From a virus (taxonomy: Duplodnaviria > Caudoviricetes): a DNA stretch of 52,210 bases. The stretch lies in the IMG/VR virus record IMGVR_UViG_3300044515_000086, positions 1 to 52,210 of that record; one strand, written 5' to 3'. The notes below the pieces were generated by a model. It had not been told where the DNA came from. It made no database searches and worked only from the letters and a program-made list of their open reading frames with translations. A program made the position numbers and the translations under genes. How positions within the stretch are numbered: the stretch's first letter is position 1; every line of letters begins with the position of its first letter. Positions 1 to 52,210 of the stretch are shown piece by piece.

Positions 1-261
1 ATGGCGGTTAAGCGATACAGTCCGTACATCACCGATCCAGACCTCGTGACGCTCACCGTGGAGGCGAAGCTAGGCGAGCATCCACAGGGCAAGTACGTGC
101 TCGCCTCAGACTACGACGCACTCGCAGAACTGTTGAAGCTGGTTCTGAGCGATCCTGGCAACTGGCTGCATTCGGATCTGTTGGACAAGATAGAGGAGGT
201 GGTGGGGGAAGCGGCGCCCTATCGCTCGATCGATGATTCGGGACTTGCGTCTACGGGCTAG
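1..261 (+). CDS. Hypothetical protein, convergent with the lysis module
   Basis: 86-aa ORF starting at base 1; no recognisable motif. Confidence 0.5.
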   Translation: MAVKRYSPYITDPDLVTLTVEAKLGEHPQGKYVLASDYDALAELLKLVLSDPGNWLHSDLLDKIEEVVGEAAPYRSIDDSGLASTG

Positions 262-562
262 CCTTCAGGTACGCGATGGTCGCCTCCGCCCGCGCAATGT
301 CATCGAGAATGGCTTTGGCGCAATGGTCGACCTGGAATAGGCTCAGAAACCGATTGAGCCCAACAGCCCACCAGGGAGGCCTGGCGAGCTTCATCGCCTT
401 GCCGACTTCGCTCGATATCGTGACCCCCGGCTCACACCAGATCGCCGCTCCCAAAAACAGGTCGATGAAGAGGTCGAGCTTATAGCCGAACGTCTTGCCG
501 CGATTCTGGTGGACCAGGCCGAAGATGAGGTAGGCGAGCAGCAGGAGCCAGAAGTATCTCAT
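251..562 (-). CDS. Membrane-anchored phage hypothetical protein
   Basis: N-terminal hydrophobic helix; TISS...DHC pattern; 4-bp overlap with the upstream gene. Confidence 0.6.
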   Translation of the reverse strand: MRYFWLLLLAYLIFGLVHQNRGKTFGYKLDLFIDLFLGAAIWCEPGVTISSEVGKAMKLARPPWWAVGLNRFLSLFQVDHCAKAILDDIARAEATIAYLKASP

Positions 563-987
563 TTCGGTAGATCCTTATCTTTGCTGGCGATCCAGTCGGC
601 AATTTGTATGGTTAAGCCTTTCAGTCGATCGACCAGCACATCGAAGGTCTTGATCAGCCATTGGATGCGCTCCTTGATGGCGGTGAGTTGGCCGCGCATC
701 TCATCGGCAAGATCGGTCACGCGTGTCTTTGTGGTCTCGGTGTCGTGCTGAATGGCGCCGACCGTATTTGAGACGTGCGCGCGCGTCAGCTCCTGTTGCT
801 CTTTTACGAGGTCAATGATGCGCTCCGTGCCTTCCGGGTTTGGCGGCAACTCGGCGATTTGCTTGGAGAGCTTCTCGTGCGCGATGCGGCTGTCGCGCCG
901 ATGCACGATGATGAGGGTGAGGATCGCGATGCTGATGAGCAGGATCACACAGACAATTCCTAGAGTTTCTCGCGCCATATCACTCAC
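559..987 (-). CDS. Single-TM coiled-coil protein of the lysis region
   Basis: TM segment LGIVCVILLISIAILTLIIV followed by an amphipathic helical region. Confidence 0.6.
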   Translation of the reverse strand: MSDMARETLGIVCVILLISIAILTLIIVHRRDSRIAHEKLSKQIAELPPNPEGTERIIDLVKEQQELTRAHVSNTVGAIQHDTETTKTRVTDLADEMRGQLTAIKERIQWLIKTFDVLVDRLKGLTIQIADWIASKDKDLPK

Positions 988-1377
988 TTATCGCCTCCTG
1001 GCATGCGGAGGGGCTTCCGCCGCATCTTCAATTCTCTCGCGCCATTGCCGCTGCCGGTCGACCTCACTTGCGATGCCATCGACTTTGGTGTTCATGACGG
1101 CCAGCTGCGTATCGATCTTATGGAGGATGTCGAGCTGCTGGCGAAGATCCGCGACCGACTTTTGGGACTCGGCACTCGATTCTTTGAGCTGGTGAATATC
1201 GTGTTGCGCATTGATGAGCCAGGTGACCGCGATCGCAAGGGCCGTGATGGCACTCCACAGCGCCGCCGGGGTGAGCCGCTCGCGCAACGCCCGTGGTAGC
1301 CACGCAAAGCCCGGGGCGCGGCGCGCGAGGACGGCTGTGGTGGTTTCCCAGTCGTGGTTGTCGTCGTGCTCAGCCAC
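988..1377 (-). CDS. Single-TM coiled-coil protein of the lysis region
   Basis: TM segment ALWSAITALAIAVTWLI followed by a coiled coil; tightly packed operon. Confidence 0.6.
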   Translation of the reverse strand: MAEHDDNHDWETTTAVLARRAPGFAWLPRALRERLTPAALWSAITALAIAVTWLINAQHDIHQLKESSAESQKSVADLRQQLDILHKIDTQLAVMNTKVDGIASEVDRQRQWRERIEDAAEAPPHARRR

Positions 1378-1380
1378 GCG

Positions 1381-1698
1381 TCACTTATCTGCCGTCCATT
1401 TGCGGCCGTTGTCGATATAGAACTTGAGTGCCACGCCGAACAGGGCCGACAGCACGGTGACGATCGAGCAGGCTGCTGCTGCGTCCGCGGTCGTGCGCTG
1501 GCCGGCTGGCAGGTGTATGTACCAATAGACGATGGTCGTGTCGAGGGAAATCACCATGTGGGCGACCATGAAGATGATCGCGCGCGGCACGATGCGCCAG
1601 CTGTCGAAAACTTCAGCCCAGTCCAGCCACAGCTGTTTTGAGGCGAGCGCGCGCACGGCACCCTCGAAATCGGTTATGGCATCGACCTGAAGGTTCAT
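1381..1698 (-). CDS. Putative holin (2 TM)
   Basis: 105 aa, two hydrophobic segments, basic C-terminus, immediately downstream of the endolysin. Confidence 0.55.
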   Translation of the reverse strand: MNLQVDAITDFEGAVRALASKQLWLDWAEVFDSWRIVPRAIIFMVAHMVISLDTTIVYWYIHLPAGQRTTADAAAACSIVTVLSALFGVALKFYIDNGRKWTADK

Positions 1699-2111
1699 CA
1701 GTCAAGGCCGGCGAGCACGCGCCAGTTCGGATGCTGCATGTGCGGCTTTTCGGGAAACGGGAACCCAGGCGTACCGGCCCATTCGAGCCCCGCGGCGACG
1801 CCCAACTTGCCAACCTGTTGCCATACGGGATCAGCGCCCCGCCAGTCCGGTTTGCCGCCGATCATCGGTACGATGTCGATCGCCAGCCCGTAGTTGTGCG
1901 CACTTTTTCCGGCTGGCGCATCCGTGACGACCCACTTGCGGCCGATCGGTGCGACCGTGCGTCCCTTCGCATACAGCGCAGCCTGCTCATCGTTCGACCG
2001 CAGTGTGCACGTGACCAAGACGTCGAGGCCCGCCGCCTCGCAAGCCGCCAGGAAAGCATCGACCTGCGGCCGGATCTCAGGGCGCAGATCATCGAGCTTG
2101 CGCGAGCTCAT
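1698..2111 (-). CDS. Endolysin, M15-family (L-Ala-D-Glu type) peptidase
   Basis: TLRSNDEQAALYAKGRT, SAHNYGLAIDIVP (SxHxxGxAxD) and EKPHMQ motifs. Confidence 0.9.
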   Translation of the reverse strand: MSSRKLDDLRPEIRPQVDAFLAACEAAGLDVLVTCTLRSNDEQAALYAKGRTVAPIGRKWVVTDAPAGKSAHNYGLAIDIVPMIGGKPDWRGADPVWQQVGKLGVAAGLEWAGTPGFPFPEKPHMQHPNWRVLAGLD

Positions 2112-2320
2112 AACAAAAACCCTGCGATGAATCCGATGAGCCCTATCAAAAGGCTCATGGTCACCGCAACGCGAATGCGCACAAAGCCGACGGTTGAGGC
2201 CTGATCGCCGCCCAAGTTATCGACGACAGCTTGAAACTCATCGAGGGAACGCTGCGTATCGGTTCTCCCGGCATAGCGGCCGTGATGATCTTGATACAGC
2301 TCGTCTGGCGTCATGCTCAT
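2108..2320 (-). CDS. Small protein with C-terminal TM helix
   Basis: 70 aa; 4-bp overlaps at both ends. Confidence 0.5.
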   Translation of the reverse strand: MSMTPDELYQDHHGRYAGRTDTQRSLDEFQAVVDNLGGDQASTVGFVRIRVAVTMSLLIGLIGFIAGFLL

Positions 2321-2559
2321 GCTGGCATCTCCTCCGGTGGCTGTGGCGGCGGCGGAGCCTGCGGGGGTGCCACTGCATTCGTTGGCGCGCTCTGGGCTGG
2401 CTGCGGTGGCGCCAGCGGCTTTTGCGGCAGCTGCGGCGCGATCTCATCGAGCAGCGCCTGGTGCGGGGCCATGGCCATGTTCGCCAGCTGGTGAATCGTG
2501 GCAATGGCCCGGTCGGTAAGCTCGATGGTGTGGATGCGAACGCCGTTGACGATTTTCAT
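2317..2559 (-). CDS. Hypothetical protein with Pro-rich tail
   Basis: 80 aa; coupled to the upstream fibre-like gene. Confidence 0.5.
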   Translation of the reverse strand: MKIVNGVRIHTIELTDRAIATIHQLANMAMAPHQALLDEIAPQLPQKPLAPPQPAQSAPTNAVAPPQAPPPPQPPEEMPA

Positions 2560-3485
2560 AGGCCTAATAGTCCGTGGGTGGTGAGAGCGTTTTGAATGGC
2601 GGCGACGCGCTGCGCCAATTGCACCAGGGTGACGGTGCTCGCGTCGTAGACGCTGGCGTTGTTGAGAATGCCGGTCCAGGGGTTCCAGCCTGTGTTTCGG
2701 GGGCCGACCACTTGAGCCGCCTCCACTTGGAGACCACCGGTGGCGAGTAGTCGTGTCTGGAGCGCACCGCTCACCGAATAATCTAGACCCAAGCCATTGA
2801 AGGCGAGTTGATTAAGCCCGGCGGCATCGAAAAGAATCGGCTGTCCCGCTGCCATGCGCAAAGCCCCGGTGGTGACGGTAGCGAACGCACAGTCGTAGGC
2901 GACGGCCGCATTACAGTCGAATACCGAAAAGGCGTTGGTGATGAAGGAGTGCGCGCCATCCTGGTTATTGCCGACGCGTACCCCGAATCCGCTTGTCGTG
3001 TCGGGTCCGCCCGGATCAAAGCGAGTGAGCACCACATCGATACCAACACGATTGAAGTTGTTGTCGGTGCCATTGGATCGCACATCGACCTCAAGGCTGA
3101 CAAGGCCGGAGGTTGGGTTATTGATCGGAACCATTTCGCGCGTCTCGAGCACGGCAGCCCAGGTGGGCCCGGTGGTCGATGTCATGCGATTGCCCTGCGC
3201 GTAGGAGGCGACGTTCTCCCCGCCTGTCGCAGAGTTATTCAAGATCGCGAGCGAGGCCCACTCAAAGTTCGTGACGCCGACGCCCGTGACATCCGTCTGC
3301 ACCGTGAGCGCGGTTGCGACATGTCCCGGCATGCCCCCGAGGTAGGCAGCGGTGCGATGGAACCACGCATCGCTATAGCCATCGGCCGCAGCGCCGTCGA
3401 AGGTCACTTGCGCAAGAAAACTATTGAAGAGAGCCTGCGTGGGATTTGGTCCCAGTCCGAGGCGATCGGTAATAGCTGAGGTCAT
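2556..3485 (-). CDS. Tail fibre/spike-like protein
   Basis: Gly/Thr/Asn-rich beta-type sequence. C-terminus QVVGPRNTGW...LAQRVAAIQNALTTHGLLG is typical of phage fibre ends. Confidence 0.65.
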   Translation of the reverse strand: MTSAITDRLGLGPNPTQALFNSFLAQVTFDGAAADGYSDAWFHRTAAYLGGMPGHVATALTVQTDVTGVGVTNFEWASLAILNNSATGGENVASYAQGNRMTSTTGPTWAAVLETREMVPINNPTSGLVSLEVDVRSNGTDNNFNRVGIDVVLTRFDPGGPDTTSGFGVRVGNNQDGAHSFITNAFSVFDCNAAVAYDCAFATVTTGALRMAAGQPILFDAAGLNQLAFNGLGLDYSVSGALQTRLLATGGLQVEAAQVVGPRNTGWNPWTGILNNASVYDASTVTLVQLAQRVAAIQNALTTHGLLGL

Positions 3486-3553
3486 AGGGAAATTTCCTTG
3501 AGGGCAACGCTCGCGCTCTCGCCGTAGATACGGTCAGTGAGGGTCGAAGTCAT
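3482..3553 (-). pseudogene. 23-codon stub resembling the N-terminus of a tail gene (MTSTLTDRIYGESASVALKEISL)
   Basis: Own RBS (GGAG) and ATG. Resembles the next gene's start MTSAITDRL, and its stop overlaps that ATG. Confidence 0.5.
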
Positions 3554-3573
3554 TTATTGGTTCTCCAGAAATG

Positions 3574-3597
3574 AAAAACCCCGCTCGTTGGCGGGGC
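3574..3597 (-). terminator. Intrinsic terminator after the ejection-protein genes
   Basis: Minus strand CCCCGC-CAACGA-GCGGGG-TTTTT. Confidence 0.8.
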
Positions 3598-3623
3598 TTG
3601 TTCGTGTTTGATCAATGAGGCTG

Positions 3624-6248
3624 TCAATTCATCGCGAGTGCCGATTGGGCTCGATCCAGTAGCGCCGCGACGTCGCCTTTTTCCTTCTCCCACCCTTGAG
3701 AAGCGCCCGGGTCCCAGGCCTTGGAGAAATCTGGGGCTCTAGCAGGTGCGGCCTCATGCGGATCGTAGTACCACGACGCGTCTCGTTGAGTGATCGCTCT
3801 ATTCTGCATCCGCTCCAAATAGCCGGGGCTCGCTGCTTCCTGCATGTCGTTGAATATCAGATGGTCCAACGCTGCCTTGAGATACCACGGGACGCCTAAC
3901 ATGCTTTTGGCGAATTGGATCAGTTTTGCACCCTCGTCGACCTTCTCGCCTTTGACCGTTTTGATGGCAGCACCGGCGGTGAGTTTAACCATCTGCTCCG
4001 CATCGGTGACAAGAGGACCGCCGAGTGCGGCGACCAAGGAGGTGTCGTGCGCGGTAACCTCGTTGTACAAAAATTCGCCGTACAGTCCTAGGCCACCACC
4101 TTTTGCCGCCGCGTGCGCCCAGAAGCGCCACGAAGCCATATTCTCTGGGTCCTGGCCCTTGGCGAGATTGTTGAGCTGCAGCGCGGTTGCGCCCATGACA
4201 GTGCCGACGGTGAGCAGTCGCGCGACGTATTGCGCTCGGTCGGTTCCGGTTGGCATCGTGCCGGCCCGCGCCCAGTGCTTGCCCACCATGGCAAATGAGA
4301 ACCCTTTGAAGAGCATCAGTGAACTGCCCAACTCGCCCAGATGTGTTCCCGGCGTGGTTCCAATCCTTTTGCTGACACGCTCTCGAATACCCTGCTCCAT
4401 CACGGCGGCGCCGACCTCATCCATCACGTGACTTAACAGCGAGGTCGAGGCGTTGCGACGCAGCTCGGTCGGATCCCCCAAAGCGGCCAATTGCTCATCT
4501 GGGATCGCGTGAATGGATTTTGGCGTAATAACGGTATGAGCCGCGGCGCCCCAGTCCTCGGTCTGCGCCAGCTGCCAGACTTTCCAATCCTCCTCGCTGA
4601 TACCCTTCGTGGCGAGAACGCCGTGATCATGCGGGTCGAGGTCGGCGAAATTCTCGTGCTCTCGCGTCATTTTGCCGACATAGGACATCAGCATCGAACC
4701 CATGGCGGCGCGGCGCGCGTTCCACATAAAGTTCATGAACGCAGCTTTGAGCGTGAAGGCCGCCATCTTGCCGGTTATCCTTGCCGCAGCGCCGGCCGCG
4801 CCACCGCCCCCGCCGCCGAAGTTCTCAGAGCCAAAGCGATTCACATGGTTGTCCATGACCTGAATTCCTAAGCTCGCACCCAGCGCCGTGGCGCGATCTT
4901 TGGACGAGAACGGGTTTAAGTAGCGCAATTGCCGAAATAGGCCACCCGCCCAAGGGACATGATTCGCAAACGCAGTGGCCGCCATGCCACCTTCATCCGA
5001 TAGCGCGGTTGCCGGGAGCATCACCAAATCCTTGAAGACTTCAAAGTTGCGTGCCGCCTGCCACCAGTCATGCACTCGCTGGTCGACGATCTGCGTGCGC
5101 CCAGCCACCGAATCGAACAGCGCCTGATTGAGGGCATGCGCCTTGGAAATAACGCTATCCGACTCTGTCGGGAACTGGCGCTCCTCTTCGAGGCGCGTGC
5201 GGTCGTTGTAATAGCCGAAGGTCTGCTCATCTTTCGGCCCCCACGTCTCGGCGAGCGCGATGTCATTCGCCATCGCCTTGATGTGGCCGCGAAAGGTATC
5301 CCACAGTCCTTCGCCTGAGTACTTCGCGGCGTAGGCCATCGCAGACGCCGCATCCTTGAAAAATAGCACCCGATGCTGACCGCCTTTATCGGAGCTGCCC
5401 TGCACGTAGCCGTTCTCGCCTGGCTCCTCCTTGTTGTGACCGTCGGTCGTTATGGTGTCGAACACATGCGCGAGCGTGTTGTTCAACTGCTCATCGCTCA
5501 TTCGAGTGCCGTCGGGATTCAAGTACATATCGCGGTCGAGCCATTGCGGTACATCTTTGACGTACTGCTCAATCCCAGCGTCTCCAACGCGATATTGGCT
5601 GTTGCTCTGCGGCTTGTGCCACACCTCGCCTAAGCTGCCGCGAGCGCGGCCGGCGGCGTTCGAGCGTGACCGAAGTTCCTCGGCGACTTTATGAAACTCC
5701 GCGACTCCCTTTTTTGCCGCCGGGCTGCCGCTATCCTCGCCATAGGTTTCCTTCCAAATGGCGGCTTCTGCGTCTTTGCGTCCGAAGAGGCCCAAGAAGC
5801 GGCCCTTGTCGGCATTCCACAAGTCGGTGAGCCGTCCCATCGCCTCACCGTAAATCGCATCAGACCTAGTGCTGGTGGACTCGATACCGTGCTGCTTCAT
5901 ATCGTGAGCCGCAAGCTGCCCGACGATCCGCAGTTTATCGCCCGCCTTATAATCATCCGGGAGCGCGTCGAACTGCTGGGCCAGCGTACTGTCGATCCGA
6001 TCATGCGCGGCGATATGCAGTTGGGTCTGACGCAATTTCTCCTGCACGTCAGCCGTCTTTTTTACGATAGCCGCCTGCGCACCGGCAGCGAGCTGTTCGT
6101 CATGCGACATCGCCAGCCACGCGCCGCGATCCTGGCGCGCGAGCAGGCGCATGTGACGCTCGACTGCCTCCTCGATCCCTTTGGCTTCGTTCTTGCGTAA
6201 GGGTCGGCCGATCGCGTCCTCGACGGCCAGAATGCATTCGTCTTTCAC
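3624..6248 (-). CDS. Large internal virion/ejection protein (T7 gp16-position analogue)
   Basis: About 875 aa, helical, with hydrophobic C-terminal patches (GGGLGLYGEFL). Last gene of the ejection cluster. Probable GTG start at 6248. Confidence 0.75.
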   Translation of the reverse strand: MKDECILAVEDAIGRPLRKNEAKGIEEAVERHMRLLARQDRGAWLAMSHDEQLAAGAQAAIVKKTADVQEKLRQTQLHIAAHDRIDSTLAQQFDALPDDYKAGDKLRIVGQLAAHDMKQHGIESTSTRSDAIYGEAMGRLTDLWNADKGRFLGLFGRKDAEAAIWKETYGEDSGSPAAKKGVAEFHKVAEELRSRSNAAGRARGSLGEVWHKPQSNSQYRVGDAGIEQYVKDVPQWLDRDMYLNPDGTRMSDEQLNNTLAHVFDTITTDGHNKEEPGENGYVQGSSDKGGQHRVLFFKDAASAMAYAAKYSGEGLWDTFRGHIKAMANDIALAETWGPKDEQTFGYYNDRTRLEEERQFPTESDSVISKAHALNQALFDSVAGRTQIVDQRVHDWWQAARNFEVFKDLVMLPATALSDEGGMAATAFANHVPWAGGLFRQLRYLNPFSSKDRATALGASLGIQVMDNHVNRFGSENFGGGGGGAAGAAARITGKMAAFTLKAAFMNFMWNARRAAMGSMLMSYVGKMTREHENFADLDPHDHGVLATKGISEEDWKVWQLAQTEDWGAAAHTVITPKSIHAIPDEQLAALGDPTELRRNASTSLLSHVMDEVGAAVMEQGIRERVSKRIGTTPGTHLGELGSSLMLFKGFSFAMVGKHWARAGTMPTGTDRAQYVARLLTVGTVMGATALQLNNLAKGQDPENMASWRFWAHAAAKGGGLGLYGEFLYNEVTAHDTSLVAALGGPLVTDAEQMVKLTAGAAIKTVKGEKVDEGAKLIQFAKSMLGVPWYLKAALDHLIFNDMQEAASPGYLERMQNRAITQRDASWYYDPHEAAPARAPDFSKAWDPGASQGWEKEKGDVAALLDRAQSALAMN

Positions 6249-8374
6249 GCGCCCTTTCTCCCAAAGCAATTGGTTGCCGCGGTGACGGCTTTTTGGAAAT
6301 CGGTGGTTTCTCTCGCGGCATCCTCTTCGGTCTGGCGCAGCAGATCCGCGGCCCGTGTGGGCTTGCCCTCATCGTTCGTGACTTTAAGGTCAGGGTGCTC
6401 TTGAAGCGCTTCGCGAACCTTATTGGCGAGCGGATCTACTTTGCCGCCAGCTTTTACGCTGGTAGCGTCGGCGCCGCCTGTGATGGATCCTGGCTCGCCG
6501 GCTGGATGTTCTGAGAGGCCAGCGCCCGTTTCAAGAGCACCGGATCTGTCTGCAGGTTCTGGTTCGCCTGATCGCCTTGCGCGTCCGCTGAGTCCTGCCC
6601 CTGAGTCGCTTTGGCCCCCTTGCTCTGCCGACGCGCGTTCACGAGCTTCGCTGCCTTGAGAAACTGGTGCGGACTCATCAACGAACTTCCGGATGGCTTG
6701 GAGGAATCCTGTACTGTCACCTGAGTGCTCCTTTACCAGCGATTCTACCCGGTCTCGGTCTAATTCGAGGGCCCTTGCGACATAAGCTGTGCCGTGAACG
6801 TTGGGAGTCGTGGGCTCGCCCCCGGACGCCCGGATTTCGTCAGAAGTCGGGAAGTGCTCCTGGACGGCATAGCCCTCCTGCGCGGAGCGTATATTCTCAC
6901 CTTGCGCCGGGCGCTCCATGAGGGGGCGACCGCCCTCCTCGCGAACCACTTGGAAGCCGAAGCGCTCGTACCAGGCGCGCAGCTTGTCCGGTGTGATGCC
7001 TCCCTTGTCGAGTGGCTGCGCATCGAGCGTTAAGTTAACGCCGTGTTCGTCGGCAAGCCGTGTCAGATTATCCATTGCAGCCGTACCGGCGCCGCTGCCT
7101 GGCTCTGTGGCACGGATATTGTCGATATGGACCGAACGCTCATCGAACGGGTCCGCCATCATGCGCACCTCGACGCCCTCGCGTGACTGAGCTTCTGCGG
7201 CACTGAGAAAGGACTCGGCGTTGCCGGATGGCGCAGATTCGCCAGTCGTTTCACGTGGAGCGGCAGGTACCTCAATCGGCACGTACTCGCGCGCAATCGT
7301 CTGCGCCTCGGCCTGGCGCGCCTCATCGATCGGCCTTGCGGCAAACTTCGCCTCATTGACTCCGGTCTGCGAGACGTCGTTGGGCTTCCCTTCGAGTAAT
7401 TGCTCGTTCGAGACCTCAAGCGCGTCTTGATGCGCGTGGGTCGCGGTCGGGTCCACCGGCACGCCGACCGCCAGGTTGCGGTCATGCACCGCGAGATTCG
7501 TCACGAGCGCCGCATCGACCATGCCGGGTTCGGCCGCCGCCACCTTGACAGCTTTCGCCTCAGCGCCATGCAGATGCGCAATGCCGCCGAAAGCGGCGCC
7601 CAGCAACGTATCGGTGAGCAGCGCCGTGCTATCCCATATCTTCTGCTGCGCGGCCATCTCAGGGTAACCGTTCGCCTCAAGGATCTTGTGATCCGCATAG
7701 CGCGAGGCGAACCCTAAGCCGACTTGGGAGCCAGCACCCGTGAGTAGTTTCGCTGCGAGTGTTGAACCGAAGCCGCCCGGAATCAGTACGCCGGCCGCAG
7801 AGGTGATTGCGGTCACGCCGGCAGACTCCAAAGCCGTCGTTTGATCAACTCCCTGATCGGTCAAGTCATGATACGTGCTTGAGCCTTCGACGCCGCCCGT
7901 CAAGGCTGCAGCGCCGGGTATCCCTCCCGTAAGGCCGCCCACAGTGGCGAGATACGCGCCTTCGCCCAAGCCATGCACGATTCGCACCGCAGTTCCCGTC
8001 GTCGCGGGATTTGGCGTCATGGCCTGCACGCGCGCCTTGGCATCCGCGCTGATCGCATCGGCGAGCGGATTTAAACCCTCGCTCTCACTTTGCTGACCGG
8101 CGGATGTGGCGATCAGTCCACCCGACTCATCAGTGGCGTAGTTGAAGCCCTCGGACTGATGCAACAGGTCGCCTACGACCCTTTCGCTCTTGGCCGCGCC
8201 AGAGCCGGCTGCTTCGAGCACGCGATAGGCTGGCCCCAGATACGCCGTGTCTTGGTTGAACCCCATTCCTGTGAAGAAGCCGGGCTTGCCGGGTCCGTGC
8301 CAAGGATCTGACATGGGTCCCGAATAGAGCGAATCGGATGCCGATCGCTCTTCGAGCGGAAATGGCGTGCTCAA
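6245..8374 (-). CDS. Internal virion/ejection protein with embedded GNAT-like domain
   Basis: Gly/Ala-rich hydrophobic N-terminal half. Segment at about 6900-7185 has GSGAGTAAM and LRAWYERFGF. Confidence 0.7.
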   Translation of the reverse strand: MSTPFPLEERSASDSLYSGPMSDPWHGPGKPGFFTGMGFNQDTAYLGPAYRVLEAAGSGAAKSERVVGDLLHQSEGFNYATDESGGLIATSAGQQSESEGLNPLADAISADAKARVQAMTPNPATTGTAVRIVHGLGEGAYLATVGGLTGGIPGAAALTGGVEGSSTYHDLTDQGVDQTTALESAGVTAITSAAGVLIPGGFGSTLAAKLLTGAGSQVGLGFASRYADHKILEANGYPEMAAQQKIWDSTALLTDTLLGAAFGGIAHLHGAEAKAVKVAAAEPGMVDAALVTNLAVHDRNLAVGVPVDPTATHAHQDALEVSNEQLLEGKPNDVSQTGVNEAKFAARPIDEARQAEAQTIAREYVPIEVPAAPRETTGESAPSGNAESFLSAAEAQSREGVEVRMMADPFDERSVHIDNIRATEPGSGAGTAAMDNLTRLADEHGVNLTLDAQPLDKGGITPDKLRAWYERFGFQVVREEGGRPLMERPAQGENIRSAQEGYAVQEHFPTSDEIRASGGEPTTPNVHGTAYVARALELDRDRVESLVKEHSGDSTGFLQAIRKFVDESAPVSQGSEARERASAEQGGQSDSGAGLSGRARRSGEPEPADRSGALETGAGLSEHPAGEPGSITGGADATSVKAGGKVDPLANKVREALQEHPDLKVTNDEGKPTRAADLLRQTEEDAARETTDFQKAVTAATNCFGRKGA

Positions 8375-8952
8375 TTGGGCACTCGAATCGTCCCAAGCGC
8401 GCCGGTGAAGCCAGGCGCGGCGAGGTCCATGATGAGGTGCGTTCGATCGCCGCCGCGGTTGATCACGCTGTGCAGGACCTGATGGTTAAACCACCACAGC
8501 TCTCCTACGCCCATGTTGACCATTTCCTCTCCGCAGCGAAAGCGACAGTGAGGATTCGAGTCGAGTACTAAGTGGAAGCGCGCGAAATACCTTGCATACG
8601 CACCCTCATCGACGTGCGGTTTTATTGAGCCGCCGGCGTTTAAACGCACGAGCATGATGCGACCTATCTCTCGAGCCTTTAGGAAACCGACGATGCCACG
8701 AATCAGTTCGACGGTTGCCGGCAGGTTGTCGTTGACGCCAAAGTTGACGCACTCCAAGTTATCGAAGATGCCTTCGATTGAATCCGGTCCACGCATCACA
8801 ATGGTCTCGGTGTCGACGTGCGCCGACCCCTCATACTGCTGACGGATCTGCATGATCTTCCATAAATCTGGCTGCTTCGCTATCTCAGCGACCGCAGCAG
8901 CCACATCGACCGCGGTCATGAGTCGGTGAAAATTCGGATGCTGTTCACTCAT
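8371..8952 (-). CDS. Aspartyl/asparaginyl beta-hydroxylase-like 2OG-Fe(II) oxygenase
   Basis: IKPHVDEG (HxD), RFHLVL, GELWWFNHQVLHSVIN, RTHLIMD. Confidence 0.85.
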   Translation of the reverse strand: MSEQHPNFHRLMTAVDVAAAVAEIAKQPDLWKIMQIRQQYEGSAHVDTETIVMRGPDSIEGIFDNLECVNFGVNDNLPATVELIRGIVGFLKAREIGRIMLVRLNAGGSIKPHVDEGAYARYFARFHLVLDSNPHCRFRCGEEMVNMGVGELWWFNHQVLHSVINRGGDRTHLIMDLAAPGFTGALGTIRVPN

Positions 8953-11180
8953 TGCGCGGGCCTCGGTTGATCCGCCGCGCTCGAGGGGGCGAACTGCTTG
9001 CGCAGATCAATGGTGAGCGGCCCTTTACCATCGGGCCGTGTCATAGGTATCGGACCATCCATGATGGTGTAACGTCCGGAGCCCACGCTCCCGCCTGAAT
9101 CTCCTGCGCTGATATCGCCCTCGCGCAATCGGTAGCCTTGGATGCGATCGGCCCAATCATCGCCACCCCCTGACGCTTTGACGACCGCCGCTATGGCCTT
9201 ATTCACGTATCCCTTGAATTTGGTCGGGTCCATCCCGTCTGGCACTTTGACTTGGGCACCATTGAAATCGAGGGTGTTGCCGAGCGCGATCTTGAGCGCT
9301 TGCTTCTCGATCGTGTGGTTCGGGTCGCCTTTAAGATCCCCGGCTCCGGCGCGCAAGCCCGCGTCTGCCGCCTTGAACGCGGCAAAGTAAGCCTCTCCCA
9401 ACTGCGGCCGATCGCGAAATAAATCGTGGGCCTCTCGCATGAACTGATCGCGCAGCCCGGGATTGTTATTCGTGCCATCGGGTGGCATCGGAACCGTGCT
9501 CTTAAGTTCGCCCTTTTCTTGTTGTCCCGTGGTGGCCTTATTGGGATTGAGCAGCGAATCGCCCGACAGCATCAAAGACGCATCCTTGATTGTCGCCGCG
9601 TATTTCTGATCGAACCACATCGGCGTCGATGCGGGCGCACTGTTGCCCACCATCGAGCCTGCGATCGCGGTCACGGGCGAGTGCGGCGCGATCTGATGCA
9701 TGGAGTTCTGGTAAGCCTGGTCATCGTTCATCGCGCCCCGCAGGCTTACGAGCATCTGGGCGCGCTGTGAGGGCGCCGCACTGTCGAGCTGCGCTGAGAG
9801 TTGCGTCGCCTCCTGCGGCAGGAGCACTGAGGGCGTGATCGTGGGACCGTACTGCGTCCGCAGTGCCTTTAACGTCGCCATGCGATCTTGGATCTGTGCT
9901 TGAAACTGCGCTTTGGGATCCGGTGCTTCGGTACCGGTGTGTGCAGCACCTACCGAGCCCAGCGCTGCGGCGATTGGGGAGGCAGGGTTCAAGGCACTCA
10001 TGTCCAGGGGTTGCACCTCGGTGCCGTTGCGATTCGCCCCGAAGAGAAGCGGCGCCTTCTGCATCAGATTGACGTTTTGATTGACCGCCGTCTGAAGGCG
10101 GTTGAGATTCGCCCTATCGCGCAAGGTTCCACCTTGCTGGTCCAGCGCTTGAGCGCGCTGCTGCACGTAGGCGAGCTGCTGATCGATGGGTTGGTGCAGC
10201 ACCTGTTGCACATGCTGCTCATCTTTCAGACGCTGTTTAAAGTCGTCCGCGAACGAGGTGTCCTGCGTCACGCGCTGGGCCGTATCCCACATATCAGCCG
10301 ACAGCGGCACGCCGCTCGAGATCTGCTCATCGATGCGCCCGATCATCGATTGCGCTTTCGCCTCGCGCTTATCGGCCTCGTGATCCATGCGGTTCTGCAG
10401 GATCGATTGATCGTTCAAGACCGTGCGCAGCACCATGTTGCGTTTCTCGGTATCGAGCTTGCCGGCGTAGGCGCCGTCGGCATCGGTCAAGTCGTGCTGC
10501 AGCTCCTGCAGGTCCGGCATACTGTCCTTCGCTTCCATCGAGCGCTGCGTCGCTTGATTGAGCCAATTGCGGTCCTTGAAATTTTGGATCGCCTTGTCGA
10601 CCACTGGCGATGGGATCCCCGCGGCGAGCGCCTGCGGTCGATAGGCATCGATTTGAGAGTTGATCGACTCGATGTCGGCCTGCGGCATGCCGGCGAGCTT
10701 GCCGAGCGAGTTCAGTGTCGTATCGAAGTTATCGACGAAAGCCTGTTTCTTGCCAGTGTTCGCGATGCCCTGCACGGCGACCGCGCCGCCCAATGCGTTG
10801 CGCTTCATGCCGCGCTCGAGCAGCTCCTGGCCCATCGGGTCCAAACCCTGGATCTGCGGCGTTTGCTGTTTGCTATTCCAGTCATCGAAGGCCTTCGGTG
10901 CCTGATCCCAAGGCAGCTGTCCGGAGGCGACCTGCTCGCGGATCGCCTCGGTCTGCGTCTTCACCGCAAGCTCATGATCGATGAGCGAGGTCGAAGCCTG
11001 CGAGCGGGCGAAGTTCACATCCTGCTGATGCGCCTGGTCGCCAGCGCGCTCGAGCGTTTGCCCAAATCCTGCGATCGCCTCATCGACGCCGCGCGCAGAC
11101 TCATCGATGAACGGACGGCGATAGGATGGGTTCGGGACCGGCGTGGGCCCGAGCGCGGTGTAATCCGGGATCTGCGCCAT
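8949..11180 (-). CDS. Internal virion/ejection protein (gp15-position analogue)
   Basis: 743 aa, Gln/Ala-rich and helical; synteny. Confidence 0.7.
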   Translation of the reverse strand: MAQIPDYTALGPTPVPNPSYRRPFIDESARGVDEAIAGFGQTLERAGDQAHQQDVNFARSQASTSLIDHELAVKTQTEAIREQVASGQLPWDQAPKAFDDWNSKQQTPQIQGLDPMGQELLERGMKRNALGGAVAVQGIANTGKKQAFVDNFDTTLNSLGKLAGMPQADIESINSQIDAYRPQALAAGIPSPVVDKAIQNFKDRNWLNQATQRSMEAKDSMPDLQELQHDLTDADGAYAGKLDTEKRNMVLRTVLNDQSILQNRMDHEADKREAKAQSMIGRIDEQISSGVPLSADMWDTAQRVTQDTSFADDFKQRLKDEQHVQQVLHQPIDQQLAYVQQRAQALDQQGGTLRDRANLNRLQTAVNQNVNLMQKAPLLFGANRNGTEVQPLDMSALNPASPIAAALGSVGAAHTGTEAPDPKAQFQAQIQDRMATLKALRTQYGPTITPSVLLPQEATQLSAQLDSAAPSQRAQMLVSLRGAMNDDQAYQNSMHQIAPHSPVTAIAGSMVGNSAPASTPMWFDQKYAATIKDASLMLSGDSLLNPNKATTGQQEKGELKSTVPMPPDGTNNNPGLRDQFMREAHDLFRDRPQLGEAYFAAFKAADAGLRAGAGDLKGDPNHTIEKQALKIALGNTLDFNGAQVKVPDGMDPTKFKGYVNKAIAAVVKASGGGDDWADRIQGYRLREGDISAGDSGGSVGSGRYTIMDGPIPMTRPDGKGPLTIDLRKQFAPSSAADQPRPAQ

Positions 11181-11186
11181 GTGCGT

Positions 11187-11645
11187 TTAAGCCGTTGCGC
11201 CGTATTTATCGTAGAAGCTCGAGCCGCCCGAGAGCACGCTCGACATGCCGGAGATCCAACCGGATTTCACCGCATTCCTGCCTTCGGTGCGCATGCCGGT
11301 AGCGCGATAGTCAAGTTCATTGGCGCGGTCCTGGCCCTGATACAGCGAGGTGAGTGCGCGATATTCGCCTTCACCGCGAATGCCTCCCACGGTCGCGATA
11401 GCGCTTGTTCCCGTGGTCGTAAGGCCCGCCCCCGCGATCGACGCCCGAGCATTCGAGGCAACATAGGTCGCGCGCCGTCGGTCTTGAATCGCGCCTTGGA
11501 TACCGGAGGCGACCGACTGGCCGGCCTCCTGCTCGAGCTGCGCAGCTCCGGCGTCGAGCGCGCCCTTTTGCGCGTACCCGGACGAGACTTTGCCATAGGC
11601 GCTGATCGCCGTCCCAGCAAGAGAGATGGCAGCTGTTGCGCCCAT
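11187..11645 (-). CDS. Small internal virion protein (gp14-like)
   Basis: Gly/Ala/Ser-rich with hydrophobic N-terminus and RASIAGAGL motif; synteny. Confidence 0.75.
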   Translation of the reverse strand: MGATAAISLAGTAISAYGKVSSGYAQKGALDAGAAQLEQEAGQSVASGIQGAIQDRRRATYVASNARASIAGAGLTTTGTSAIATVGGIRGEGEYRALTSLYQGQDRANELDYRATGMRTEGRNAVKSGWISGMSSVLSGGSSFYDKYGATA

Positions 11646-11653
11646 GTGTGCTT

Positions 11654-12139
11654 CTACCTTTGGTCGAGCCGTTTGGCCCAGAGAGTGTCGACGAGCGCGT
11701 AGCCGTTACGCTTCAAGATCGAGTCCATCGGAAAGGCGGCTTTGGTGTGGTGATACACCACCTGCACGCCTTCCGCGGCGAGAGACTGATCGCTGTACGC
11801 AATCAAACGGCTGCCTGCGAAAATGCCGCGCCGCTCAGGGGAGATGAAGATCACATCTTGGACCGCCTGGATCGAGCCCATGTAGTGCGGGTTCCTGTTC
11901 ACAATGTGCCCGACGTAGCCGACGAGCTCCCCATCCACGCGCGCACTGAAGCAGCGCAGCTTCCCGAGTTCATCCGCCTTCTCGTACATGGGCCAGTCGA
12001 TGTCCAGCGCAATGTCCTTAAAATGGGCGATCTCGTGGTAGTGGCGCTCGAGCAGCTCCTCGAGGCGGCCGCCATCGCGGATGGCACTTAAAGTCTCGCG
12101 CGCGAATTGCGGCGCGCTGCGAGAATAAGTGTCAGCCAC
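11654..12139 (-). CDS. GNAT-family acetyltransferase
   Basis: DGELVGY, VIFISPERRG and LKRNGY motifs; lies between the nozzle gene and the gp14-like gene. Confidence 0.8.
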   Translation of the reverse strand: MADTYSRSAPQFARETLSAIRDGGRLEELLERHYHEIAHFKDIALDIDWPMYEKADELGKLRCFSARVDGELVGYVGHIVNRNPHYMGSIQAVQDVIFISPERRGIFAGSRLIAYSDQSLAAEGVQVVYHHTKAAFPMDSILKRNGYALVDTLWAKRLDQR

Positions 12140-14912
12140 TGGTGGTCATCTCCGTGGTGAAGGCCAGACAGGTGCAGGGCCGCGGTGACGCGGCCTGCAG
12201 GCACACGCGCGAATCGGTCGACCAGATATCGTTGAAGGCGCCCATCTGTTGATCGTAGTCAACGAGGATCGCATTGAGGTCGGGCATGCCATTCGCGAGT
12301 ACCGGCAAGTCCGATTGCGGCAAGTCATCCAGGTGCTGAAAATCATTGCCGATCTTGATGCCCTGCGCGTGAGTGTTCTGCAGGATCAAGCCCAGCGCAT
12401 TGATGCGCTTCGGCTGATTGAGGGGCGTGCCGAGGGCGGCCGCGAAACTCTGCTTCATCGACTTCCACTGCGCGGTGTAGGGAAGTCCGACGATCGCATT
12501 GGTGATCGGGAAGGCCTCGCCGCCCTGATTGATGCCGCCGATGGACCCGGTCGCATCGACGACATAGAGCCCTAAGTCAAGGCCCACGGTGTTGCCAGCT
12601 GCGTCGACATACGGGTCCACCGTGTTCCAACCCCAGAGGCACACCGTCTCCCCGATGAGCCAGCTAAGCTCGCCCGTAATCGCGGTGACGGGCGTCGCAC
12701 CGTTATTCCACGCGAGGTGCGCATCCGAGACCTTGGCGATCGGCGTGCCCACGCATTCACCTTCCATTGCCCATTTCTCATGGAACCGCACCGTCTGCCC
12801 GTTGATCACGCGACGCACGGTGTAATAAACCTGATCCTCCGCCTGGCCCGACCCCGGTAGCACCGTGACATCCTCGACGAACCCGGCGCCGCCCCGGCTG
12901 CTCGCCGGCGTGATGCCAAGCCAGCAGGTGACGTTCTCGGTGGTGTCGTACACCATGACGCCGGCGCTGCCATCCTTGCGCACGCAGTGAATGCGGGTAT
13001 CAGGCTTGCGCTGGATCGCGATCTGCACGATGCCGGCGCTGTTGAAGTCCGGGACCAGCAGGGTGAGCTCGGTCGATTTGTAGCTGTAGGTGTAGACATC
13101 CAAGTCGAGCGTGAAGAGGCGCTGGCCAGTGACCTGCACGAACACGGCCGAGCGATCCATCTGCACCACATTCACATTTGCCGAGCCTTGCGTGGATCCG
13201 GTCATGACGTTGAAATTGGTCGGAGTTACGGGATCGCCAAGGTAAGTCGAGCGGACCGAGGTCTCCTGGGAGGCGGTCCCGACAACGAGCTGCTGCAGGC
13301 CGATCGCCCAATAGATGTTATCGACCGGGCCTGAATCGAGCTGCCCGATGATGGGCGCCGAGCCTCCGATTATCGTGTCATCGAAATTGTTAAAGTCATC
13401 CGACACCGAGCCGAAGACCCCGGTGCCGAACCACCACAAACGGCCGCCCCACAGCATCGGCGTGGCAGGATAGCCGCGAAATTGCGACCAGGATTCCTCG
13501 GACCAGTTAGACGTCGCAGCCGTTCCCCCTAAGTCCTCGAGCACAGCCGCATTCACGAGCAAGTTGCTGGTGTAGCCGGTGATGCGCGCGATGCCGGTGA
13601 TGCTCCCTTGAGGGATCGAAAGCGACACCAGCGTGGCACCAGAGGTGTAGTTTCCGGTCTCGAACCCTAAGCGGTAGTAGATGCTGTCGTTATTGTTGCC
13701 GTCGTTGAACGTGGCAACGAATGCCATATTCCAAGTTTGTCCAGCGACATCGATCCAGGGACCTGCATTCGTGCCCACCGAATACTGCAGCTGCACGACG
13801 CCGACGAAACCGCCGCCAATGCTGATGTTGATGGTCCGCTGCGCGCCGACGCCAGTGACCAAGATCGAGTTCGTGAATGTGTTGGCCGCGGCCAAGATGC
13901 TTTGCACCAGTTGACCCGCGGAGATGATGCGAAAAAGCGCGCCAACCTGTCCAGGCTTGAAAAGCGGCTTATTCGCGGTGAGCGTGATATTGCCGGTGAT
14001 CGCACTCGGTGCGATGGTGACATTCGTCACATTGATGGGACGAAACGGCCCGGCCGTGCAGGTTTGCGTGTAGTCGACGATCGACCAGGAATCAACCGCG
14101 CGCCGCTCGATCTGCTGCTGCGGGTAGCCGTTGGCGCCAACGAACATGACATCCCCCGACTGAGTCCAGCGCAGCCTGTAGAGATCCGTCGTCTGCCAGG
14201 GAGTCGGCAGCGTCAAAATCCCAGCAGGCTCGATGTTGCAGGACGCGAGGATCGAGGCGGATTGCCCTGCGTTCTCGAAGCGCACCCAGAAGTTCGGGCC
14301 GCCAGGCAGGAGCGCCAAGGAATGCGTGCCGGTAAAAAGGGTGGTCTCGTTAATGAGCAAGTCATCGCCTTGGGATGTGCCGCAGCGAAACGTGATGGGG
14401 CCCGTGGCAACGACGATACGCAGTGCGTGGCGCGTGAGCTCAGAGCCAAGCGCCACACTGATCTCTTGATCGATGATTGCATTATTGCTGCCCGTGCCGA
14501 CGAGTGATGCCTGCCCGTTGGCCACCCAGCTCGCGACAGCCCCCGCTTCGCTACTGTCGGTCCAGCCGGCGAGACTTCCTATGAACGAGCCGTTCGTTAC
14601 CGCCGTTGCGACAAAACTGCGCGTGATCAGATTATCGTTGACCCAAACTCGTGAGAGGCCTTGCGTGACCTCGATGCGCGCGGTGTCGGTCGCCCCGAAA
14701 ATAAAGGGGATCGTCTTCGCCTGATTGTTGCCGGCGGTGTTGCCGGTATAGGCCCAGCCCGGGCGCAGCATCATCGATCCTAAGACCCGCGCCATCCAGT
14801 TGTTCATGCTCTGCGCCGCCATGCGATAGCGCGCAAGATCCAGGCGCGCCAGCCCAAGCGTGGAGAGCACGCCGCGGTTAAAGGCGAGCGTGGCGGAGGT
14901 TTCTTTAGGCAT
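12132..14912 (-). CDS. Tail tubular protein B / nozzle (T7 gp12-like)
   Basis: 926 aa. N-terminal FNRGVLS...RPG, TQSGDVMF and RGYPAT...GRLWW motifs. Confidence 0.85.
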   Translation of the reverse strand: MPKETSATLAFNRGVLSTLGLARLDLARYRMAAQSMNNWMARVLGSMMLRPGWAYTGNTAGNNQAKTIPFIFGATDTARIEVTQGLSRVWVNDNLITRSFVATAVTNGSFIGSLAGWTDSSEAGAVASWVANGQASLVGTGSNNAIIDQEISVALGSELTRHALRIVVATGPITFRCGTSQGDDLLINETTLFTGTHSLALLPGGPNFWVRFENAGQSASILASCNIEPAGILTLPTPWQTTDLYRLRWTQSGDVMFVGANGYPQQQIERRAVDSWSIVDYTQTCTAGPFRPINVTNVTIAPSAITGNITLTANKPLFKPGQVGALFRIISAGQLVQSILAAANTFTNSILVTGVGAQRTINISIGGGFVGVVQLQYSVGTNAGPWIDVAGQTWNMAFVATFNDGNNNDSIYYRLGFETGNYTSGATLVSLSIPQGSITGIARITGYTSNLLVNAAVLEDLGGTAATSNWSEESWSQFRGYPATPMLWGGRLWWFGTGVFGSVSDDFNNFDDTIIGGSAPIIGQLDSGPVDNIYWAIGLQQLVVGTASQETSVRSTYLGDPVTPTNFNVMTGSTQGSANVNVVQMDRSAVFVQVTGQRLFTLDLDVYTYSYKSTELTLLVPDFNSAGIVQIAIQRKPDTRIHCVRKDGSAGVMVYDTTENVTCWLGITPASSRGGAGFVEDVTVLPGSGQAEDQVYYTVRRVINGQTVRFHEKWAMEGECVGTPIAKVSDAHLAWNNGATPVTAITGELSWLIGETVCLWGWNTVDPYVDAAGNTVGLDLGLYVVDATGSIGGINQGGEAFPITNAIVGLPYTAQWKSMKQSFAAALGTPLNQPKRINALGLILQNTHAQGIKIGNDFQHLDDLPQSDLPVLANGMPDLNAILVDYDQQMGAFNDIWSTDSRVCLQAASPRPCTCLAFTTEMTTSG

Positions 14913-14916
14913 TTAC

Positions 14917-15645
14917 CTATCCGTAGAAGCTGTACGGATTCCCGCGCTCAAGACTCTGGCGGCGACCATGGCGTGCCTGGCGCCACATCCCGGGCGGCAA
15001 CATCGCGGTGGCCTCGTTCATGGCGTCAGTCGACTTGGCTTTCTTGAGGAACATGTCGCGCCGCTTCTCGACGTCCAGGCGCTTCTTCTCATCGCTGGTG
15101 ACGCGAATGCAGATTGCCTCCGCGAAATAGAGTTCCACGTAGCGCTGGAAATTATCCGGCCACATCCCCATGTTCATGCCCCAGCCAGCGTCATCCGAGA
15201 CGTACTTGACGAAAAGCACCTGCAGGTCGCAGTAGAAATGGCTGCCCTCATCCGTGTATTGCAGGAGCGGGGTGGAAAAGTACGGATCGGTACATACCAT
15301 CATCCAACGCACCCAGTCGGGTGGAAGCTCGAACGCGCACTGATAGCCAAAAGGCGGCGCGATGGCCGGATCGAAATTCCATTGCACGCCGCGGCCGGCG
15401 AAGTTCCACAGACCCATCGAGAGGCAGCTGCGTACGCCGCCGCGATTCCAGATGTCATCGAGCGCACGGCGCGATTCGCGGTTCTCGGTCGAAAAGGTTG
15501 CGCCCAGGCTTTCCGGCTGCAGCACGCGCTCGCCGATCGCGGTACAGGCGCCATTGTAAATCGAGAGCTGCGTCGCCCTCGCCCCGCTCGTGGGAGGGCC
15601 GCCAAACCCAGAGGAGCCAAAGGCAAAACCGCTCGGTGTACTCAT
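14917..15645 (-). CDS. Tail tubular protein A / adaptor (T7 gp11-like)
   Basis: IYNGACTAIGE, WNFA and FGYQCAFELPPDW motifs. Probable ATG at 15645. Confidence 0.8.
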   Translation of the reverse strand: MSTPSGFAFGSSGFGGPPTSGARATQLSIYNGACTAIGERVLQPESLGATFSTENRESRRALDDIWNRGGVRSCLSMGLWNFAGRGVQWNFDPAIAPPFGYQCAFELPPDWVRWMMVCTDPYFSTPLLQYTDEGSHFYCDLQVLFVKYVSDDAGWGMNMGMWPDNFQRYVELYFAEAICIRVTSDEKKRLDVEKRRDMFLKKAKSTDAMNEATAMLPPGMWRQARHGRRQSLERGNPYSFYG

Positions 15646-15664
15646 GGTAATACCCTCACGTTGT

Positions 15665-17086
15665 TCAATGCGATGTCCATGCGGTGCCGTTGCAATAGAC
15701 CGGAACACTCACCGCGCCGCTGCCGGTGAGAGTGGCGTTATAGGTCGGGGACGTCGCATCCGAGACCGCGTAAAGCGCACCCTTATTGCCCGCGGCGCAA
15801 GCGGGAAGGGAGGCGACCGTGGTCACAGGCAGTTGCAGCAGGGCACTGGCTGTGATCTTGGATGCGACGATGGTGAGAGTTCCGTCGCTCGCTCCAGTGC
15901 CACCGGATACCGTGAGCGATGCATCACCGCCTGCGTGACCGCTCGAATGCAACACCAGCGGAGATGACGCGGCGGACGTCAAGTTGCCGATATCGGTTTG
16001 ACCGGCGAAGTTCACATTGAAATTGAGCGAGCGGATGAAGTTGCCGCCGGTCATGATGGCAGTGTCTTGAAACACATTGCCCGTGGTTTGGGTGCTTAGG
16101 AAACCGCCTGAAGGATCGGGACCGCCTTCAGCGCTCCCCAGTACGTGATATCCATATGTCCACCCACCTGAACCGCCGCCGCCGCGCGCGATGAAGGCGC
16201 TGTTCGCTCTGGCGGTAGCGAGATTGACCGAGTCGTAGCCCCACGAGAGATTCGTGCTCGCGGTCGGAGAGTTATCTATCGTTCCCAGTTCGATGCCCGC
16301 CGAGGCAGTCGCTTGACTGGAGGACGTTAGAATCGCGTTGATGTTCATCCCCCATATCTTTATGTTGGGATTGACGATGACGTTAGGGCCGGACGGAGTT
16401 TGGCCAGCTGCGGTATTGCCCTGCTGAAACCATCCGGACACCGTGAGCGAGGTGCCGTTCAGTGCCCATCCGGTAATCGTGCCGGTGTAGAACGTCGCAT
16501 CTGACGTATTGACCAGCATCCCCACTTTAAATTTGGCGAGCTGTGGGCTCGTGAAGGGAGTCGTCGGCACAAAGGTTGTGGTGGTGAAGGTGCCTGGTAC
16601 ATTGGCCACGGCCGGCGGCGCGGTGATGTCCATATAGCAGCCGACCATATCCCGCCCGGAGTAGGTCGCTACGGCTGACGGTGTGCCGAATGTACCCATG
16701 ACTTGCGGGATGTGTGTCGAGTTCGTGACTTGAGAGCAGCCAATCGCATTGGCACCGAACCCAAAGGTGAAGGGATTCGTGCCAATCAGCTGCGCGACGG
16801 TAACTGGCCCGCTAAAGACCGGCGAGGCAGTTGTGGGGATATTGATTCCATTGAGTGTCGCTGTGCCGCTGAACGCGGGCGAAGCGGTGGTCGGCACGCT
16901 CACCCCGTTCAGCGTCATCACGCCTGTGAAGCCGGGATTGGCGACATCGGCCTTACTTTGCCATGCAGCTGTCCACTGCCCCGTGCTCCAAACCTGTCCT
17001 TGAGTGATGGTGCCGCCGTTCGGCACCGACTGGGCGAACGCCACCGCGCCGATGAGGGTACAGAGCGCCGCCAATAGTATTTTCAT
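15665..17086 (-). CDS. Fibre-like beta-rich protein with N-terminal signal-peptide-like segment
   Basis: Starts MKILLAALCTLIGAVAFA-Q. Repeats such as PTTASPAFSG. C-terminal TVASLPAC...VPVYCNGTAW. ATGA overlap at 17083-17086. Confidence 0.7.
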   Translation of the reverse strand: MKILLAALCTLIGAVAFAQSVPNGGTITQGQVWSTGQWTAAWQSKADVANPGFTGVMTLNGVSVPTTASPAFSGTATLNGINIPTTASPVFSGPVTVAQLIGTNPFTFGFGANAIGCSQVTNSTHIPQVMGTFGTPSAVATYSGRDMVGCYMDITAPPAVANVPGTFTTTTFVPTTPFTSPQLAKFKVGMLVNTSDATFYTGTITGWALNGTSLTVSGWFQQGNTAAGQTPSGPNVIVNPNIKIWGMNINAILTSSSQATASAGIELGTIDNSPTASTNLSWGYDSVNLATARANSAFIARGGGGSGGWTYGYHVLGSAEGGPDPSGGFLSTQTTGNVFQDTAIMTGGNFIRSLNFNVNFAGQTDIGNLTSAASSPLVLHSSGHAGGDASLTVSGGTGASDGTLTIVASKITASALLQLPVTTVASLPACAAGNKGALYAVSDATSPTYNATLTGSGAVSVPVYCNGTAWTSH

Positions 17087-17622
17087 GCGGCGATACTCTT
17101 GGCGTAGCTCGAGAGCCACGAATAGGCGTCCCCCTCGGCATTGTGCTTGTCGCTTAAGACCTTGCCATCAACGTCTCGAACGATGCGCCACTTCGAGAAA
17201 ATGCCCCCGTAGTTCACCGTGTGCCCGGGCAAGAACACGATCTTGTGAGCCTGCAGGCCGCCTAACTTCGTGATGAAGCGCTTGCCATCTTCGGTCGTCT
17301 TGAACACGACGCGCGCCCAGTTAACGCCGGCATCGACGACGATGAGTTCACCCTGCCACTTCAGATCCTCCGCGGTCACGGTGAGTTCGACATTGCCCTG
17401 CAGCTTCGCCGCCTGAAAAGTCGCCGCAAGATGCGACCAGTAGGCGACCGGCAAAATGTCATCCGGTTCGACACCGCTCTGCACGGTGACATCGAATTTT
17501 GCGGTGTTGTGCTCGGACTGCTTCATCCGATCCACCGTGATCTGCGGCACGAGACGCGCCGCCTTCTCGTCCTCTGCCGCGCGCGGTGCTGCTGCTTGCG
17601 GCTGCTGTTTGGCTTCGCTCAT
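17083..17622 (-). CDS. Hypothetical protein of the head-tail region
   Basis: ATG at 17622 with GGAG RBS, just downstream of a terminator. Confidence 0.7.
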   Translation of the reverse strand: MSEAKQQPQAAAPRAAEDEKAARLVPQITVDRMKQSEHNTAKFDVTVQSGVEPDDILPVAYWSHLAATFQAAKLQGNVELTVTAEDLKWQGELIVVDAGVNWARVVFKTTEDGKRFITKLGGLQAHKIVFLPGHTVNYGGIFSKWRIVRDVDGKVLSDKHNAEGDAYSWLSSYAKSIAA

Positions 17623-17646
17623 TGTTATCTCCGTTCGATAGGTTGC

Positions 17647-17679
17647 AAAAAAAAGGGCCGGCGGTATGAGCGCCAGCCC
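17647..17679 (-). terminator. Intrinsic terminator after the capsid/decoration genes
   Basis: Minus strand GGGCTGGCG-N7-CGCCGGCCC-T8. Confidence 0.85.
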
Positions 17680-17707
17680 CAGCACTTGAAAAATGCTCGA
17701 AGTCGAC

Positions 17708-18001
17708 TTACTGGGTCGTGACGTGCACGCCGCTCGTGGTGCCACCGATTGCGGTCACGGCACCCATGGTCGTGAGATACGCGTGCGGTGTCGTTGAGTC
17801 GACGATGTAGATCAGGTCCCCCGGCAGCATGCCGAGCGCCTGTGCGTTGGTGAAGTAGTTCGCCCCTTCGACCGTGGCGATCACATCCGGACTGTTGTAC
17901 ATCCAGAATTGACCGCCGGAATTGCCGGTCTCGCTGCGGCCGAAATTGACCAGCGGCCCGGTCGATTGCTTGATCGGCGGGTTGGTTACTGCGTAAGCCA
18001 T
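17708..18001 (-). CDS. Putative capsid decoration/cement protein
   Basis: 97 aa directly after the major capsid gene, strong GAGGAG RBS, NYFTNAQALGMLPGDLI. Confidence 0.6.
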   Translation of the reverse strand: MAYAVTNPPIKQSTGPLVNFGRSETGNSGGQFWMYNSPDVIATVEGANYFTNAQALGMLPGDLIYIVDSTTPHAYLTTMGAVTAIGGTTSGVHVTTQ

Positions 18002-18035
18002 TGTCTGATTCTCCTCTAGGACCTACGGGCCGTTT

Positions 18036-18881
18036 TTAAGAAATCTGCGACGCGTCGTGGTTGATGACGACGATGCCCGAATTCTGCAGCACCTTCGTCC
18101 CGATGTTGGCCGACGCGCGAGCCCATGAGTAGGCCTGCTCCTCGTCATAGCCCACCGGGGTTTCGAGTCCCGCCGAGTCGAACGCATTGCCGATCGCGCT
18201 CTTGTGAAACGCGAAGCACTGTTCGGCATTCGTGCCGACACCCGGGATCGCCGGATGCACGATCCACATCGCGCCGTTCCACCAGTACATCTGCGGCTTA
18301 TCCCGCCACGCCGCATCGGCACCGTCAGTCGGGGGCTTGTTGACGTAGAGCCGGTTTGCGAACTCCGGAATCTGCATCAGGTACCCTTCAAAGCCGGAGC
18401 TGATCACGAACGTGATGTTGCCGTCCCACGGCACCTGCGCATTGCCAAGCTTGGTCTTGGCGCGGGTGACGAGCATCAGACTGGCGGTCTGCGCGGCGCC
18501 GGTGTTCACCGTGGCGGTCTGCAGTGCGCCGAAAATATCGGTGTCGATCTTTCGATTGATCACCGCCATCGTGGTTTCCTGCATGATCGCGCGCTGGTTG
18601 CCTTGGGACGCGAAGACGTTGAACTGAGTCTTGCGCACCAGGTCGTGCCATTCGTTCAAGGTGCAGCTGTTCTGCTGCAGGTTATCCGCCCGCGCCGGGA
18701 TCAAGCCATTGATGCCGCGGGTGGTGGCGGTTGCACCGCCGGAACCGGCGACCAGGAATACGGCCGTGTTGCCTTTGATGACCGCCTCGGTCGTGCAGCT
18801 GGTGCGCAGCAGCGACTGGCGCTGTTCGAACTGCTTGACGAATTCCTGGCGGTATTGAGTTTGAAACGCAGAGTCGCTCAT
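18036..18881 (-). CDS. Major capsid protein
   Basis: QYRQEFVKQFEQRQSLLR...INRKID...FAFHKSAIG pattern of BPP-1/T7-like capsids; follows the scaffold gene. Confidence 0.85.
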   Translation of the reverse strand: MSDSAFQTQYRQEFVKQFEQRQSLLRTSCTTEAVIKGNTAVFLVAGSGGATATTRGINGLIPARADNLQQNSCTLNEWHDLVRKTQFNVFASQGNQRAIMQETTMAVINRKIDTDIFGALQTATVNTGAAQTASLMLVTRAKTKLGNAQVPWDGNITFVISSGFEGYLMQIPEFANRLYVNKPPTDGADAAWRDKPQMYWWNGAMWIVHPAIPGVGTNAEQCFAFHKSAIGNAFDSAGLETPVGYDEEQAYSWARASANIGTKVLQNSGIVVINHDASQIS

Positions 18882-18884
18882 GAC

Positions 18885-19050
18885 GACGATACCTCGTGAA
18901 AGAAGTGGGGACCGTGAGGTGCCTGGCTTCCGGGGTATCTGTCGCGCTCATCGAGCGGGGTGGCCTTATGGCGCCGCTCATTAAGCGTTCGAGTGCCGAT
19001 CGTCGTGGCGTTCTTGCCCTGGGCGCCGCGAACGCGGGGTGACCCAGTCG
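18885..19050 (-). ncRNA. Candidate structured cis-regulatory 5' leader of the capsid gene
   Basis: Three stem-loops share an asymmetric internal loop. Core motifs at 19034-19044, 18955-18965 and 18930-18940. Confidence 0.5.
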
Positions 19051-19055
19051 CGCCA

Positions 19056-19084
19056 ACCTTAATCTGGGCGCCGGCGAGCGTCAA
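19056..19084 (-). promoter_or_regulatory. Sigma70-type promoter upstream of the capsid leader
   Basis: TTGACG-17 bp-TAAGGT on the minus strand. Confidence 0.55.
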
Positions 19085-19113
19085 GAGCGACTTCGAGTAA
19101 TGCATCACAAATG

Positions 19114-19218
19114 TCAACGCAACGGATGCGCGTTCAGCACTGCCTGTGCGCGCTTGGCTTCCTTGCCGCCCTTCTTGACCGCCTCCTCGAGTTTCGCATG
19201 CAGGATCTTCTCGTCCAT
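19114..19218 (-). CDS. 34-aa basic peptide MDEKILHAKLEEAVKKGGKEAKRAQAVLNAHPLR
   Basis: Read manually (below the ORF-track cutoff); codon usage similar to neighbours. Confidence 0.35.
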   Translation of the reverse strand: MDEKILHAKLEEAVKKGGKEAKRAQAVLNAHPLR

Positions 19219-19244
19219 CCAGTGTTTTCAACCCATGGGCTTCT

Positions 19245-19625
19245 TTAAGCTTTTGACTTCGCGGCCGTCGGCTTCACGGGTTCCTTATCCGCTGCGGTAC
19301 GCGGTGGCCAGAACCAGCCGACGGCGCTCTCATCATCCGCTTTGACCTCAGCCATCGATTCGGCGGTGTGCGTCATGTGATCGCCCGTGAATATCTGCAC
19401 ATCGATCGAGCCATCCTCGCGCACCGCGGTGACGATGCCCGGGGCGGTACCGTGGTGTTCACGGCGCGTGATCACGATGCGGCCCATGCTCGGCAGCTGT
19501 TTGGGCTGCGATGCGGCCTGCCCTGCTTCCTGTTTCGTATCGGTGGGCGTTCCGAGGCCTGATGTGGGACTTTCGCCGGGCGCAGGGGCGCTCGCAACTT
19601 CTTGATTAGGATCGGTCATCGTCAT
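19245..19625 (-). CDS. Hypothetical phage protein
   Basis: PSMGRIV...PGIVTAV...WFWPPR pattern seen in small phage proteins; GGAG RBS. Confidence 0.65.
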   Translation of the reverse strand: MTMTDPNQEVASAPAPGESPTSGLGTPTDTKQEAGQAASQPKQLPSMGRIVITRREHHGTAPGIVTAVREDGSIDVQIFTGDHMTHTAESMAEVKADDESAVGWFWPPRTAADKEPVKPTAAKSKA

Positions 19626-19664
19626 CTCCTTCAGTTGATCAGTGTGGGAAAAAAGTGGGGAATC

Positions 19665-20747
19665 TTAAGCGGCGGTGCGCTTCTTCATGGCCTCGCGCGC
19701 ATCGATGAGCGCGCGGTACTCGGTCTGGACCTTAGGATCGGCGTAGTACTTCCGGTAGCTCTCGCTGCCTTTCTGCGCGCCCATCCAGCCCTCGATCTCG
19801 CCGATGCGCGCATCGACGCCTTTCTGATCGAGCGAGCCGCCATCACCGCCAACCGGGACGGAGTAGGGATTGACGGTGCGCGCGAGCTGCGCAAGCCAGC
19901 GCACCACTTCCGGCGTACCGACGAGCGCATTGCCATCCGGGGTGCGCGCCTGCAGGAATGCTTCCCGCACATCCGCGGGCGCGCCGTTGAGCATGCCGTG
20001 AATGTTGTTGATCTCGGCGCGGTAGTTATTGCCCCAATCCGCGCGCAGCGCATCCTCGGTCTTGGTGCGCAGCTGGCCATCCGCCTCGACGCGAGCCTCG
20101 ACCTGTCGATCCTGCTCGGCCTGGCGCACGGCGATGAGCTCGGAGGCCTGCGTCGGCGTCAAGTTCAGTTTGTGAAGCGCCGTCAAGTACGGCGTGATGA
20201 TCGCCTTATCATCATCGGTGAGCGTTTCCGCCACGTCCTTTGGCAACGCCTCGAGGTACGCCTCGGCCTTCTCCGGAATACCGTTGTCCTTGCGGAACGC
20301 CGTGATCTGCTCAGGGGTCGCATCCTTTGGGAGTACGGTCTTCGCAACCGTGGATAATTCGGCAATCCGCTGATCCGCAGCGTACGCAGAATCAAGCGCC
20401 GTCTTGATATCGGTGCGCCGTTCGGCCCATGCCTTTTTCTTATCATCGGCCCCGGCCCAGCTGCTGCGCCAATGATCGGCATCGTAGTTCGCCGAGGGGG
20501 TAGGTGCGGGTGCCGGCGCATCCGTCGGCGCCGGTGCTGCCGCGGGAGCGGGTGTCGCGCTGGGACTTGGGGCTGGCGCCGGTGTTGCCGACGGGGAAGG
20601 CGCCCCCGATGGCGACGGTGTCGGAGCGGGACTCGGCGCCGGACCAGGCGCGGGTGCTGGCGCAGGTGCGGGCGAAGGCGCTGCACTCGGGCTGGGTGCA
20701 GGAGCCGCTGCAGGGGCGGGTGCTGGTGTGGGAGCTGCTTGTGGCAT
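19665..20747 (-). CDS. Capsid scaffolding protein
   Basis: Between portal and capsid. Pro/Ala N-terminus; LRADWGNNY motif. Confidence 0.8.
   Translation of the reverse strand: MPQAAPTPAPAPAAAPAPSPSAAPSPAPAPAPAPGPAPSPAPTPSPSGAPSPSATPAPAPSPSATPAPAAAPAPTDAPAPAPTPSANYDADHWRSSWAGADDKKKAWAERRTDIKTALDSAYAADQRIAELSTVAKTVLPKDATPEQITAFRKDNGIPEKAEAYLEALPKDVAETLTDDDKAIITPYLTALHKLNLTPTQASELIAVRQAEQDRQVEARVEADGQLRTKTEDALRADWGNNYRAEINNIHGMLNGAPADVREAFLQARTPDGNALVGTPEVVRWLAQLARTVNPYSVPVGGDGGSLDQKGVDARIGEIEGWMGAQKGSESYRKYYADPKVQTEYRALIDAREAMKKRTAA
20495..20745 (-). repeat. Low-complexity (PA/PS)n coding repeat
   Basis: APAPAPSPSA-type repeats covering about the first 85 codons of the scaffold gene. Confidence 0.85.
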
Positions 20748-20750
20748 GTT

Positions 20751-21095
20751 CTATTGTTCCTTCGGAGTCTCGCCCTGTTCTGTTGTCTTGCCGCGCAACC
20801 GGGCGATGTTGAGCTGCGCAAACTTCACCATCTGTAATCCAACGAAGCGTTTGCCTTCGGCGAACGCGGTGTCGCGATCACTCGTCGGCCGATACGAGAG
20901 GTCATACGTGCCGCACACCTGATGCACGATGAAGTTCATCGCGCGCCGTTGCTGCTCCTCGCTCGCGCGCCCCGTCATGACGGCCTGCACCGAATAGGCA
21001 TCCTCCGGCTCCCACTCGGCCGGCTTCCAAGGTTCTGCGCGCGGCACATTCGGGATGCGGCCGCGGGCAGTACGCTGCTGCGTCGGCGGCTTCAT
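20751..21095 (-). CDS. Portal-adjacent conserved protein (Bbp19-like)
   Basis: DTAFAEGKRFVGLQM motif; synteny. Confidence 0.7.
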   Translation of the reverse strand: MKPPTQQRTARGRIPNVPRAEPWKPAEWEPEDAYSVQAVMTGRASEEQQRRAMNFIVHQVCGTYDLSYRPTSDRDTAFAEGKRFVGLQMVKFAQLNIARLRGKTTEQGETPKEQ

Positions 21096-21361
21096 GCGGC
21101 GGGTGGCTTGGAGGAGGAAAAATCCTCATCGACGCCGGAACCTGCTGTCATGACATCCAGCCCGCGATGTAGCCATCCGGTTGCCTCGAGTGCCGAGGTG
21201 CGCTCCCCGAATCCGCGCACGCACACGAAACCATCCGCATAGCCGACAACAACGATCGCGGTACGCAGTTCACCGGACCGGCGTTCGTATTCGGCCGCCA
21301 TCTCGCGCAATTTTGCCGGTACATCGAGGAGTGAGACACGCTTGATCTCGTGAAGACTCAT
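21092..21361 (-). CDS. Hypothetical protein
   Basis: 89 aa; 4-bp overlaps with both neighbours. Confidence 0.6.
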   Translation of the reverse strand: MSLHEIKRVSLLDVPAKLREMAAEYERRSGELRTAIVVVGYADGFVCVRGFGERTSALEATGWLHRGLDVMTAGSGVDEDFSSSKPPAA

Positions 21362-23025
21362 CCGATACCGCCCGCCGGTGCGCCCTGGAAGCTCTTAACC
21401 GCCGCGCCCATGGACTGCGCAGCGTTTCCGGCATTTTGAATCTGCTGCGTGCGCAACGCCTGATTCTGTTGCTGCTGCTTCGCTTGCGCGATCTGGGCCA
21501 CTTCCTCAGGATCCCTAAGCCACGTCGCCGGCACGCCCACTCCGGTGAGTGCATCGCGCAAGGCATCCGAGGCATTAAGCTCAGCTCCGACATTCGGATC
21601 GAGCTGTACCGCGGCGCCGATGAGCTGCGCGGCCTGCAGCAGCAGCGCGCCCTTCTTGCGCTCGGTCGCCTGGTGCAGCGGGGACTCAAACCGAAACTTC
21701 ACGTTCTGGCCGCGCACCGATTGCGGGATGTCGCGATAGCTGCCAAAGGCATTCTGGTTGAACAACGCCTCGAACGTATCCTCGCACAGCGCCGCGTTGT
21801 ACTCGGTCTCAACGGGCTCAAAGAGCGGCAGCGCCGAGCGGATCCACTCCTGGATGCGTTGTCCGGTTTCATACGCGGTCATGTCGCGATCGGGCGCCGG
21901 CAGCGCGAGCTTGTTGAGGTAGAAGGCCTCCGACAGTTTCTCGCGCGCATCTTTCAGCATTTCCATGCCGGCGGGCAGTCCCCCGGTTGAGAGCTGGATC
22001 GGGCGCAGTGCTTCGCCCAAGCGCTCATCGTATTCGGCATCGACCCAGGTGATGCCGCCGGAATACAGCGCGACGTCCGAACGAATCGCTTCCTGCGTCG
22101 CGATCAACGGCGGCCGCACACTGTTCTCGCCCGCCTCCATCAAGGTGAGCGTCATCGCTTGAAGCAAGCGCGCATCGGGAAGCCCGGCCACGGCCGCCGG
22201 CGAGTAGGCCCACTGGGAACCTGACACCGTCTCCCAACGCGGGATGGTGTAGATGCGCGAGAAGCTGGCCGATTCCTCGAGCACTGCGCCGTTCTCCAAG
22301 TCGACGTAGATCTGCACCCACGGTGTGCGGTACTTGAGCGGCTTATCCTGACCCGGACCTGCGACGCGATCGTAATCCTCGCCCGGGATTACGGCGTGCA
22401 TGCAGCGCACCTCGCGATGCGGCTCGGTCTTGACCCAATTGTCGATCGCCTTCGGGTAGGTCTTCGGAAAGCGCTTGATGAGCTCCGCGCCGCTCGGATT
22501 CCACCAGCGATACACCTCACCGATCGAGCCGTCGTATTTTTCGGCCCACACCGTATCTTTCAGATGCCATGACCGGTACAGGAGGCGCAGCTCCTTCATG
22601 TCGGTCTCGCGCGTGATCACGGCGTTGCCGAACGTGGCGAAATCCCCGTCGGCTTCCTTGGTGGCGCGCGCGAACTGAGCCTTGTTGTCGTACATCGCAG
22701 CGCGCTGCACCTTGGTTGCCCACTCGAGCCACGCCCGTCCACGCCGATCGAGGCGCTCCTCCCGATCGATAGTCATCTCGAACCAGTCCTGATCGCGCGG
22801 CCGCAGCATCGCGGAGAACGTGTTCTTCAATTCCCTGGCGACGATCAATGGGTAGCTCGTTAGCTGGATATCCATGAACTGCTCGGACAGGTAGAACTGC
22901 CGGGTGAACTGTGCGCGCAGCGGGTGAAACTGTTCGGCGAGCTCCTGCCAGAACGGCAGCAGCGCCATGCGCTTGCCGCGCAGCGAGTCGGCGCGGCGCT
23001 CTAGCGTATCGACGGGTTCTGCCAT
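21358..23025 (-). CDS. Portal (T7-type head-tail connector)
   Basis: 555 aa. DFATFGNAV, PRWETVSGSQWAYSP and MTAYE motifs. Confidence 0.9.
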   Translation of the reverse strand: MAEPVDTLERRADSLRGKRMALLPFWQELAEQFHPLRAQFTRQFYLSEQFMDIQLTSYPLIVARELKNTFSAMLRPRDQDWFEMTIDREERLDRRGRAWLEWATKVQRAAMYDNKAQFARATKEADGDFATFGNAVITRETDMKELRLLYRSWHLKDTVWAEKYDGSIGEVYRWWNPSGAELIKRFPKTYPKAIDNWVKTEPHREVRCMHAVIPGEDYDRVAGPGQDKPLKYRTPWVQIYVDLENGAVLEESASFSRIYTIPRWETVSGSQWAYSPAAVAGLPDARLLQAMTLTLMEAGENSVRPPLIATQEAIRSDVALYSGGITWVDAEYDERLGEALRPIQLSTGGLPAGMEMLKDAREKLSEAFYLNKLALPAPDRDMTAYETGQRIQEWIRSALPLFEPVETEYNAALCEDTFEALFNQNAFGSYRDIPQSVRGQNVKFRFESPLHQATERKKGALLLQAAQLIGAAVQLDPNVGAELNASDALRDALTGVGVPATWLRDPEEVAQIAQAKQQQQNQALRTQQIQNAGNAAQSMGAAVKSFQGAPAGGIG

Positions 23026-23026
23026 G

Positions 23027-23299
23027 TCAGGGCCCGAGCTTATCGCCCGTCGTATTCGCGGCGCCGGTGTTGGTGAGCACGGTCGAGGTGCGACCGTAGC
23101 GAAGCGCAGCGTCTTTCGATTCCTGCAGCGTCTGCGCCTGGGTGAGTGTCGCCTGATCTGGCATCACGGGCGGTGGCCCAGGCGCGAGCGGCGAATTGAT
23201 CCCGATCGAGCCTTTCACGTCGGAGCCTTTCCACGGATTCTTGCCCGTGATTGCCATACCGCCGCCGATGACAAGTGCGCCGACTGCTGCCATACCCAT
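23027..23299 (-). CDS. Small virion-associated protein preceding the portal
   Basis: PPPVMPD...GRTSTVLT...LG pattern. Confidence 0.65.
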   Translation of the reverse strand: MGMAAVGALVIGGGMAITGKNPWKGSDVKGSIGINSPLAPGPPPVMPDQATLTQAQTLQESKDAALRYGRTSTVLTNTGAANTTGDKLGP

Positions 23300-23311
23300 G
23301 AGAGGTGCCTC

Positions 23312-23494
23312 CTATTTACCCAGAATCGAGGTGGGCGCGACGAGCGCGGCGTGATTCGGTACGCCCTTCTTCGTGCGCTTCATCGAACGCCCGCGCTGAT
23401 GCGGGTTCAACTTCGCGAGTGCGCCGGGCGCTAAATCCTGAAGCGGGGTATCGGGATGCAGCGGCATGCCGGCGGACACGTTATGTTTTGCCAT
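23312..23494 (-). CDS. Small basic hypothetical protein
   Basis: 60 aa, in operon. Confidence 0.5.
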   Translation of the reverse strand: MAKHNVSAGMPLHPDTPLQDLAPGALAKLNPHQRGRSMKRTKKGVPNHAALVAPTSILGK

Positions 23495-23499
23495 GGCGC

Positions 23500-25104
23500 T
23501 TACCTCTTGCCCGGTCGATGACGGGGACCTAAATCAATCTTGAAACCACCGCCAGGTCCTGCGCGATGTCCACGTTGGGGGATGTACTGCTCGCGCCCGA
23601 ATTGCCCGGGCCCAGCCATCGGAGCTAAACCTCGAAGCCCAGCGCTCCAGGCGAGCACCACCGCATCGCCTTTGTCGGGCGAATGACCCAAGAGCTTCAC
23701 GACCTCGTCCTTCTCGAGGACCTTGATGCCGCGAGCGACCACCTCGTAGGTGAGCACGGTCAGATCGCTTACGAGCTCTGGGTCCGGCGGCAACGCGATG
23801 GGCGAGCCGCCTAACTGATCCGGATCCAGGGCTTCGCGAAACAGCCAGTACACTTCCGAGCGCTTGTTGACGAAGGCGAGCTTTTTATCTCGCGTACGCT
23901 TCATCGATTTGTTGGCGCCCTTGTGCACCTGCACCGGGATCTCGTTCTCAACCAGGGTCGTGTACGTGCCGCCGCCGTAGCCGCCGCCCATGTCGAGCAC
24001 GATGTCGGCCGAGTCGCGTCGAGCTGCGACCACGTGCCCCGCGCCTTGGGATCCGAGTTTGACCTCGATGCCAGGAATGCATTTCAACGGCGCATACCAG
24101 CCATCATTGCGGGTCGCGATCGTGAAGCGATCTTTGCCGCCCTCCGCCGGATCCACGCCCAGCGCACACATCGGCACGCCTTGCGGCGGCTGCGCTGTCC
24201 AACGCTTTTGCGCCTCCAGCACCCAGCCGGTCGGGACCACTTGGAAGGGGTGATCTTTCAGTGCCTTGTCGAACCGGCCGCCCCGATACGCATCGCGCAG
24301 CTCCTTGGGCAACTGCGCGAGCGTCGCATCGTACTCATCGCGATCCAGGTCCGGATTATCCTCAAGCCGCGCGCGAATGAAGGTGCGGCTCTTGGCGTAG
24401 GTTTCCTTCCCATCCACCACGTAAGGCCCGGGTCCATCGACGTCGATCTCGGTGTCATCGTCCTGGCGCAGATACCAGCGCAGCTCGCCGTCCTTGGCCG
24501 GGTTTGGATGACGCGGGTCGAGCCACGCACTCCACCGCTTAATGACCCACAGGCCTTTCGCTCTGGTCGGCGGATTCCCGGTGCAGACGATGCGGGAGCG
24601 CTGCCCGGGGTAGGTCGAGCGGTTCCACCCGGTGACGAACAGGTACTGGCTCTCCGTGAAATCAGGGATCTCATCGAAGCCGTAGAAGTCGCGCGCCTTG
24701 CCCTTGTGGTGCTCTTTGTCCTTCTCGTTAGGTAACCCAAAGAAATTGAAGCGCTGCTCACCGCTGCGCCAAGTCGCCTGCTGATCGTTCCAGCCACTCG
24801 TCGAGCCCACGATCTCGCACAGTCGAGTCCCTAAGGCCCGGGCATCATCCTTGAACTCGCGAAAGATGCTCGCCTGCCTGTGATCGTTGAGCGCAAGTCC
24901 CAACACCAGATCCGACTTGCCCCCGCCGGCCTCGCCGCCGTAGTACAGCTCATCCGCTTCGGAGTAGTACGCTTCCGTCTGCGGTCCTGGGTTTGGAACC
25001 CAGCGCAGGTGCGCGGTGGCATCGAGCGCCTCCTCCTCGAGCTTCGCGCGCGCCGCCGGCGGCAGCCCCTCAAGTGCCTGCAGGATCTGCTCGAGCTGCT
25101 GCAT
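23500..25104 (-). CDS. terL: Terminase large subunit
   Basis: GGEAGGGKS (Walker A), YGFDE (Walker B), TGNPP, nuclease LGVDPAEGGKD and SPDKGDA. Confidence 0.95.
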   Translation of the reverse strand: MQQLEQILQALEGLPPAARAKLEEEALDATAHLRWVPNPGPQTEAYYSEADELYYGGEAGGGKSDLVLGLALNDHRQASIFREFKDDARALGTRLCEIVGSTSGWNDQQATWRSGEQRFNFFGLPNEKDKEHHKGKARDFYGFDEIPDFTESQYLFVTGWNRSTYPGQRSRIVCTGNPPTRAKGLWVIKRWSAWLDPRHPNPAKDGELRWYLRQDDDTEIDVDGPGPYVVDGKETYAKSRTFIRARLEDNPDLDRDEYDATLAQLPKELRDAYRGGRFDKALKDHPFQVVPTGWVLEAQKRWTAQPPQGVPMCALGVDPAEGGKDRFTIATRNDGWYAPLKCIPGIEVKLGSQGAGHVVAARRDSADIVLDMGGGYGGGTYTTLVENEIPVQVHKGANKSMKRTRDKKLAFVNKRSEVYWLFREALDPDQLGGSPIALPPDPELVSDLTVLTYEVVARGIKVLEKDEVVKLLGHSPDKGDAVVLAWSAGLRGLAPMAGPGQFGREQYIPQRGHRAGPGGGFKIDLGPRHRPGKR

Positions 25105-25127
25105 GGATTTCAGCGGTTCTTGCGCTT

Positions 25128-25274
25128 CTAAGCTTTGGCGAGCGCGTTCTTTTTGCGGCGCTTATCGACACGACGCGCGAACGCCACGCTCTCCATCGTG
25201 ACGTCGCGTTGCTGAATCTTCTCGTGGAGCGCGACGCGGTCAGAGACCCGCGCCGGCTGCAAGGCAGGACTCAT
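25128..25274 (-). CDS. 48-aa basic peptide
   Basis: Read manually: MSPALQPARV...DKRRKKNALAKA, coupled to the upstream stop. Confidence 0.4.
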   Translation of the reverse strand: MSPALQPARVSDRVALHEKIQQRDVTMESVAFARRVDKRRKKNALAKA

Positions 25275-26086
25275 CAGATGCGATTCATCGAAGCCATGAG
25301 GTAGTCGGCCACGATGTTCTTGGAAGCGGCGATGCGATCAAACGCTGCAACCACCGGTGCCAAGGCCACCGTCGGGGTCACGGCATTCGCCATGGTGGCG
25401 CCGACCTGGATGCCGTTGCGGAAGAAGGTCGCGTTGCCAAGCTGATCGACGCTAATCGCCAGCTGATCATAGGTGTTGGCTACCGGCAAGAACCCGCTGT
25501 TCTGACCTGCCGCTAGGGCTCCGGCCTTGTTGCCAATCATCCACCAGCCCGGGGTCGTCATGGTGGTGTCGTACAGGAACCCCACCGCATCGGCCGCGTT
25601 GCCGGTAAAGCCGTTGCCGCCGCCCGCGCCTTGGATCGGCATCTGCAGCGCCGCGACTTGATTGGTAAAGCCTGCGAAGAGCGTGAGGCCCGTGATCAAC
25701 GATGTCTGTACACGCACATTGAACTCGAGGTTGTTGCTGGAGGCTGCGGCCCCTGCGCCTTGGGCTTTGAGGTTCAGGTGCGAGGTGATCTGAATCCCGG
25801 AGCCTGCCATCGTGGTGGTGGTCGCACCCGTGGTGCCCAAGACCGTGCCGCCGATTCCGCCGTTGCAGGCGAAATTCGCGGCGGCCGCATCAGTACCCTT
25901 GAGCACGCTCCAGGTGCCCAAAAGGGTGGCGCCGTCAAAGTCATCGAAATTGACGTAATTGTTGGTGTCGCCTTGCGGCATTTGATTGCCCCAGGGACCG
26001 GTGATGATGCCCTGCTGGGCCATCACTCGAAAGTCGTCGACCGTGCCGACGTACTGGCCATAGATCGATCGTAGAACTCGCTTCAT
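25274..26086 (-). CDS. Beta-rich putative virion structural protein
   Basis: 270 aa, Gly/Thr/Ala-rich, FDDFDG motif; GGAG RBS. Confidence 0.6.
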   Translation of the reverse strand: MKRVLRSIYGQYVGTVDDFRVMAQQGIITGPWGNQMPQGDTNNYVNFDDFDGATLLGTWSVLKGTDAAAANFACNGGIGGTVLGTTGATTTTMAGSGIQITSHLNLKAQGAGAAASSNNLEFNVRVQTSLITGLTLFAGFTNQVAALQMPIQGAGGGNGFTGNAADAVGFLYDTTMTTPGWWMIGNKAGALAAGQNSGFLPVANTYDQLAISVDQLGNATFFRNGIQVGATMANAVTPTVALAPVVAAFDRIAASKNIVADYLMASMNRI

Positions 26087-26134
26087 GGGAAAAGTCTCCT
26101 GCTTGTTGCTGATTTGCTGGTGGAGAACATCGAA

Positions 26135-26734
26135 CTATCCGGCATCGCCGGAAACTGGATCTTCGTCGGTAAGGACGGTTGCTGGCGGTTGCGCGCGCAG
26201 GCCTTGAGCCAACAGGTGCGCGATGCGCCGCGCCTTCTCAAGATCCGAAACCTCGTGCGCCTCGGTTTGAATCGGACCGCCGTCCTTGCCCTGGTGCTCA
26301 TGCACCTCGGTGAAGAGTTTCAAGTACTGGCCGAGCATGCGCAGGCCATCGACCTTCGCGAGACGCAAATTTTTAATCGAGCCGTCCGCGTTGAATTCGA
26401 CGCTTTGCGCGCCGGCCAGTAACTCTGGGGGCAGATCCTTGAAGGCCAGCGGCTTACCGTCCTCGCCGCGCAGCAGCCTCAAGTTCGCATACGCGAGGAG
26501 CGCCATCTCCTCGAGCACCCGCACATGACGCACGCCTGCCTTCGCAATCGCCTGCTCGGTGCGCTCGACGATCGCCGCCTTGACCTCAGGATTGGCGAGG
26601 ATCTTGGCGGATGCGGTGTCCGGCCGCTTGCCGGCGTAACCGCTCTCGATGGCCGCGGCGCTCGCTACACCGGTGCGCACGAAAGCATCGACGAAGAGCT
26701 GACGGCGCCGGCGCAGCTTCGCGTAGGCCGACAC
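26135..26734 (-). CDS. terS: Terminase small subunit
   Basis: FVDAFVRTGVASAAAIESGY...ILANPEVKAAI; HEHQGKDGGPIQ. Confidence 0.9.
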   Translation of the reverse strand: MSAYAKLRRRRQLFVDAFVRTGVASAAAIESGYAGKRPDTASAKILANPEVKAAIVERTEQAIAKAGVRHVRVLEEMALLAYANLRLLRGEDGKPLAFKDLPPELLAGAQSVEFNADGSIKNLRLAKVDGLRMLGQYLKLFTEVHEHQGKDGGPIQTEAHEVSDLEKARRIAHLLAQGLRAQPPATVLTDEDPVSGDAG

Positions 26735-26741
26735 GTAGCGC

Positions 26742-27308
26742 TTACGTCTGGGCTGACTTCGCGAGATTCGCGAGCGTGACGTCTTTCGCCTGGCTGCCGC
26801 TCGAGCTGCCGAAGTAGTACCCGAGAATGAGCATCAGCGCGGAATCGAGCGTGCCTAAGATGCGTCCGAGCACAACCCCGTCGATGCCTTTAGGTTGCCC
26901 CACGAAGAACATGCTGCCCTCGGCAACGAGCACCAGAATGATCACGACATAGGCGATGATCTTTGGCGTCGCATCCTTGACTACCATTTCGCGGCCGCGC
27001 GCACTCGCGGTATCCGCGTAGGCGAGCTGCTCCTCCTGCACGCCTAAGTCCGCCATGTGCTTTTGCAGATCCGCCTCGACCTGCTTGATCGCGAGCAGCG
27101 TTTGCGGGTCTCCCCCTAAAATGGCGCTCTCGATTTCCTTCTGTGTCGCGGGCGCGGGATTGCCGGACGCATCCTTTTTGCCGATGACCGCGCCGATGCC
27201 TTTGGCGAGCAGACTGCCGGCGAGGCCACCTAAGGGACCGCCGAGCGCCGTGCCTAAAGTGGGCGCCAGCGTACTAACGACACTCAAGGCCTCTTGGATG
27301 AGATTCAT
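26742..27308 (-). CDS. Holin-like membrane protein (3TM type)
   Basis: APTLGTALGGPLGG, DTASARGRE and GYYFGSSSGS motifs. Confidence 0.7.
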   Translation of the reverse strand: MNLIQEALSVVSTLAPTLGTALGGPLGGLAGSLLAKGIGAVIGKKDASGNPAPATQKEIESAILGGDPQTLLAIKQVEADLQKHMADLGVQEEQLAYADTASARGREMVVKDATPKIIAYVVIILVLVAEGSMFFVGQPKGIDGVVLGRILGTLDSALMLILGYYFGSSSGSQAKDVTLANLAKSAQT

Positions 27309-27325
27309 AAACCTTTTGACTCCTG

Positions 27326-28120
27326 TCAGCCCGGGATCACTTCGACCGTCATCGAGTCGAGGATCAGGTAATCGGTCGCGACCGAGGTCTGCAGAATCGC
27401 CTGCAGCGTTTGCGTAGCGCCGGTGTTGATCGCGAAGAGTTTCTGTGCGCCCGTGGCCGCGCCGAGCAAACCAGCGCTCTGCACCACTTGGGCGTTAGCA
27501 ACGCCGCTGTTGGTCAATTCGTTGGCGGCGACATAGGCGAGCGTCGTGGCAGTGGCCTCCGTGTGTCCCAATACGTTTTGCGTGCCGTACTGGATGATCA
27601 TGATTTTGTTGTTGACGTTGCCCGGGCAGCCCCACTGCGACCAGATTCGCAAGGTCCCGTTCGCGCCCATCGAACCGCCGGGAACGCTGTAGTTGGGGCC
27701 AACCTGCGAGGTGATGACGCCCGTATACGCGCCGGGCCCGGTCGTCGCAAACGCTATCGGGCTCGAGGGGATGTTCGGTTGCCCACTCACGTAGGTGTTG
27801 TTGAACACCGTGCCCACTGTCGCGGATGAGAACTGCGTGAAATACCAGCCAGCACTTGAACCAGCTGAAACGGCGGAGGCGGGCAAGAACAGATAGGCGT
27901 TTGGATACGTGACGGGAAGCGCGGTGCCTAACGTGATGGCGCCGTTGTTCGCCATCGAGCCCGTGGGCGAGATGATGAAGGGGATTGCGCTGGATGCGAA
28001 TTTGCGCACTCCGGGGACGGAGCTCACACCGGAACCGGAGATCTGCCCATGCAGGGAATTGACGGCGACGACGCTCACCAGGAGCGCGGCGAGAAGTCTT
28101 AAAGGTTTTGGGAAGCGCAT
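27326..28120 (-). CDS. Beta-rich protein with signal-peptide-like N-terminus
   Basis: MRFPKPLRLLAALLVSVVAVNSLHG-Q; Ser/Thr/Gly-rich body. Confidence 0.65.
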   Translation of the reverse strand: MRFPKPLRLLAALLVSVVAVNSLHGQISGSGVSSVPGVRKFASSAIPFIISPTGSMANNGAITLGTALPVTYPNAYLFLPASAVSAGSSAGWYFTQFSSATVGTVFNNTYVSGQPNIPSSPIAFATTGPGAYTGVITSQVGPNYSVPGGSMGANGTLRIWSQWGCPGNVNNKIMIIQYGTQNVLGHTEATATTLAYVAANELTNSGVANAQVVQSAGLLGAATGAQKLFAINTGATQTLQAILQTSVATDYLILDSMTVEVIPG

Positions 28121-28124
28121 CGCG

Positions 28125-28688
28125 TTAGTACCCCTTGCCCTGTTGCGCGGTGAGCGTGGCTTTGCCCGCGGCGTAGGCCGTGACCTTCAAGCGAAGCGCG
28201 CCGATCTGGAACGAGTAGTTTCCATCGAGCCGCCCGGGTGGCGCGCCAACGATCCCGCTGAGTGTGGCGTGATTGAACACTCGAAAGGATTGCACGAACC
28301 CGGTGCCGGCGGCAGAGCCTGCGTTCGCGACCGTGACGACATAATTGTTCGCATCGGTCACCGAGGCGATGTCGTAACTCGTGCCGACGGGCACGCCCCC
28401 GTCCCAAATGTTGCTGGCATCTTTGGCCGGGTTTGAGAGCAGGATGTTGTCTGCGGCGTTCAAATTGTGGCCGGGGTCGTTGATGGTGAGGTTGACACCG
28501 ACTCGCGTCAGGGTGACGGCGCGTGGGTTTTGCTGCGGATCATCGAGGGTGTGTTGCACGCCGGCGGTGAGATTTGCATCGACGCTGAAGGTCAGCGCGA
28601 GGCCTAAGCCAGGCGTTTCCATCATCGGGCCCGGGATCATCCAGGGCGAGGATCCGAGGGCGGCAAGCGTTTGCGAGGACAGATGCAT
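28125..28688 (-). CDS. First late gene, beta-rich putative structural protein
   Basis: ATG at 28688 with GAGG RBS; VQHTLDD and LRLKVTAY motifs. Confidence 0.65.
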   Translation of the reverse strand: MHLSSQTLAALGSSPWMIPGPMMETPGLGLALTFSVDANLTAGVQHTLDDPQQNPRAVTLTRVGVNLTINDPGHNLNAADNILLSNPAKDASNIWDGGVPVGTSYDIASVTDANNYVVTVANAGSAAGTGFVQSFRVFNHATLSGIVGAPPGRLDGNYSFQIGALRLKVTAYAAGKATLTAQQGKGY

Positions 28689-28712
28689 GAGGCACACCTC
28701 GAGGCGAGAAAT

Positions 28713-28735
28713 AAAAACCCCGCGCAAAGGCGGGG
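28713..28735 (-). terminator. tR'-like terminator in the late leader
   Basis: Minus strand CCCCGC-CTTTGC-GCGGGG-TTTTT. Confidence 0.75.
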
Positions 28736-28899
28736 CGTAAGGGACCGGAACCTGGCAAAGCTCCGGCTTGGGGGTACCCCATCGACGAACGAGGGAGCGT
28801 TCAGACGACGTGGGAATAAGCCTCCCAAGAACGACAAAGGCCCACCAAGATCGCTCCTGGAAGGCCTTTTTGGCTGGTGGGTACACCAACGTTGCCAGA

Positions 28900-28929
28900 T
28901 TTCTACGCTAAGTGTTCGGACAAAGTCAA
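28900..28929 (-). promoter_or_regulatory. Candidate late promoter (pR'-like)
   Basis: TTGACT-18 bp-TAGAAA just downstream of the Q-like gene. Confidence 0.45.
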
Positions 28930-28939
28930 CTGCTTGGCC

Positions 28940-29470
28940 TTAAGGTTCCACCCAAAATGTGACGGGCAGCCCTATTTCCACGAACCTGCCGAGGTAGTAC
29001 GCGAGCACCAAACGTCGTTCCTCGTACACGGCCTGGCGCCGGCTGATCCTAAGCGCATCGGCCATTTCTTGCACGGTGTAGGCAGCGCGATACCACAGCA
29101 TCGCGAAGGAGCGCGCCCAGACTGGGGAGGATTGCACGGTGGCATCGACCAGCAAGGATTCACGATCGTCGAGCGCCGGAACCACTTCCGCTGTGCGCGC
29201 GATCAGTGTCACCTCAGCCATGCTCGGCACCGCAGGTCCACTGCCATGGGTCACTGCCCAACGTTCGAGCAGGCGATCGGCCGGGCGCAGGCGAGGATCG
29301 GTGGCACTCGGCCGATTGATCACCCGCGCTTCTTCGGGCGACAACTGACGCCGGCGCGGCAGCTCGATGCGCATATCTGGCGCATCAAGGATGGTCTGCC
29401 GTGGCCGCAGCGCCACCGCACTGTGCATCACGTACGGTCTTGGCTTCCGTGCCACGTTCGCTTCAGCCAT
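28940..29470 (-). CDS. Putative late-gene regulator (antiterminator Q-like, C-terminal HTH)
   Basis: LLERWA motif, TVQEMADALRISRRQAVY HTH; last gene before the late leader. Confidence 0.6.
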   Translation of the reverse strand: MAEANVARKPRPYVMHSAVALRPRQTILDAPDMRIELPRRRQLSPEEARVINRPSATDPRLRPADRLLERWAVTHGSGPAVPSMAEVTLIARTAEVVPALDDRESLLVDATVQSSPVWARSFAMLWYRAAYTVQEMADALRISRRQAVYEERRLVLAYYLGRFVEIGLPVTFWVEP

Positions 29471-29789
29471 TGCGCGGCACGCTGCCGCGGGCGATTTCGA
29501 TCTGCGGCGTGCCCCTCATCTGCTCGACTTCGGTGAGCAGTTTATTGCGCAGCCTCACCGTCAAGGCCTGCGGATCCACCACGCCCGTTTCGACCAGGGC
29601 CTCGAACAGCACTTCGATGCGCACATTGGCGAGCTCGAGGTCGACGAAGAGTTGCATCGGATTGATTTGCATCATGCCGTTCGGTGTGGTGTTGAGCTTC
29701 ACCAACGCCTCGGCGTGTTGCGTGATGGCTTCGGCGAGACCGGTAGATTGCGGTGGCTGGGTCGCTGCGCCATTGGTTCGTTCTGTCAT
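29463..29789 (-). CDS. Hypothetical protein
   Basis: 108 aa, overlapping neighbours. Confidence 0.6.
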   Translation of the reverse strand: MTERTNGAATQPPQSTGLAEAITQHAEALVKLNTTPNGMMQINPMQLFVDLELANVRIEVLFEALVETGVVDPQALTVRLRNKLLTEVEQMRGTPQIEIARGSVPRNG

Positions 29790-29932
29790 GTCGATGAATC
29801 TCCCTCGGCTGGTTTACTCGCTTCAAGTACTCGCAGATCATTGGCCGCATCCGATACACCGTGCCAGTCGCCCTCCTCGGTTTTCATCTTGAGGTAGGCG
29901 AGGAGAACTGCGTATCGCTGCGCATAGGTCAC
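29786..29932 (-). CDS. Small hypothetical protein
   Basis: GTG start overlaps the rusA stop; DWHGVSDAANDLR. Confidence 0.5.
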   Translation of the reverse strand: MTYAQRYAVLLAYLKMKTEEGDWHGVSDAANDLRVLEASKPAEGDSST

Positions 29933-30438
29933 GCGATCACCGTGATCTCGATGATTGCCCCACAGGCCTCGAGCGCATCCGGATCCTCGCCTGGATACAC
30001 TTTCGCCAGGCGTGTGTACTCGGTGATGCGCGCATCGTCGGTCCAGATCCCGGCGTCGGTGAGCGCATCCTCGGTCGAGCGCGCAAGCTTCGAGACATCC
30101 GGCTTGCGCATCGGATACAGGCGCCGGCGCTTCGGTGCCGAGGCGGGTTTCGGCACGGTGAAGATCATGCGCACGGCCAGCGGTCCGTCCAAGGGCGGCG
30201 CGCCATTGCGTACCAGGAGCGCCGCTTCCTTGACGTCGTTGCGCCACGGGCGAACCTTCTTCGAGCTCTCCGCCATGATGCCGTGTGTACGCCCATCCTT
30301 GCCGACGAAGGTGCCCTTGAACGCCTTCGAACCTTGCGGCGCCGGCGAGCCGTACACGACGATGCGATAGCTCGGCGGGATATGCATCAGAGCTGGCTCT
30401 TGACTCACGAACAGGTCAGCCATTGCGAGCGTCTGCAC
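29929..30438 (-). CDS. rusA: RusA-family Holliday junction resolvase
   Basis: PAPQGSK and KPDVSKLARSTEDALT...WTDDARI catalytic aspartates. Confidence 0.9.
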   Translation of the reverse strand: MQTLAMADLFVSQEPALMHIPPSYRIVVYGSPAPQGSKAFKGTFVGKDGRTHGIMAESSKKVRPWRNDVKEAALLVRNGAPPLDGPLAVRMIFTVPKPASAPKRRRLYPMRKPDVSKLARSTEDALTDAGIWTDDARITEYTRLAKVYPGEDPDALEACGAIIEITVIA

Positions 30439-30440
30439 AA

Positions 30441-30818
30441 TCAGTCTCCGTGCCCGAGCGCGGCCGCGGTGGCGGCATCGGACAGGCGCTGTTTCAGCAG
30501 GTAGCCCTCGAGCAGCCAGATCTTATCCACCGCATGGCCACGCGCGATCTTGCGGCCGAGCTCGGCGTCGAAGTTCTCAGGTGACGCGCACGCTGATTCG
30601 CCCGTTACGGTGAAGCCGTTGACGAGCACCAGGACGCAGATCGTCAGCAACTGCAGTGACGGCGATGATTCTCCAGGCGTGTCCTTCAGTGCAGCGGCCG
30701 CGGTGAACGAGTACTCCTCGGCAATCGTCGCCTCGATCTGTGCCGGCGTCACGCGAGGTGCGATCAAACCCTTGGTCTGGATCTCCTGCTCGATCGCGCC
30801 GTCTGTCGGTGTGTTCAT
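30441..30818 (-). CDS. N4 Gp49 / Sf6 gp66-family protein
   Basis: APRVTP...LTICVLVLVNGFTVTGESACASPENFDAELGRKIA...IWLLEGYLL; ATG at 30818 with GGAG RBS. Confidence 0.85.
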   Translation of the reverse strand: MNTPTDGAIEQEIQTKGLIAPRVTPAQIEATIAEEYSFTAAAALKDTPGESSPSLQLLTICVLVLVNGFTVTGESACASPENFDAELGRKIARGHAVDKIWLLEGYLLKQRLSDAATAAALGHGD

Positions 30819-30859
30819 GAGAAATTCTCCCTCGTGTTTTAACCTGTTTAAAGCCGTTT

Positions 30860-31573
30860 TCAGTTCACCGCATCGCCGGATATAGATCGCGCTGGCGCGC
30901 GCTTCGGGGGCTTGCGCTCTGTGTCGCCTGGCCCATCGCCGTTCACATGCGCGTCCTCGAGGGCTTGCGCGATCGCGACCTCGCGAAGCCGAGCCTTCTC
31001 GCGCTCCTCCTCCGGCGTCCCGACTGCATCCGCGTCCGATGATTCCGCAGAGGCTTTCGCTGCCGGCGGCTCGAGCGGCAACTGCTGCTGCGCCTTGTCG
31101 GCCTTGATGCGCAGCTTTCCGCTGCTCAATTGCACCGCGATCTCCTGCTTCTGGTATTCCTGCAGCAGCAAGTTTCCATCGCCGATGCCGGGCTTCACGT
31201 ACAGCTGGCACTCGATCAGCGTGTAACCGCCATCCTCAAAGCCGACGAGCTCGATGTCCGACACGCGACAGTCCTCGAAGGTGAGCTCCTCACCACCGAG
31301 ATGCAGCTCGGACGCGACGCCCACGTACACCTCGCCATGCAAAGCGATCGGTGTGCACCTGCGCGCCCAGGCCTGCGCCACCACTCCTGTCCCGAGCGCC
31401 GCCCAGCAGCTGCGATCAAACTCCTGGCCCATGAGCGCAACCGCTTGCTCGCGCGGCACGCGCAGTTTCAATGGCAGCGTGAATCCGGTGATCAGATCCT
31501 CATCACCGTGCTTCTCCAAATTGTTCGAGATCTTGCCCATCTGGGCGTGTTCATCCGTCAGTGCCAATGTCAT
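30860..31573 (-). CDS. Hypothetical protein
   Basis: About 237 aa, acidic C-terminus. Confidence 0.6.
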   Translation of the reverse strand: MTLALTDEHAQMGKISNNLEKHGDEDLITGFTLPLKLRVPREQAVALMGQEFDRSCWAALGTGVVAQAWARRCTPIALHGEVYVGVASELHLGGEELTFEDCRVSDIELVGFEDGGYTLIECQLYVKPGIGDGNLLLQEYQKQEIAVQLSSGKLRIKADKAQQQLPLEPPAAKASAESSDADAVGTPEEEREKARLREVAIAQALEDAHVNGDGPGDTERKPPKRAPARSISGDAVN

Positions 31574-31638
31574 CGTGCTTCCCCTTGTCGTTTTACCCAC
31601 CATTTCCCACCCACTCGGGCAGGTCGCGCCATTTCCAA

Positions 31639-32238
31639 TTACCACCCGCCCATTCCAGGCAAGCCCTGCTGTACTGCTTCCGCATTGGCCTGCTGATGCC
31701 GATTAGCTGGACGCCGAAAACTTCGCATCACGATGCGATACACCTCGGTGTCGGCTTGCATCGCGGCCACGCTGAAACCGAGTCGTTTCCCGTCATCCAG
31801 ATCGATCACGACCCCGGTACATTCCGCGCATTTCTCCGTGCCCCTGGGCCGCGTCGCATCCCACCATTCGCGATAGACATACGACCACGGCCTGGAATTG
31901 ATCCAAAACTTCTTCGGATCGTTGATGCCGTCGTACAGGTGGCGCAGCTTCAGCATCGCGTACTCGCAAAGCTGTTCCTGCAAAGTTGCGACAGGTTTGG
32001 TCTGCGAGAGCGGCATGTTCGAGCAGGCCTGCGTGAACTGACCGAGCGTCGGCGGATGAATTGGCGTGATCCCGATGACCGCCCTGATGCCGTAGGCAAT
32101 TTGTTCGTCCGTCAGATCATCGATCGCGTCTTGCCAAGGTTTCGGCATATCCGCGCCGTAGGCTTCCGCGACGCGCGTGCCGTAACTTTGAATCAGCCGA
32201 TCCCACACCCTATCGCCACGTTTATTTTTAGTGGCCAT
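31639..32238 (-). CDS. Replication protein P-like / helicase-loader-position protein
   Basis: Follows the initiator gene; WQDAIDDLTDEQIAYGI...HPPTLGQF. Confidence 0.65.
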   Translation of the reverse strand: MATKNKRGDRVWDRLIQSYGTRVAEAYGADMPKPWQDAIDDLTDEQIAYGIRAVIGITPIHPPTLGQFTQACSNMPLSQTKPVATLQEQLCEYAMLKLRHLYDGINDPKKFWINSRPWSYVYREWWDATRPRGTEKCAECTGVVIDLDDGKRLGFSVAAMQADTEVYRIVMRSFRRPANRHQQANAEAVQQGLPGMGGW

Positions 32239-33079
32239 TTCTTCGCATCGCCTGTATTTGATCGAAGCGGGTAGGTTTCGGCGCGCTTCTCGCCTTCGCG
32301 TCCTTAGCGTCCTTCAGCACCCAGGATTGCCAGGTTTTGTCCCAATTGAGTTTCGTGGCGCCCGTCGGCTTGTTGCTCCAGTACAGCGTGAAGGCCTCGA
32401 ACGTCGAGTCCGGCTCGACGCCTTTCGCGATCGCGTAGTCCCGACGCTCCGCAGTCAGAACAAAATCCTCCGGGATGCGTGAACCGCGAATGGGCTTCGG
32501 TGCCGTGGTGGGGACTTGCGAAGCAAGTGCGTCCCCGACCAGGGGGCGGGAATCAGGTATCAGGTATCCGGAATCCGGAATCAGGGATCCGGAATCAGGA
32601 GTCAGGAATCCGGAATCCGGAATCAGCCGGGTTTTACCCTCAACGGTAGGGGGTGACAACGCAACTTTACTGGGCTTTACCCCCGACGATGACGCGTCTT
32701 TGACGTCAGAACCCAGGGTTTCGGTTTGATGATTGACCCCATTGCCTAGGGTTTTGGGTCCAGCTGGGATGGTCGATGGTGGCTCTTTATAGTGCGGATT
32801 TTGGTGCTTCCAGAACATCACAACCTGGATGTACGCCTTGCCATCGATCGAATAGCGGTAGATAAACTCGTTCTCGGTAAGCCAGGCGAGCGATCGTTCG
32901 GTGGTCTCGAATCCGCGCCCCGGATTGATGGCCATGTGAATTTTCGCCGGCCGATCCTCAAGGCGCCCTTCCCTGTCGGCCGCGCACCACAGGCCCTCGA
33001 AGATCACGGTGTAGAGCGGATCAGCGACCGCGAGCAGCTCGTTCGTGAAGATCGCCGGCTTGAGATTGCGGGCCCTCAT
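32228..33079 (-). CDS. Phage replication initiator (O-like)
   Basis: RARNLKP...GLWCAADREGRLEDRP N-domain; internal repeats; C-terminal YWSNK...KLNWDKTWQSW. Confidence 0.85.
   Translation of the reverse strand: MRARNLKPAIFTNELLAVADPLYTVIFEGLWCAADREGRLEDRPAKIHMAINPGRGFETTERSLAWLTENEFIYRYSIDGKAYIQVVMFWKHQNPHYKEPPSTIPAGPKTLGNGVNHQTETLGSDVKDASSSGVKPSKVALSPPTVEGKTRLIPDSGFLTPDSGSLIPDSGYLIPDSRPLVGDALASQVPTTAPKPIRGSRIPEDFVLTAERRDYAIAKGVEPDSTFEAFTLYWSNKPTGATKLNWDKTWQSWVLKDAKDAKARSAPKPTRFDQIQAMRRNGH
32545..32760. repeat. 21-bp tandem repeats and iteron-like boxes within the initiator gene (likely ori)
   Basis: Four L(I/T)PDSxx units; GGGTTTTACCCT at 32629-32640 and GGGCTTTACCCC at 32672-32683. Confidence 0.6.
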
Positions 33080-33585
33080 CGCGTCGCATCCGGCGCGCGA
33101 GGCCGCAGAGCGTAAAGTCGCTTAAGCGAGATTTCGTCGTGATTGCAAATCCCAGCTTCTGGAGCATGATCGCAAATCTGACCTACTCCGTCAGAGTCCC
33201 TAATCGCAAAACCTATGGAAATTCCGAGTCCGTGATACCAGGAGCGAACGCGTATGGTTTCGGGACTATTAATCTGCGCAGCCTTCGCTTCCGCATAACC
33301 CACGATTATTTCGATAGATCGCTGGTCAAGGATCGCGAGCGCCTCGTTCAGCGCATTTCGGAACCGGTGATCGACTTCATGACACTCTTCGCAAAGACAG
33401 ATCAGTTCGTGGTCTTCGTATTCCCACGGCATCGCGCCCTTGCGATAGAGTTTGTGATGAACGTGCAGCGTCTTTTCCGCCGATTGGCAATTGTGGCACT
33501 TGAAATCAGCCTTCCCGAGTACCTCCAATCGCCGGCGTTGCCAGCGCGGATCTCGCAACAATTCGATATAGGTCAGTTTTCTCAT
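33076..33585 (-). CDS. HNH-domain protein
   Basis: [11 protein letters not shown]...CHNC...LHVHH...LCEECH. Confidence 0.8.
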
Positions 33586-33877
33586 CGGCCCCTCGCCGGT
33601 AGTGGCTTGATTTGCCGAAGAGGCTGCGCGAACATCTCTTTGACGCAATGGACCACGCACTCGTCACAGACGAAAACGGATGGGCCTGCGACCAGGTGTT
33701 GAACGTCCTGTTCGCTCTTTCCGCAAAATGAGCAATAATTTAGCTTCACGTCGGCGCCATCCGACGGCCGAGCACGGTTTCAGCCGATACCTGACAGCCA
33801 GCTTGACGGGCAGGCTTGCAGTGCGGTGGTATATAGTTGGCTTGGGTACGACGCCCAAAACACACGGAAGTTTGCCG

Positions 33878-34171
33878 ATGCGCTACCTGCTCCTTACCGC
33901 CCTGCTCGCTCTCGCCGGCTGCGTCACCTCGCCCGTCATGCCACTCGACGACGGCAGCTATCTGGTCTCTATGCACACGGCGTTTAGCATCACGCCCAAG
34001 GGCACGCTCATCGAAAAAGCGGCGATCGAGGCGCAGGCTTTCTGCGCTAAAAGCGGCAAGGACGCTCTCGTCAAAAACTCGCAGGCCACGGGCATATTTG
34101 GCGTGACGAGCAAGAATGCCAACGTGGTGTTTACGTGCGTCGCGCCCACGAAGCCGGGCGAGCGGCAGTAG
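33878..34171 (+). CDS. Lipoprotein, oriented opposite to its operon
   Basis: MRYLLLTALLALAG-C lipobox; two additional cysteines. Confidence 0.75.
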   Translation: MRYLLLTALLALAGCVTSPVMPLDDGSYLVSMHTAFSITPKGTLIEKAAIEAQAFCAKSGKDALVKNSQATGIFGVTSKNANVVFTCVAPTKPGERQ

Positions 34172-34307
34172 CGTATGGATCGAAGCGATTGGATTAGGGT
34201 GGCCTGCACGCTGGCGATTGTTGCGACGCTTATTGGCTGTGCGTGGCGGATCGGCTATGAACTCTCTTGGATCTAGAGGGACCTCGAGCAGCTGCAGCGC
34301 TGACATC

Positions 34308-34511
34308 TTAAGCGTCGGCGAGCTGGGAAAGAAAATCGTGCAGCGCTTGGATTCTGTTGACTCCTGGGTCTGGGATCGCGCCGGCCTTCAACTTCTTCAG
34401 CCACTCGTAGCCCAAATTTGACTTTGTCGCGATCTCCACGAGTGGCATGTCACAGTTCAGGAGGAGCTCGACCGTCTTTTCGAGTAACGGGCGGTTGGGG
34501 GGTTGCTGCAT
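34308..34511 (-). CDS. cro: Cro-like HTH regulator
   Basis: LVEIATKSNLGYEWLKKL...PDPGVNRIQAL; divergent from the repressor. Confidence 0.7.
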   Translation of the reverse strand: MQQPPNRPLLEKTVELLLNCDMPLVEIATKSNLGYEWLKKLKAGAIPDPGVNRIQALHDFLSQLADA

Positions 34512-34517
34512 CCCCAT

Positions 34518-34546
34518 AGCTTAGGTAACACTTTACCGATATGCAA
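34518..34546 (-). promoter_or_regulatory. PR-like promoter
   Basis: TTGCAT-17 bp-TAAGCT, with an operator in the spacer. Confidence 0.7.
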
Positions 34547-34612
34547 TGGGTTGCCTTCAAATGTTAGCGTGCAATGCGGCAACTCTTTTCCGAGAGGAGG
34601 TAATAACTTCCC
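34524..34612. promoter_or_regulatory. Three operators (OR-like)
   Basis: GGTAACACTTTACC 34524-34537, GGCAACTCTTTTCC 34578-34591, GGTAATAACTTCCC 34599-34612. Confidence 0.75.
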
Positions 34613-34620
34613 TGTTCGTA

Positions 34621-34962
34621 ATGGACGAACAGATCAAAAACTTCGGCCGCAATGTCCATTCCCACATGGAGCATCAGGGCCTCACCACAGCCACCTTGGC
34701 GAAGCGCGCAGGCATTGCGCCTAAAACTCTCAACAATGTCTTGAACGGCCGCCACGCGACACAGCTCGATGTGCTCACGAAGATCGCTAAGGGGCTGAAG
34801 GTTGAGCTGTGGCAGCTCTGGCTCCCTGAGTTCCCCGCCGACGTCGCGCACGATGAAACCTTTCCCAGACTGATCGCGACCGCATCGAAGTTAAGTCCCG
34901 TCGCGCTCAAGGCCGTCGCCCGCATGGCGGACCTGGAATTAGAGGCTGGCCGACGTTCATGA
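34621..34962 (+). CDS. cI: XRE-family phage repressor (no S24 peptidase domain)
   Basis: GLTTATLAKRAGIAPKTLNNVLNGRHATQLDVLTKIAKGL HTH; flanked by operator clusters. Confidence 0.8.
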   Translation: MDEQIKNFGRNVHSHMEHQGLTTATLAKRAGIAPKTLNNVLNGRHATQLDVLTKIAKGLKVELWQLWLPEFPADVAHDETFPRLIATASKLSPVALKAVARMADLELEAGRRS

Positions 34963-34984
34963 TTTGACCTAATACCTCGGCTTA

Positions 34985-35053
34985 AGTAACTCTTTGCCCA
35001 TGCTCGGTAAAGTTTTACTTGCAATGCTCGCCCGCTGTAGGTAAAGTCTTACC
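34985..35053 (+). promoter_or_regulatory. Three operators (OL-like) and PL-like promoter
   Basis: AGTAACTCTTTGCC 34985, GGTAAAGTTTTACT 35006, GGTAAAGTCTTACC 35040. TTGCAA(35019)-17 bp-TAAAGT(35042). Confidence 0.8.
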
Positions 35054-35073
35054 GTTCTTCAAGGAGGCGGTAA

Positions 35074-35187
35074 ATGCAGAACCTAAAGCCGATGGTCAAA
35101 GGGATCGTATGGAGTGCAGCCGTGGCCAGCACGCTCGCCGCGGTCGTACTCGTGGTCGCCTATTTCCACGTGATGAGCTTCGCCTAA
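35074..35187 (+). CDS. 37-aa single-TM peptide, first early gene
   Basis: AAGGAGG RBS; MQNLKPMVKGIVWSAAVASTLAAVVLVVAYFHVMSFA. Confidence 0.6.
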   Translation: MQNLKPMVKGIVWSAAVASTLAAVVLVVAYFHVMSFA

Positions 35188-35594
35188 TGAGCGGCGCTCG
35201 CCGAGTTCGATCACGCCGCCGCGGAGCGCTCGTCAGTCGCTTTCCGTTCCAACCGATCAAAAATCAGTATCAGGTTTTGCTGCCCGGTACGAGCGGCGAC
35301 ATCATCCTGCACAAAGCGTCATCGCTTTACGCGGCCGCGGGATGGCTCTGGTTGCACGTGCGTCGCTGCTACCTGCCCGCAATTAAATCCTCGGACATCG
35401 CACACTGCGTTCTCGACACCGAGACCGGTGAGCGTTGGTCGTACAGCGAATTGCTCGCCGGCCATTTCATGGATGACGCGCTACCTCTCGAAGTACTGTC
35501 GATGGGCCGCGACGCTCGAAATGAACACGACCCGTCGCTGGCGTGGGCGAGCTCCACTCTCGTTAAATCGAAATATCGCCGGGTGCGCAAGTGA
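35187..35594 (+). CDS. Hypothetical protein
   Basis: TAATG coupling to the upstream peptide. Confidence 0.5.
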   Translation: MSGARRVRSRRRGALVSRFPFQPIKNQYQVLLPGTSGDIILHKASSLYAAAGWLWLHVRRCYLPAIKSSDIAHCVLDTETGERWSYSELLAGHFMDDALPLEVLSMGRDARNEHDPSLAWASSTLVKSKYRRVRK

Positions 35595-35839
35595 ACGGAC
35601 CAGACGGTCCCGAAGAGCGCACCGCTGACCTCGAAGAAGCGAGCGAGCGCGAATACGAGCGCATCGAGGTCATCGAGGAACGCGCTGACGAGACGGTGCT
35701 CGCCACGTCGCGCGAAGTCCTGGATGCGACCCGCGATGCTCGCGACACCATCGCCCGCCTCCTCGAAGAGAACGAATCGCTGCACGAGGATGTTGCACGG
35801 CTGCGCCGCCAACTGCGTGCTGCTCAGGCGCACGCATGA
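35591..35839 (+). CDS. Acidic coiled-coil hypothetical protein
   Basis: 82 aa; 4-bp overlaps. Confidence 0.55.
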   Translation: MNGPDGPEERTADLEEASEREYERIEVIEERADETVLATSREVLDATRDARDTIARLLEENESLHEDVARLRRQLRAAQAHA

Positions 35840-36045
35840 GCGAGATCCAGCAACTCACGTTCGCCGTATGGTTCACCGCACTGTGCGCCATCGGCAGCCT
35901 CGCATTCTTTGCCTGGCTTCTCTGGTCGCTCTTTTGGGACGTCTACGATCACCTGATGCAGCAGCGCACCCGTAGGCGCAATGCGCAGTTCGATGCGCGT
36001 GTCGGGCGCGATTGCTATCGCGACACCAAGGGGATCACGCGATGA
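35836..36045 (+). CDS. Small TM protein
   Basis: 69 aa with one hydrophobic segment. Confidence 0.55.
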   Translation: MSEIQQLTFAVWFTALCAIGSLAFFAWLLWSLFWDVYDHLMQQRTRRRNAQFDARVGRDCYRDTKGITR

Positions 36046-36287
36046 CTCCTTGCGAAAGCGAATGTGATTGCGGCGCGCCTGGCGGCTATCCGCACGATCC
36101 GGATTGCCACTCATTCGATAACTGCGATGAGGGGCGCGCCTGTGACAAGCACGCCGCCGAAGCCATGGCCGACCATGCGTATCTCAAGCACGTGCCACGC
36201 CATCAGGTCTTCAATGACCAGGCGGCAAAGGACGAGCGCGACCAGGAACTGCGCGATGCCGGCCGCGGGCATCTGGTGGCGCCATGA
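36042..36287 (+). CDS. Cys/His-rich small protein
   Basis: CESECDCG...HDPDCH...C...CDKH. Confidence 0.5.
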   Translation: MTPCESECDCGAPGGYPHDPDCHSFDNCDEGRACDKHAAEAMADHAYLKHVPRHQVFNDQAAKDERDQELRDAGRGHLVAP

Positions 36288-36438
36288 GTAAACAACTCAC
36301 CGAGCTCGAGCTTGCGACGGCGCGCCACTGGTTTTGCAAGCTGCAGCGCCTCCTCGCGCAGCGCAAAGACCGGGAGCTCGAGCGCCGCTCCAAGCAATCG
36401 CCGCACGCCTTCCTTCGTCTGCAGGCGGGAGAGTAATC

Positions 36439-37350
36439 GTGGCGCTCACTGCCGAACAGATAGTGACACGCCAGACCGGCATCGGCGGCTCGGATGCCGC
36501 GGCCGCGCTGGGCTTGTCGAAGATGAAGACGGCGCTCGAGCTCTACCTTGAGAAGCGCGGCGAGATCGCGCGCGCGGAGCCGGCGGCCAATGATGAGGTC
36601 ATCTGGTGGGGCCGCGCGCTCGAGCCGATCGTGCGCCAGAAGTACGCCGAGACCACGGGGCGCGTGGTGGTGATGCCGCACGGCACGCTGCATCACCCGG
36701 TGCATCGCTTCATGCTCGCGCACGTCGATGGATTGATCGATGGCGAGCCGCGCGGTTATGAAGGCAAGACCGCCTTTCGCTCAACCGGCTGGGGCGATGA
36801 GGGCACCGATCAGATCCCGCGCGAGTACCTGCTGCAGGTGCACCACTATCTCACCGTGTGCGATTTCGAAGTGTGGGATGTGTGCGCACTTATCGGTCGA
36901 CACTTCGCCATTTACGAAGTGCCACGCGATCGCGAGATGTCAGAAATGCTGATCCACGTCGAGGGCGATTTCATGCGCCGCGTGCGCGAGGGTCACCCGC
37001 CTGGTCTTGACTACGATCACCCGACCGCGCGCGACGTGCTCAAAAAACTCTACCCGGGCACCAATGGCGCGCGCCTCGTGGCCTCTGAATCAGCGATCGC
37101 CTGGCGCGAGCAATTGGCCGCGGCGCAGACCGCCGAGAAGACGGCGAAGGCGAACATCGAGAGCTTGAAGTCACGGCTCCTCGAGGAGATGGGCGAGGCG
37201 GCGCTGCTCGCCTTTCCTGACGCGAAGTGCTATCGCCGGCAGGTCACCCAGCGCGCGGGCTACTCAGTCGAGCCCACCGAATACGTCGATTTTCGCCTTA
37301 TAAATGACGGCAAAGCGGCCGCCCTTCTCAAAACACGGAGCACGATGTGA
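36439..37350 (+). CDS. YqaJ-like viral recombinase/exonuclease
   Basis: RQTGIGGSDAAAALG, LAHVDG, YEGKT and QVHHYL motifs. GTG start at 36439. Confidence 0.92.
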   Translation: MALTAEQIVTRQTGIGGSDAAAALGLSKMKTALELYLEKRGEIARAEPAANDEVIWWGRALEPIVRQKYAETTGRVVVMPHGTLHHPVHRFMLAHVDGLIDGEPRGYEGKTAFRSTGWGDEGTDQIPREYLLQVHHYLTVCDFEVWDVCALIGRHFAIYEVPRDREMSEMLIHVEGDFMRRVREGHPPGLDYDHPTARDVLKKLYPGTNGARLVASESAIAWREQLAAAQTAEKTAKANIESLKSRLLEEMGEAALLAFPDAKCYRRQVTQRAGYSVEPTEYVDFRLINDGKAAALLKTRSTM

Positions 37351-38450
37351 GCACACCAGAACGAGCTGTCAATCCCTTCACCGGCGAGGTGGTCGCAGCG
37401 CCCACTGGAGCCTCAAGCCAAGCGCTCGTACAGCGCGAATCTCAGGAGATTCAGGCGCGCATGCTGGTCGCCCGCAATTTCCCGCGCGATCCCATCAAGG
37501 CAATGGACAAGATCATCAACGCCTTCACGCGCCCGACCTTGTGCGAGGACGCACAGTACGCCTACAGCAAGGGAGGCACTGACGTGCAGGGCCTCTCCAT
37601 TCGCGCAGCCGAAGTGCTGGCGCAGAACTGGGGCAATATCTCGTGCGGCGTGGTCGAGCTCACGCGCGCCGGCGGGCAGTCGGAATGCCTCGCGTATGCG
37701 ACGGATCTTGAGACAGGCTTCCATGATGAAAAGCGATTTTTCATCAAGCACTGGCGCGACACCAAGAAAGGCGGCTACCCGATCACTGAGGAGCGCGACA
37801 TCTACGAAGTGGTCGCGAACTATGGCGCCAGGCGCAAGCGCGCGTGCATCCTGGCCGTAATCCCGAGCGATGTACAGGAAGCGGCCGAGCATCAGATCGA
37901 TGTCACGCTCAAGACCAAAATCGAGATCACACCCGACTCCATCAAGGCGATCGTCGAGAAGTTCGAGCCCCTGGGCGTGAACAAGGAAATGATCGAGAAG
38001 CGGATCCAGCGACACCTCGAGGCGATTTTGCCGGCGCAAGTACTCACCCTGCGGCGCATCTACACGTCGCTTAAAGATGGCATGTCGGAGGTCGGCGCGT
38101 GGTTTGAGATCCCGCCGCCGGCGCCGGAGACCGGCAGCGATAAGCCGCCGGCGGATGTTCCGGGCACTCAGACCGACCAGGTCAAAGAGCAGCTGCGGAC
38201 ACGTGCGAGCGCCAAGAAACCCGCGGCCGGCGAGACGGCGATCGACGAGAAGATCCCATTCTTTGATGCCGCGGCCGCAATCGCGGAGCTCAGGAAGGCG
38301 AAGACGCTCGCCGAACTGGAGGCCTCGAAGGTCGCGGTGTGGAAGGACTTCGAGGTCACCAGGCGCGCGATCCCGATCGAGGTCGACGATGCCTACAACA
38401 TGGCCAAGGAAACGCTCGGCGAGCGCGAAGGCAAGCAACTGGAGCTCTAA
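37347..38450 (+). CDS. Putative single-strand annealing/recombination partner of YqaJ
   Basis: Directly follows YqaJ; FPRD and GLSIRAAEVLAQNWGN motifs. Confidence 0.65.
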   Translation: MSTPERAVNPFTGEVVAAPTGASSQALVQRESQEIQARMLVARNFPRDPIKAMDKIINAFTRPTLCEDAQYAYSKGGTDVQGLSIRAAEVLAQNWGNISCGVVELTRAGGQSECLAYATDLETGFHDEKRFFIKHWRDTKKGGYPITEERDIYEVVANYGARRKRACILAVIPSDVQEAAEHQIDVTLKTKIEITPDSIKAIVEKFEPLGVNKEMIEKRIQRHLEAILPAQVLTLRRIYTSLKDGMSEVGAWFEIPPPAPETGSDKPPADVPGTQTDQVKEQLRTRASAKKPAAGETAIDEKIPFFDAAAAIAELRKAKTLAELEASKVAVWKDFEVTRRAIPIEVDDAYNMAKETLGEREGKQLEL

Positions 38451-38451
38451 G

Positions 38452-39870
38452 ATGAAAGTCACCGAACTGTCCGTCGAGAATTTCAAGCGCATCACCTCGG
38501 TTGCGGTGCGGCTCAAGCCACACGTGACCGAGATCTCAGGTCCTAACGGCGCCGGCAAGAGCTCCTACATCGATGCGCTGTGGGTGCTCTTGAAGGGCAA
38601 GAAGGTGGCGCCGGCGGAGCCGATCCGCAAAGGCGCCGAGCGCTGCCGGATCCGCGGCCGCATCGGCGAGTACATGGTCACGCGCATCTTCAAGCGCACG
38701 CGCACCGATGAGGTGACCACCGAGCTTCGCATCGAGCGCGACAACGAATCGATGCCGCCCACCGAGAACTTCATGCGCACCCTGATCGGGGATCACATGC
38801 TCGATCCGGGGGATTTCATCAATTTGAGTTCGGACGCCAAGTTCGACGTCTTTCGCTCCTTCGTGCCGGGCGTCGATTTTAAGGTGATCACGAACCAGAA
38901 CCGCCAGGACTACGAGCGGCGCACCGATGTCAATCGCATGGCCAGGGAGTCGCGCGCGGCCGCGCACATGATCAATGTTCCCGAAGGCACACCCGACACG
39001 GCGATCGACAAGGGGGCGCTCGTGCAGCAGCTGCAGGAGGCGGGCGATGGGAACGCTGCCATCGAGCGCCGGCGGGCGAACCGCGAGAAGGTCGTCGATC
39101 AAATCACGCAACTAAAGGCGCTGCATGCGAGCGCTGATGAGCGTTTCAATGTCTTCGCGACCGAGCGCCAGGCGACCTGCGACGCCCGGGTTGATGAACT
39201 GCTCGCGCAGATGGAGCAGTTGAAGGCTGCTATTGAAGCGACTCAGAAGACGGCGCGAGAGGAAGCCTTAAAGCGCAGCGCTGAAATTGCGGTCGAAGCC
39301 GTGAATGCACTCGATCAAGCAAACGAACTGCAGGCCAAGCTCGACGCGGCGGGTCCGCTGCCGCAGCCCATCGATACGCAGGCCTTGGCCGAGACCATCC
39401 GCCAGGCCGAGTTCGCCAATGAGGCGATCCTCAAGCTCCAGACGCGCGACAAGCACGTCAAGGTCGCCGAGCGCTACGAGGGAGAAGCGGCTGAGATCAC
39501 GGCACGGATGGACGCGCGCGAGAAGGTCAAGCAGGACGCGATTGCCGCGGCGCAGCTGCCGGTCGCTGGCATCACCTTCGGCGATGGCGAGGTGTTCTTA
39601 GATGGCGTGCCGTTCGACCAAGCCTCGACCGCGCAGAAGTTTCGCGTAGGTGTCGCGATCGCGGTCGCCAAGAATCCGACGCTGCGGCTGGTGTGGGTGC
39701 GCGATGCCTCGCTGCTCGATGACCATTCGTATGAGCTGATCAGCAAGCTCGCCGCGGAATTCGATTGCCAGATCCTCTTGGAAACGGTGCGCGCGATCGG
39801 TAAGGACGCGATCGTGCTCGAGGATGGGCACATCAAAGAGGCGGCCGCAGCCGAGGCGGTGCCGGCGTGA
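38452..39870 (+). CDS. SMC/RecN-like coiled-coil ABC-type ATPase
   Basis: VENFKRI, GPNGAGKSS, long coiled coil, ASTAQ signature-like segment, WVRDASLLD. Confidence 0.85.
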   Translation: MKVTELSVENFKRITSVAVRLKPHVTEISGPNGAGKSSYIDALWVLLKGKKVAPAEPIRKGAERCRIRGRIGEYMVTRIFKRTRTDEVTTELRIERDNESMPPTENFMRTLIGDHMLDPGDFINLSSDAKFDVFRSFVPGVDFKVITNQNRQDYERRTDVNRMARESRAAAHMINVPEGTPDTAIDKGALVQQLQEAGDGNAAIERRRANREKVVDQITQLKALHASADERFNVFATERQATCDARVDELLAQMEQLKAAIEATQKTAREEALKRSAEIAVEAVNALDQANELQAKLDAAGPLPQPIDTQALAETIRQAEFANEAILKLQTRDKHVKVAERYEGEAAEITARMDAREKVKQDAIAAAQLPVAGITFGDGEVFLDGVPFDQASTAQKFRVGVAIAVAKNPTLRLVWVRDASLLDDHSYELISKLAAEFDCQILLETVRAIGKDAIVLEDGHIKEAAAAEAVPA

Positions 39871-40310
39871 TTCGAACCGGTCGACCACTCAAGCCGCCCC
39901 TCTACGTGCTGCCGCATGGGATTGAGGTCATCGGTGAATATCCGCCGGGAGGCGCTAATCGATACTGGCGCGTCCGCCTCCGACCGCACCACTTCTTTCC
40001 GACGGTCCGTTCGGTCAGAGGCGGCATCTATGTACGCCGCAGCCGCGTGATCTTGGCATCAAAGCTCGGGCGTGCACTGAGACCGAAAGAGCATGCGCAT
40101 CACAACGATGAGGACCGCGGTAACGACGCCGTCGGGAATATCGAGCCGCTCTCGCCGGCTGCGCACAACCGCCACCATAAGACCGGGTCGCGCCATGCCG
40201 TCATCAGCAAGCGACGTATCAGCGAGTCGCTGAAGCGCGCGTATGCCAGCGGTGCGCGTCGGCGTCCCGTGATTTCAACTCGCGACAACCTCGGAAGGAT
40301 CTCCCGATGA
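39867..40310 (+). CDS. HNH endonuclease (homing type)
   Basis: KLGRALRPKEHAHHNDEDRGNDAVGNIE...HNRHH. Confidence 0.75.
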   Translation: MIRTGRPLKPPLYVLPHGIEVIGEYPPGGANRYWRVRLRPHHFFPTVRSVRGGIYVRRSRVILASKLGRALRPKEHAHHNDEDRGNDAVGNIEPLSPAAHNRHHKTGSRHAVISKRRISESLKRAYASGARRRPVISTRDNLGRISR

Positions 40311-40927
40311 GCTTAGCTATTTTTTACGATTCGGAGACGACCGGCCTGCCGCTTTTCAGCGAGCCGAGCGAGGATCCGCGCCAGCCGCACATCGTGCAGC
40401 TCGCCGCCTGCTTAGTCGACCTCGAGACTAAGGCGACGATCGCGAGCATGGATGTGATCGTGCAACCGCGGGGCTGGGAAATCCCGGATGACGTCGCGGC
40501 CATCCATGGCATCACGACTGAGCACGCGACGGACGTCGGCATCCCAGAATCGGTCGCGGTCAACATGTTCATCGAACTGTATCGATTCCGGCCGCGCATC
40601 GCGCATAACGAGGCCTTCGACGCTCGTATTTTACGCATTGCATTAATTCGTCACGCGATCAACGCCGCACTTCCGGATCTGTGGAAGGGGGGGGCAGCCA
40701 TTTGCACTCAGGCGCTCTCGACGCCGATCTTAAAGCTCCCACCGACCGCGAAGATGATCGCCGCGGGCCGGCGCCATCACAAGAGCGCGAACTTGCGCGA
40801 GGCCTATCGGCACTTCACTGGCAACGAGCTCGTCGGCGCCCATCAGGCCATGGTCGATGTGCAGGCCTGCATGGCGGTTTACTTCGCGATCCTCGAGCAG
40901 ACGCGCCGCGCCGCGGCCGCGGTGTAA
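40307..40927 (+). CDS. DEDDh 3'-5' exonuclease (DnaQ-like)
   Basis: YDSETTG, IHGIT, AHNEAFD and AHQAMVDV motifs. Confidence 0.9.
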   Translation: MSLAIFYDSETTGLPLFSEPSEDPRQPHIVQLAACLVDLETKATIASMDVIVQPRGWEIPDDVAAIHGITTEHATDVGIPESVAVNMFIELYRFRPRIAHNEAFDARILRIALIRHAINAALPDLWKGGAAICTQALSTPILKLPPTAKMIAAGRRHHKSANLREAYRHFTGNELVGAHQAMVDVQACMAVYFAILEQTRRAAAAV

Positions 40928-40952
40928 CTCAACAACTTCCGGAGACTAGTCA

Positions 40953-42485
40953 ATGACCATCGCATCCACAGCCGACGGCACCCGTGCCCTCTCGATCGGG
41001 GAGTTGAAAGTATCGACCACCGCCGGCCAGGCCGAACGGCGCAAGCATTTCGATAAGGTTGAACTCGATCAGCTCGCCAAGTCGATCAAGAAAGTGGGTG
41101 TGCTCTCGCCCATCCTCGCTCGCCCGGTCAACGGACACTTCGAGATCGTGTTTGGCGAACGGAGATTCATCGCCGCGAAACTCGCCGGCCTCACCGCGAT
41201 CGACGTCTCCGTGCGAACTTTAAGCGATGAGCAGGTGCTCGAGGTGCAGCTGATTGAGAACCTGCAGCGCGAGGGGCTGCATCCGCTCGCGGAGGCGGAA
41301 GGCTACGAGCAGCTGCAGGGGTACGGGCATTCTGCCGAGGAGATCGCCGACAAGCTCGGCAAATCGAAGGCGTACGTTTACGGCCGTATGAAACTGCTGG
41401 CGCTCGGGCCCGCGGCCCGCGAGGCCTTCTACCGCGGCGAATTGAACGCATCGACCGCGTTGCTGCTCGCCAGGATCCCCGTCGAGTCCCTGCAGTCGGA
41501 TGCCCTGAAGGCGATTACCGGCAAGCGCTGGAATAACGAAGTGATGTCGTTCCGCGAGGCCGCCGAGGTCATCCGGCGCGATTACATGACCAATCTGTCG
41601 GACGCAGGATTCCCCACCGAGGATGCGACGCTGGTGGCGGCCGCGGGCGCATGCGGCGCATGCCCGAAGCGCACGGGCAATCAGGCTGAACTCTTCGACG
41701 ATGTGAAAAGTGGGAACGTATGCACTGACCCGATTTGCTTCAAAGCCAAGCGCCAGGCGCACGCCGCGCGGGCGATCGCGCAGGCGAAGGAAGACGGGCA
41801 GCAGGTAATCACCGGCGCTGAGGCGAAGAAGATCATCCCATGGCAGCACAGTCTGGCGACGGGCTACTCAAAGCTGTCGGACGTATGCTACGACGACAAG
41901 AAGCAACGCACATACGCGCAGCTGCTCGGCAAGGACTTCAAGCCGACGCTCGTCCAAAACCCCGAGACCGGCGTGTTGGTCAAAGTCGTCACGCCGGCCG
42001 CCGCCAAGCAGGCGAGGCTCGACAACAATATCAAGCCGCCGACCTACAGCCAGCCGACGCGCGGCGCGAAATCCGGTGGGACGTCAAATAAAGCCGAGAC
42101 CGCATTTCGCGAGGCTCTATTTCTCGCCATTCACGCCAAAGCGCCGAAGAAGTTGAGCCGCCACGTGCTCGAGACGATCATCGAACACGAGCTGGATGCC
42201 ATCGGTGAACTGCCCAATGTTCTGACGAAGGCCTGGGGATGGGATGCCGACACGCACAACCTCGAGAGCCTCACCGAGCCGCAGCTAAACCAGTTCCTGT
42301 TCGAGCTGTGCGTTGTCGAGGAGCTCAACATGTCGGCGTACGCGCAGACGCCGAAGCTGCTCAATCTCGCCAAGTCGATGAAGATCGACACGAAGAAGAT
42401 TCGCAAGGCTATCGCCGCCGCGGCCAAGCCGGCGACGAAGGCGAAAGCGGCGCCTAAGAAAAAGTCGACCACCAAAGGAAAATAA
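40953..42485 (+). CDS. ParB/RepB/Spo0J-family protein with Cys-rich central region
   Basis: GVLSPILAR, FGERRFIAA, ENLQRE, HTH, and CGACPKRT...CTDPICF. Confidence 0.88.
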   Translation: MTIASTADGTRALSIGELKVSTTAGQAERRKHFDKVELDQLAKSIKKVGVLSPILARPVNGHFEIVFGERRFIAAKLAGLTAIDVSVRTLSDEQVLEVQLIENLQREGLHPLAEAEGYEQLQGYGHSAEEIADKLGKSKAYVYGRMKLLALGPAAREAFYRGELNASTALLLARIPVESLQSDALKAITGKRWNNEVMSFREAAEVIRRDYMTNLSDAGFPTEDATLVAAAGACGACPKRTGNQAELFDDVKSGNVCTDPICFKAKRQAHAARAIAQAKEDGQQVITGAEAKKIIPWQHSLATGYSKLSDVCYDDKKQRTYAQLLGKDFKPTLVQNPETGVLVKVVTPAAAKQARLDNNIKPPTYSQPTRGAKSGGTSNKAETAFREALFLAIHAKAPKKLSRHVLETIIEHELDAIGELPNVLTKAWGWDADTHNLESLTEPQLNQFLFELCVVEELNMSAYAQTPKLLNLAKSMKIDTKKIRKAIAAAAKPATKAKAAPKKKSTTKGK

Positions 42486-43097
42486 ATGAACGCAGTATCG
42501 ATCGATATTCCGCCGGCCGTGGCCGCACTCCTCGAGGGCGGCTTCTATGCCGGCCGCATTCTCATTGCGGGCGTTCTCTATGCGCTGATCGTGGCACCCA
42601 AAGCTGAGGGTGAGCGCAAGCCGGGTGTGTGGTCCAAATCGGAGAAATCGATTGCCGGTGCCATGAGCTGGAATGACGGCCTGGCGAACACCGGCGCGAT
42701 GTCCGATGCGGGAAGCGCGCTCGCGAAGTGGGCGCAGGGCCTCACCATCGGCGGCTATTCGGATTGGTACCTGCCGGCGCTCGATGAGCTCGAGCTCTGC
42801 TATCGATATCTGAAACCGACCGCGGAGCCAAGCTATCTTTGGAGCCGATCGGGCATCAACGTGAGCGCGGTCCCACCGACGTATCCGTATGTCGCGGATT
42901 CCCCGGCGCAGACCGAACACGAGATCTTCCGCGCCGGCGGCGCGGAGGCCTTCGCCGATGAAATTTACTGGAGTTCGACGCAGCACGCCTCTGGCAGCAA
43001 CTACGCCTGGAGCCAGCATTTCAGCAACGGCTGCCAGAGCTACTGGTTCAAGGGCCATCACTTCAGGGCTCGCGTCGTCCGCAGATTAGCCATTTAA
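42486..43097 (+). CDS. DGR target 1, DUF1566/Lcl-like C-type-lectin-fold protein
   Basis: GGFYAG, DWYLPALDELE and YWSST motifs; C-terminal VR. Confidence 0.9.
   Translation: MNAVSIDIPPAVAALLEGGFYAGRILIAGVLYALIVAPKAEGERKPGVWSKSEKSIAGAMSWNDGLANTGAMSDAGSALAKWAQGLTIGGYSDWYLPALDELELCYRYLKPTAEPSYLWSRSGINVSAVPPTYPYVADSPAQTEHEIFRAGGAEAFADEIYWSSTQHASGSNYAWSQHFSNGCQSYWFKGHHFRARVVRRLAI
42978..43088 (+). repeat. DGR variable repeat VR1
   Basis: 111-nt ungapped match to the TR with 14 mismatches, all at TR adenines (hand alignment). Confidence 0.97.
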
Positions 43098-43136
43098 CCA
43101 TTCATCTATTTTTCCAAGGGCTTTAAAGGGGCATCC

Positions 43137-43640
43137 ATGAACGTGACCAAGAACGGCATCACCATCACCATCTCGGACGCTGAGGTCGTCAAGATGGCGC
43201 TCGAGCGCCTGAACGACGCACCGAGCCCCGTCGCCTTTGTCCACCTCGAATCCGACGTCCCTCGCATTGGCGAACACTGGTCGACTCAGGGCGGCATCTA
43301 TGCAGGCGTGGCGCGTGGCCGCGATGGTGCGCCGGACTATCACCTGATCGTAGGCCCTGAGTTCGACGGTCAAACGGACTGGGACGGCGCCGGCAAGTGG
43401 GCGGCCGGCGTGACAGTCCATGGGTTTTCTGACTTCGCGCTGCCGTTTCGCAAGGAGCAGGCGCTCAGCTTCGGGAACGTGCCCGAGCTATTTAAGGAGG
43501 AGTACTACTGGTCGTGCGAGCAGCGCGCCTCTAGCAGCAACTACGCCTGGGACCAGCATTTCAGCAACGGCTACCAGACCACCTGGTACAAGGACGATCA
43601 CATCAGGGCTCGCGTCGTCCGCAGATTAGTAATTCAGTAA
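43137..43640 (+). CDS. DGR target 2, DUF1566/Lcl-like protein
   Basis: QGGIYAG, DFALPFRKEQ and YYWSCEQ motifs; C-terminal VR. Confidence 0.9.
   Translation: MNVTKNGITITISDAEVVKMALERLNDAPSPVAFVHLESDVPRIGEHWSTQGGIYAGVARGRDGAPDYHLIVGPEFDGQTDWDGAGKWAAGVTVHGFSDFALPFRKEQALSFGNVPELFKEEYYWSCEQRASSSNYAWDQHFSNGYQTTWYKDDHIRARVVRRLVIQ
43521..43628 (+). repeat. DGR variable repeat VR2
   Basis: 108-nt ungapped match to the TR with 10 mismatches, all at TR adenines (hand alignment). Confidence 0.97.
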
Positions 43641-43667
43641 TTCGATAATTTTCTTTCCCCAATCAGC

Positions 43668-44027
43668 ATGGCCATCCATACCAAGTTACCGATCTACAAA
43701 GTCGCCTATGACCTCCTGAGCGTCGCCGTGGACTATGTGCAGAACATGCCACGGGACTTCAAGGCGGCCATCGGCGGCCGAGTGCGCGATCTGTGCGTCG
43801 ATATCGTCCTGTCGATCTTCAAGGCCAATTGCGCGGCCGAGAAGACCCCGTACCTCGATCTGCTGCTCGAGCAGGTCGAGGAGCTGCAGCTGCTCCTGCG
43901 GCTTTGCCAGGACAAGCGATTCATCTCAAAGCCGCAGTACGCGGCCGCGGTGGAGTTGACGAACAGCGTCGGTCGGCAGGCGAACGGATGGAGGAAACAC
44001 TTTGCAGCAGCATCGCCCGTTACCTGA
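43668..44027 (+). CDS. avd: Accessory variability determinant (four-helix bundle)
   Basis: 119 aa, LPIYKVAYDL...MPRDFKAAIG...VGRQANGW; between the targets and the TR. Confidence 0.9.
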   Translation: MAIHTKLPIYKVAYDLLSVAVDYVQNMPRDFKAAIGGRVRDLCVDIVLSIFKANCAAEKTPYLDLLLEQVEELQLLLRLCQDKRFISKPQYAAAVELTNSVGRQANGWRKHFAAASPVT

Positions 44028-44195
44028 TCGTCAAGGCGGTCCGGTCAGTGCGACGATTAATCTGGTCGCGCCGCTGGCATCCACAGCCACCGACAAGCGC
44101 ATCCGGGATATCGCCGGTCGTCCCACGATCCGGAGTCGATCCCGCGCAGTTTCCCCACTGAGAGTTCGGTGGGGCGACATCGATAGCGCGAACCT

Positions 44196-44306
44196 ACGCA
44201 GCACGCCTCTAGCAGCAACAACGCCTGGAACCAGAATTTCAGCAACGGCAACCAGAACAACTGGAACAAGGACAATCACATCAGGGCTCGCGTCGTCCGC
44301 AGATAA
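44196..44306 (+). ncRNA. DGR template repeat (TR)
   Basis: AAC-rich (10 AAY codons in the VR frame) master copy of VR1 and VR2, ending in TAA where the VRs have TTA. Confidence 0.97.
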
Positions 44307-44340
44307 TCATGCAAGGGAAGGCCATGCCGATTTTTCCTTC

Positions 44341-45420
44341 TTGGAGCTCACGCAAGCCTATTTCGACTGCCGCGAGCACAAGCGCAACACCCGATCCGCC
44401 CTCGCCTTCGAGCAGAACCTAGAACACAATCTGCTCCGGTTGTGGGATGACCTGCAATCGGACGCCTATCGCCCAGGCCCATCGATCTGCTTCGTCATCA
44501 CACGCCCAAAGCCGCGGGAGGTGTGGGCCGCCAACTTCCGCGATCGCATCGTGCACCATCTGCTCTATAACCGGATCGCGCCACGCTTCCACCGAGCCTT
44601 CATCGCGGATTCCTGCGCCTGCATTCCTGGCCGCGGCACCCTCTACGCTGCGAAGCGTCTCGAGGCCAAGGTGCGCAGCATCACCCAGAATTGGCAGCGG
44701 CCTGCGTTCTACCTTAAATGCGACCTCGCGAACTTCTTCGTCAGCATCGACAAGCGCATCGTCCGGGATCTGCTCGCGCCCAAGGTTACTGAAGCCTGGT
44801 GGCTGCGCCTCGCCGAATCGATCCTGTTTCACGACCCGCGCTCGAAGGTCGAGCTGCGCGGACATCGAGAGCGCCTCGCGCTCGTGCCGGCCCACAAGAG
44901 CCTCTTCAATCAGGTCCCGGGGAAGGGGCTGCCGATCGGCAACCTCTCCTCGCAGTTCTTTGCGAACGTGCTGCTCGATTCCCTCGATCAGTACGTCAAA
45001 CAGAAGATAGGCGCGGCGTACTACATCCGCTACGTCGATGATTTCCTGCTGCTGCACGAATCGGCGCAATGGTTGAACGCCGTTCGGGCGGACATCGAGG
45101 CGCATCTTAAGACGCTTGGGCTGCGGCTGAATCCCACCAAGACGATCCTGCAGCCGATCGAACGTGGGATTGACTTCGTCGGCCAGGTGATCAAGCCGTG
45201 GCGGCGTACGCTGCGCCGGCGCACGTACCGCGACGCGCTTCACCGAGTCGCAACGATTACGAACGCCGATCTCTTTCAGACCGCCAACAGCTACTTCGGG
45301 CTGCTACGCCAGGCGACGCACAGCCGCCGCGATCGGATGCGACTCGCGAAGGTCATTGGCCGCCGCGGCCGCGCGGTGGATCTGGCGCTCACCAAAACCT
45401 ATCGCGGGAATTTTCTTTAG
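44341..45420 (+). CDS. DGR reverse transcriptase (start uncertain; frame open from 44002)
   Basis: KPREVWAANFRDRIVHH, LKCDLANFFVSID, GLPIGNLSSQFFAN, YIRYVDDF and GIDFVG motifs. Confidence 0.95.
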   Translation: MELTQAYFDCREHKRNTRSALAFEQNLEHNLLRLWDDLQSDAYRPGPSICFVITRPKPREVWAANFRDRIVHHLLYNRIAPRFHRAFIADSCACIPGRGTLYAAKRLEAKVRSITQNWQRPAFYLKCDLANFFVSIDKRIVRDLLAPKVTEAWWLRLAESILFHDPRSKVELRGHRERLALVPAHKSLFNQVPGKGLPIGNLSSQFFANVLLDSLDQYVKQKIGAAYYIRYVDDFLLLHESAQWLNAVRADIEAHLKTLGLRLNPTKTILQPIERGIDFVGQVIKPWRRTLRRRTYRDALHRVATITNADLFQTANSYFGLLRQATHSRRDRMRLAKVIGRRGRAVDLALTKTYRGNFL

Positions 45421-45861
45421 ATGCCGATCCGCCCCGAAAACCTCGCTCGCTACCCTGCTGACTGGCAGCAGATCCGGGAGCGGATCCGCAAGCGCGCCGG
45501 CAACCAGTGTGAGGAGTGCGGCGTCGCGAACTACGCGCTCGGCGGGCGCCTGCGCGACGGCACTTGGTATAAGGCACTCCCCCTCGGGGACAACGGCCTG
45601 GCGCTGCAGTGGCCGGCGGCTGGCAGCTGGGCATGGTGCGAGCGATTCGGTCATCACATGATGCTGCGCATCGTCAAGATTGTTTGCACGACTGCGCACC
45701 TCGATCACGTTCCGGAGCATTGCTGGGACGACAACCTGCGCTTCTGGTGCCAGCGATGCCATCTGCGTTACGACCACGCAGAGCACCAGCGCCATGCCTA
45801 CGAGACCCGGCGCGCCGGCCGCGCGATCGAGATGTTCCCAACACAGGAGTCAACGGGATGA
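45421..45861 (+). CDS. HNH-like Zn-binding protein
   Basis: YPADW...CEECG...TAHLDH...NLRFWCQRCH. Confidence 0.75.
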   Translation: MPIRPENLARYPADWQQIRERIRKRAGNQCEECGVANYALGGRLRDGTWYKALPLGDNGLALQWPAAGSWAWCERFGHHMMLRIVKIVCTTAHLDHVPEHCWDDNLRFWCQRCHLRYDHAEHQRHAYETRRAGRAIEMFPTQESTG

Positions 45862-45983
45862 GCAAAACACCGTGTAAGAAGTGCGGCGGCACCGATTTCA
45901 CGCCAGGCGGCGCCTGCAGGCCGTGCAAGCGCGCAGTCAACGATGCGTATCGCGCCAAGCACGCGGGGGGGGTAGCGCTGTGA
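45858..45983 (+). CDS. Small Zn-finger-like peptide
   Basis: CKKC...CRPC; 4-bp overlaps. Confidence 0.45.
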   Translation: MSKTPCKKCGGTDFTPGGACRPCKRAVNDAYRAKHAGGVAL

Positions 45984-46195
45984 AGTCAAAAGCGAAAGCC
46001 ACGCCGAAATCAGCCACTGCGCCGCTGCGCCTCGAGATCGATCCTTGCTTCGGATATAGCGCCGCCGTCAATGGCGAAGGTTATCTCGAGATCCAGCAGC
46101 GCGATCAGAAAGGGGACATAACTGATTCGGTGCTCATGTCGCGCACCGAGTTTCGCCAGCTCGTCGACAAATTCACGCCATGGGCAGCTACATGA
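45980..46195 (+). CDS. Hypothetical protein
   Basis: Coupled ORF. Confidence 0.5.
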   Translation: MKSKAKATPKSATAPLRLEIDPCFGYSAAVNGEGYLEIQQRDQKGDITDSVLMSRTEFRQLVDKFTPWAAT

Positions 46196-46437
46196 AATTC
46201 AAGAAAGGCGATCTCGTTCGGATCGTGGCTGTCGATGCGAGCTCGAACCCGCACGCCGGGAAGATCGCACTCGTCACCGGACATTGCGTGTGCTTCTGCT
46301 CGGCGATATCGCTGCTGCCGTTCTATCGCCTGGATGGCCTGCAGGCCTGCTGTCGAGAAGACACGCTGCGCTTGATCGGCGGCGATCGCGCTGATTCGGA
46401 CGTTCAGGAAACTCGCGACGAACCGGTGGCGGCGTGA
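46192..46437 (+). CDS. Small KOW/SH3-like protein
   Basis: MKFKKGDLVRIV...CVC. Confidence 0.5.
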   Translation: MKFKKGDLVRIVAVDASSNPHAGKIALVTGHCVCFCSAISLLPFYRLDGLQACCREDTLRLIGGDRADSDVQETRDEPVAA

Positions 46438-46619
46438 AATCGCTATCCAAGGCGCAGCAACGTGCGAAGGCGCTTCTCAGTGTAGGACCGCTGCATAGAT
46501 GCAGCGATGGCTGGAAGACCGCTGGCGGCCAATTTGTCGCGCTGATTGTCATCAAGAAGCTGCGGGTGGCCGGGCTCGCGAAGCTCTCGACCGATCGGCG
46601 CTCGGTGCATCCGGCATGA
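46434..46619 (+). CDS. Small basic hypothetical protein
   Basis: 61 aa, coupled ORF. Confidence 0.45.
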   Translation: MKSLSKAQQRAKALLSVGPLHRCSDGWKTAGGQFVALIVIKKLRVAGLAKLSTDRRSVHPA

Positions 46620-46975
46620 GTGTAATGACCGCATCGGACCATCGGCGCATCGAGGAACTCGCGGAGAAGCGGTTCAGCGTCGGCCGGATCGCTCAACTGA
46701 TCGGCCGCAACAAATCAACGGTGAATTGGTACATGTACTGCAACGGACTGCGCGCGCCGAAGAAGCTCGAAAAGCCGATCACGTATGTGCGCGGCGGCGT
46801 TCGCGTACATCGGTTTACCGACGAAGAGGACACCTTTATCGAGGCGTTGCGGATCCAGGGATGCACGCCAGAGGCAATCGCCGGTCATGCATCCGCCAGG
46901 TTCGGCACGGAACGTAAACACCATTCAATTCGCTGCCGCCTCAAGATGCTGGCCGCCAGGGAACTCGCGGAATGA
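46616..46975 (+). CDS. Tandem-HTH DNA-binding protein
   Basis: FSVGRIAQLIGRNKSTVNW and FTDEED...EAIA...SIRCRL. Confidence 0.65.
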   Translation: MSVMTASDHRRIEELAEKRFSVGRIAQLIGRNKSTVNWYMYCNGLRAPKKLEKPITYVRGGVRVHRFTDEEDTFIEALRIQGCTPEAIAGHASARFGTERKHHSIRCRLKMLAARELAE

Positions 46976-48822
46976 GCAAGATGATCTTAGGTGCCTGGTC
47001 GGACGGCGGTGATGTAAAGCTCGACCTCGCGCGCTTGCTGCTTACTCGTATGTTGATCCAAGCGAATAGCGGCAACGGCAAGAGCTGGGCGCTGCGTAGG
47101 CTTTTCGAACGCGCCGCGGGCCTGGTGCAGCAGCTCATCGTGGATCCGGAAGGGGAATTCGCGAGCCTGCGCGAGAAGCATGATTTCGTGATCATCGCGG
47201 CGAACGGTGGCGATGCTGTCGCGCATCCTCGCACCGCCGCGTTGCTCGCAATCAGGCTCTTGGAGACCGAAGCTTCTGCCGTTCTTGATATCTCGGAGTT
47301 AAAGGCGGCCGACCGTCATACCTTCGTGCGGCTGCTGTTCGAGTCCTTGATCGATGCGCCTAAGAACCTGCGCCATCCGGTCCTGGTCGCCCTCGACGAG
47401 GCGCAAATGTTCGCTCCGGAGAAGGGCCAGGGCGAGAGCGAGGCGACTGATTCGGTGATCGACATGGCGACGCGCGGCCGCAAGCGAGGCCTGTGCCTGA
47501 TAGCGGCAACGCAGCGCATCAGCATGTTCCACAAGGGCGTCGCCGCGGAGCTGAAAAACCGCATGATCGGCGGGACGAGCCTGGACGTCGACGTGAAGCG
47601 TGCGGCGTTCGACTTAGGAATGCCGCCGAAGGATGCGCTGGTGGTCTTACGCGCGCTCGAGCCCGGGCACTTCTATGCGTTCGGTCCCGCATTGGCTCAG
47701 CTTGAGCCGCGGGAATTTGTTGTGGGTGATGTTGAGACCAGTCACCCGAAGGTTGGTCACCGGCAGGCGGCGCCGCCGAAGCCCACCGCGGCGATCGTCG
47801 CGCTGCTACCAAAACTCGCGGATCTCGCAAAGGAAGCCGAGGAGCGCGCGCGCAGCATCGATGACTTGAAGCGCGAGCTCGCCCAGGCCCGCCGCGAGCT
47901 AACCGTCGCCAAGAAACAGCAGCCCGCGCCCACGCCGGCGCCCGTCATCAAAGGAGATCCAGCGGCCGAGCGCCGGGCCGCGGCGCAGATTACAAAATTA
48001 ACCGCGGCCATCGAGGAACTCATGAAATTCATCGTGACGGTAACGGCCAAGGATTTCGAGGGCACCGCTGGCATCGACGTCGAAGCCATGCGCAAGGCGA
48101 TCGAGGCAGCTGTGGAACAGTCTCGTCGGCTCGTCGAGAAATCGATGGATGTGCGCAACGCGCAGTTGAAGTCTCTGCAGTCGGAAGCCTCGAAGATCGT
48201 CACACGCGTGCGCAAGCTGCTCGATTCTCAAGAGGTCAAGATCGAACTTGAGGTAAAGAAGAATGCGCCGTTCACAGTGGCGCCCACGCCAACGCGCGCG
48301 CCGGCGGCGCCGCGGCCGCCACCTAAATCAAATGGCGCGTCCGAATCTGGTCTGAGTACTCCGCGCCAGCTGATATTGGATAAGTTGGCATGGCTCGAAT
48401 CGATGGACCTGTATCCGGCTCCTAAGGAAACGCTGGCTGCGGTCTGCGGCGTAAGCCCCACGTCCGGCGGCTACTTCAATAATTTAGGTGCGCTGCGCTC
48501 ATCAGGCCACATCGATTATCCGCAGCCCGGCATGGTGGGATTTACTGATGCCGGTCGCGCGGCCTCCAATCCTCCGGATGGCGATGGTCGCGAAGTGCAC
48601 GAGCATTGGCTCGATATCGTCAGCACTCCACAGCGGGCGATCCTGGCCGCGCTCATCGCTAAGCACCCCAACGCGATGGGGAAGGATGAGCTCGCCGGCG
48701 AGATCGGCGTCTCATCGACGAGCGGCGGGTATTTCAACAATCTCGGACGACTGCGCACGCTTGGAGCTATCGACTATCCCTCGCCCGGTCAAGTAAATCT
48801 CACGCAGTACGTGATGCCGTGA
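46972..48822 (+). CDS. HerA/FtsK-like P-loop ATPase with coiled coil and duplicated C-terminal domain
   Basis: ANSGNGKS, IVDPEGEF, ALDEAQ and RGRKRG...ATQR motifs; two SGGYFNNLGxLR...IDYP repeats. Confidence 0.85.
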   Translation: MSKMILGAWSDGGDVKLDLARLLLTRMLIQANSGNGKSWALRRLFERAAGLVQQLIVDPEGEFASLREKHDFVIIAANGGDAVAHPRTAALLAIRLLETEASAVLDISELKAADRHTFVRLLFESLIDAPKNLRHPVLVALDEAQMFAPEKGQGESEATDSVIDMATRGRKRGLCLIAATQRISMFHKGVAAELKNRMIGGTSLDVDVKRAAFDLGMPPKDALVVLRALEPGHFYAFGPALAQLEPREFVVGDVETSHPKVGHRQAAPPKPTAAIVALLPKLADLAKEAEERARSIDDLKRELAQARRELTVAKKQQPAPTPAPVIKGDPAAERRAAAQITKLTAAIEELMKFIVTVTAKDFEGTAGIDVEAMRKAIEAAVEQSRRLVEKSMDVRNAQLKSLQSEASKIVTRVRKLLDSQEVKIELEVKKNAPFTVAPTPTRAPAAPRPPPKSNGASESGLSTPRQLILDKLAWLESMDLYPAPKETLAAVCGVSPTSGGYFNNLGALRSSGHIDYPQPGMVGFTDAGRAASNPPDGDGREVHEHWLDIVSTPQRAILAALIAKHPNAMGKDELAGEIGVSSTSGGYFNNLGRLRTLGAIDYPSPGQVNLTQYVMP

Positions 48823-49097
48823 GCTTCAAGGCAGGCGACATGGCAGTGGTGATCGCGGTGCCGGGGGCCATCTATCCCAATGATGCGCTGCCCGGCACCA
48901 TTGTCACGATCGTCAGCGCATGCAGTTGCATATTCACGCTGCTCACCGGCACGCCTTACTGGGTGATCGATGCACCCTCGAAGCGCCGGCTGTGCGCCGC
49001 TGAGCCGACGTTGCGCAAGATCGACGGTGAGAGTCGCCAGCTGGTGCGCTGGGATACGGTGCCCTGGCAGCCGCAGCGCGAAGAGATGCCGGCGTGA
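48819..49097 (+). CDS. Small KOW/SH3-like protein
   Basis: FKAGDMAVVI...CSC; resembles the 46192 gene. Confidence 0.5.
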   Translation: MSFKAGDMAVVIAVPGAIYPNDALPGTIVTIVSACSCIFTLLTGTPYWVIDAPSKRRLCAAEPTLRKIDGESRQLVRWDTVPWQPQREEMPA

Positions 49098-49215
49098 AGT
49101 GGCGCGCCATGCTCGGCGATCAGTTCATCGATGTCGAGGCCGACACGGAAGCGGCCGCCCAGGAGCAGGCGTTCGCGAAATTCGTACGTGATCTGTCACC
49201 AGCGGATTTCACGGC

Positions 49216-49665
49216 ATGGGAGACCGGGCCGCAGGATGCGTGGGCTGGGGAGCAATCGACGTGAGCATCGGCGGAATGCGTAGCGAGCTTGAGTACGCGC
49301 TCCTCGAGTGGCAGAACGCCGGCGCGCCCGCGTCCAGCGTGGTGATCATGCTCGAGGGATTTATAGAGAACGTGGTCGAGCAGCGGCTGCGGACACCGAC
49401 GCTGCCGCAAGAGTTTCTCGACGGCGACGCCGTGCTGTTGGTTCGCGCCCTGCGCTACATGGCTCACGACGACGAGCATTGTGGAATGCTCGAATGGCAG
49501 AACGCTGCCGATCACTTTCGCACATCATTCGGCGTGCCGATCGATGCGCCCAAATGCAAGTGCGGCATGATCAAGTTGGCACTCGAAATAGAGCGGGCGT
49601 TCTATCGTAACGCGGCGATCCCGGTACAGCACCGCGAGGAGCTGCTCGGTATGGGGGAGGGCTAA
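49216..49665 (+). CDS. Hypothetical protein (start uncertain)
   Basis: Open frame abutting the next gene. Confidence 0.45.
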   Translation: MGDRAAGCVGWGAIDVSIGGMRSELEYALLEWQNAGAPASSVVIMLEGFIENVVEQRLRTPTLPQEFLDGDAVLLVRALRYMAHDDEHCGMLEWQNAADHFRTSFGVPIDAPKCKCGMIKLALEIERAFYRNAAIPVQHREELLGMGEG

Positions 49666-49941
49666 GTGAAATTCCGCAAAAAGCCGGTTGTGATCGAGGC
49701 GTATCAGATCCCCGTAAATCGCGACCACACTGCCGTGATGCCTCCCGCGTGGCTCCTCAAAGCAATCATGGACGAGGTGGTCGTTGCCGACCAGGCGACA
49801 GGCTGCATCCACATCAAGACGCTGGAAGGGGAGATGGTCGGCAACCCCGGCGACTGGATAATCAAAGGCGTCAAGGATGAACTGTATCCAGTCAAAAATG
49901 ACATTTTTCGCCAGACGTACGAGGCGGTCGATGCCGCATAA
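49666..49941 (+). CDS. Conserved small phage protein
   Basis: KFRKKPVVIEA...IKTLEG...GDWIIKGVKDELYPVKNDIFRQTYE. Confidence 0.8.
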   Translation: MKFRKKPVVIEAYQIPVNRDHTAVMPPAWLLKAIMDEVVVADQATGCIHIKTLEGEMVGNPGDWIIKGVKDELYPVKNDIFRQTYEAVDAA

Positions 49942-50082
49942 AGATCCAGAGACCGCGAAGGCATGGCGGCGCAACTGGTGGAAGACGGCCCACAAGGCCC
50001 GGTCAGATCAGAATGCAGCTGCGCGGCGGCGTCACGAGGAAATCAACACCTTTCTGCGCCGGCAGAAGCGGAGGAACTGTCA

Positions 50083-50274
50083 ATGATCCCTGAGCTGCTG
50101 TGGGAGCTAAATCCCAACCTCGACGCGGCCGCGAAGGTGCGCCTACATGCGCTAGCCGAGGAGGGGGGCCGCGCCAAATGCAACGCGATCATCGACAACG
50201 CAAAGGAAACGATGACGGATGAGGAGTTGGCGCTATTCCTGCCGCTGGCCATGCAGGTCATGGTGTGGATGTAG
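50083..50274 (+). CDS. Hypothetical protein
   Basis: GGAGG RBS; 63 aa. Confidence 0.45.
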   Translation: MIPELLWELNPNLDAAAKVRLHALAEEGGRAKCNAIIDNAKETMTDEELALFLPLAMQVMVWM

Positions 50275-50428
50275 CCATGGGCGATAACCGCGCCGCCTCC
50301 GTGTTGGTCGAGTGCGCGAAGTGCGGCCAGCGCTTTCAGGGCATCGTATCGGCCTTGACGCGCAAGGCCTGTCCGTTCTGCGGCGGGGAGTTGAAACCGG
50401 TGGAACCGAAAGCGAAGGAGCCGCGCTG

Positions 50429-50695
50429 ATGCCCTACGACGTGCGCGTACGCATGCCGGGCGGCAACGTCGCCTGGCTTCGCATGGCGGGGAAGCGACCG
50501 CGGCCGTGCCGGTGCGGCGCCGAGGCGACGCGCCTATGCGATTGGAAAACCGGCGCGACCTCTGGCCGGCGGCTCAAGGCCGTCACCTGCGATGAGCCGC
50601 TGTGCGACAGTTGCACATCCTCGCCGGCGCCTGACAAGGATCTGTGCCCGACCCACGCGGCCCAGTGGAAGGCGCGGACGGAGGCGCCGGCGTGA
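50429..50695 (+). CDS. Cys-rich Zn-finger-like protein
   Basis: CRCG...LCDW...TCDEPLCDSC...DLCPTH; AAGGAG RBS. Confidence 0.6.
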   Translation: MPYDVRVRMPGGNVAWLRMAGKRPRPCRCGAEATRLCDWKTGATSGRRLKAVTCDEPLCDSCTSSPAPDKDLCPTHAAQWKARTEAPA

Positions 50696-50816
50696 CCCAC
50701 CGCCATTTCCTCATCGTCGTCGGCCGCTGGAAGCTGGAGAACTGGCACCTGTATTGCCTGCGGCCGCACCAAAACCGCAGCGGCCGGGCGCGCTGGACCA
50801 TGTGGGATCGCGTACT

Positions 50817-51023
50817 GTGAAGTGGGTAACGATCAAAAAGGCTGCCGAATTATCGGGTTACACCGAGAAGGCAATCGAGGCGAAACGAGCCGACGGCACC
50901 TGGCTGGAGAACGTCGTATGGATAAAAGCCCCGGATGGCCGTATCTTGATCTCAACGGAGGGGATCGACGCATGGGCAGAGGGTCGGGCGTGCGCGCCGC
51001 AAGCAGAACCTCAATCGAGATAA
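50817..51023 (+). CDS. xis: Excisionase
   Basis: WVTIKKAAELSGYTEKAI...GTWLENVVWIKAPDGRILI; overlaps the int start. Confidence 0.8.
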   Translation: MKWVTIKKAAELSGYTEKAIEAKRADGTWLENVVWIKAPDGRILISTEGIDAWAEGRACAPQAEPQSR

Positions 51024-52210
51024 CGTTCGAATATCGCAGCGTCCGCTGCCGCCAAAAGCTCAAGCTCCCACCCAACCATGCAAACCTCAAATATGCGCAA
51101 CGCTTCAAGGCGACGATCGAGCACGAGATCGAAACCGGCGTGTTCGACTACGCCAAGCATTTCCCGCGCAGCCCTCGCGCCAAGTTATTCGCCAAAGTGC
51201 CAGCGACAGTTGTCACCGTCGGAGAACTGCTCACCGAATGGCTGGCCTCAGTTCAACGCAAGCTCGAGCCTGAGACCTATGATCTCTACGCGCGCTACGT
51301 CCGCACGACCTGGCGTCCACGTTTCGGCCGGTCGTTCCTTGTCGACTTGACGGCGGCGCGCCTCGAGGAGTGGATCGGCGAGCAGACGACGACGCGCAAA
51401 CGTATCTTGAATCTGCTGACGCCGCTGCGCCAGGCGCTTAGGTTCGCCGTGCATCCGCAGAAGTATCTGACCGTCGATCCGATTGCGAAGATCAAGATCG
51501 AGAGGCCGGCCGGCATAAAGAAGTCCCCGATCGACCCGTTCTCCATCGCGGAGATCGACGCGATCCTCGCCGTGCTCGATCCGCCGAGAGCCAACATGGT
51601 GCAGTTTTGGGTGTGGACTGGGCTTCGCGTCGGCGAGCTCGTCGCGCTCACGTGGAATGACATCGACGCCGAGCGCAGCACGGCCAGCATCACGAAGTCA
51701 GCCCGCGGCAGCCGGCGCAAAGCGCCGAAGACCCAGGCCGGGTTGCGCGACGTCAAGCTGCTGCCGCCAGCATTAGAAGCCCTGGGGCGGCAGAAGGCGG
51801 TGACCCGACTCCTACACCGGGAGATCTTTTTAGACCCAGGCGCACCTGTCCGGTATCGCGACGCCGAGGGAAAATGGCACACGCCGACCGGCAACGTCGA
51901 GCGCAAGCCGGAGACCGTCAACCAGCCGTGGAAGAGCGACAAGGATATCCGCAAGTGGTGGCGGCAGGCATGCGTGGCGGCCGACGTGCGCTACCGGTTC
52001 CCGCGCCAGCTGCGGCACACCTATGCATCGTGGATGCTCAAGTTTCGCGAGGAGCCATTGTGGATCTCCAAGCAGATGGGCCACGCGAGCGTCTCGGAGA
52101 CGCTGGAGACCTATGCGAAGTACATTCCGAGCATGAGCCCGGACGCCGGAATGGGCGCGTACGCCGCAATTATGGCGTCGAAAAAGGACACGATTGGGAC
52201 GCGGTCGTGA
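50972..52210 (+). CDS. int: Tyrosine integrase with N-terminal arm-binding domain
   Basis: TGLRVGEL, KT, LRHTYASW and MGH...TYAKY catalytic motifs. Confidence 0.95.
   Translation: MGRGSGVRAASRTSIEITFEYRSVRCRQKLKLPPNHANLKYAQRFKATIEHEIETGVFDYAKHFPRSPRAKLFAKVPATVVTVGELLTEWLASVQRKLEPETYDLYARYVRTTWRPRFGRSFLVDLTAARLEEWIGEQTTTRKRILNLLTPLRQALRFAVHPQKYLTVDPIAKIKIERPAGIKKSPIDPFSIAEIDAILAVLDPPRANMVQFWVWTGLRVGELVALTWNDIDAERSTASITKSARGSRRKAPKTQAGLRDVKLLPPALEALGRQKAVTRLLHREIFLDPGAPVRYRDAEGKWHTPTGNVERKPETVNQPWKSDKDIRKWWRQACVAADVRYRFPRQLRHTYASWMLKFREEPLWISKQMGHASVSETLETYAKYIPSMSPDAGMGAYAAIMASKKDTIGTRS

What the first reader, a model, noticed from the sequence alone, without database searches (positions are those of the whole stretch)
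42486..45420. Intact DGR diversifying two tandem non-tail proteins in the early operon
Seen: one TR (44196-44306) matches VR1 with 14 mismatches and VR2 with 10, all at TR adenines and with no indels. avd and a YVDD RT are intact. Established: this is DGR mutagenic retrohoming, which in the BPP-1 paradigm varies a tail receptor-binding protein. Here the targets are 203-aa and 167-aa stand-alone lectin-fold proteins with no signal peptide or fibre domain. They lie over 25 kb from the tail genes on the opposite strand, downstream of the repressor-controlled PL-like promoter. I saw no VR in any structural gene. Inference: a hypervariable intracellular binder pair, for example to neutralise host defence proteins or rival elements, rather than a tropism switch.
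Basis: partly seen in the sequence, partly recalled or inferred. Interest (0 to 1): 0.92.

Follow-up and report, generated by a model that had tools for sequence, protein, structure and literature searches.

The report
Phage DGR varying two free lectin proteins
This soil prophage carries a working-looking mutagenic retroelement that rewrites two small stand-alone binding proteins encoded among its early genes rather than a tail fibre, and the same layout recurs in many other phages.

Summary
One template repeat (TR 44198-44304) matches VR1 and VR2 at the 3' ends of two paralogous C-type-lectin-fold (Lcl_C/DUF1566) genes. There are no indels and every core mismatch sits at a TR adenine. Avd and a DGR-type RT are intact.

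The element is not unique. I found the same cassette of one to four small free targets, Avd, RT-15, TR and RT in dozens of viral contigs, betaproteobacterial prophages and cultured phages (Magia, LPPA56, vB_E192a). It sits among recombination, ParB, HNH and integrase genes in phages with different tail types. Near-identical relatives differ only at TR-adenine positions of a VR, so this lineage is active in nature. More distant RT relatives fuse the same lectin module to tail-fibre N-termini. T1 and T2 lack any such anchor, signal peptide or lipobox.

A non-tail, early-operon target is therefore well supported. An intracellular anti-defence binder remains an untested inference. The Magia genome paper already flagged such short targets without giving a function. 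Interest is moderate to high: this is a new variant of a known kind, and cultured relatives make it testable.

The parts
42486..43097 (+). T1, DGR target 1. It is a 203-aa stand-alone C-type-lectin-fold protein (Lcl_C/DUF1566). Its ATG follows the ParB-like stop codon directly.
   Evidence: Pfam Lcl_C 1e-12, above the cut-off. phrog_4245 1.1e-30. AF2 pLDDT 93.7, pTM 0.91. Foldseek top hit 8q4e, Legionella Lcl C-terminal domain.
42980..43086 (+). VR1, the variable repeat at the 3' end of T1.
   Evidence: 13 A-site mismatches to the TR core, plus the boundary A/T at TR 44305, and no indels. All 11 changed codons within the TR-matching part (12 with the stop-for-Leu codon at the boundary) are non-synonymous.
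43137..43640 (+). T2, DGR target 2. It is a 167-aa paralogue of T1: a short lectin domain plus an N-terminal beta-beta-alpha mini-domain and a linker.
   Evidence: Pfam Lcl_C 3e-5, below the cut-off. phrog_4245 3.2e-14. AF2 pLDDT 91. Foldseek top hit 8q4e at E 4.5e-5, TMt 0.73. 38% identical to T1 over 123 columns, with a 43-residue insertion in T1.
43520..43626 (+). VR2, the variable repeat at the 3' end of T2.
   Evidence: 9 A-site mismatches to the TR core plus the boundary A/T, and no indels.
43668..44027 (+). avd, the DGR accessory four-helix-bundle protein (119 aa).
   Evidence: Pfam bAvd 3.4e-13. phrog_3206 'Avd protein of DGR' 9.6e-32. NCBIfam DivGenRetAVD 6.5e-16, below the cut-off.
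44011..44198 (+). RT-15 structured RNA motif (Rfam RF03018). It runs from the 3' end of avd to the first base of TR.
   Evidence: cmscan 151.7 bits against a gathering score of 82, full model 1-192.
44198..44304 (+). TR, the template repeat. It is rich in AAC/AAT codons (10 in the frame of the VRs).
44341..45420 (+). DGR reverse transcriptase. Homology to relatives begins at 44335, and the only in-frame start candidate nearby is TTG 44341. The open frame itself runs back through TR to 44002.
   Evidence: phrog_1423 1.1e-110 and Pfam RVT_1 1e-15. YVDD and IGNLSSQ in the translation. Start candidate.
36334..42485 (+). Upstream genes of the same tightly packed operon: RecE-like exonuclease, phrog_3657 protein, SMC/AAA ATPase, HNH, RNase_T exonuclease and a ParB-like protein.
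   Evidence: Gaps or overlaps between genes are 0-39 nt.
50822..52210 (+). Tyrosine integrase at the distal end of the same strand.
   Evidence: phrog_1 1.7e-55. The ORF closes at the window end.

Best explanation
Shown:
- This is an intact DGR of a distinct clade, marked by the RT-15 RNA lying 5' of TR.
- Its RT-Avd complex would copy the TR transcript with adenine-specific errors and write the cDNA into the last ~107 nt of two adjacent paralogous genes, T1 and T2.
- T1 and T2 are free, single-domain Lcl_C/C-type-lectin-fold proteins. They have no tail-fibre anchor, signal peptide or lipobox.
- They are encoded in the early recombination-to-integrase operon, not the virion module.

Inferred:
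- They are made early in the infected or induced cell and act there as soluble binding modules whose ligand surface is re-randomised in each phage lineage.
- Most likely they act in phage-host or phage-phage conflict, by binding and blocking variable defence or competitor proteins. Each progeny genome would carry a different binder that is expressed as soon as it enters the next cell.
- The ligand is unknown.
For: DGR anatomy and A-only mismatches.

Free lectin fold with no anchor:
- T1 and T2 hit only Lcl_C and phrog_4245.
- The AF2 models are compact. The hydrophobic stretch of T1 at residues 19-36 forms core beta-strands at pLDDT >90.
- The best solved match for both is the Lcl C-terminal domain, followed by CTLDs.
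- Among 102 targets of the close clade there are 0 lipoboxes, and the 6 hydrophobic windows all lie inside the domain.

Operon context in the window: genes from 36334 to 45861 are separated by at most 39 nt. T1 abuts the ParB-like gene and an HNH gene abuts the RT.

Conserved context in relatives:
- Magia: repressor, then lectin target, nuclease/RecT/ATPase, lectin target(s), Avd-RT and integrase.
- vB_E192a and LPPA56 have the cassette 4-5 kb upstream of the integrase.
- A PHROG tally of 128 neighbour ORFs from 26 loci gave integrase 17, HNH 8, ParB 6 and methyltransferase 5. No head or tail family was among the 25 families shown, of 151.
- No homologue of the window's virion proteins was found near the cassette in any of 53+16 loci.

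Tail-type independence:
- Magia is a myophage (PMC7883833).
- Cruim01 is a siphovirus (PMC11256456, Table 2 passage).
- The window has podovirus-like tail tubular hits.
- 1 of 5 related IMG/VR records has a sheath gene.

Contrast with fused forms: in RT relatives at 49-60% identity, 3 of 7 long targets carry tail-fibre N-termini fused to the same phrog_4245 module.

Homologues without a DGR sit in the same early-left position in D3, PAN70 and Medea1.

Activity in the lineage:
- L019 vs L073: 3 differences in 7519 nt, all in a VR at TR-A positions.
- L065 vs L067: 13 differences in 7235 nt, all in one VR, 12 at TR-A positions.
Against: - I have no expression, proteomic or interaction data for any member.
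- The promoter and terminator scans are at chance level, so 'early' rests on gene order.
- The same lectin module is a bona fide tail-fibre tip in related DGRs. It is also the C-terminus of long phage fibres in BFVD. Weak BFVD matches include small 'virion structural proteins' of jumbo phages 201phi2-1 and SL2 (E 6e-4 and 5e-2, TMq 0.37 and 0.30).
- Small adhesins can be encoded away from tail genes, and on a circular map the cassette is only about 10 kb from the distal virion genes.
- PADLOC gives no hit for T1 or T2, and no anti-defence family was matched.
- For the window itself, variation is only hinted at. In an independent soil run, a 282-nt contig spanning VR1 has 13 differences while four flanking contigs have 0. 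The positions were not listed, and another contig in the RT gene has 14 differences, so a second strain may explain it.
- The nearest relative (L056) has lost most of its RT yet keeps T1 and T2. Continuous diversification is therefore dispensable.
Confidence: 0.6

Rival explanations
1. T1 and T2 are receptor-binding proteins after all. They would be small trans-acting adhesins or adaptors that dock non-covalently on the virion, or on a conserved fibre, and switch tropism as Mtd does. They would simply be encoded outside the late operon.
For: - The CLec/DUF1566 module is fused to tail-fibre N-termini in related DGRs: L048 phrog_327 at 2.6e-70, plus L049 and L055.
- BFVD matches include long tail fibres and weak hits to small virion structural proteins of jumbo phages.
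- T2 and many relatives carry a conserved N-terminal beta-beta-alpha or helical 'neck' that could be a docking or oligomerisation element.
- Published surveys assign most viral DGR targets to tail proteins (PMC8144416, section 9 read).
Against: - T1 and T2 contain no virion-anchoring domain.
- The genes are on the opposite strand from all virion genes, in an operon with recombination genes.
- The same cassette occurs in myo-, sipho- and podo-type phages. A shared docking site across these tail types is unlikely.
- No structural family appears among the listed neighbour families.
Confidence: 0.2
2. The targets serve the lysogen rather than the infecting phage. Expressed from the prophage, they would act as variable sensors or blockers of superinfecting phages (exclusion or defence), like rex or sie genes next to a repressor.
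For: - Homologues sit just downstream of the repressor gene in D3 (three genes after c1) and PAN70. Magia gene 57 lies near the immunity repressor.
- Bacterial DGRs are reported to diversify putative cytoplasmic antigen sensors in conflict systems (PMC10907252, abstract in the search listing only).
- A review proposes cytosolic VR proteins as pathogen-recognition modules (PMC10053308, passages).
Against: - In the window the targets lie 7.5 kb and about ten genes downstream of the XRE-type regulator. A terminator-like hairpin follows that gene (34992-35012).
- They share an operon with lytic-cycle recombination genes, which a repressor would normally silence.
- No effector partner or PADLOC family was found.
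Confidence: 0.15
3. The cassette is a hitch-hiking or decaying element with no present adaptive role for the targets.
For: The nearest relative, L056, has a truncated RT. Medea1 and D3 keep the lectin genes without any RT.
Against: - All six parts are intact here.
- The VR changes are all non-synonymous and keep the frames open.
- The architecture is conserved over RT divergence down to about 59% identity, in 55 loci.
- Recent VR-only changes are seen in relatives.
Confidence: 0.05

Closest known systems
Bordetella phage BPP-1 DGR (mtd-avd-TR-brt)
   Same: It has the same parts and logic: Avd, a TR with adenine-specific mismatches, a VR at the 3' end of a C-type-lectin-fold target, a GC-rich identical stretch at the VR end, and a YxDD RT with the IGxxxSQ motif. 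The IGxxxSQ hallmark is recalled, not taken from a call.
   Different: - Mtd is a tail-fibre tip protein in the structural region (PMC5758913 introduction passage). Here the two targets are free proteins of 203 and 167 aa in the early operon.
- The structured RNA differs. RT-10 lies between TR and RT in BPP-1 (PMC5737381 passage). Here RT-15 lies between avd and TR, and only about 36 nt separate TR from the RT start.
Burkholderia phage Magia DGR (MT701587; also vB_E192a, vB_PL1, Pseudomonas LPPA56, Cruim01)
   Same: - RT 65-67% identical at the protein level and Avd 51%.
- RT-15 RNA directly upstream of TR.
- Short lectin-fold targets next to avd, plus a remote one.
- Placed among recombination genes upstream of the integrase.
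   Different: - Magia is a myophage of a different host and has no ParB-like neighbour.
- Its targets are shorter (120-154 aa).
- Its authors named genes 47 and 57 as targets. The blastn match to the window's VR2 end lies in gene 46, which I did not resolve further.
Legionella pneumophila DGR target LdtA and the Lcl C-terminal domain
   Same: Same domain family (DUF1566/Lcl_C, the CLec2 class of VRs; PMC5758913 passage). 8q4e is the best structural match for both T1 and T2.
   Different: LdtA is a surface lipoprotein of a bacterium (PMC5758913 passage). T1 and T2 are phage-encoded and have no export signal.
DGR targets without membrane signals in CPR bacteria and DPANN archaea, and DGR-diversified putative antigen sensors of multicellular bacteria
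   Same: These are precedents for DGR targets that may act inside the cell (PMC8144416, section 9; PMC10907252, listing abstract).
   Different: Those are cellular genes, and some are fused to signalling or NTPase domains. Here the targets are bare lectin domains in a phage early operon.

Membership tests
Diversity-generating retroelement (DGR) | A TR/VR repeat pair whose differences fall at TR adenines | tested here: met
   24 of 24 core mismatches fall at A in the two VRs, with no indels.
Diversity-generating retroelement (DGR) | VR at the 3' end of the target ORF, followed by a conserved GC-rich end (IMH-like) that diverges from TR just after it | tested here: met
   The VRs end 9-12 nt before the stop codons. 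The 21-nt stretch GGGCTCGCGTCGTCCGCAGAT is identical in all three copies, followed by TTAG in both VRs and AAT in TR. IMH function itself was not tested.
Diversity-generating retroelement (DGR) | DGR-type reverse transcriptase with an intact catalytic YxDD | tested here: met
   phrog_1423 1.1e-110, RVT_1 1e-15. YVDD and IGNLSSQ are in the open frame.
Diversity-generating retroelement (DGR) | Accessory protein Avd | tested here: met
   Pfam bAvd 50.5 bits against a cut-off of 40. The NCBIfam equivalog scores 58.5 against a cut-off of 80, so it is not met at that stricter level.
Diversity-generating retroelement (DGR) | Ongoing mutagenic retrohoming | tested here: inconclusive
   Relatives show VR-only, A-site differences between near-identical contigs. 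For the window itself there is only one 13-difference contig over VR1 in an independent run, with the positions not listed.
Lcl_C / DUF1566 C-type-lectin-fold domain (PF07603) | Profile match above the gathering score, and the CLec fold | tested here: met
   T1 scores 48.8 bits against 34.9. T2 scores 24.7, below the cut-off, but both models match 8q4e best and T2 aligns with T1 at 1e-22.
Phage tail fibre / Mtd-like receptor-binding protein | N-terminal virion-attachment or fibre domain, and a gene in the structural module | tested here: not met
   T1 and T2 hit no tail PHROG or Pfam family, whereas long relatives do. The genes lie on the opposite strand in the recombination-integrase operon.
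Phage tail fibre / Mtd-like receptor-binding protein | Presence in virions and an effect on adsorption | not testable with these tools
   This needs proteomics and genetics.
RT-15 RNA (Rfam RF03018) | Covariance-model score above the gathering threshold, next to an RT gene | tested here: met
   151.7 bits against 82, full length. Also found in 5 of 5 close relatives scanned and in 0 of 8 more distant ones.
Known anti-phage defence proteins (PADLOC) | Profile match for T1 or T2 | tested here: not met
   0 families for T1, T2 and Avd. No library of anti-defence proteins was available.

The most novel reading that the evidence does not exclude
The RT-15 clade of phage DGRs may be a counter-defence (or inter-phage exclusion) diversifier. 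Temperate phages of Proteobacteria would use mutagenic retrohoming to generate a repertoire of small cytoplasmic lectin-fold 'antibody-like' binders, expressed from the early operon. Some progeny in every burst would then carry a binder that neutralises whatever variable immune or competitor protein the next host holds. That would move DGR function in phages from the cell surface to the cytoplasm. It would mirror the DGR-diversified antigen sensors proposed for bacteria.
Probability: 0.3. Interest if true: 0.9.

Novelty: new variant of a known kind. Interest (0 to 1): 0.62.

Why it matters
Phage DGRs are taught as tropism switches acting on tail fibres. Large surveys leave the non-structural viral targets as 'unknown'. 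This window belongs to a coherent, widespread clade with four recognisable features:
- an RT-15 RNA 5' of TR;
- one to four free lectin targets;
- an integrase-proximal early operon;
- independence from tail type.

For this clade the tail-fibre explanation fits poorly. Cultured members exist (Magia, LPPA56, Cruim01, vB_E192a), so the role of these variable proteins can be tested directly. If they act inside the cell, it would be the first case of a virus using targeted hypermutation for an intracellular binding repertoire.

Two further points follow. The orphan Rfam motif RT-15 gains a biological home in a DGR. Its position 5' of TR also raises a mechanistic question about how cDNA synthesis is primed in this clade.

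Tried and rejected
- Complex prediction for T1 with T2 (alignments A1 and A2) gave no answer, with scores 0.01 and 0.00. It is evidence neither way.
- The look-up of sequencing runs listed no RNA holder. All holders are soil-metagenome contig sets.
- Read laying gave contigs only. It did not list the positions of the 13 differences over VR1 in run X3, and no X3 contig listed (102 pieces were not shown) spans the middle of VR2. I could not use it as proof of adenine-specific variation.
- An exact 27-mer just upstream of VR1 found nothing in viral contigs.
- Scans with the RT found no near-identical strain. The best RT identity was 87% over a truncated 100-residue match in L056 among viral contigs, about 75% among metagenome contigs and 70% among genomes. 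A population comparison of this exact phage was therefore not possible.
- The promoter and terminator scan was at chance level: 1 promoter-like site against 4.3 expected, and 19 terminator-like sites against 16.3.
- No tRNA was found for an att site.
- My TR/VR finder scores non-A mismatches heavily, so its segment ends are biased towards A-only mismatches. It missed L004 (where TR lies inside the annotated RT ORF), L024, L031 and L032, and L152, L060, L085 and L086.
- The 55-locus census is not fully de-duplicated. L029/L153 and L072/L141 look the same. Some ORF starts there are over- or under-called.
- The PHROG tally shows only the 25 commonest of 151 families, so rare structural hits could be hidden.
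- Literature searches for a described function of early-operon DUF1566 or DGR targets found none. Supplements were closed and may hold per-locus data in the surveys PMC5758913 and PMC8144416, and the RT-15 description in PMC5737381.
Full report
**Observation.** The window is a 52,210-bp IMG/VR provirus record rated 100% complete. No host genome is held.

An ungapped comparison puts TR at 44198-44304, in register with VR1 (42980-43086) and VR2 (43520-43626). VR1 has 13 mismatches in the core and VR2 has 9, all at TR adenines. Both VRs also share a T where TR has A at 44305.

TR encodes ten AAC/AAT codons in the VR frame, and every changed codon is non-synonymous. Only these three copies occur in the record.

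Other parts:
- T1 (203 aa) matches Pfam Lcl_C above its cut-off. T2 (167 aa) matches below it. Both match phrog_4245.
- They are paralogues: 38% identity, with a 43-residue insertion in T1.
- Avd and the RT are intact.
It runs from the end of avd to the first base of TR.

**Structure of the targets.** AlphaFold2 with alignments of relatives gives confident compact models: T1 at pLDDT 93.7 and T2 at 91.0.
- The hydrophobic segment of T1 at residues 19-36 forms core beta-strands, not a membrane helix.
- T2 has an N-terminal beta-beta-alpha mini-domain and a low-confidence linker.
- For both, the best solved match is the Legionella Lcl C-terminal domain (8q4e), followed by C-type lectin-like domains.
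- Among predicted viral structures, the matches are small stand-alone DUF1566 proteins (including one from Pseudomonas phage D3), the C-termini of long fibres, and, weakly, small virion structural proteins of jumbo phages.

**Genome context.**
- The minus strand from about 25.1 kb down to 0.25 kb carries terminase, portal, major head protein, two tail-tubular-like proteins and large virion proteins. A replication initiator lies at 32.2-33.1 kb.
- A Cro-like ORF (minus strand) and an XRE-type HTH gene (plus strand) diverge at about 34.5 kb.
- The plus strand then runs RecE-like exonuclease, phrog_3657 protein, SMC-type ATPase, HNH, RNase_T exonuclease, ParB-like protein, T1, T2, Avd, TR, RT, HNH, HerA-like ATPase and finally the integrase. 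Gaps through the DGR are 0-39 nt.

This is the layout of a lambdoid early-left operon. The promoter itself was not found.

**Relatives.**
- RT searches returned 51 IMG/VR loci, 80 metagenome loci and 36 loci in named genomes.
- Those with RT at or above ~59% identity come largely from Betaproteobacteria such as Variovorax, Polaromonas, Methylibium, Limnobacter, Castellaniella and Chromobacterium.
- In 50 of 54 sources of the first set, my script found 77 TR-VR pairs, and 68 of these had no non-A mismatch. The scoring favours that outcome.
- In a 55-locus census of the close clade (window included, not fully de-duplicated), 32 loci have two VRs, 6 have three, 1 has four and 16 have one.
- The 102 targets have a median length of 167 aa and no lipobox. 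Tandem small targets are therefore the rule in this clade.
- Cultured members have the same order upstream of an integrase: Burkholderia phages Magia and vB_E192a, and Pseudomonas phage LPPA56.
- A tally of 128 neighbour ORFs from 26 loci is led by integrase (17), HNH (8), ParB (6) and methyltransferase (5). No structural family is among those shown.
- RT-15 RNA was found directly upstream of TR in 5 of 5 close-clade loci scanned, and in none of 8 loci with RT at 40-60% identity.

**Contrast within the wider family.** Among seven long targets (407-712 aa) of the more distant RT relatives, three carry tail-fibre N-terminal domains joined to the same phrog_4245 lectin module. The module can therefore be a classical receptor-binding tip. 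T1 and T2 are that module without the anchor.

**Tail-type independence.** The cassette occurs in:
- a myophage (Magia; PMC7883833, whole text);
- a siphovirus (Cruim01; PMC11256456, table passage);
- this podovirus-like provirus;
- an IMG/VR record with a sheath gene, beside four records without one.

**Homologues without a DGR.** tblastn of T1 finds 31 phage records, 25 of them from Pseudomonas. All matches are annotated as hypothetical or left unannotated.
- In D3 the homologue lies three genes after the c1 repressor.
- In PAN70 it lies between the repressor and the integrase.
- In Medea1 two tandem DUF1566 genes follow Erf/YqaJ/SSB, with no RT.
- The nearest relative of the window, L056 (T1 75%, T2 65% identical), has an RT cut off after about 110 residues and replaced by an 849-aa ORF. 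It keeps T1, T2, Avd, RT-15 and TR.

The lectin genes are thus an early-operon family in their own right, and the DGR is an add-on.

**Activity.**
- L019 and L073 differ at 3 of 7519 positions, all in the VR at TR-adenine positions.
- L065 and L067 differ at 13 of 7235 positions, all in one VR, 12 of them at TR-adenine positions.
- L069 and L093 differ at 3 positions: one is a VR adenine site and two lie at a contig end.
- L016 and L050 differ at 14 positions, all indels or N, and none in a VR.

For the window itself, an independent soil run holds four contigs with no difference. One 282-nt contig across VR1 has 13 differences, and none of the X3 contigs listed (102 pieces were not shown) crosses the middle of VR2. 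A contig in the RT gene also has 14 differences, and the positions were not listed. This is suggestive only.

**Interpretation.**

Shown:
- It is a complete DGR of the RT-15 clade.
- It has two free lectin-fold targets.
- It sits in the early operon.
- The architecture is conserved and the lineage has been recently active.

Inferred:
- The targets act as soluble proteins inside the infected or induced cell.
- An early-expressed variable binder has direct genotype-phenotype linkage at the next infection, which suits counter-defence or competition with other elements.

The main rival is a trans-acting adhesin. The module's use in tail fibres elsewhere keeps that rival alive. A lysogen-protective role is suggested by repressor-proximal homologues.

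No paper in the searched library assigns a function to these proteins. The Magia announcement only notes short targets, and surveys list short DUF1566-only targets and 'unknown' viral targets.

**An open mechanistic point.** In BPP-1 the structured RNA (RT-10) lies between TR and the RT gene and was proposed to prime cDNA synthesis (PMC5737381 passage). Here only about 36 nt separate TR from the RT start, and the structured RNA is 5' of TR. Priming must therefore use either sequence inside the RT coding region or a fold-back of RT-15. I could not test this.

**Verdict.**
- Observation: confirmed.
- Interpretation: partly supported.
- Novelty: a new variant of a known kind, and one member of a widespread but undescribed clade.

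Noticed in passing
window 44011-44198 (+): A full-length Rfam RT-15 RNA lies between avd and TR. This orphan motif appears to be the DGR RNA element of this clade. It lies 5' of TR, unlike RT-10 in BPP-1, which lies 3' of TR.
   Followed up: partly
L056:7001-9894: The nearest relative has its RT truncated after about 110 residues and followed by an 849-aa ORF (helicase/methylase-like by eye). T1, T2, Avd, RT-15 and TR remain, and the VRs still differ from TR only at adenines.
   Followed up: partly
window ~33880-34171 (+): A small ORF with a classic lipoprotein signal (MRYLLLTALLALAGC...) lies between the replication genes and the Cro-like gene. It could be a moron or an exclusion lipoprotein.
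   Followed up: no
window 8371-8952 (-) and 11654-12139 (-): An aspartyl/asparaginyl beta-hydroxylase-like cupin gene and a GNAT acetyltransferase gene are embedded among the large virion protein genes.
   Followed up: no
window 46972-48822 (+) and 38077-39870 (+): A HerA/DUF87-type ATPase and an SMC/RecF-like ATPase flank the DGR in the same operon. Both give weak PADLOC hits (HerA, mad3, mad8, AriA, PtuA) that probably reflect shared P-loop domains.
   Followed up: partly
L004 (Magia) 8638-9102: The blastn match to the 3' end of the window's VR2 falls in Magia gene 46 (annotated hypothetical, directly upstream of avd). The authors instead named genes 47 and 57 as targets, so Magia may have three targets.
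   Followed up: no
L175 (Medea1) 4250-6069: Two tandem DUF1566 genes and a third small ORF sit after Erf/YqaJ/SSB, with no Avd or RT nearby. This is a DGR-less version of the target pair.
   Followed up: partly
L144/L145 (one Burkholderiaceae MAG contig): Two identical copies of the whole cassette lie 62 kb apart on one 403-kb contig. This could be two related prophages or an assembly repeat.
   Followed up: no
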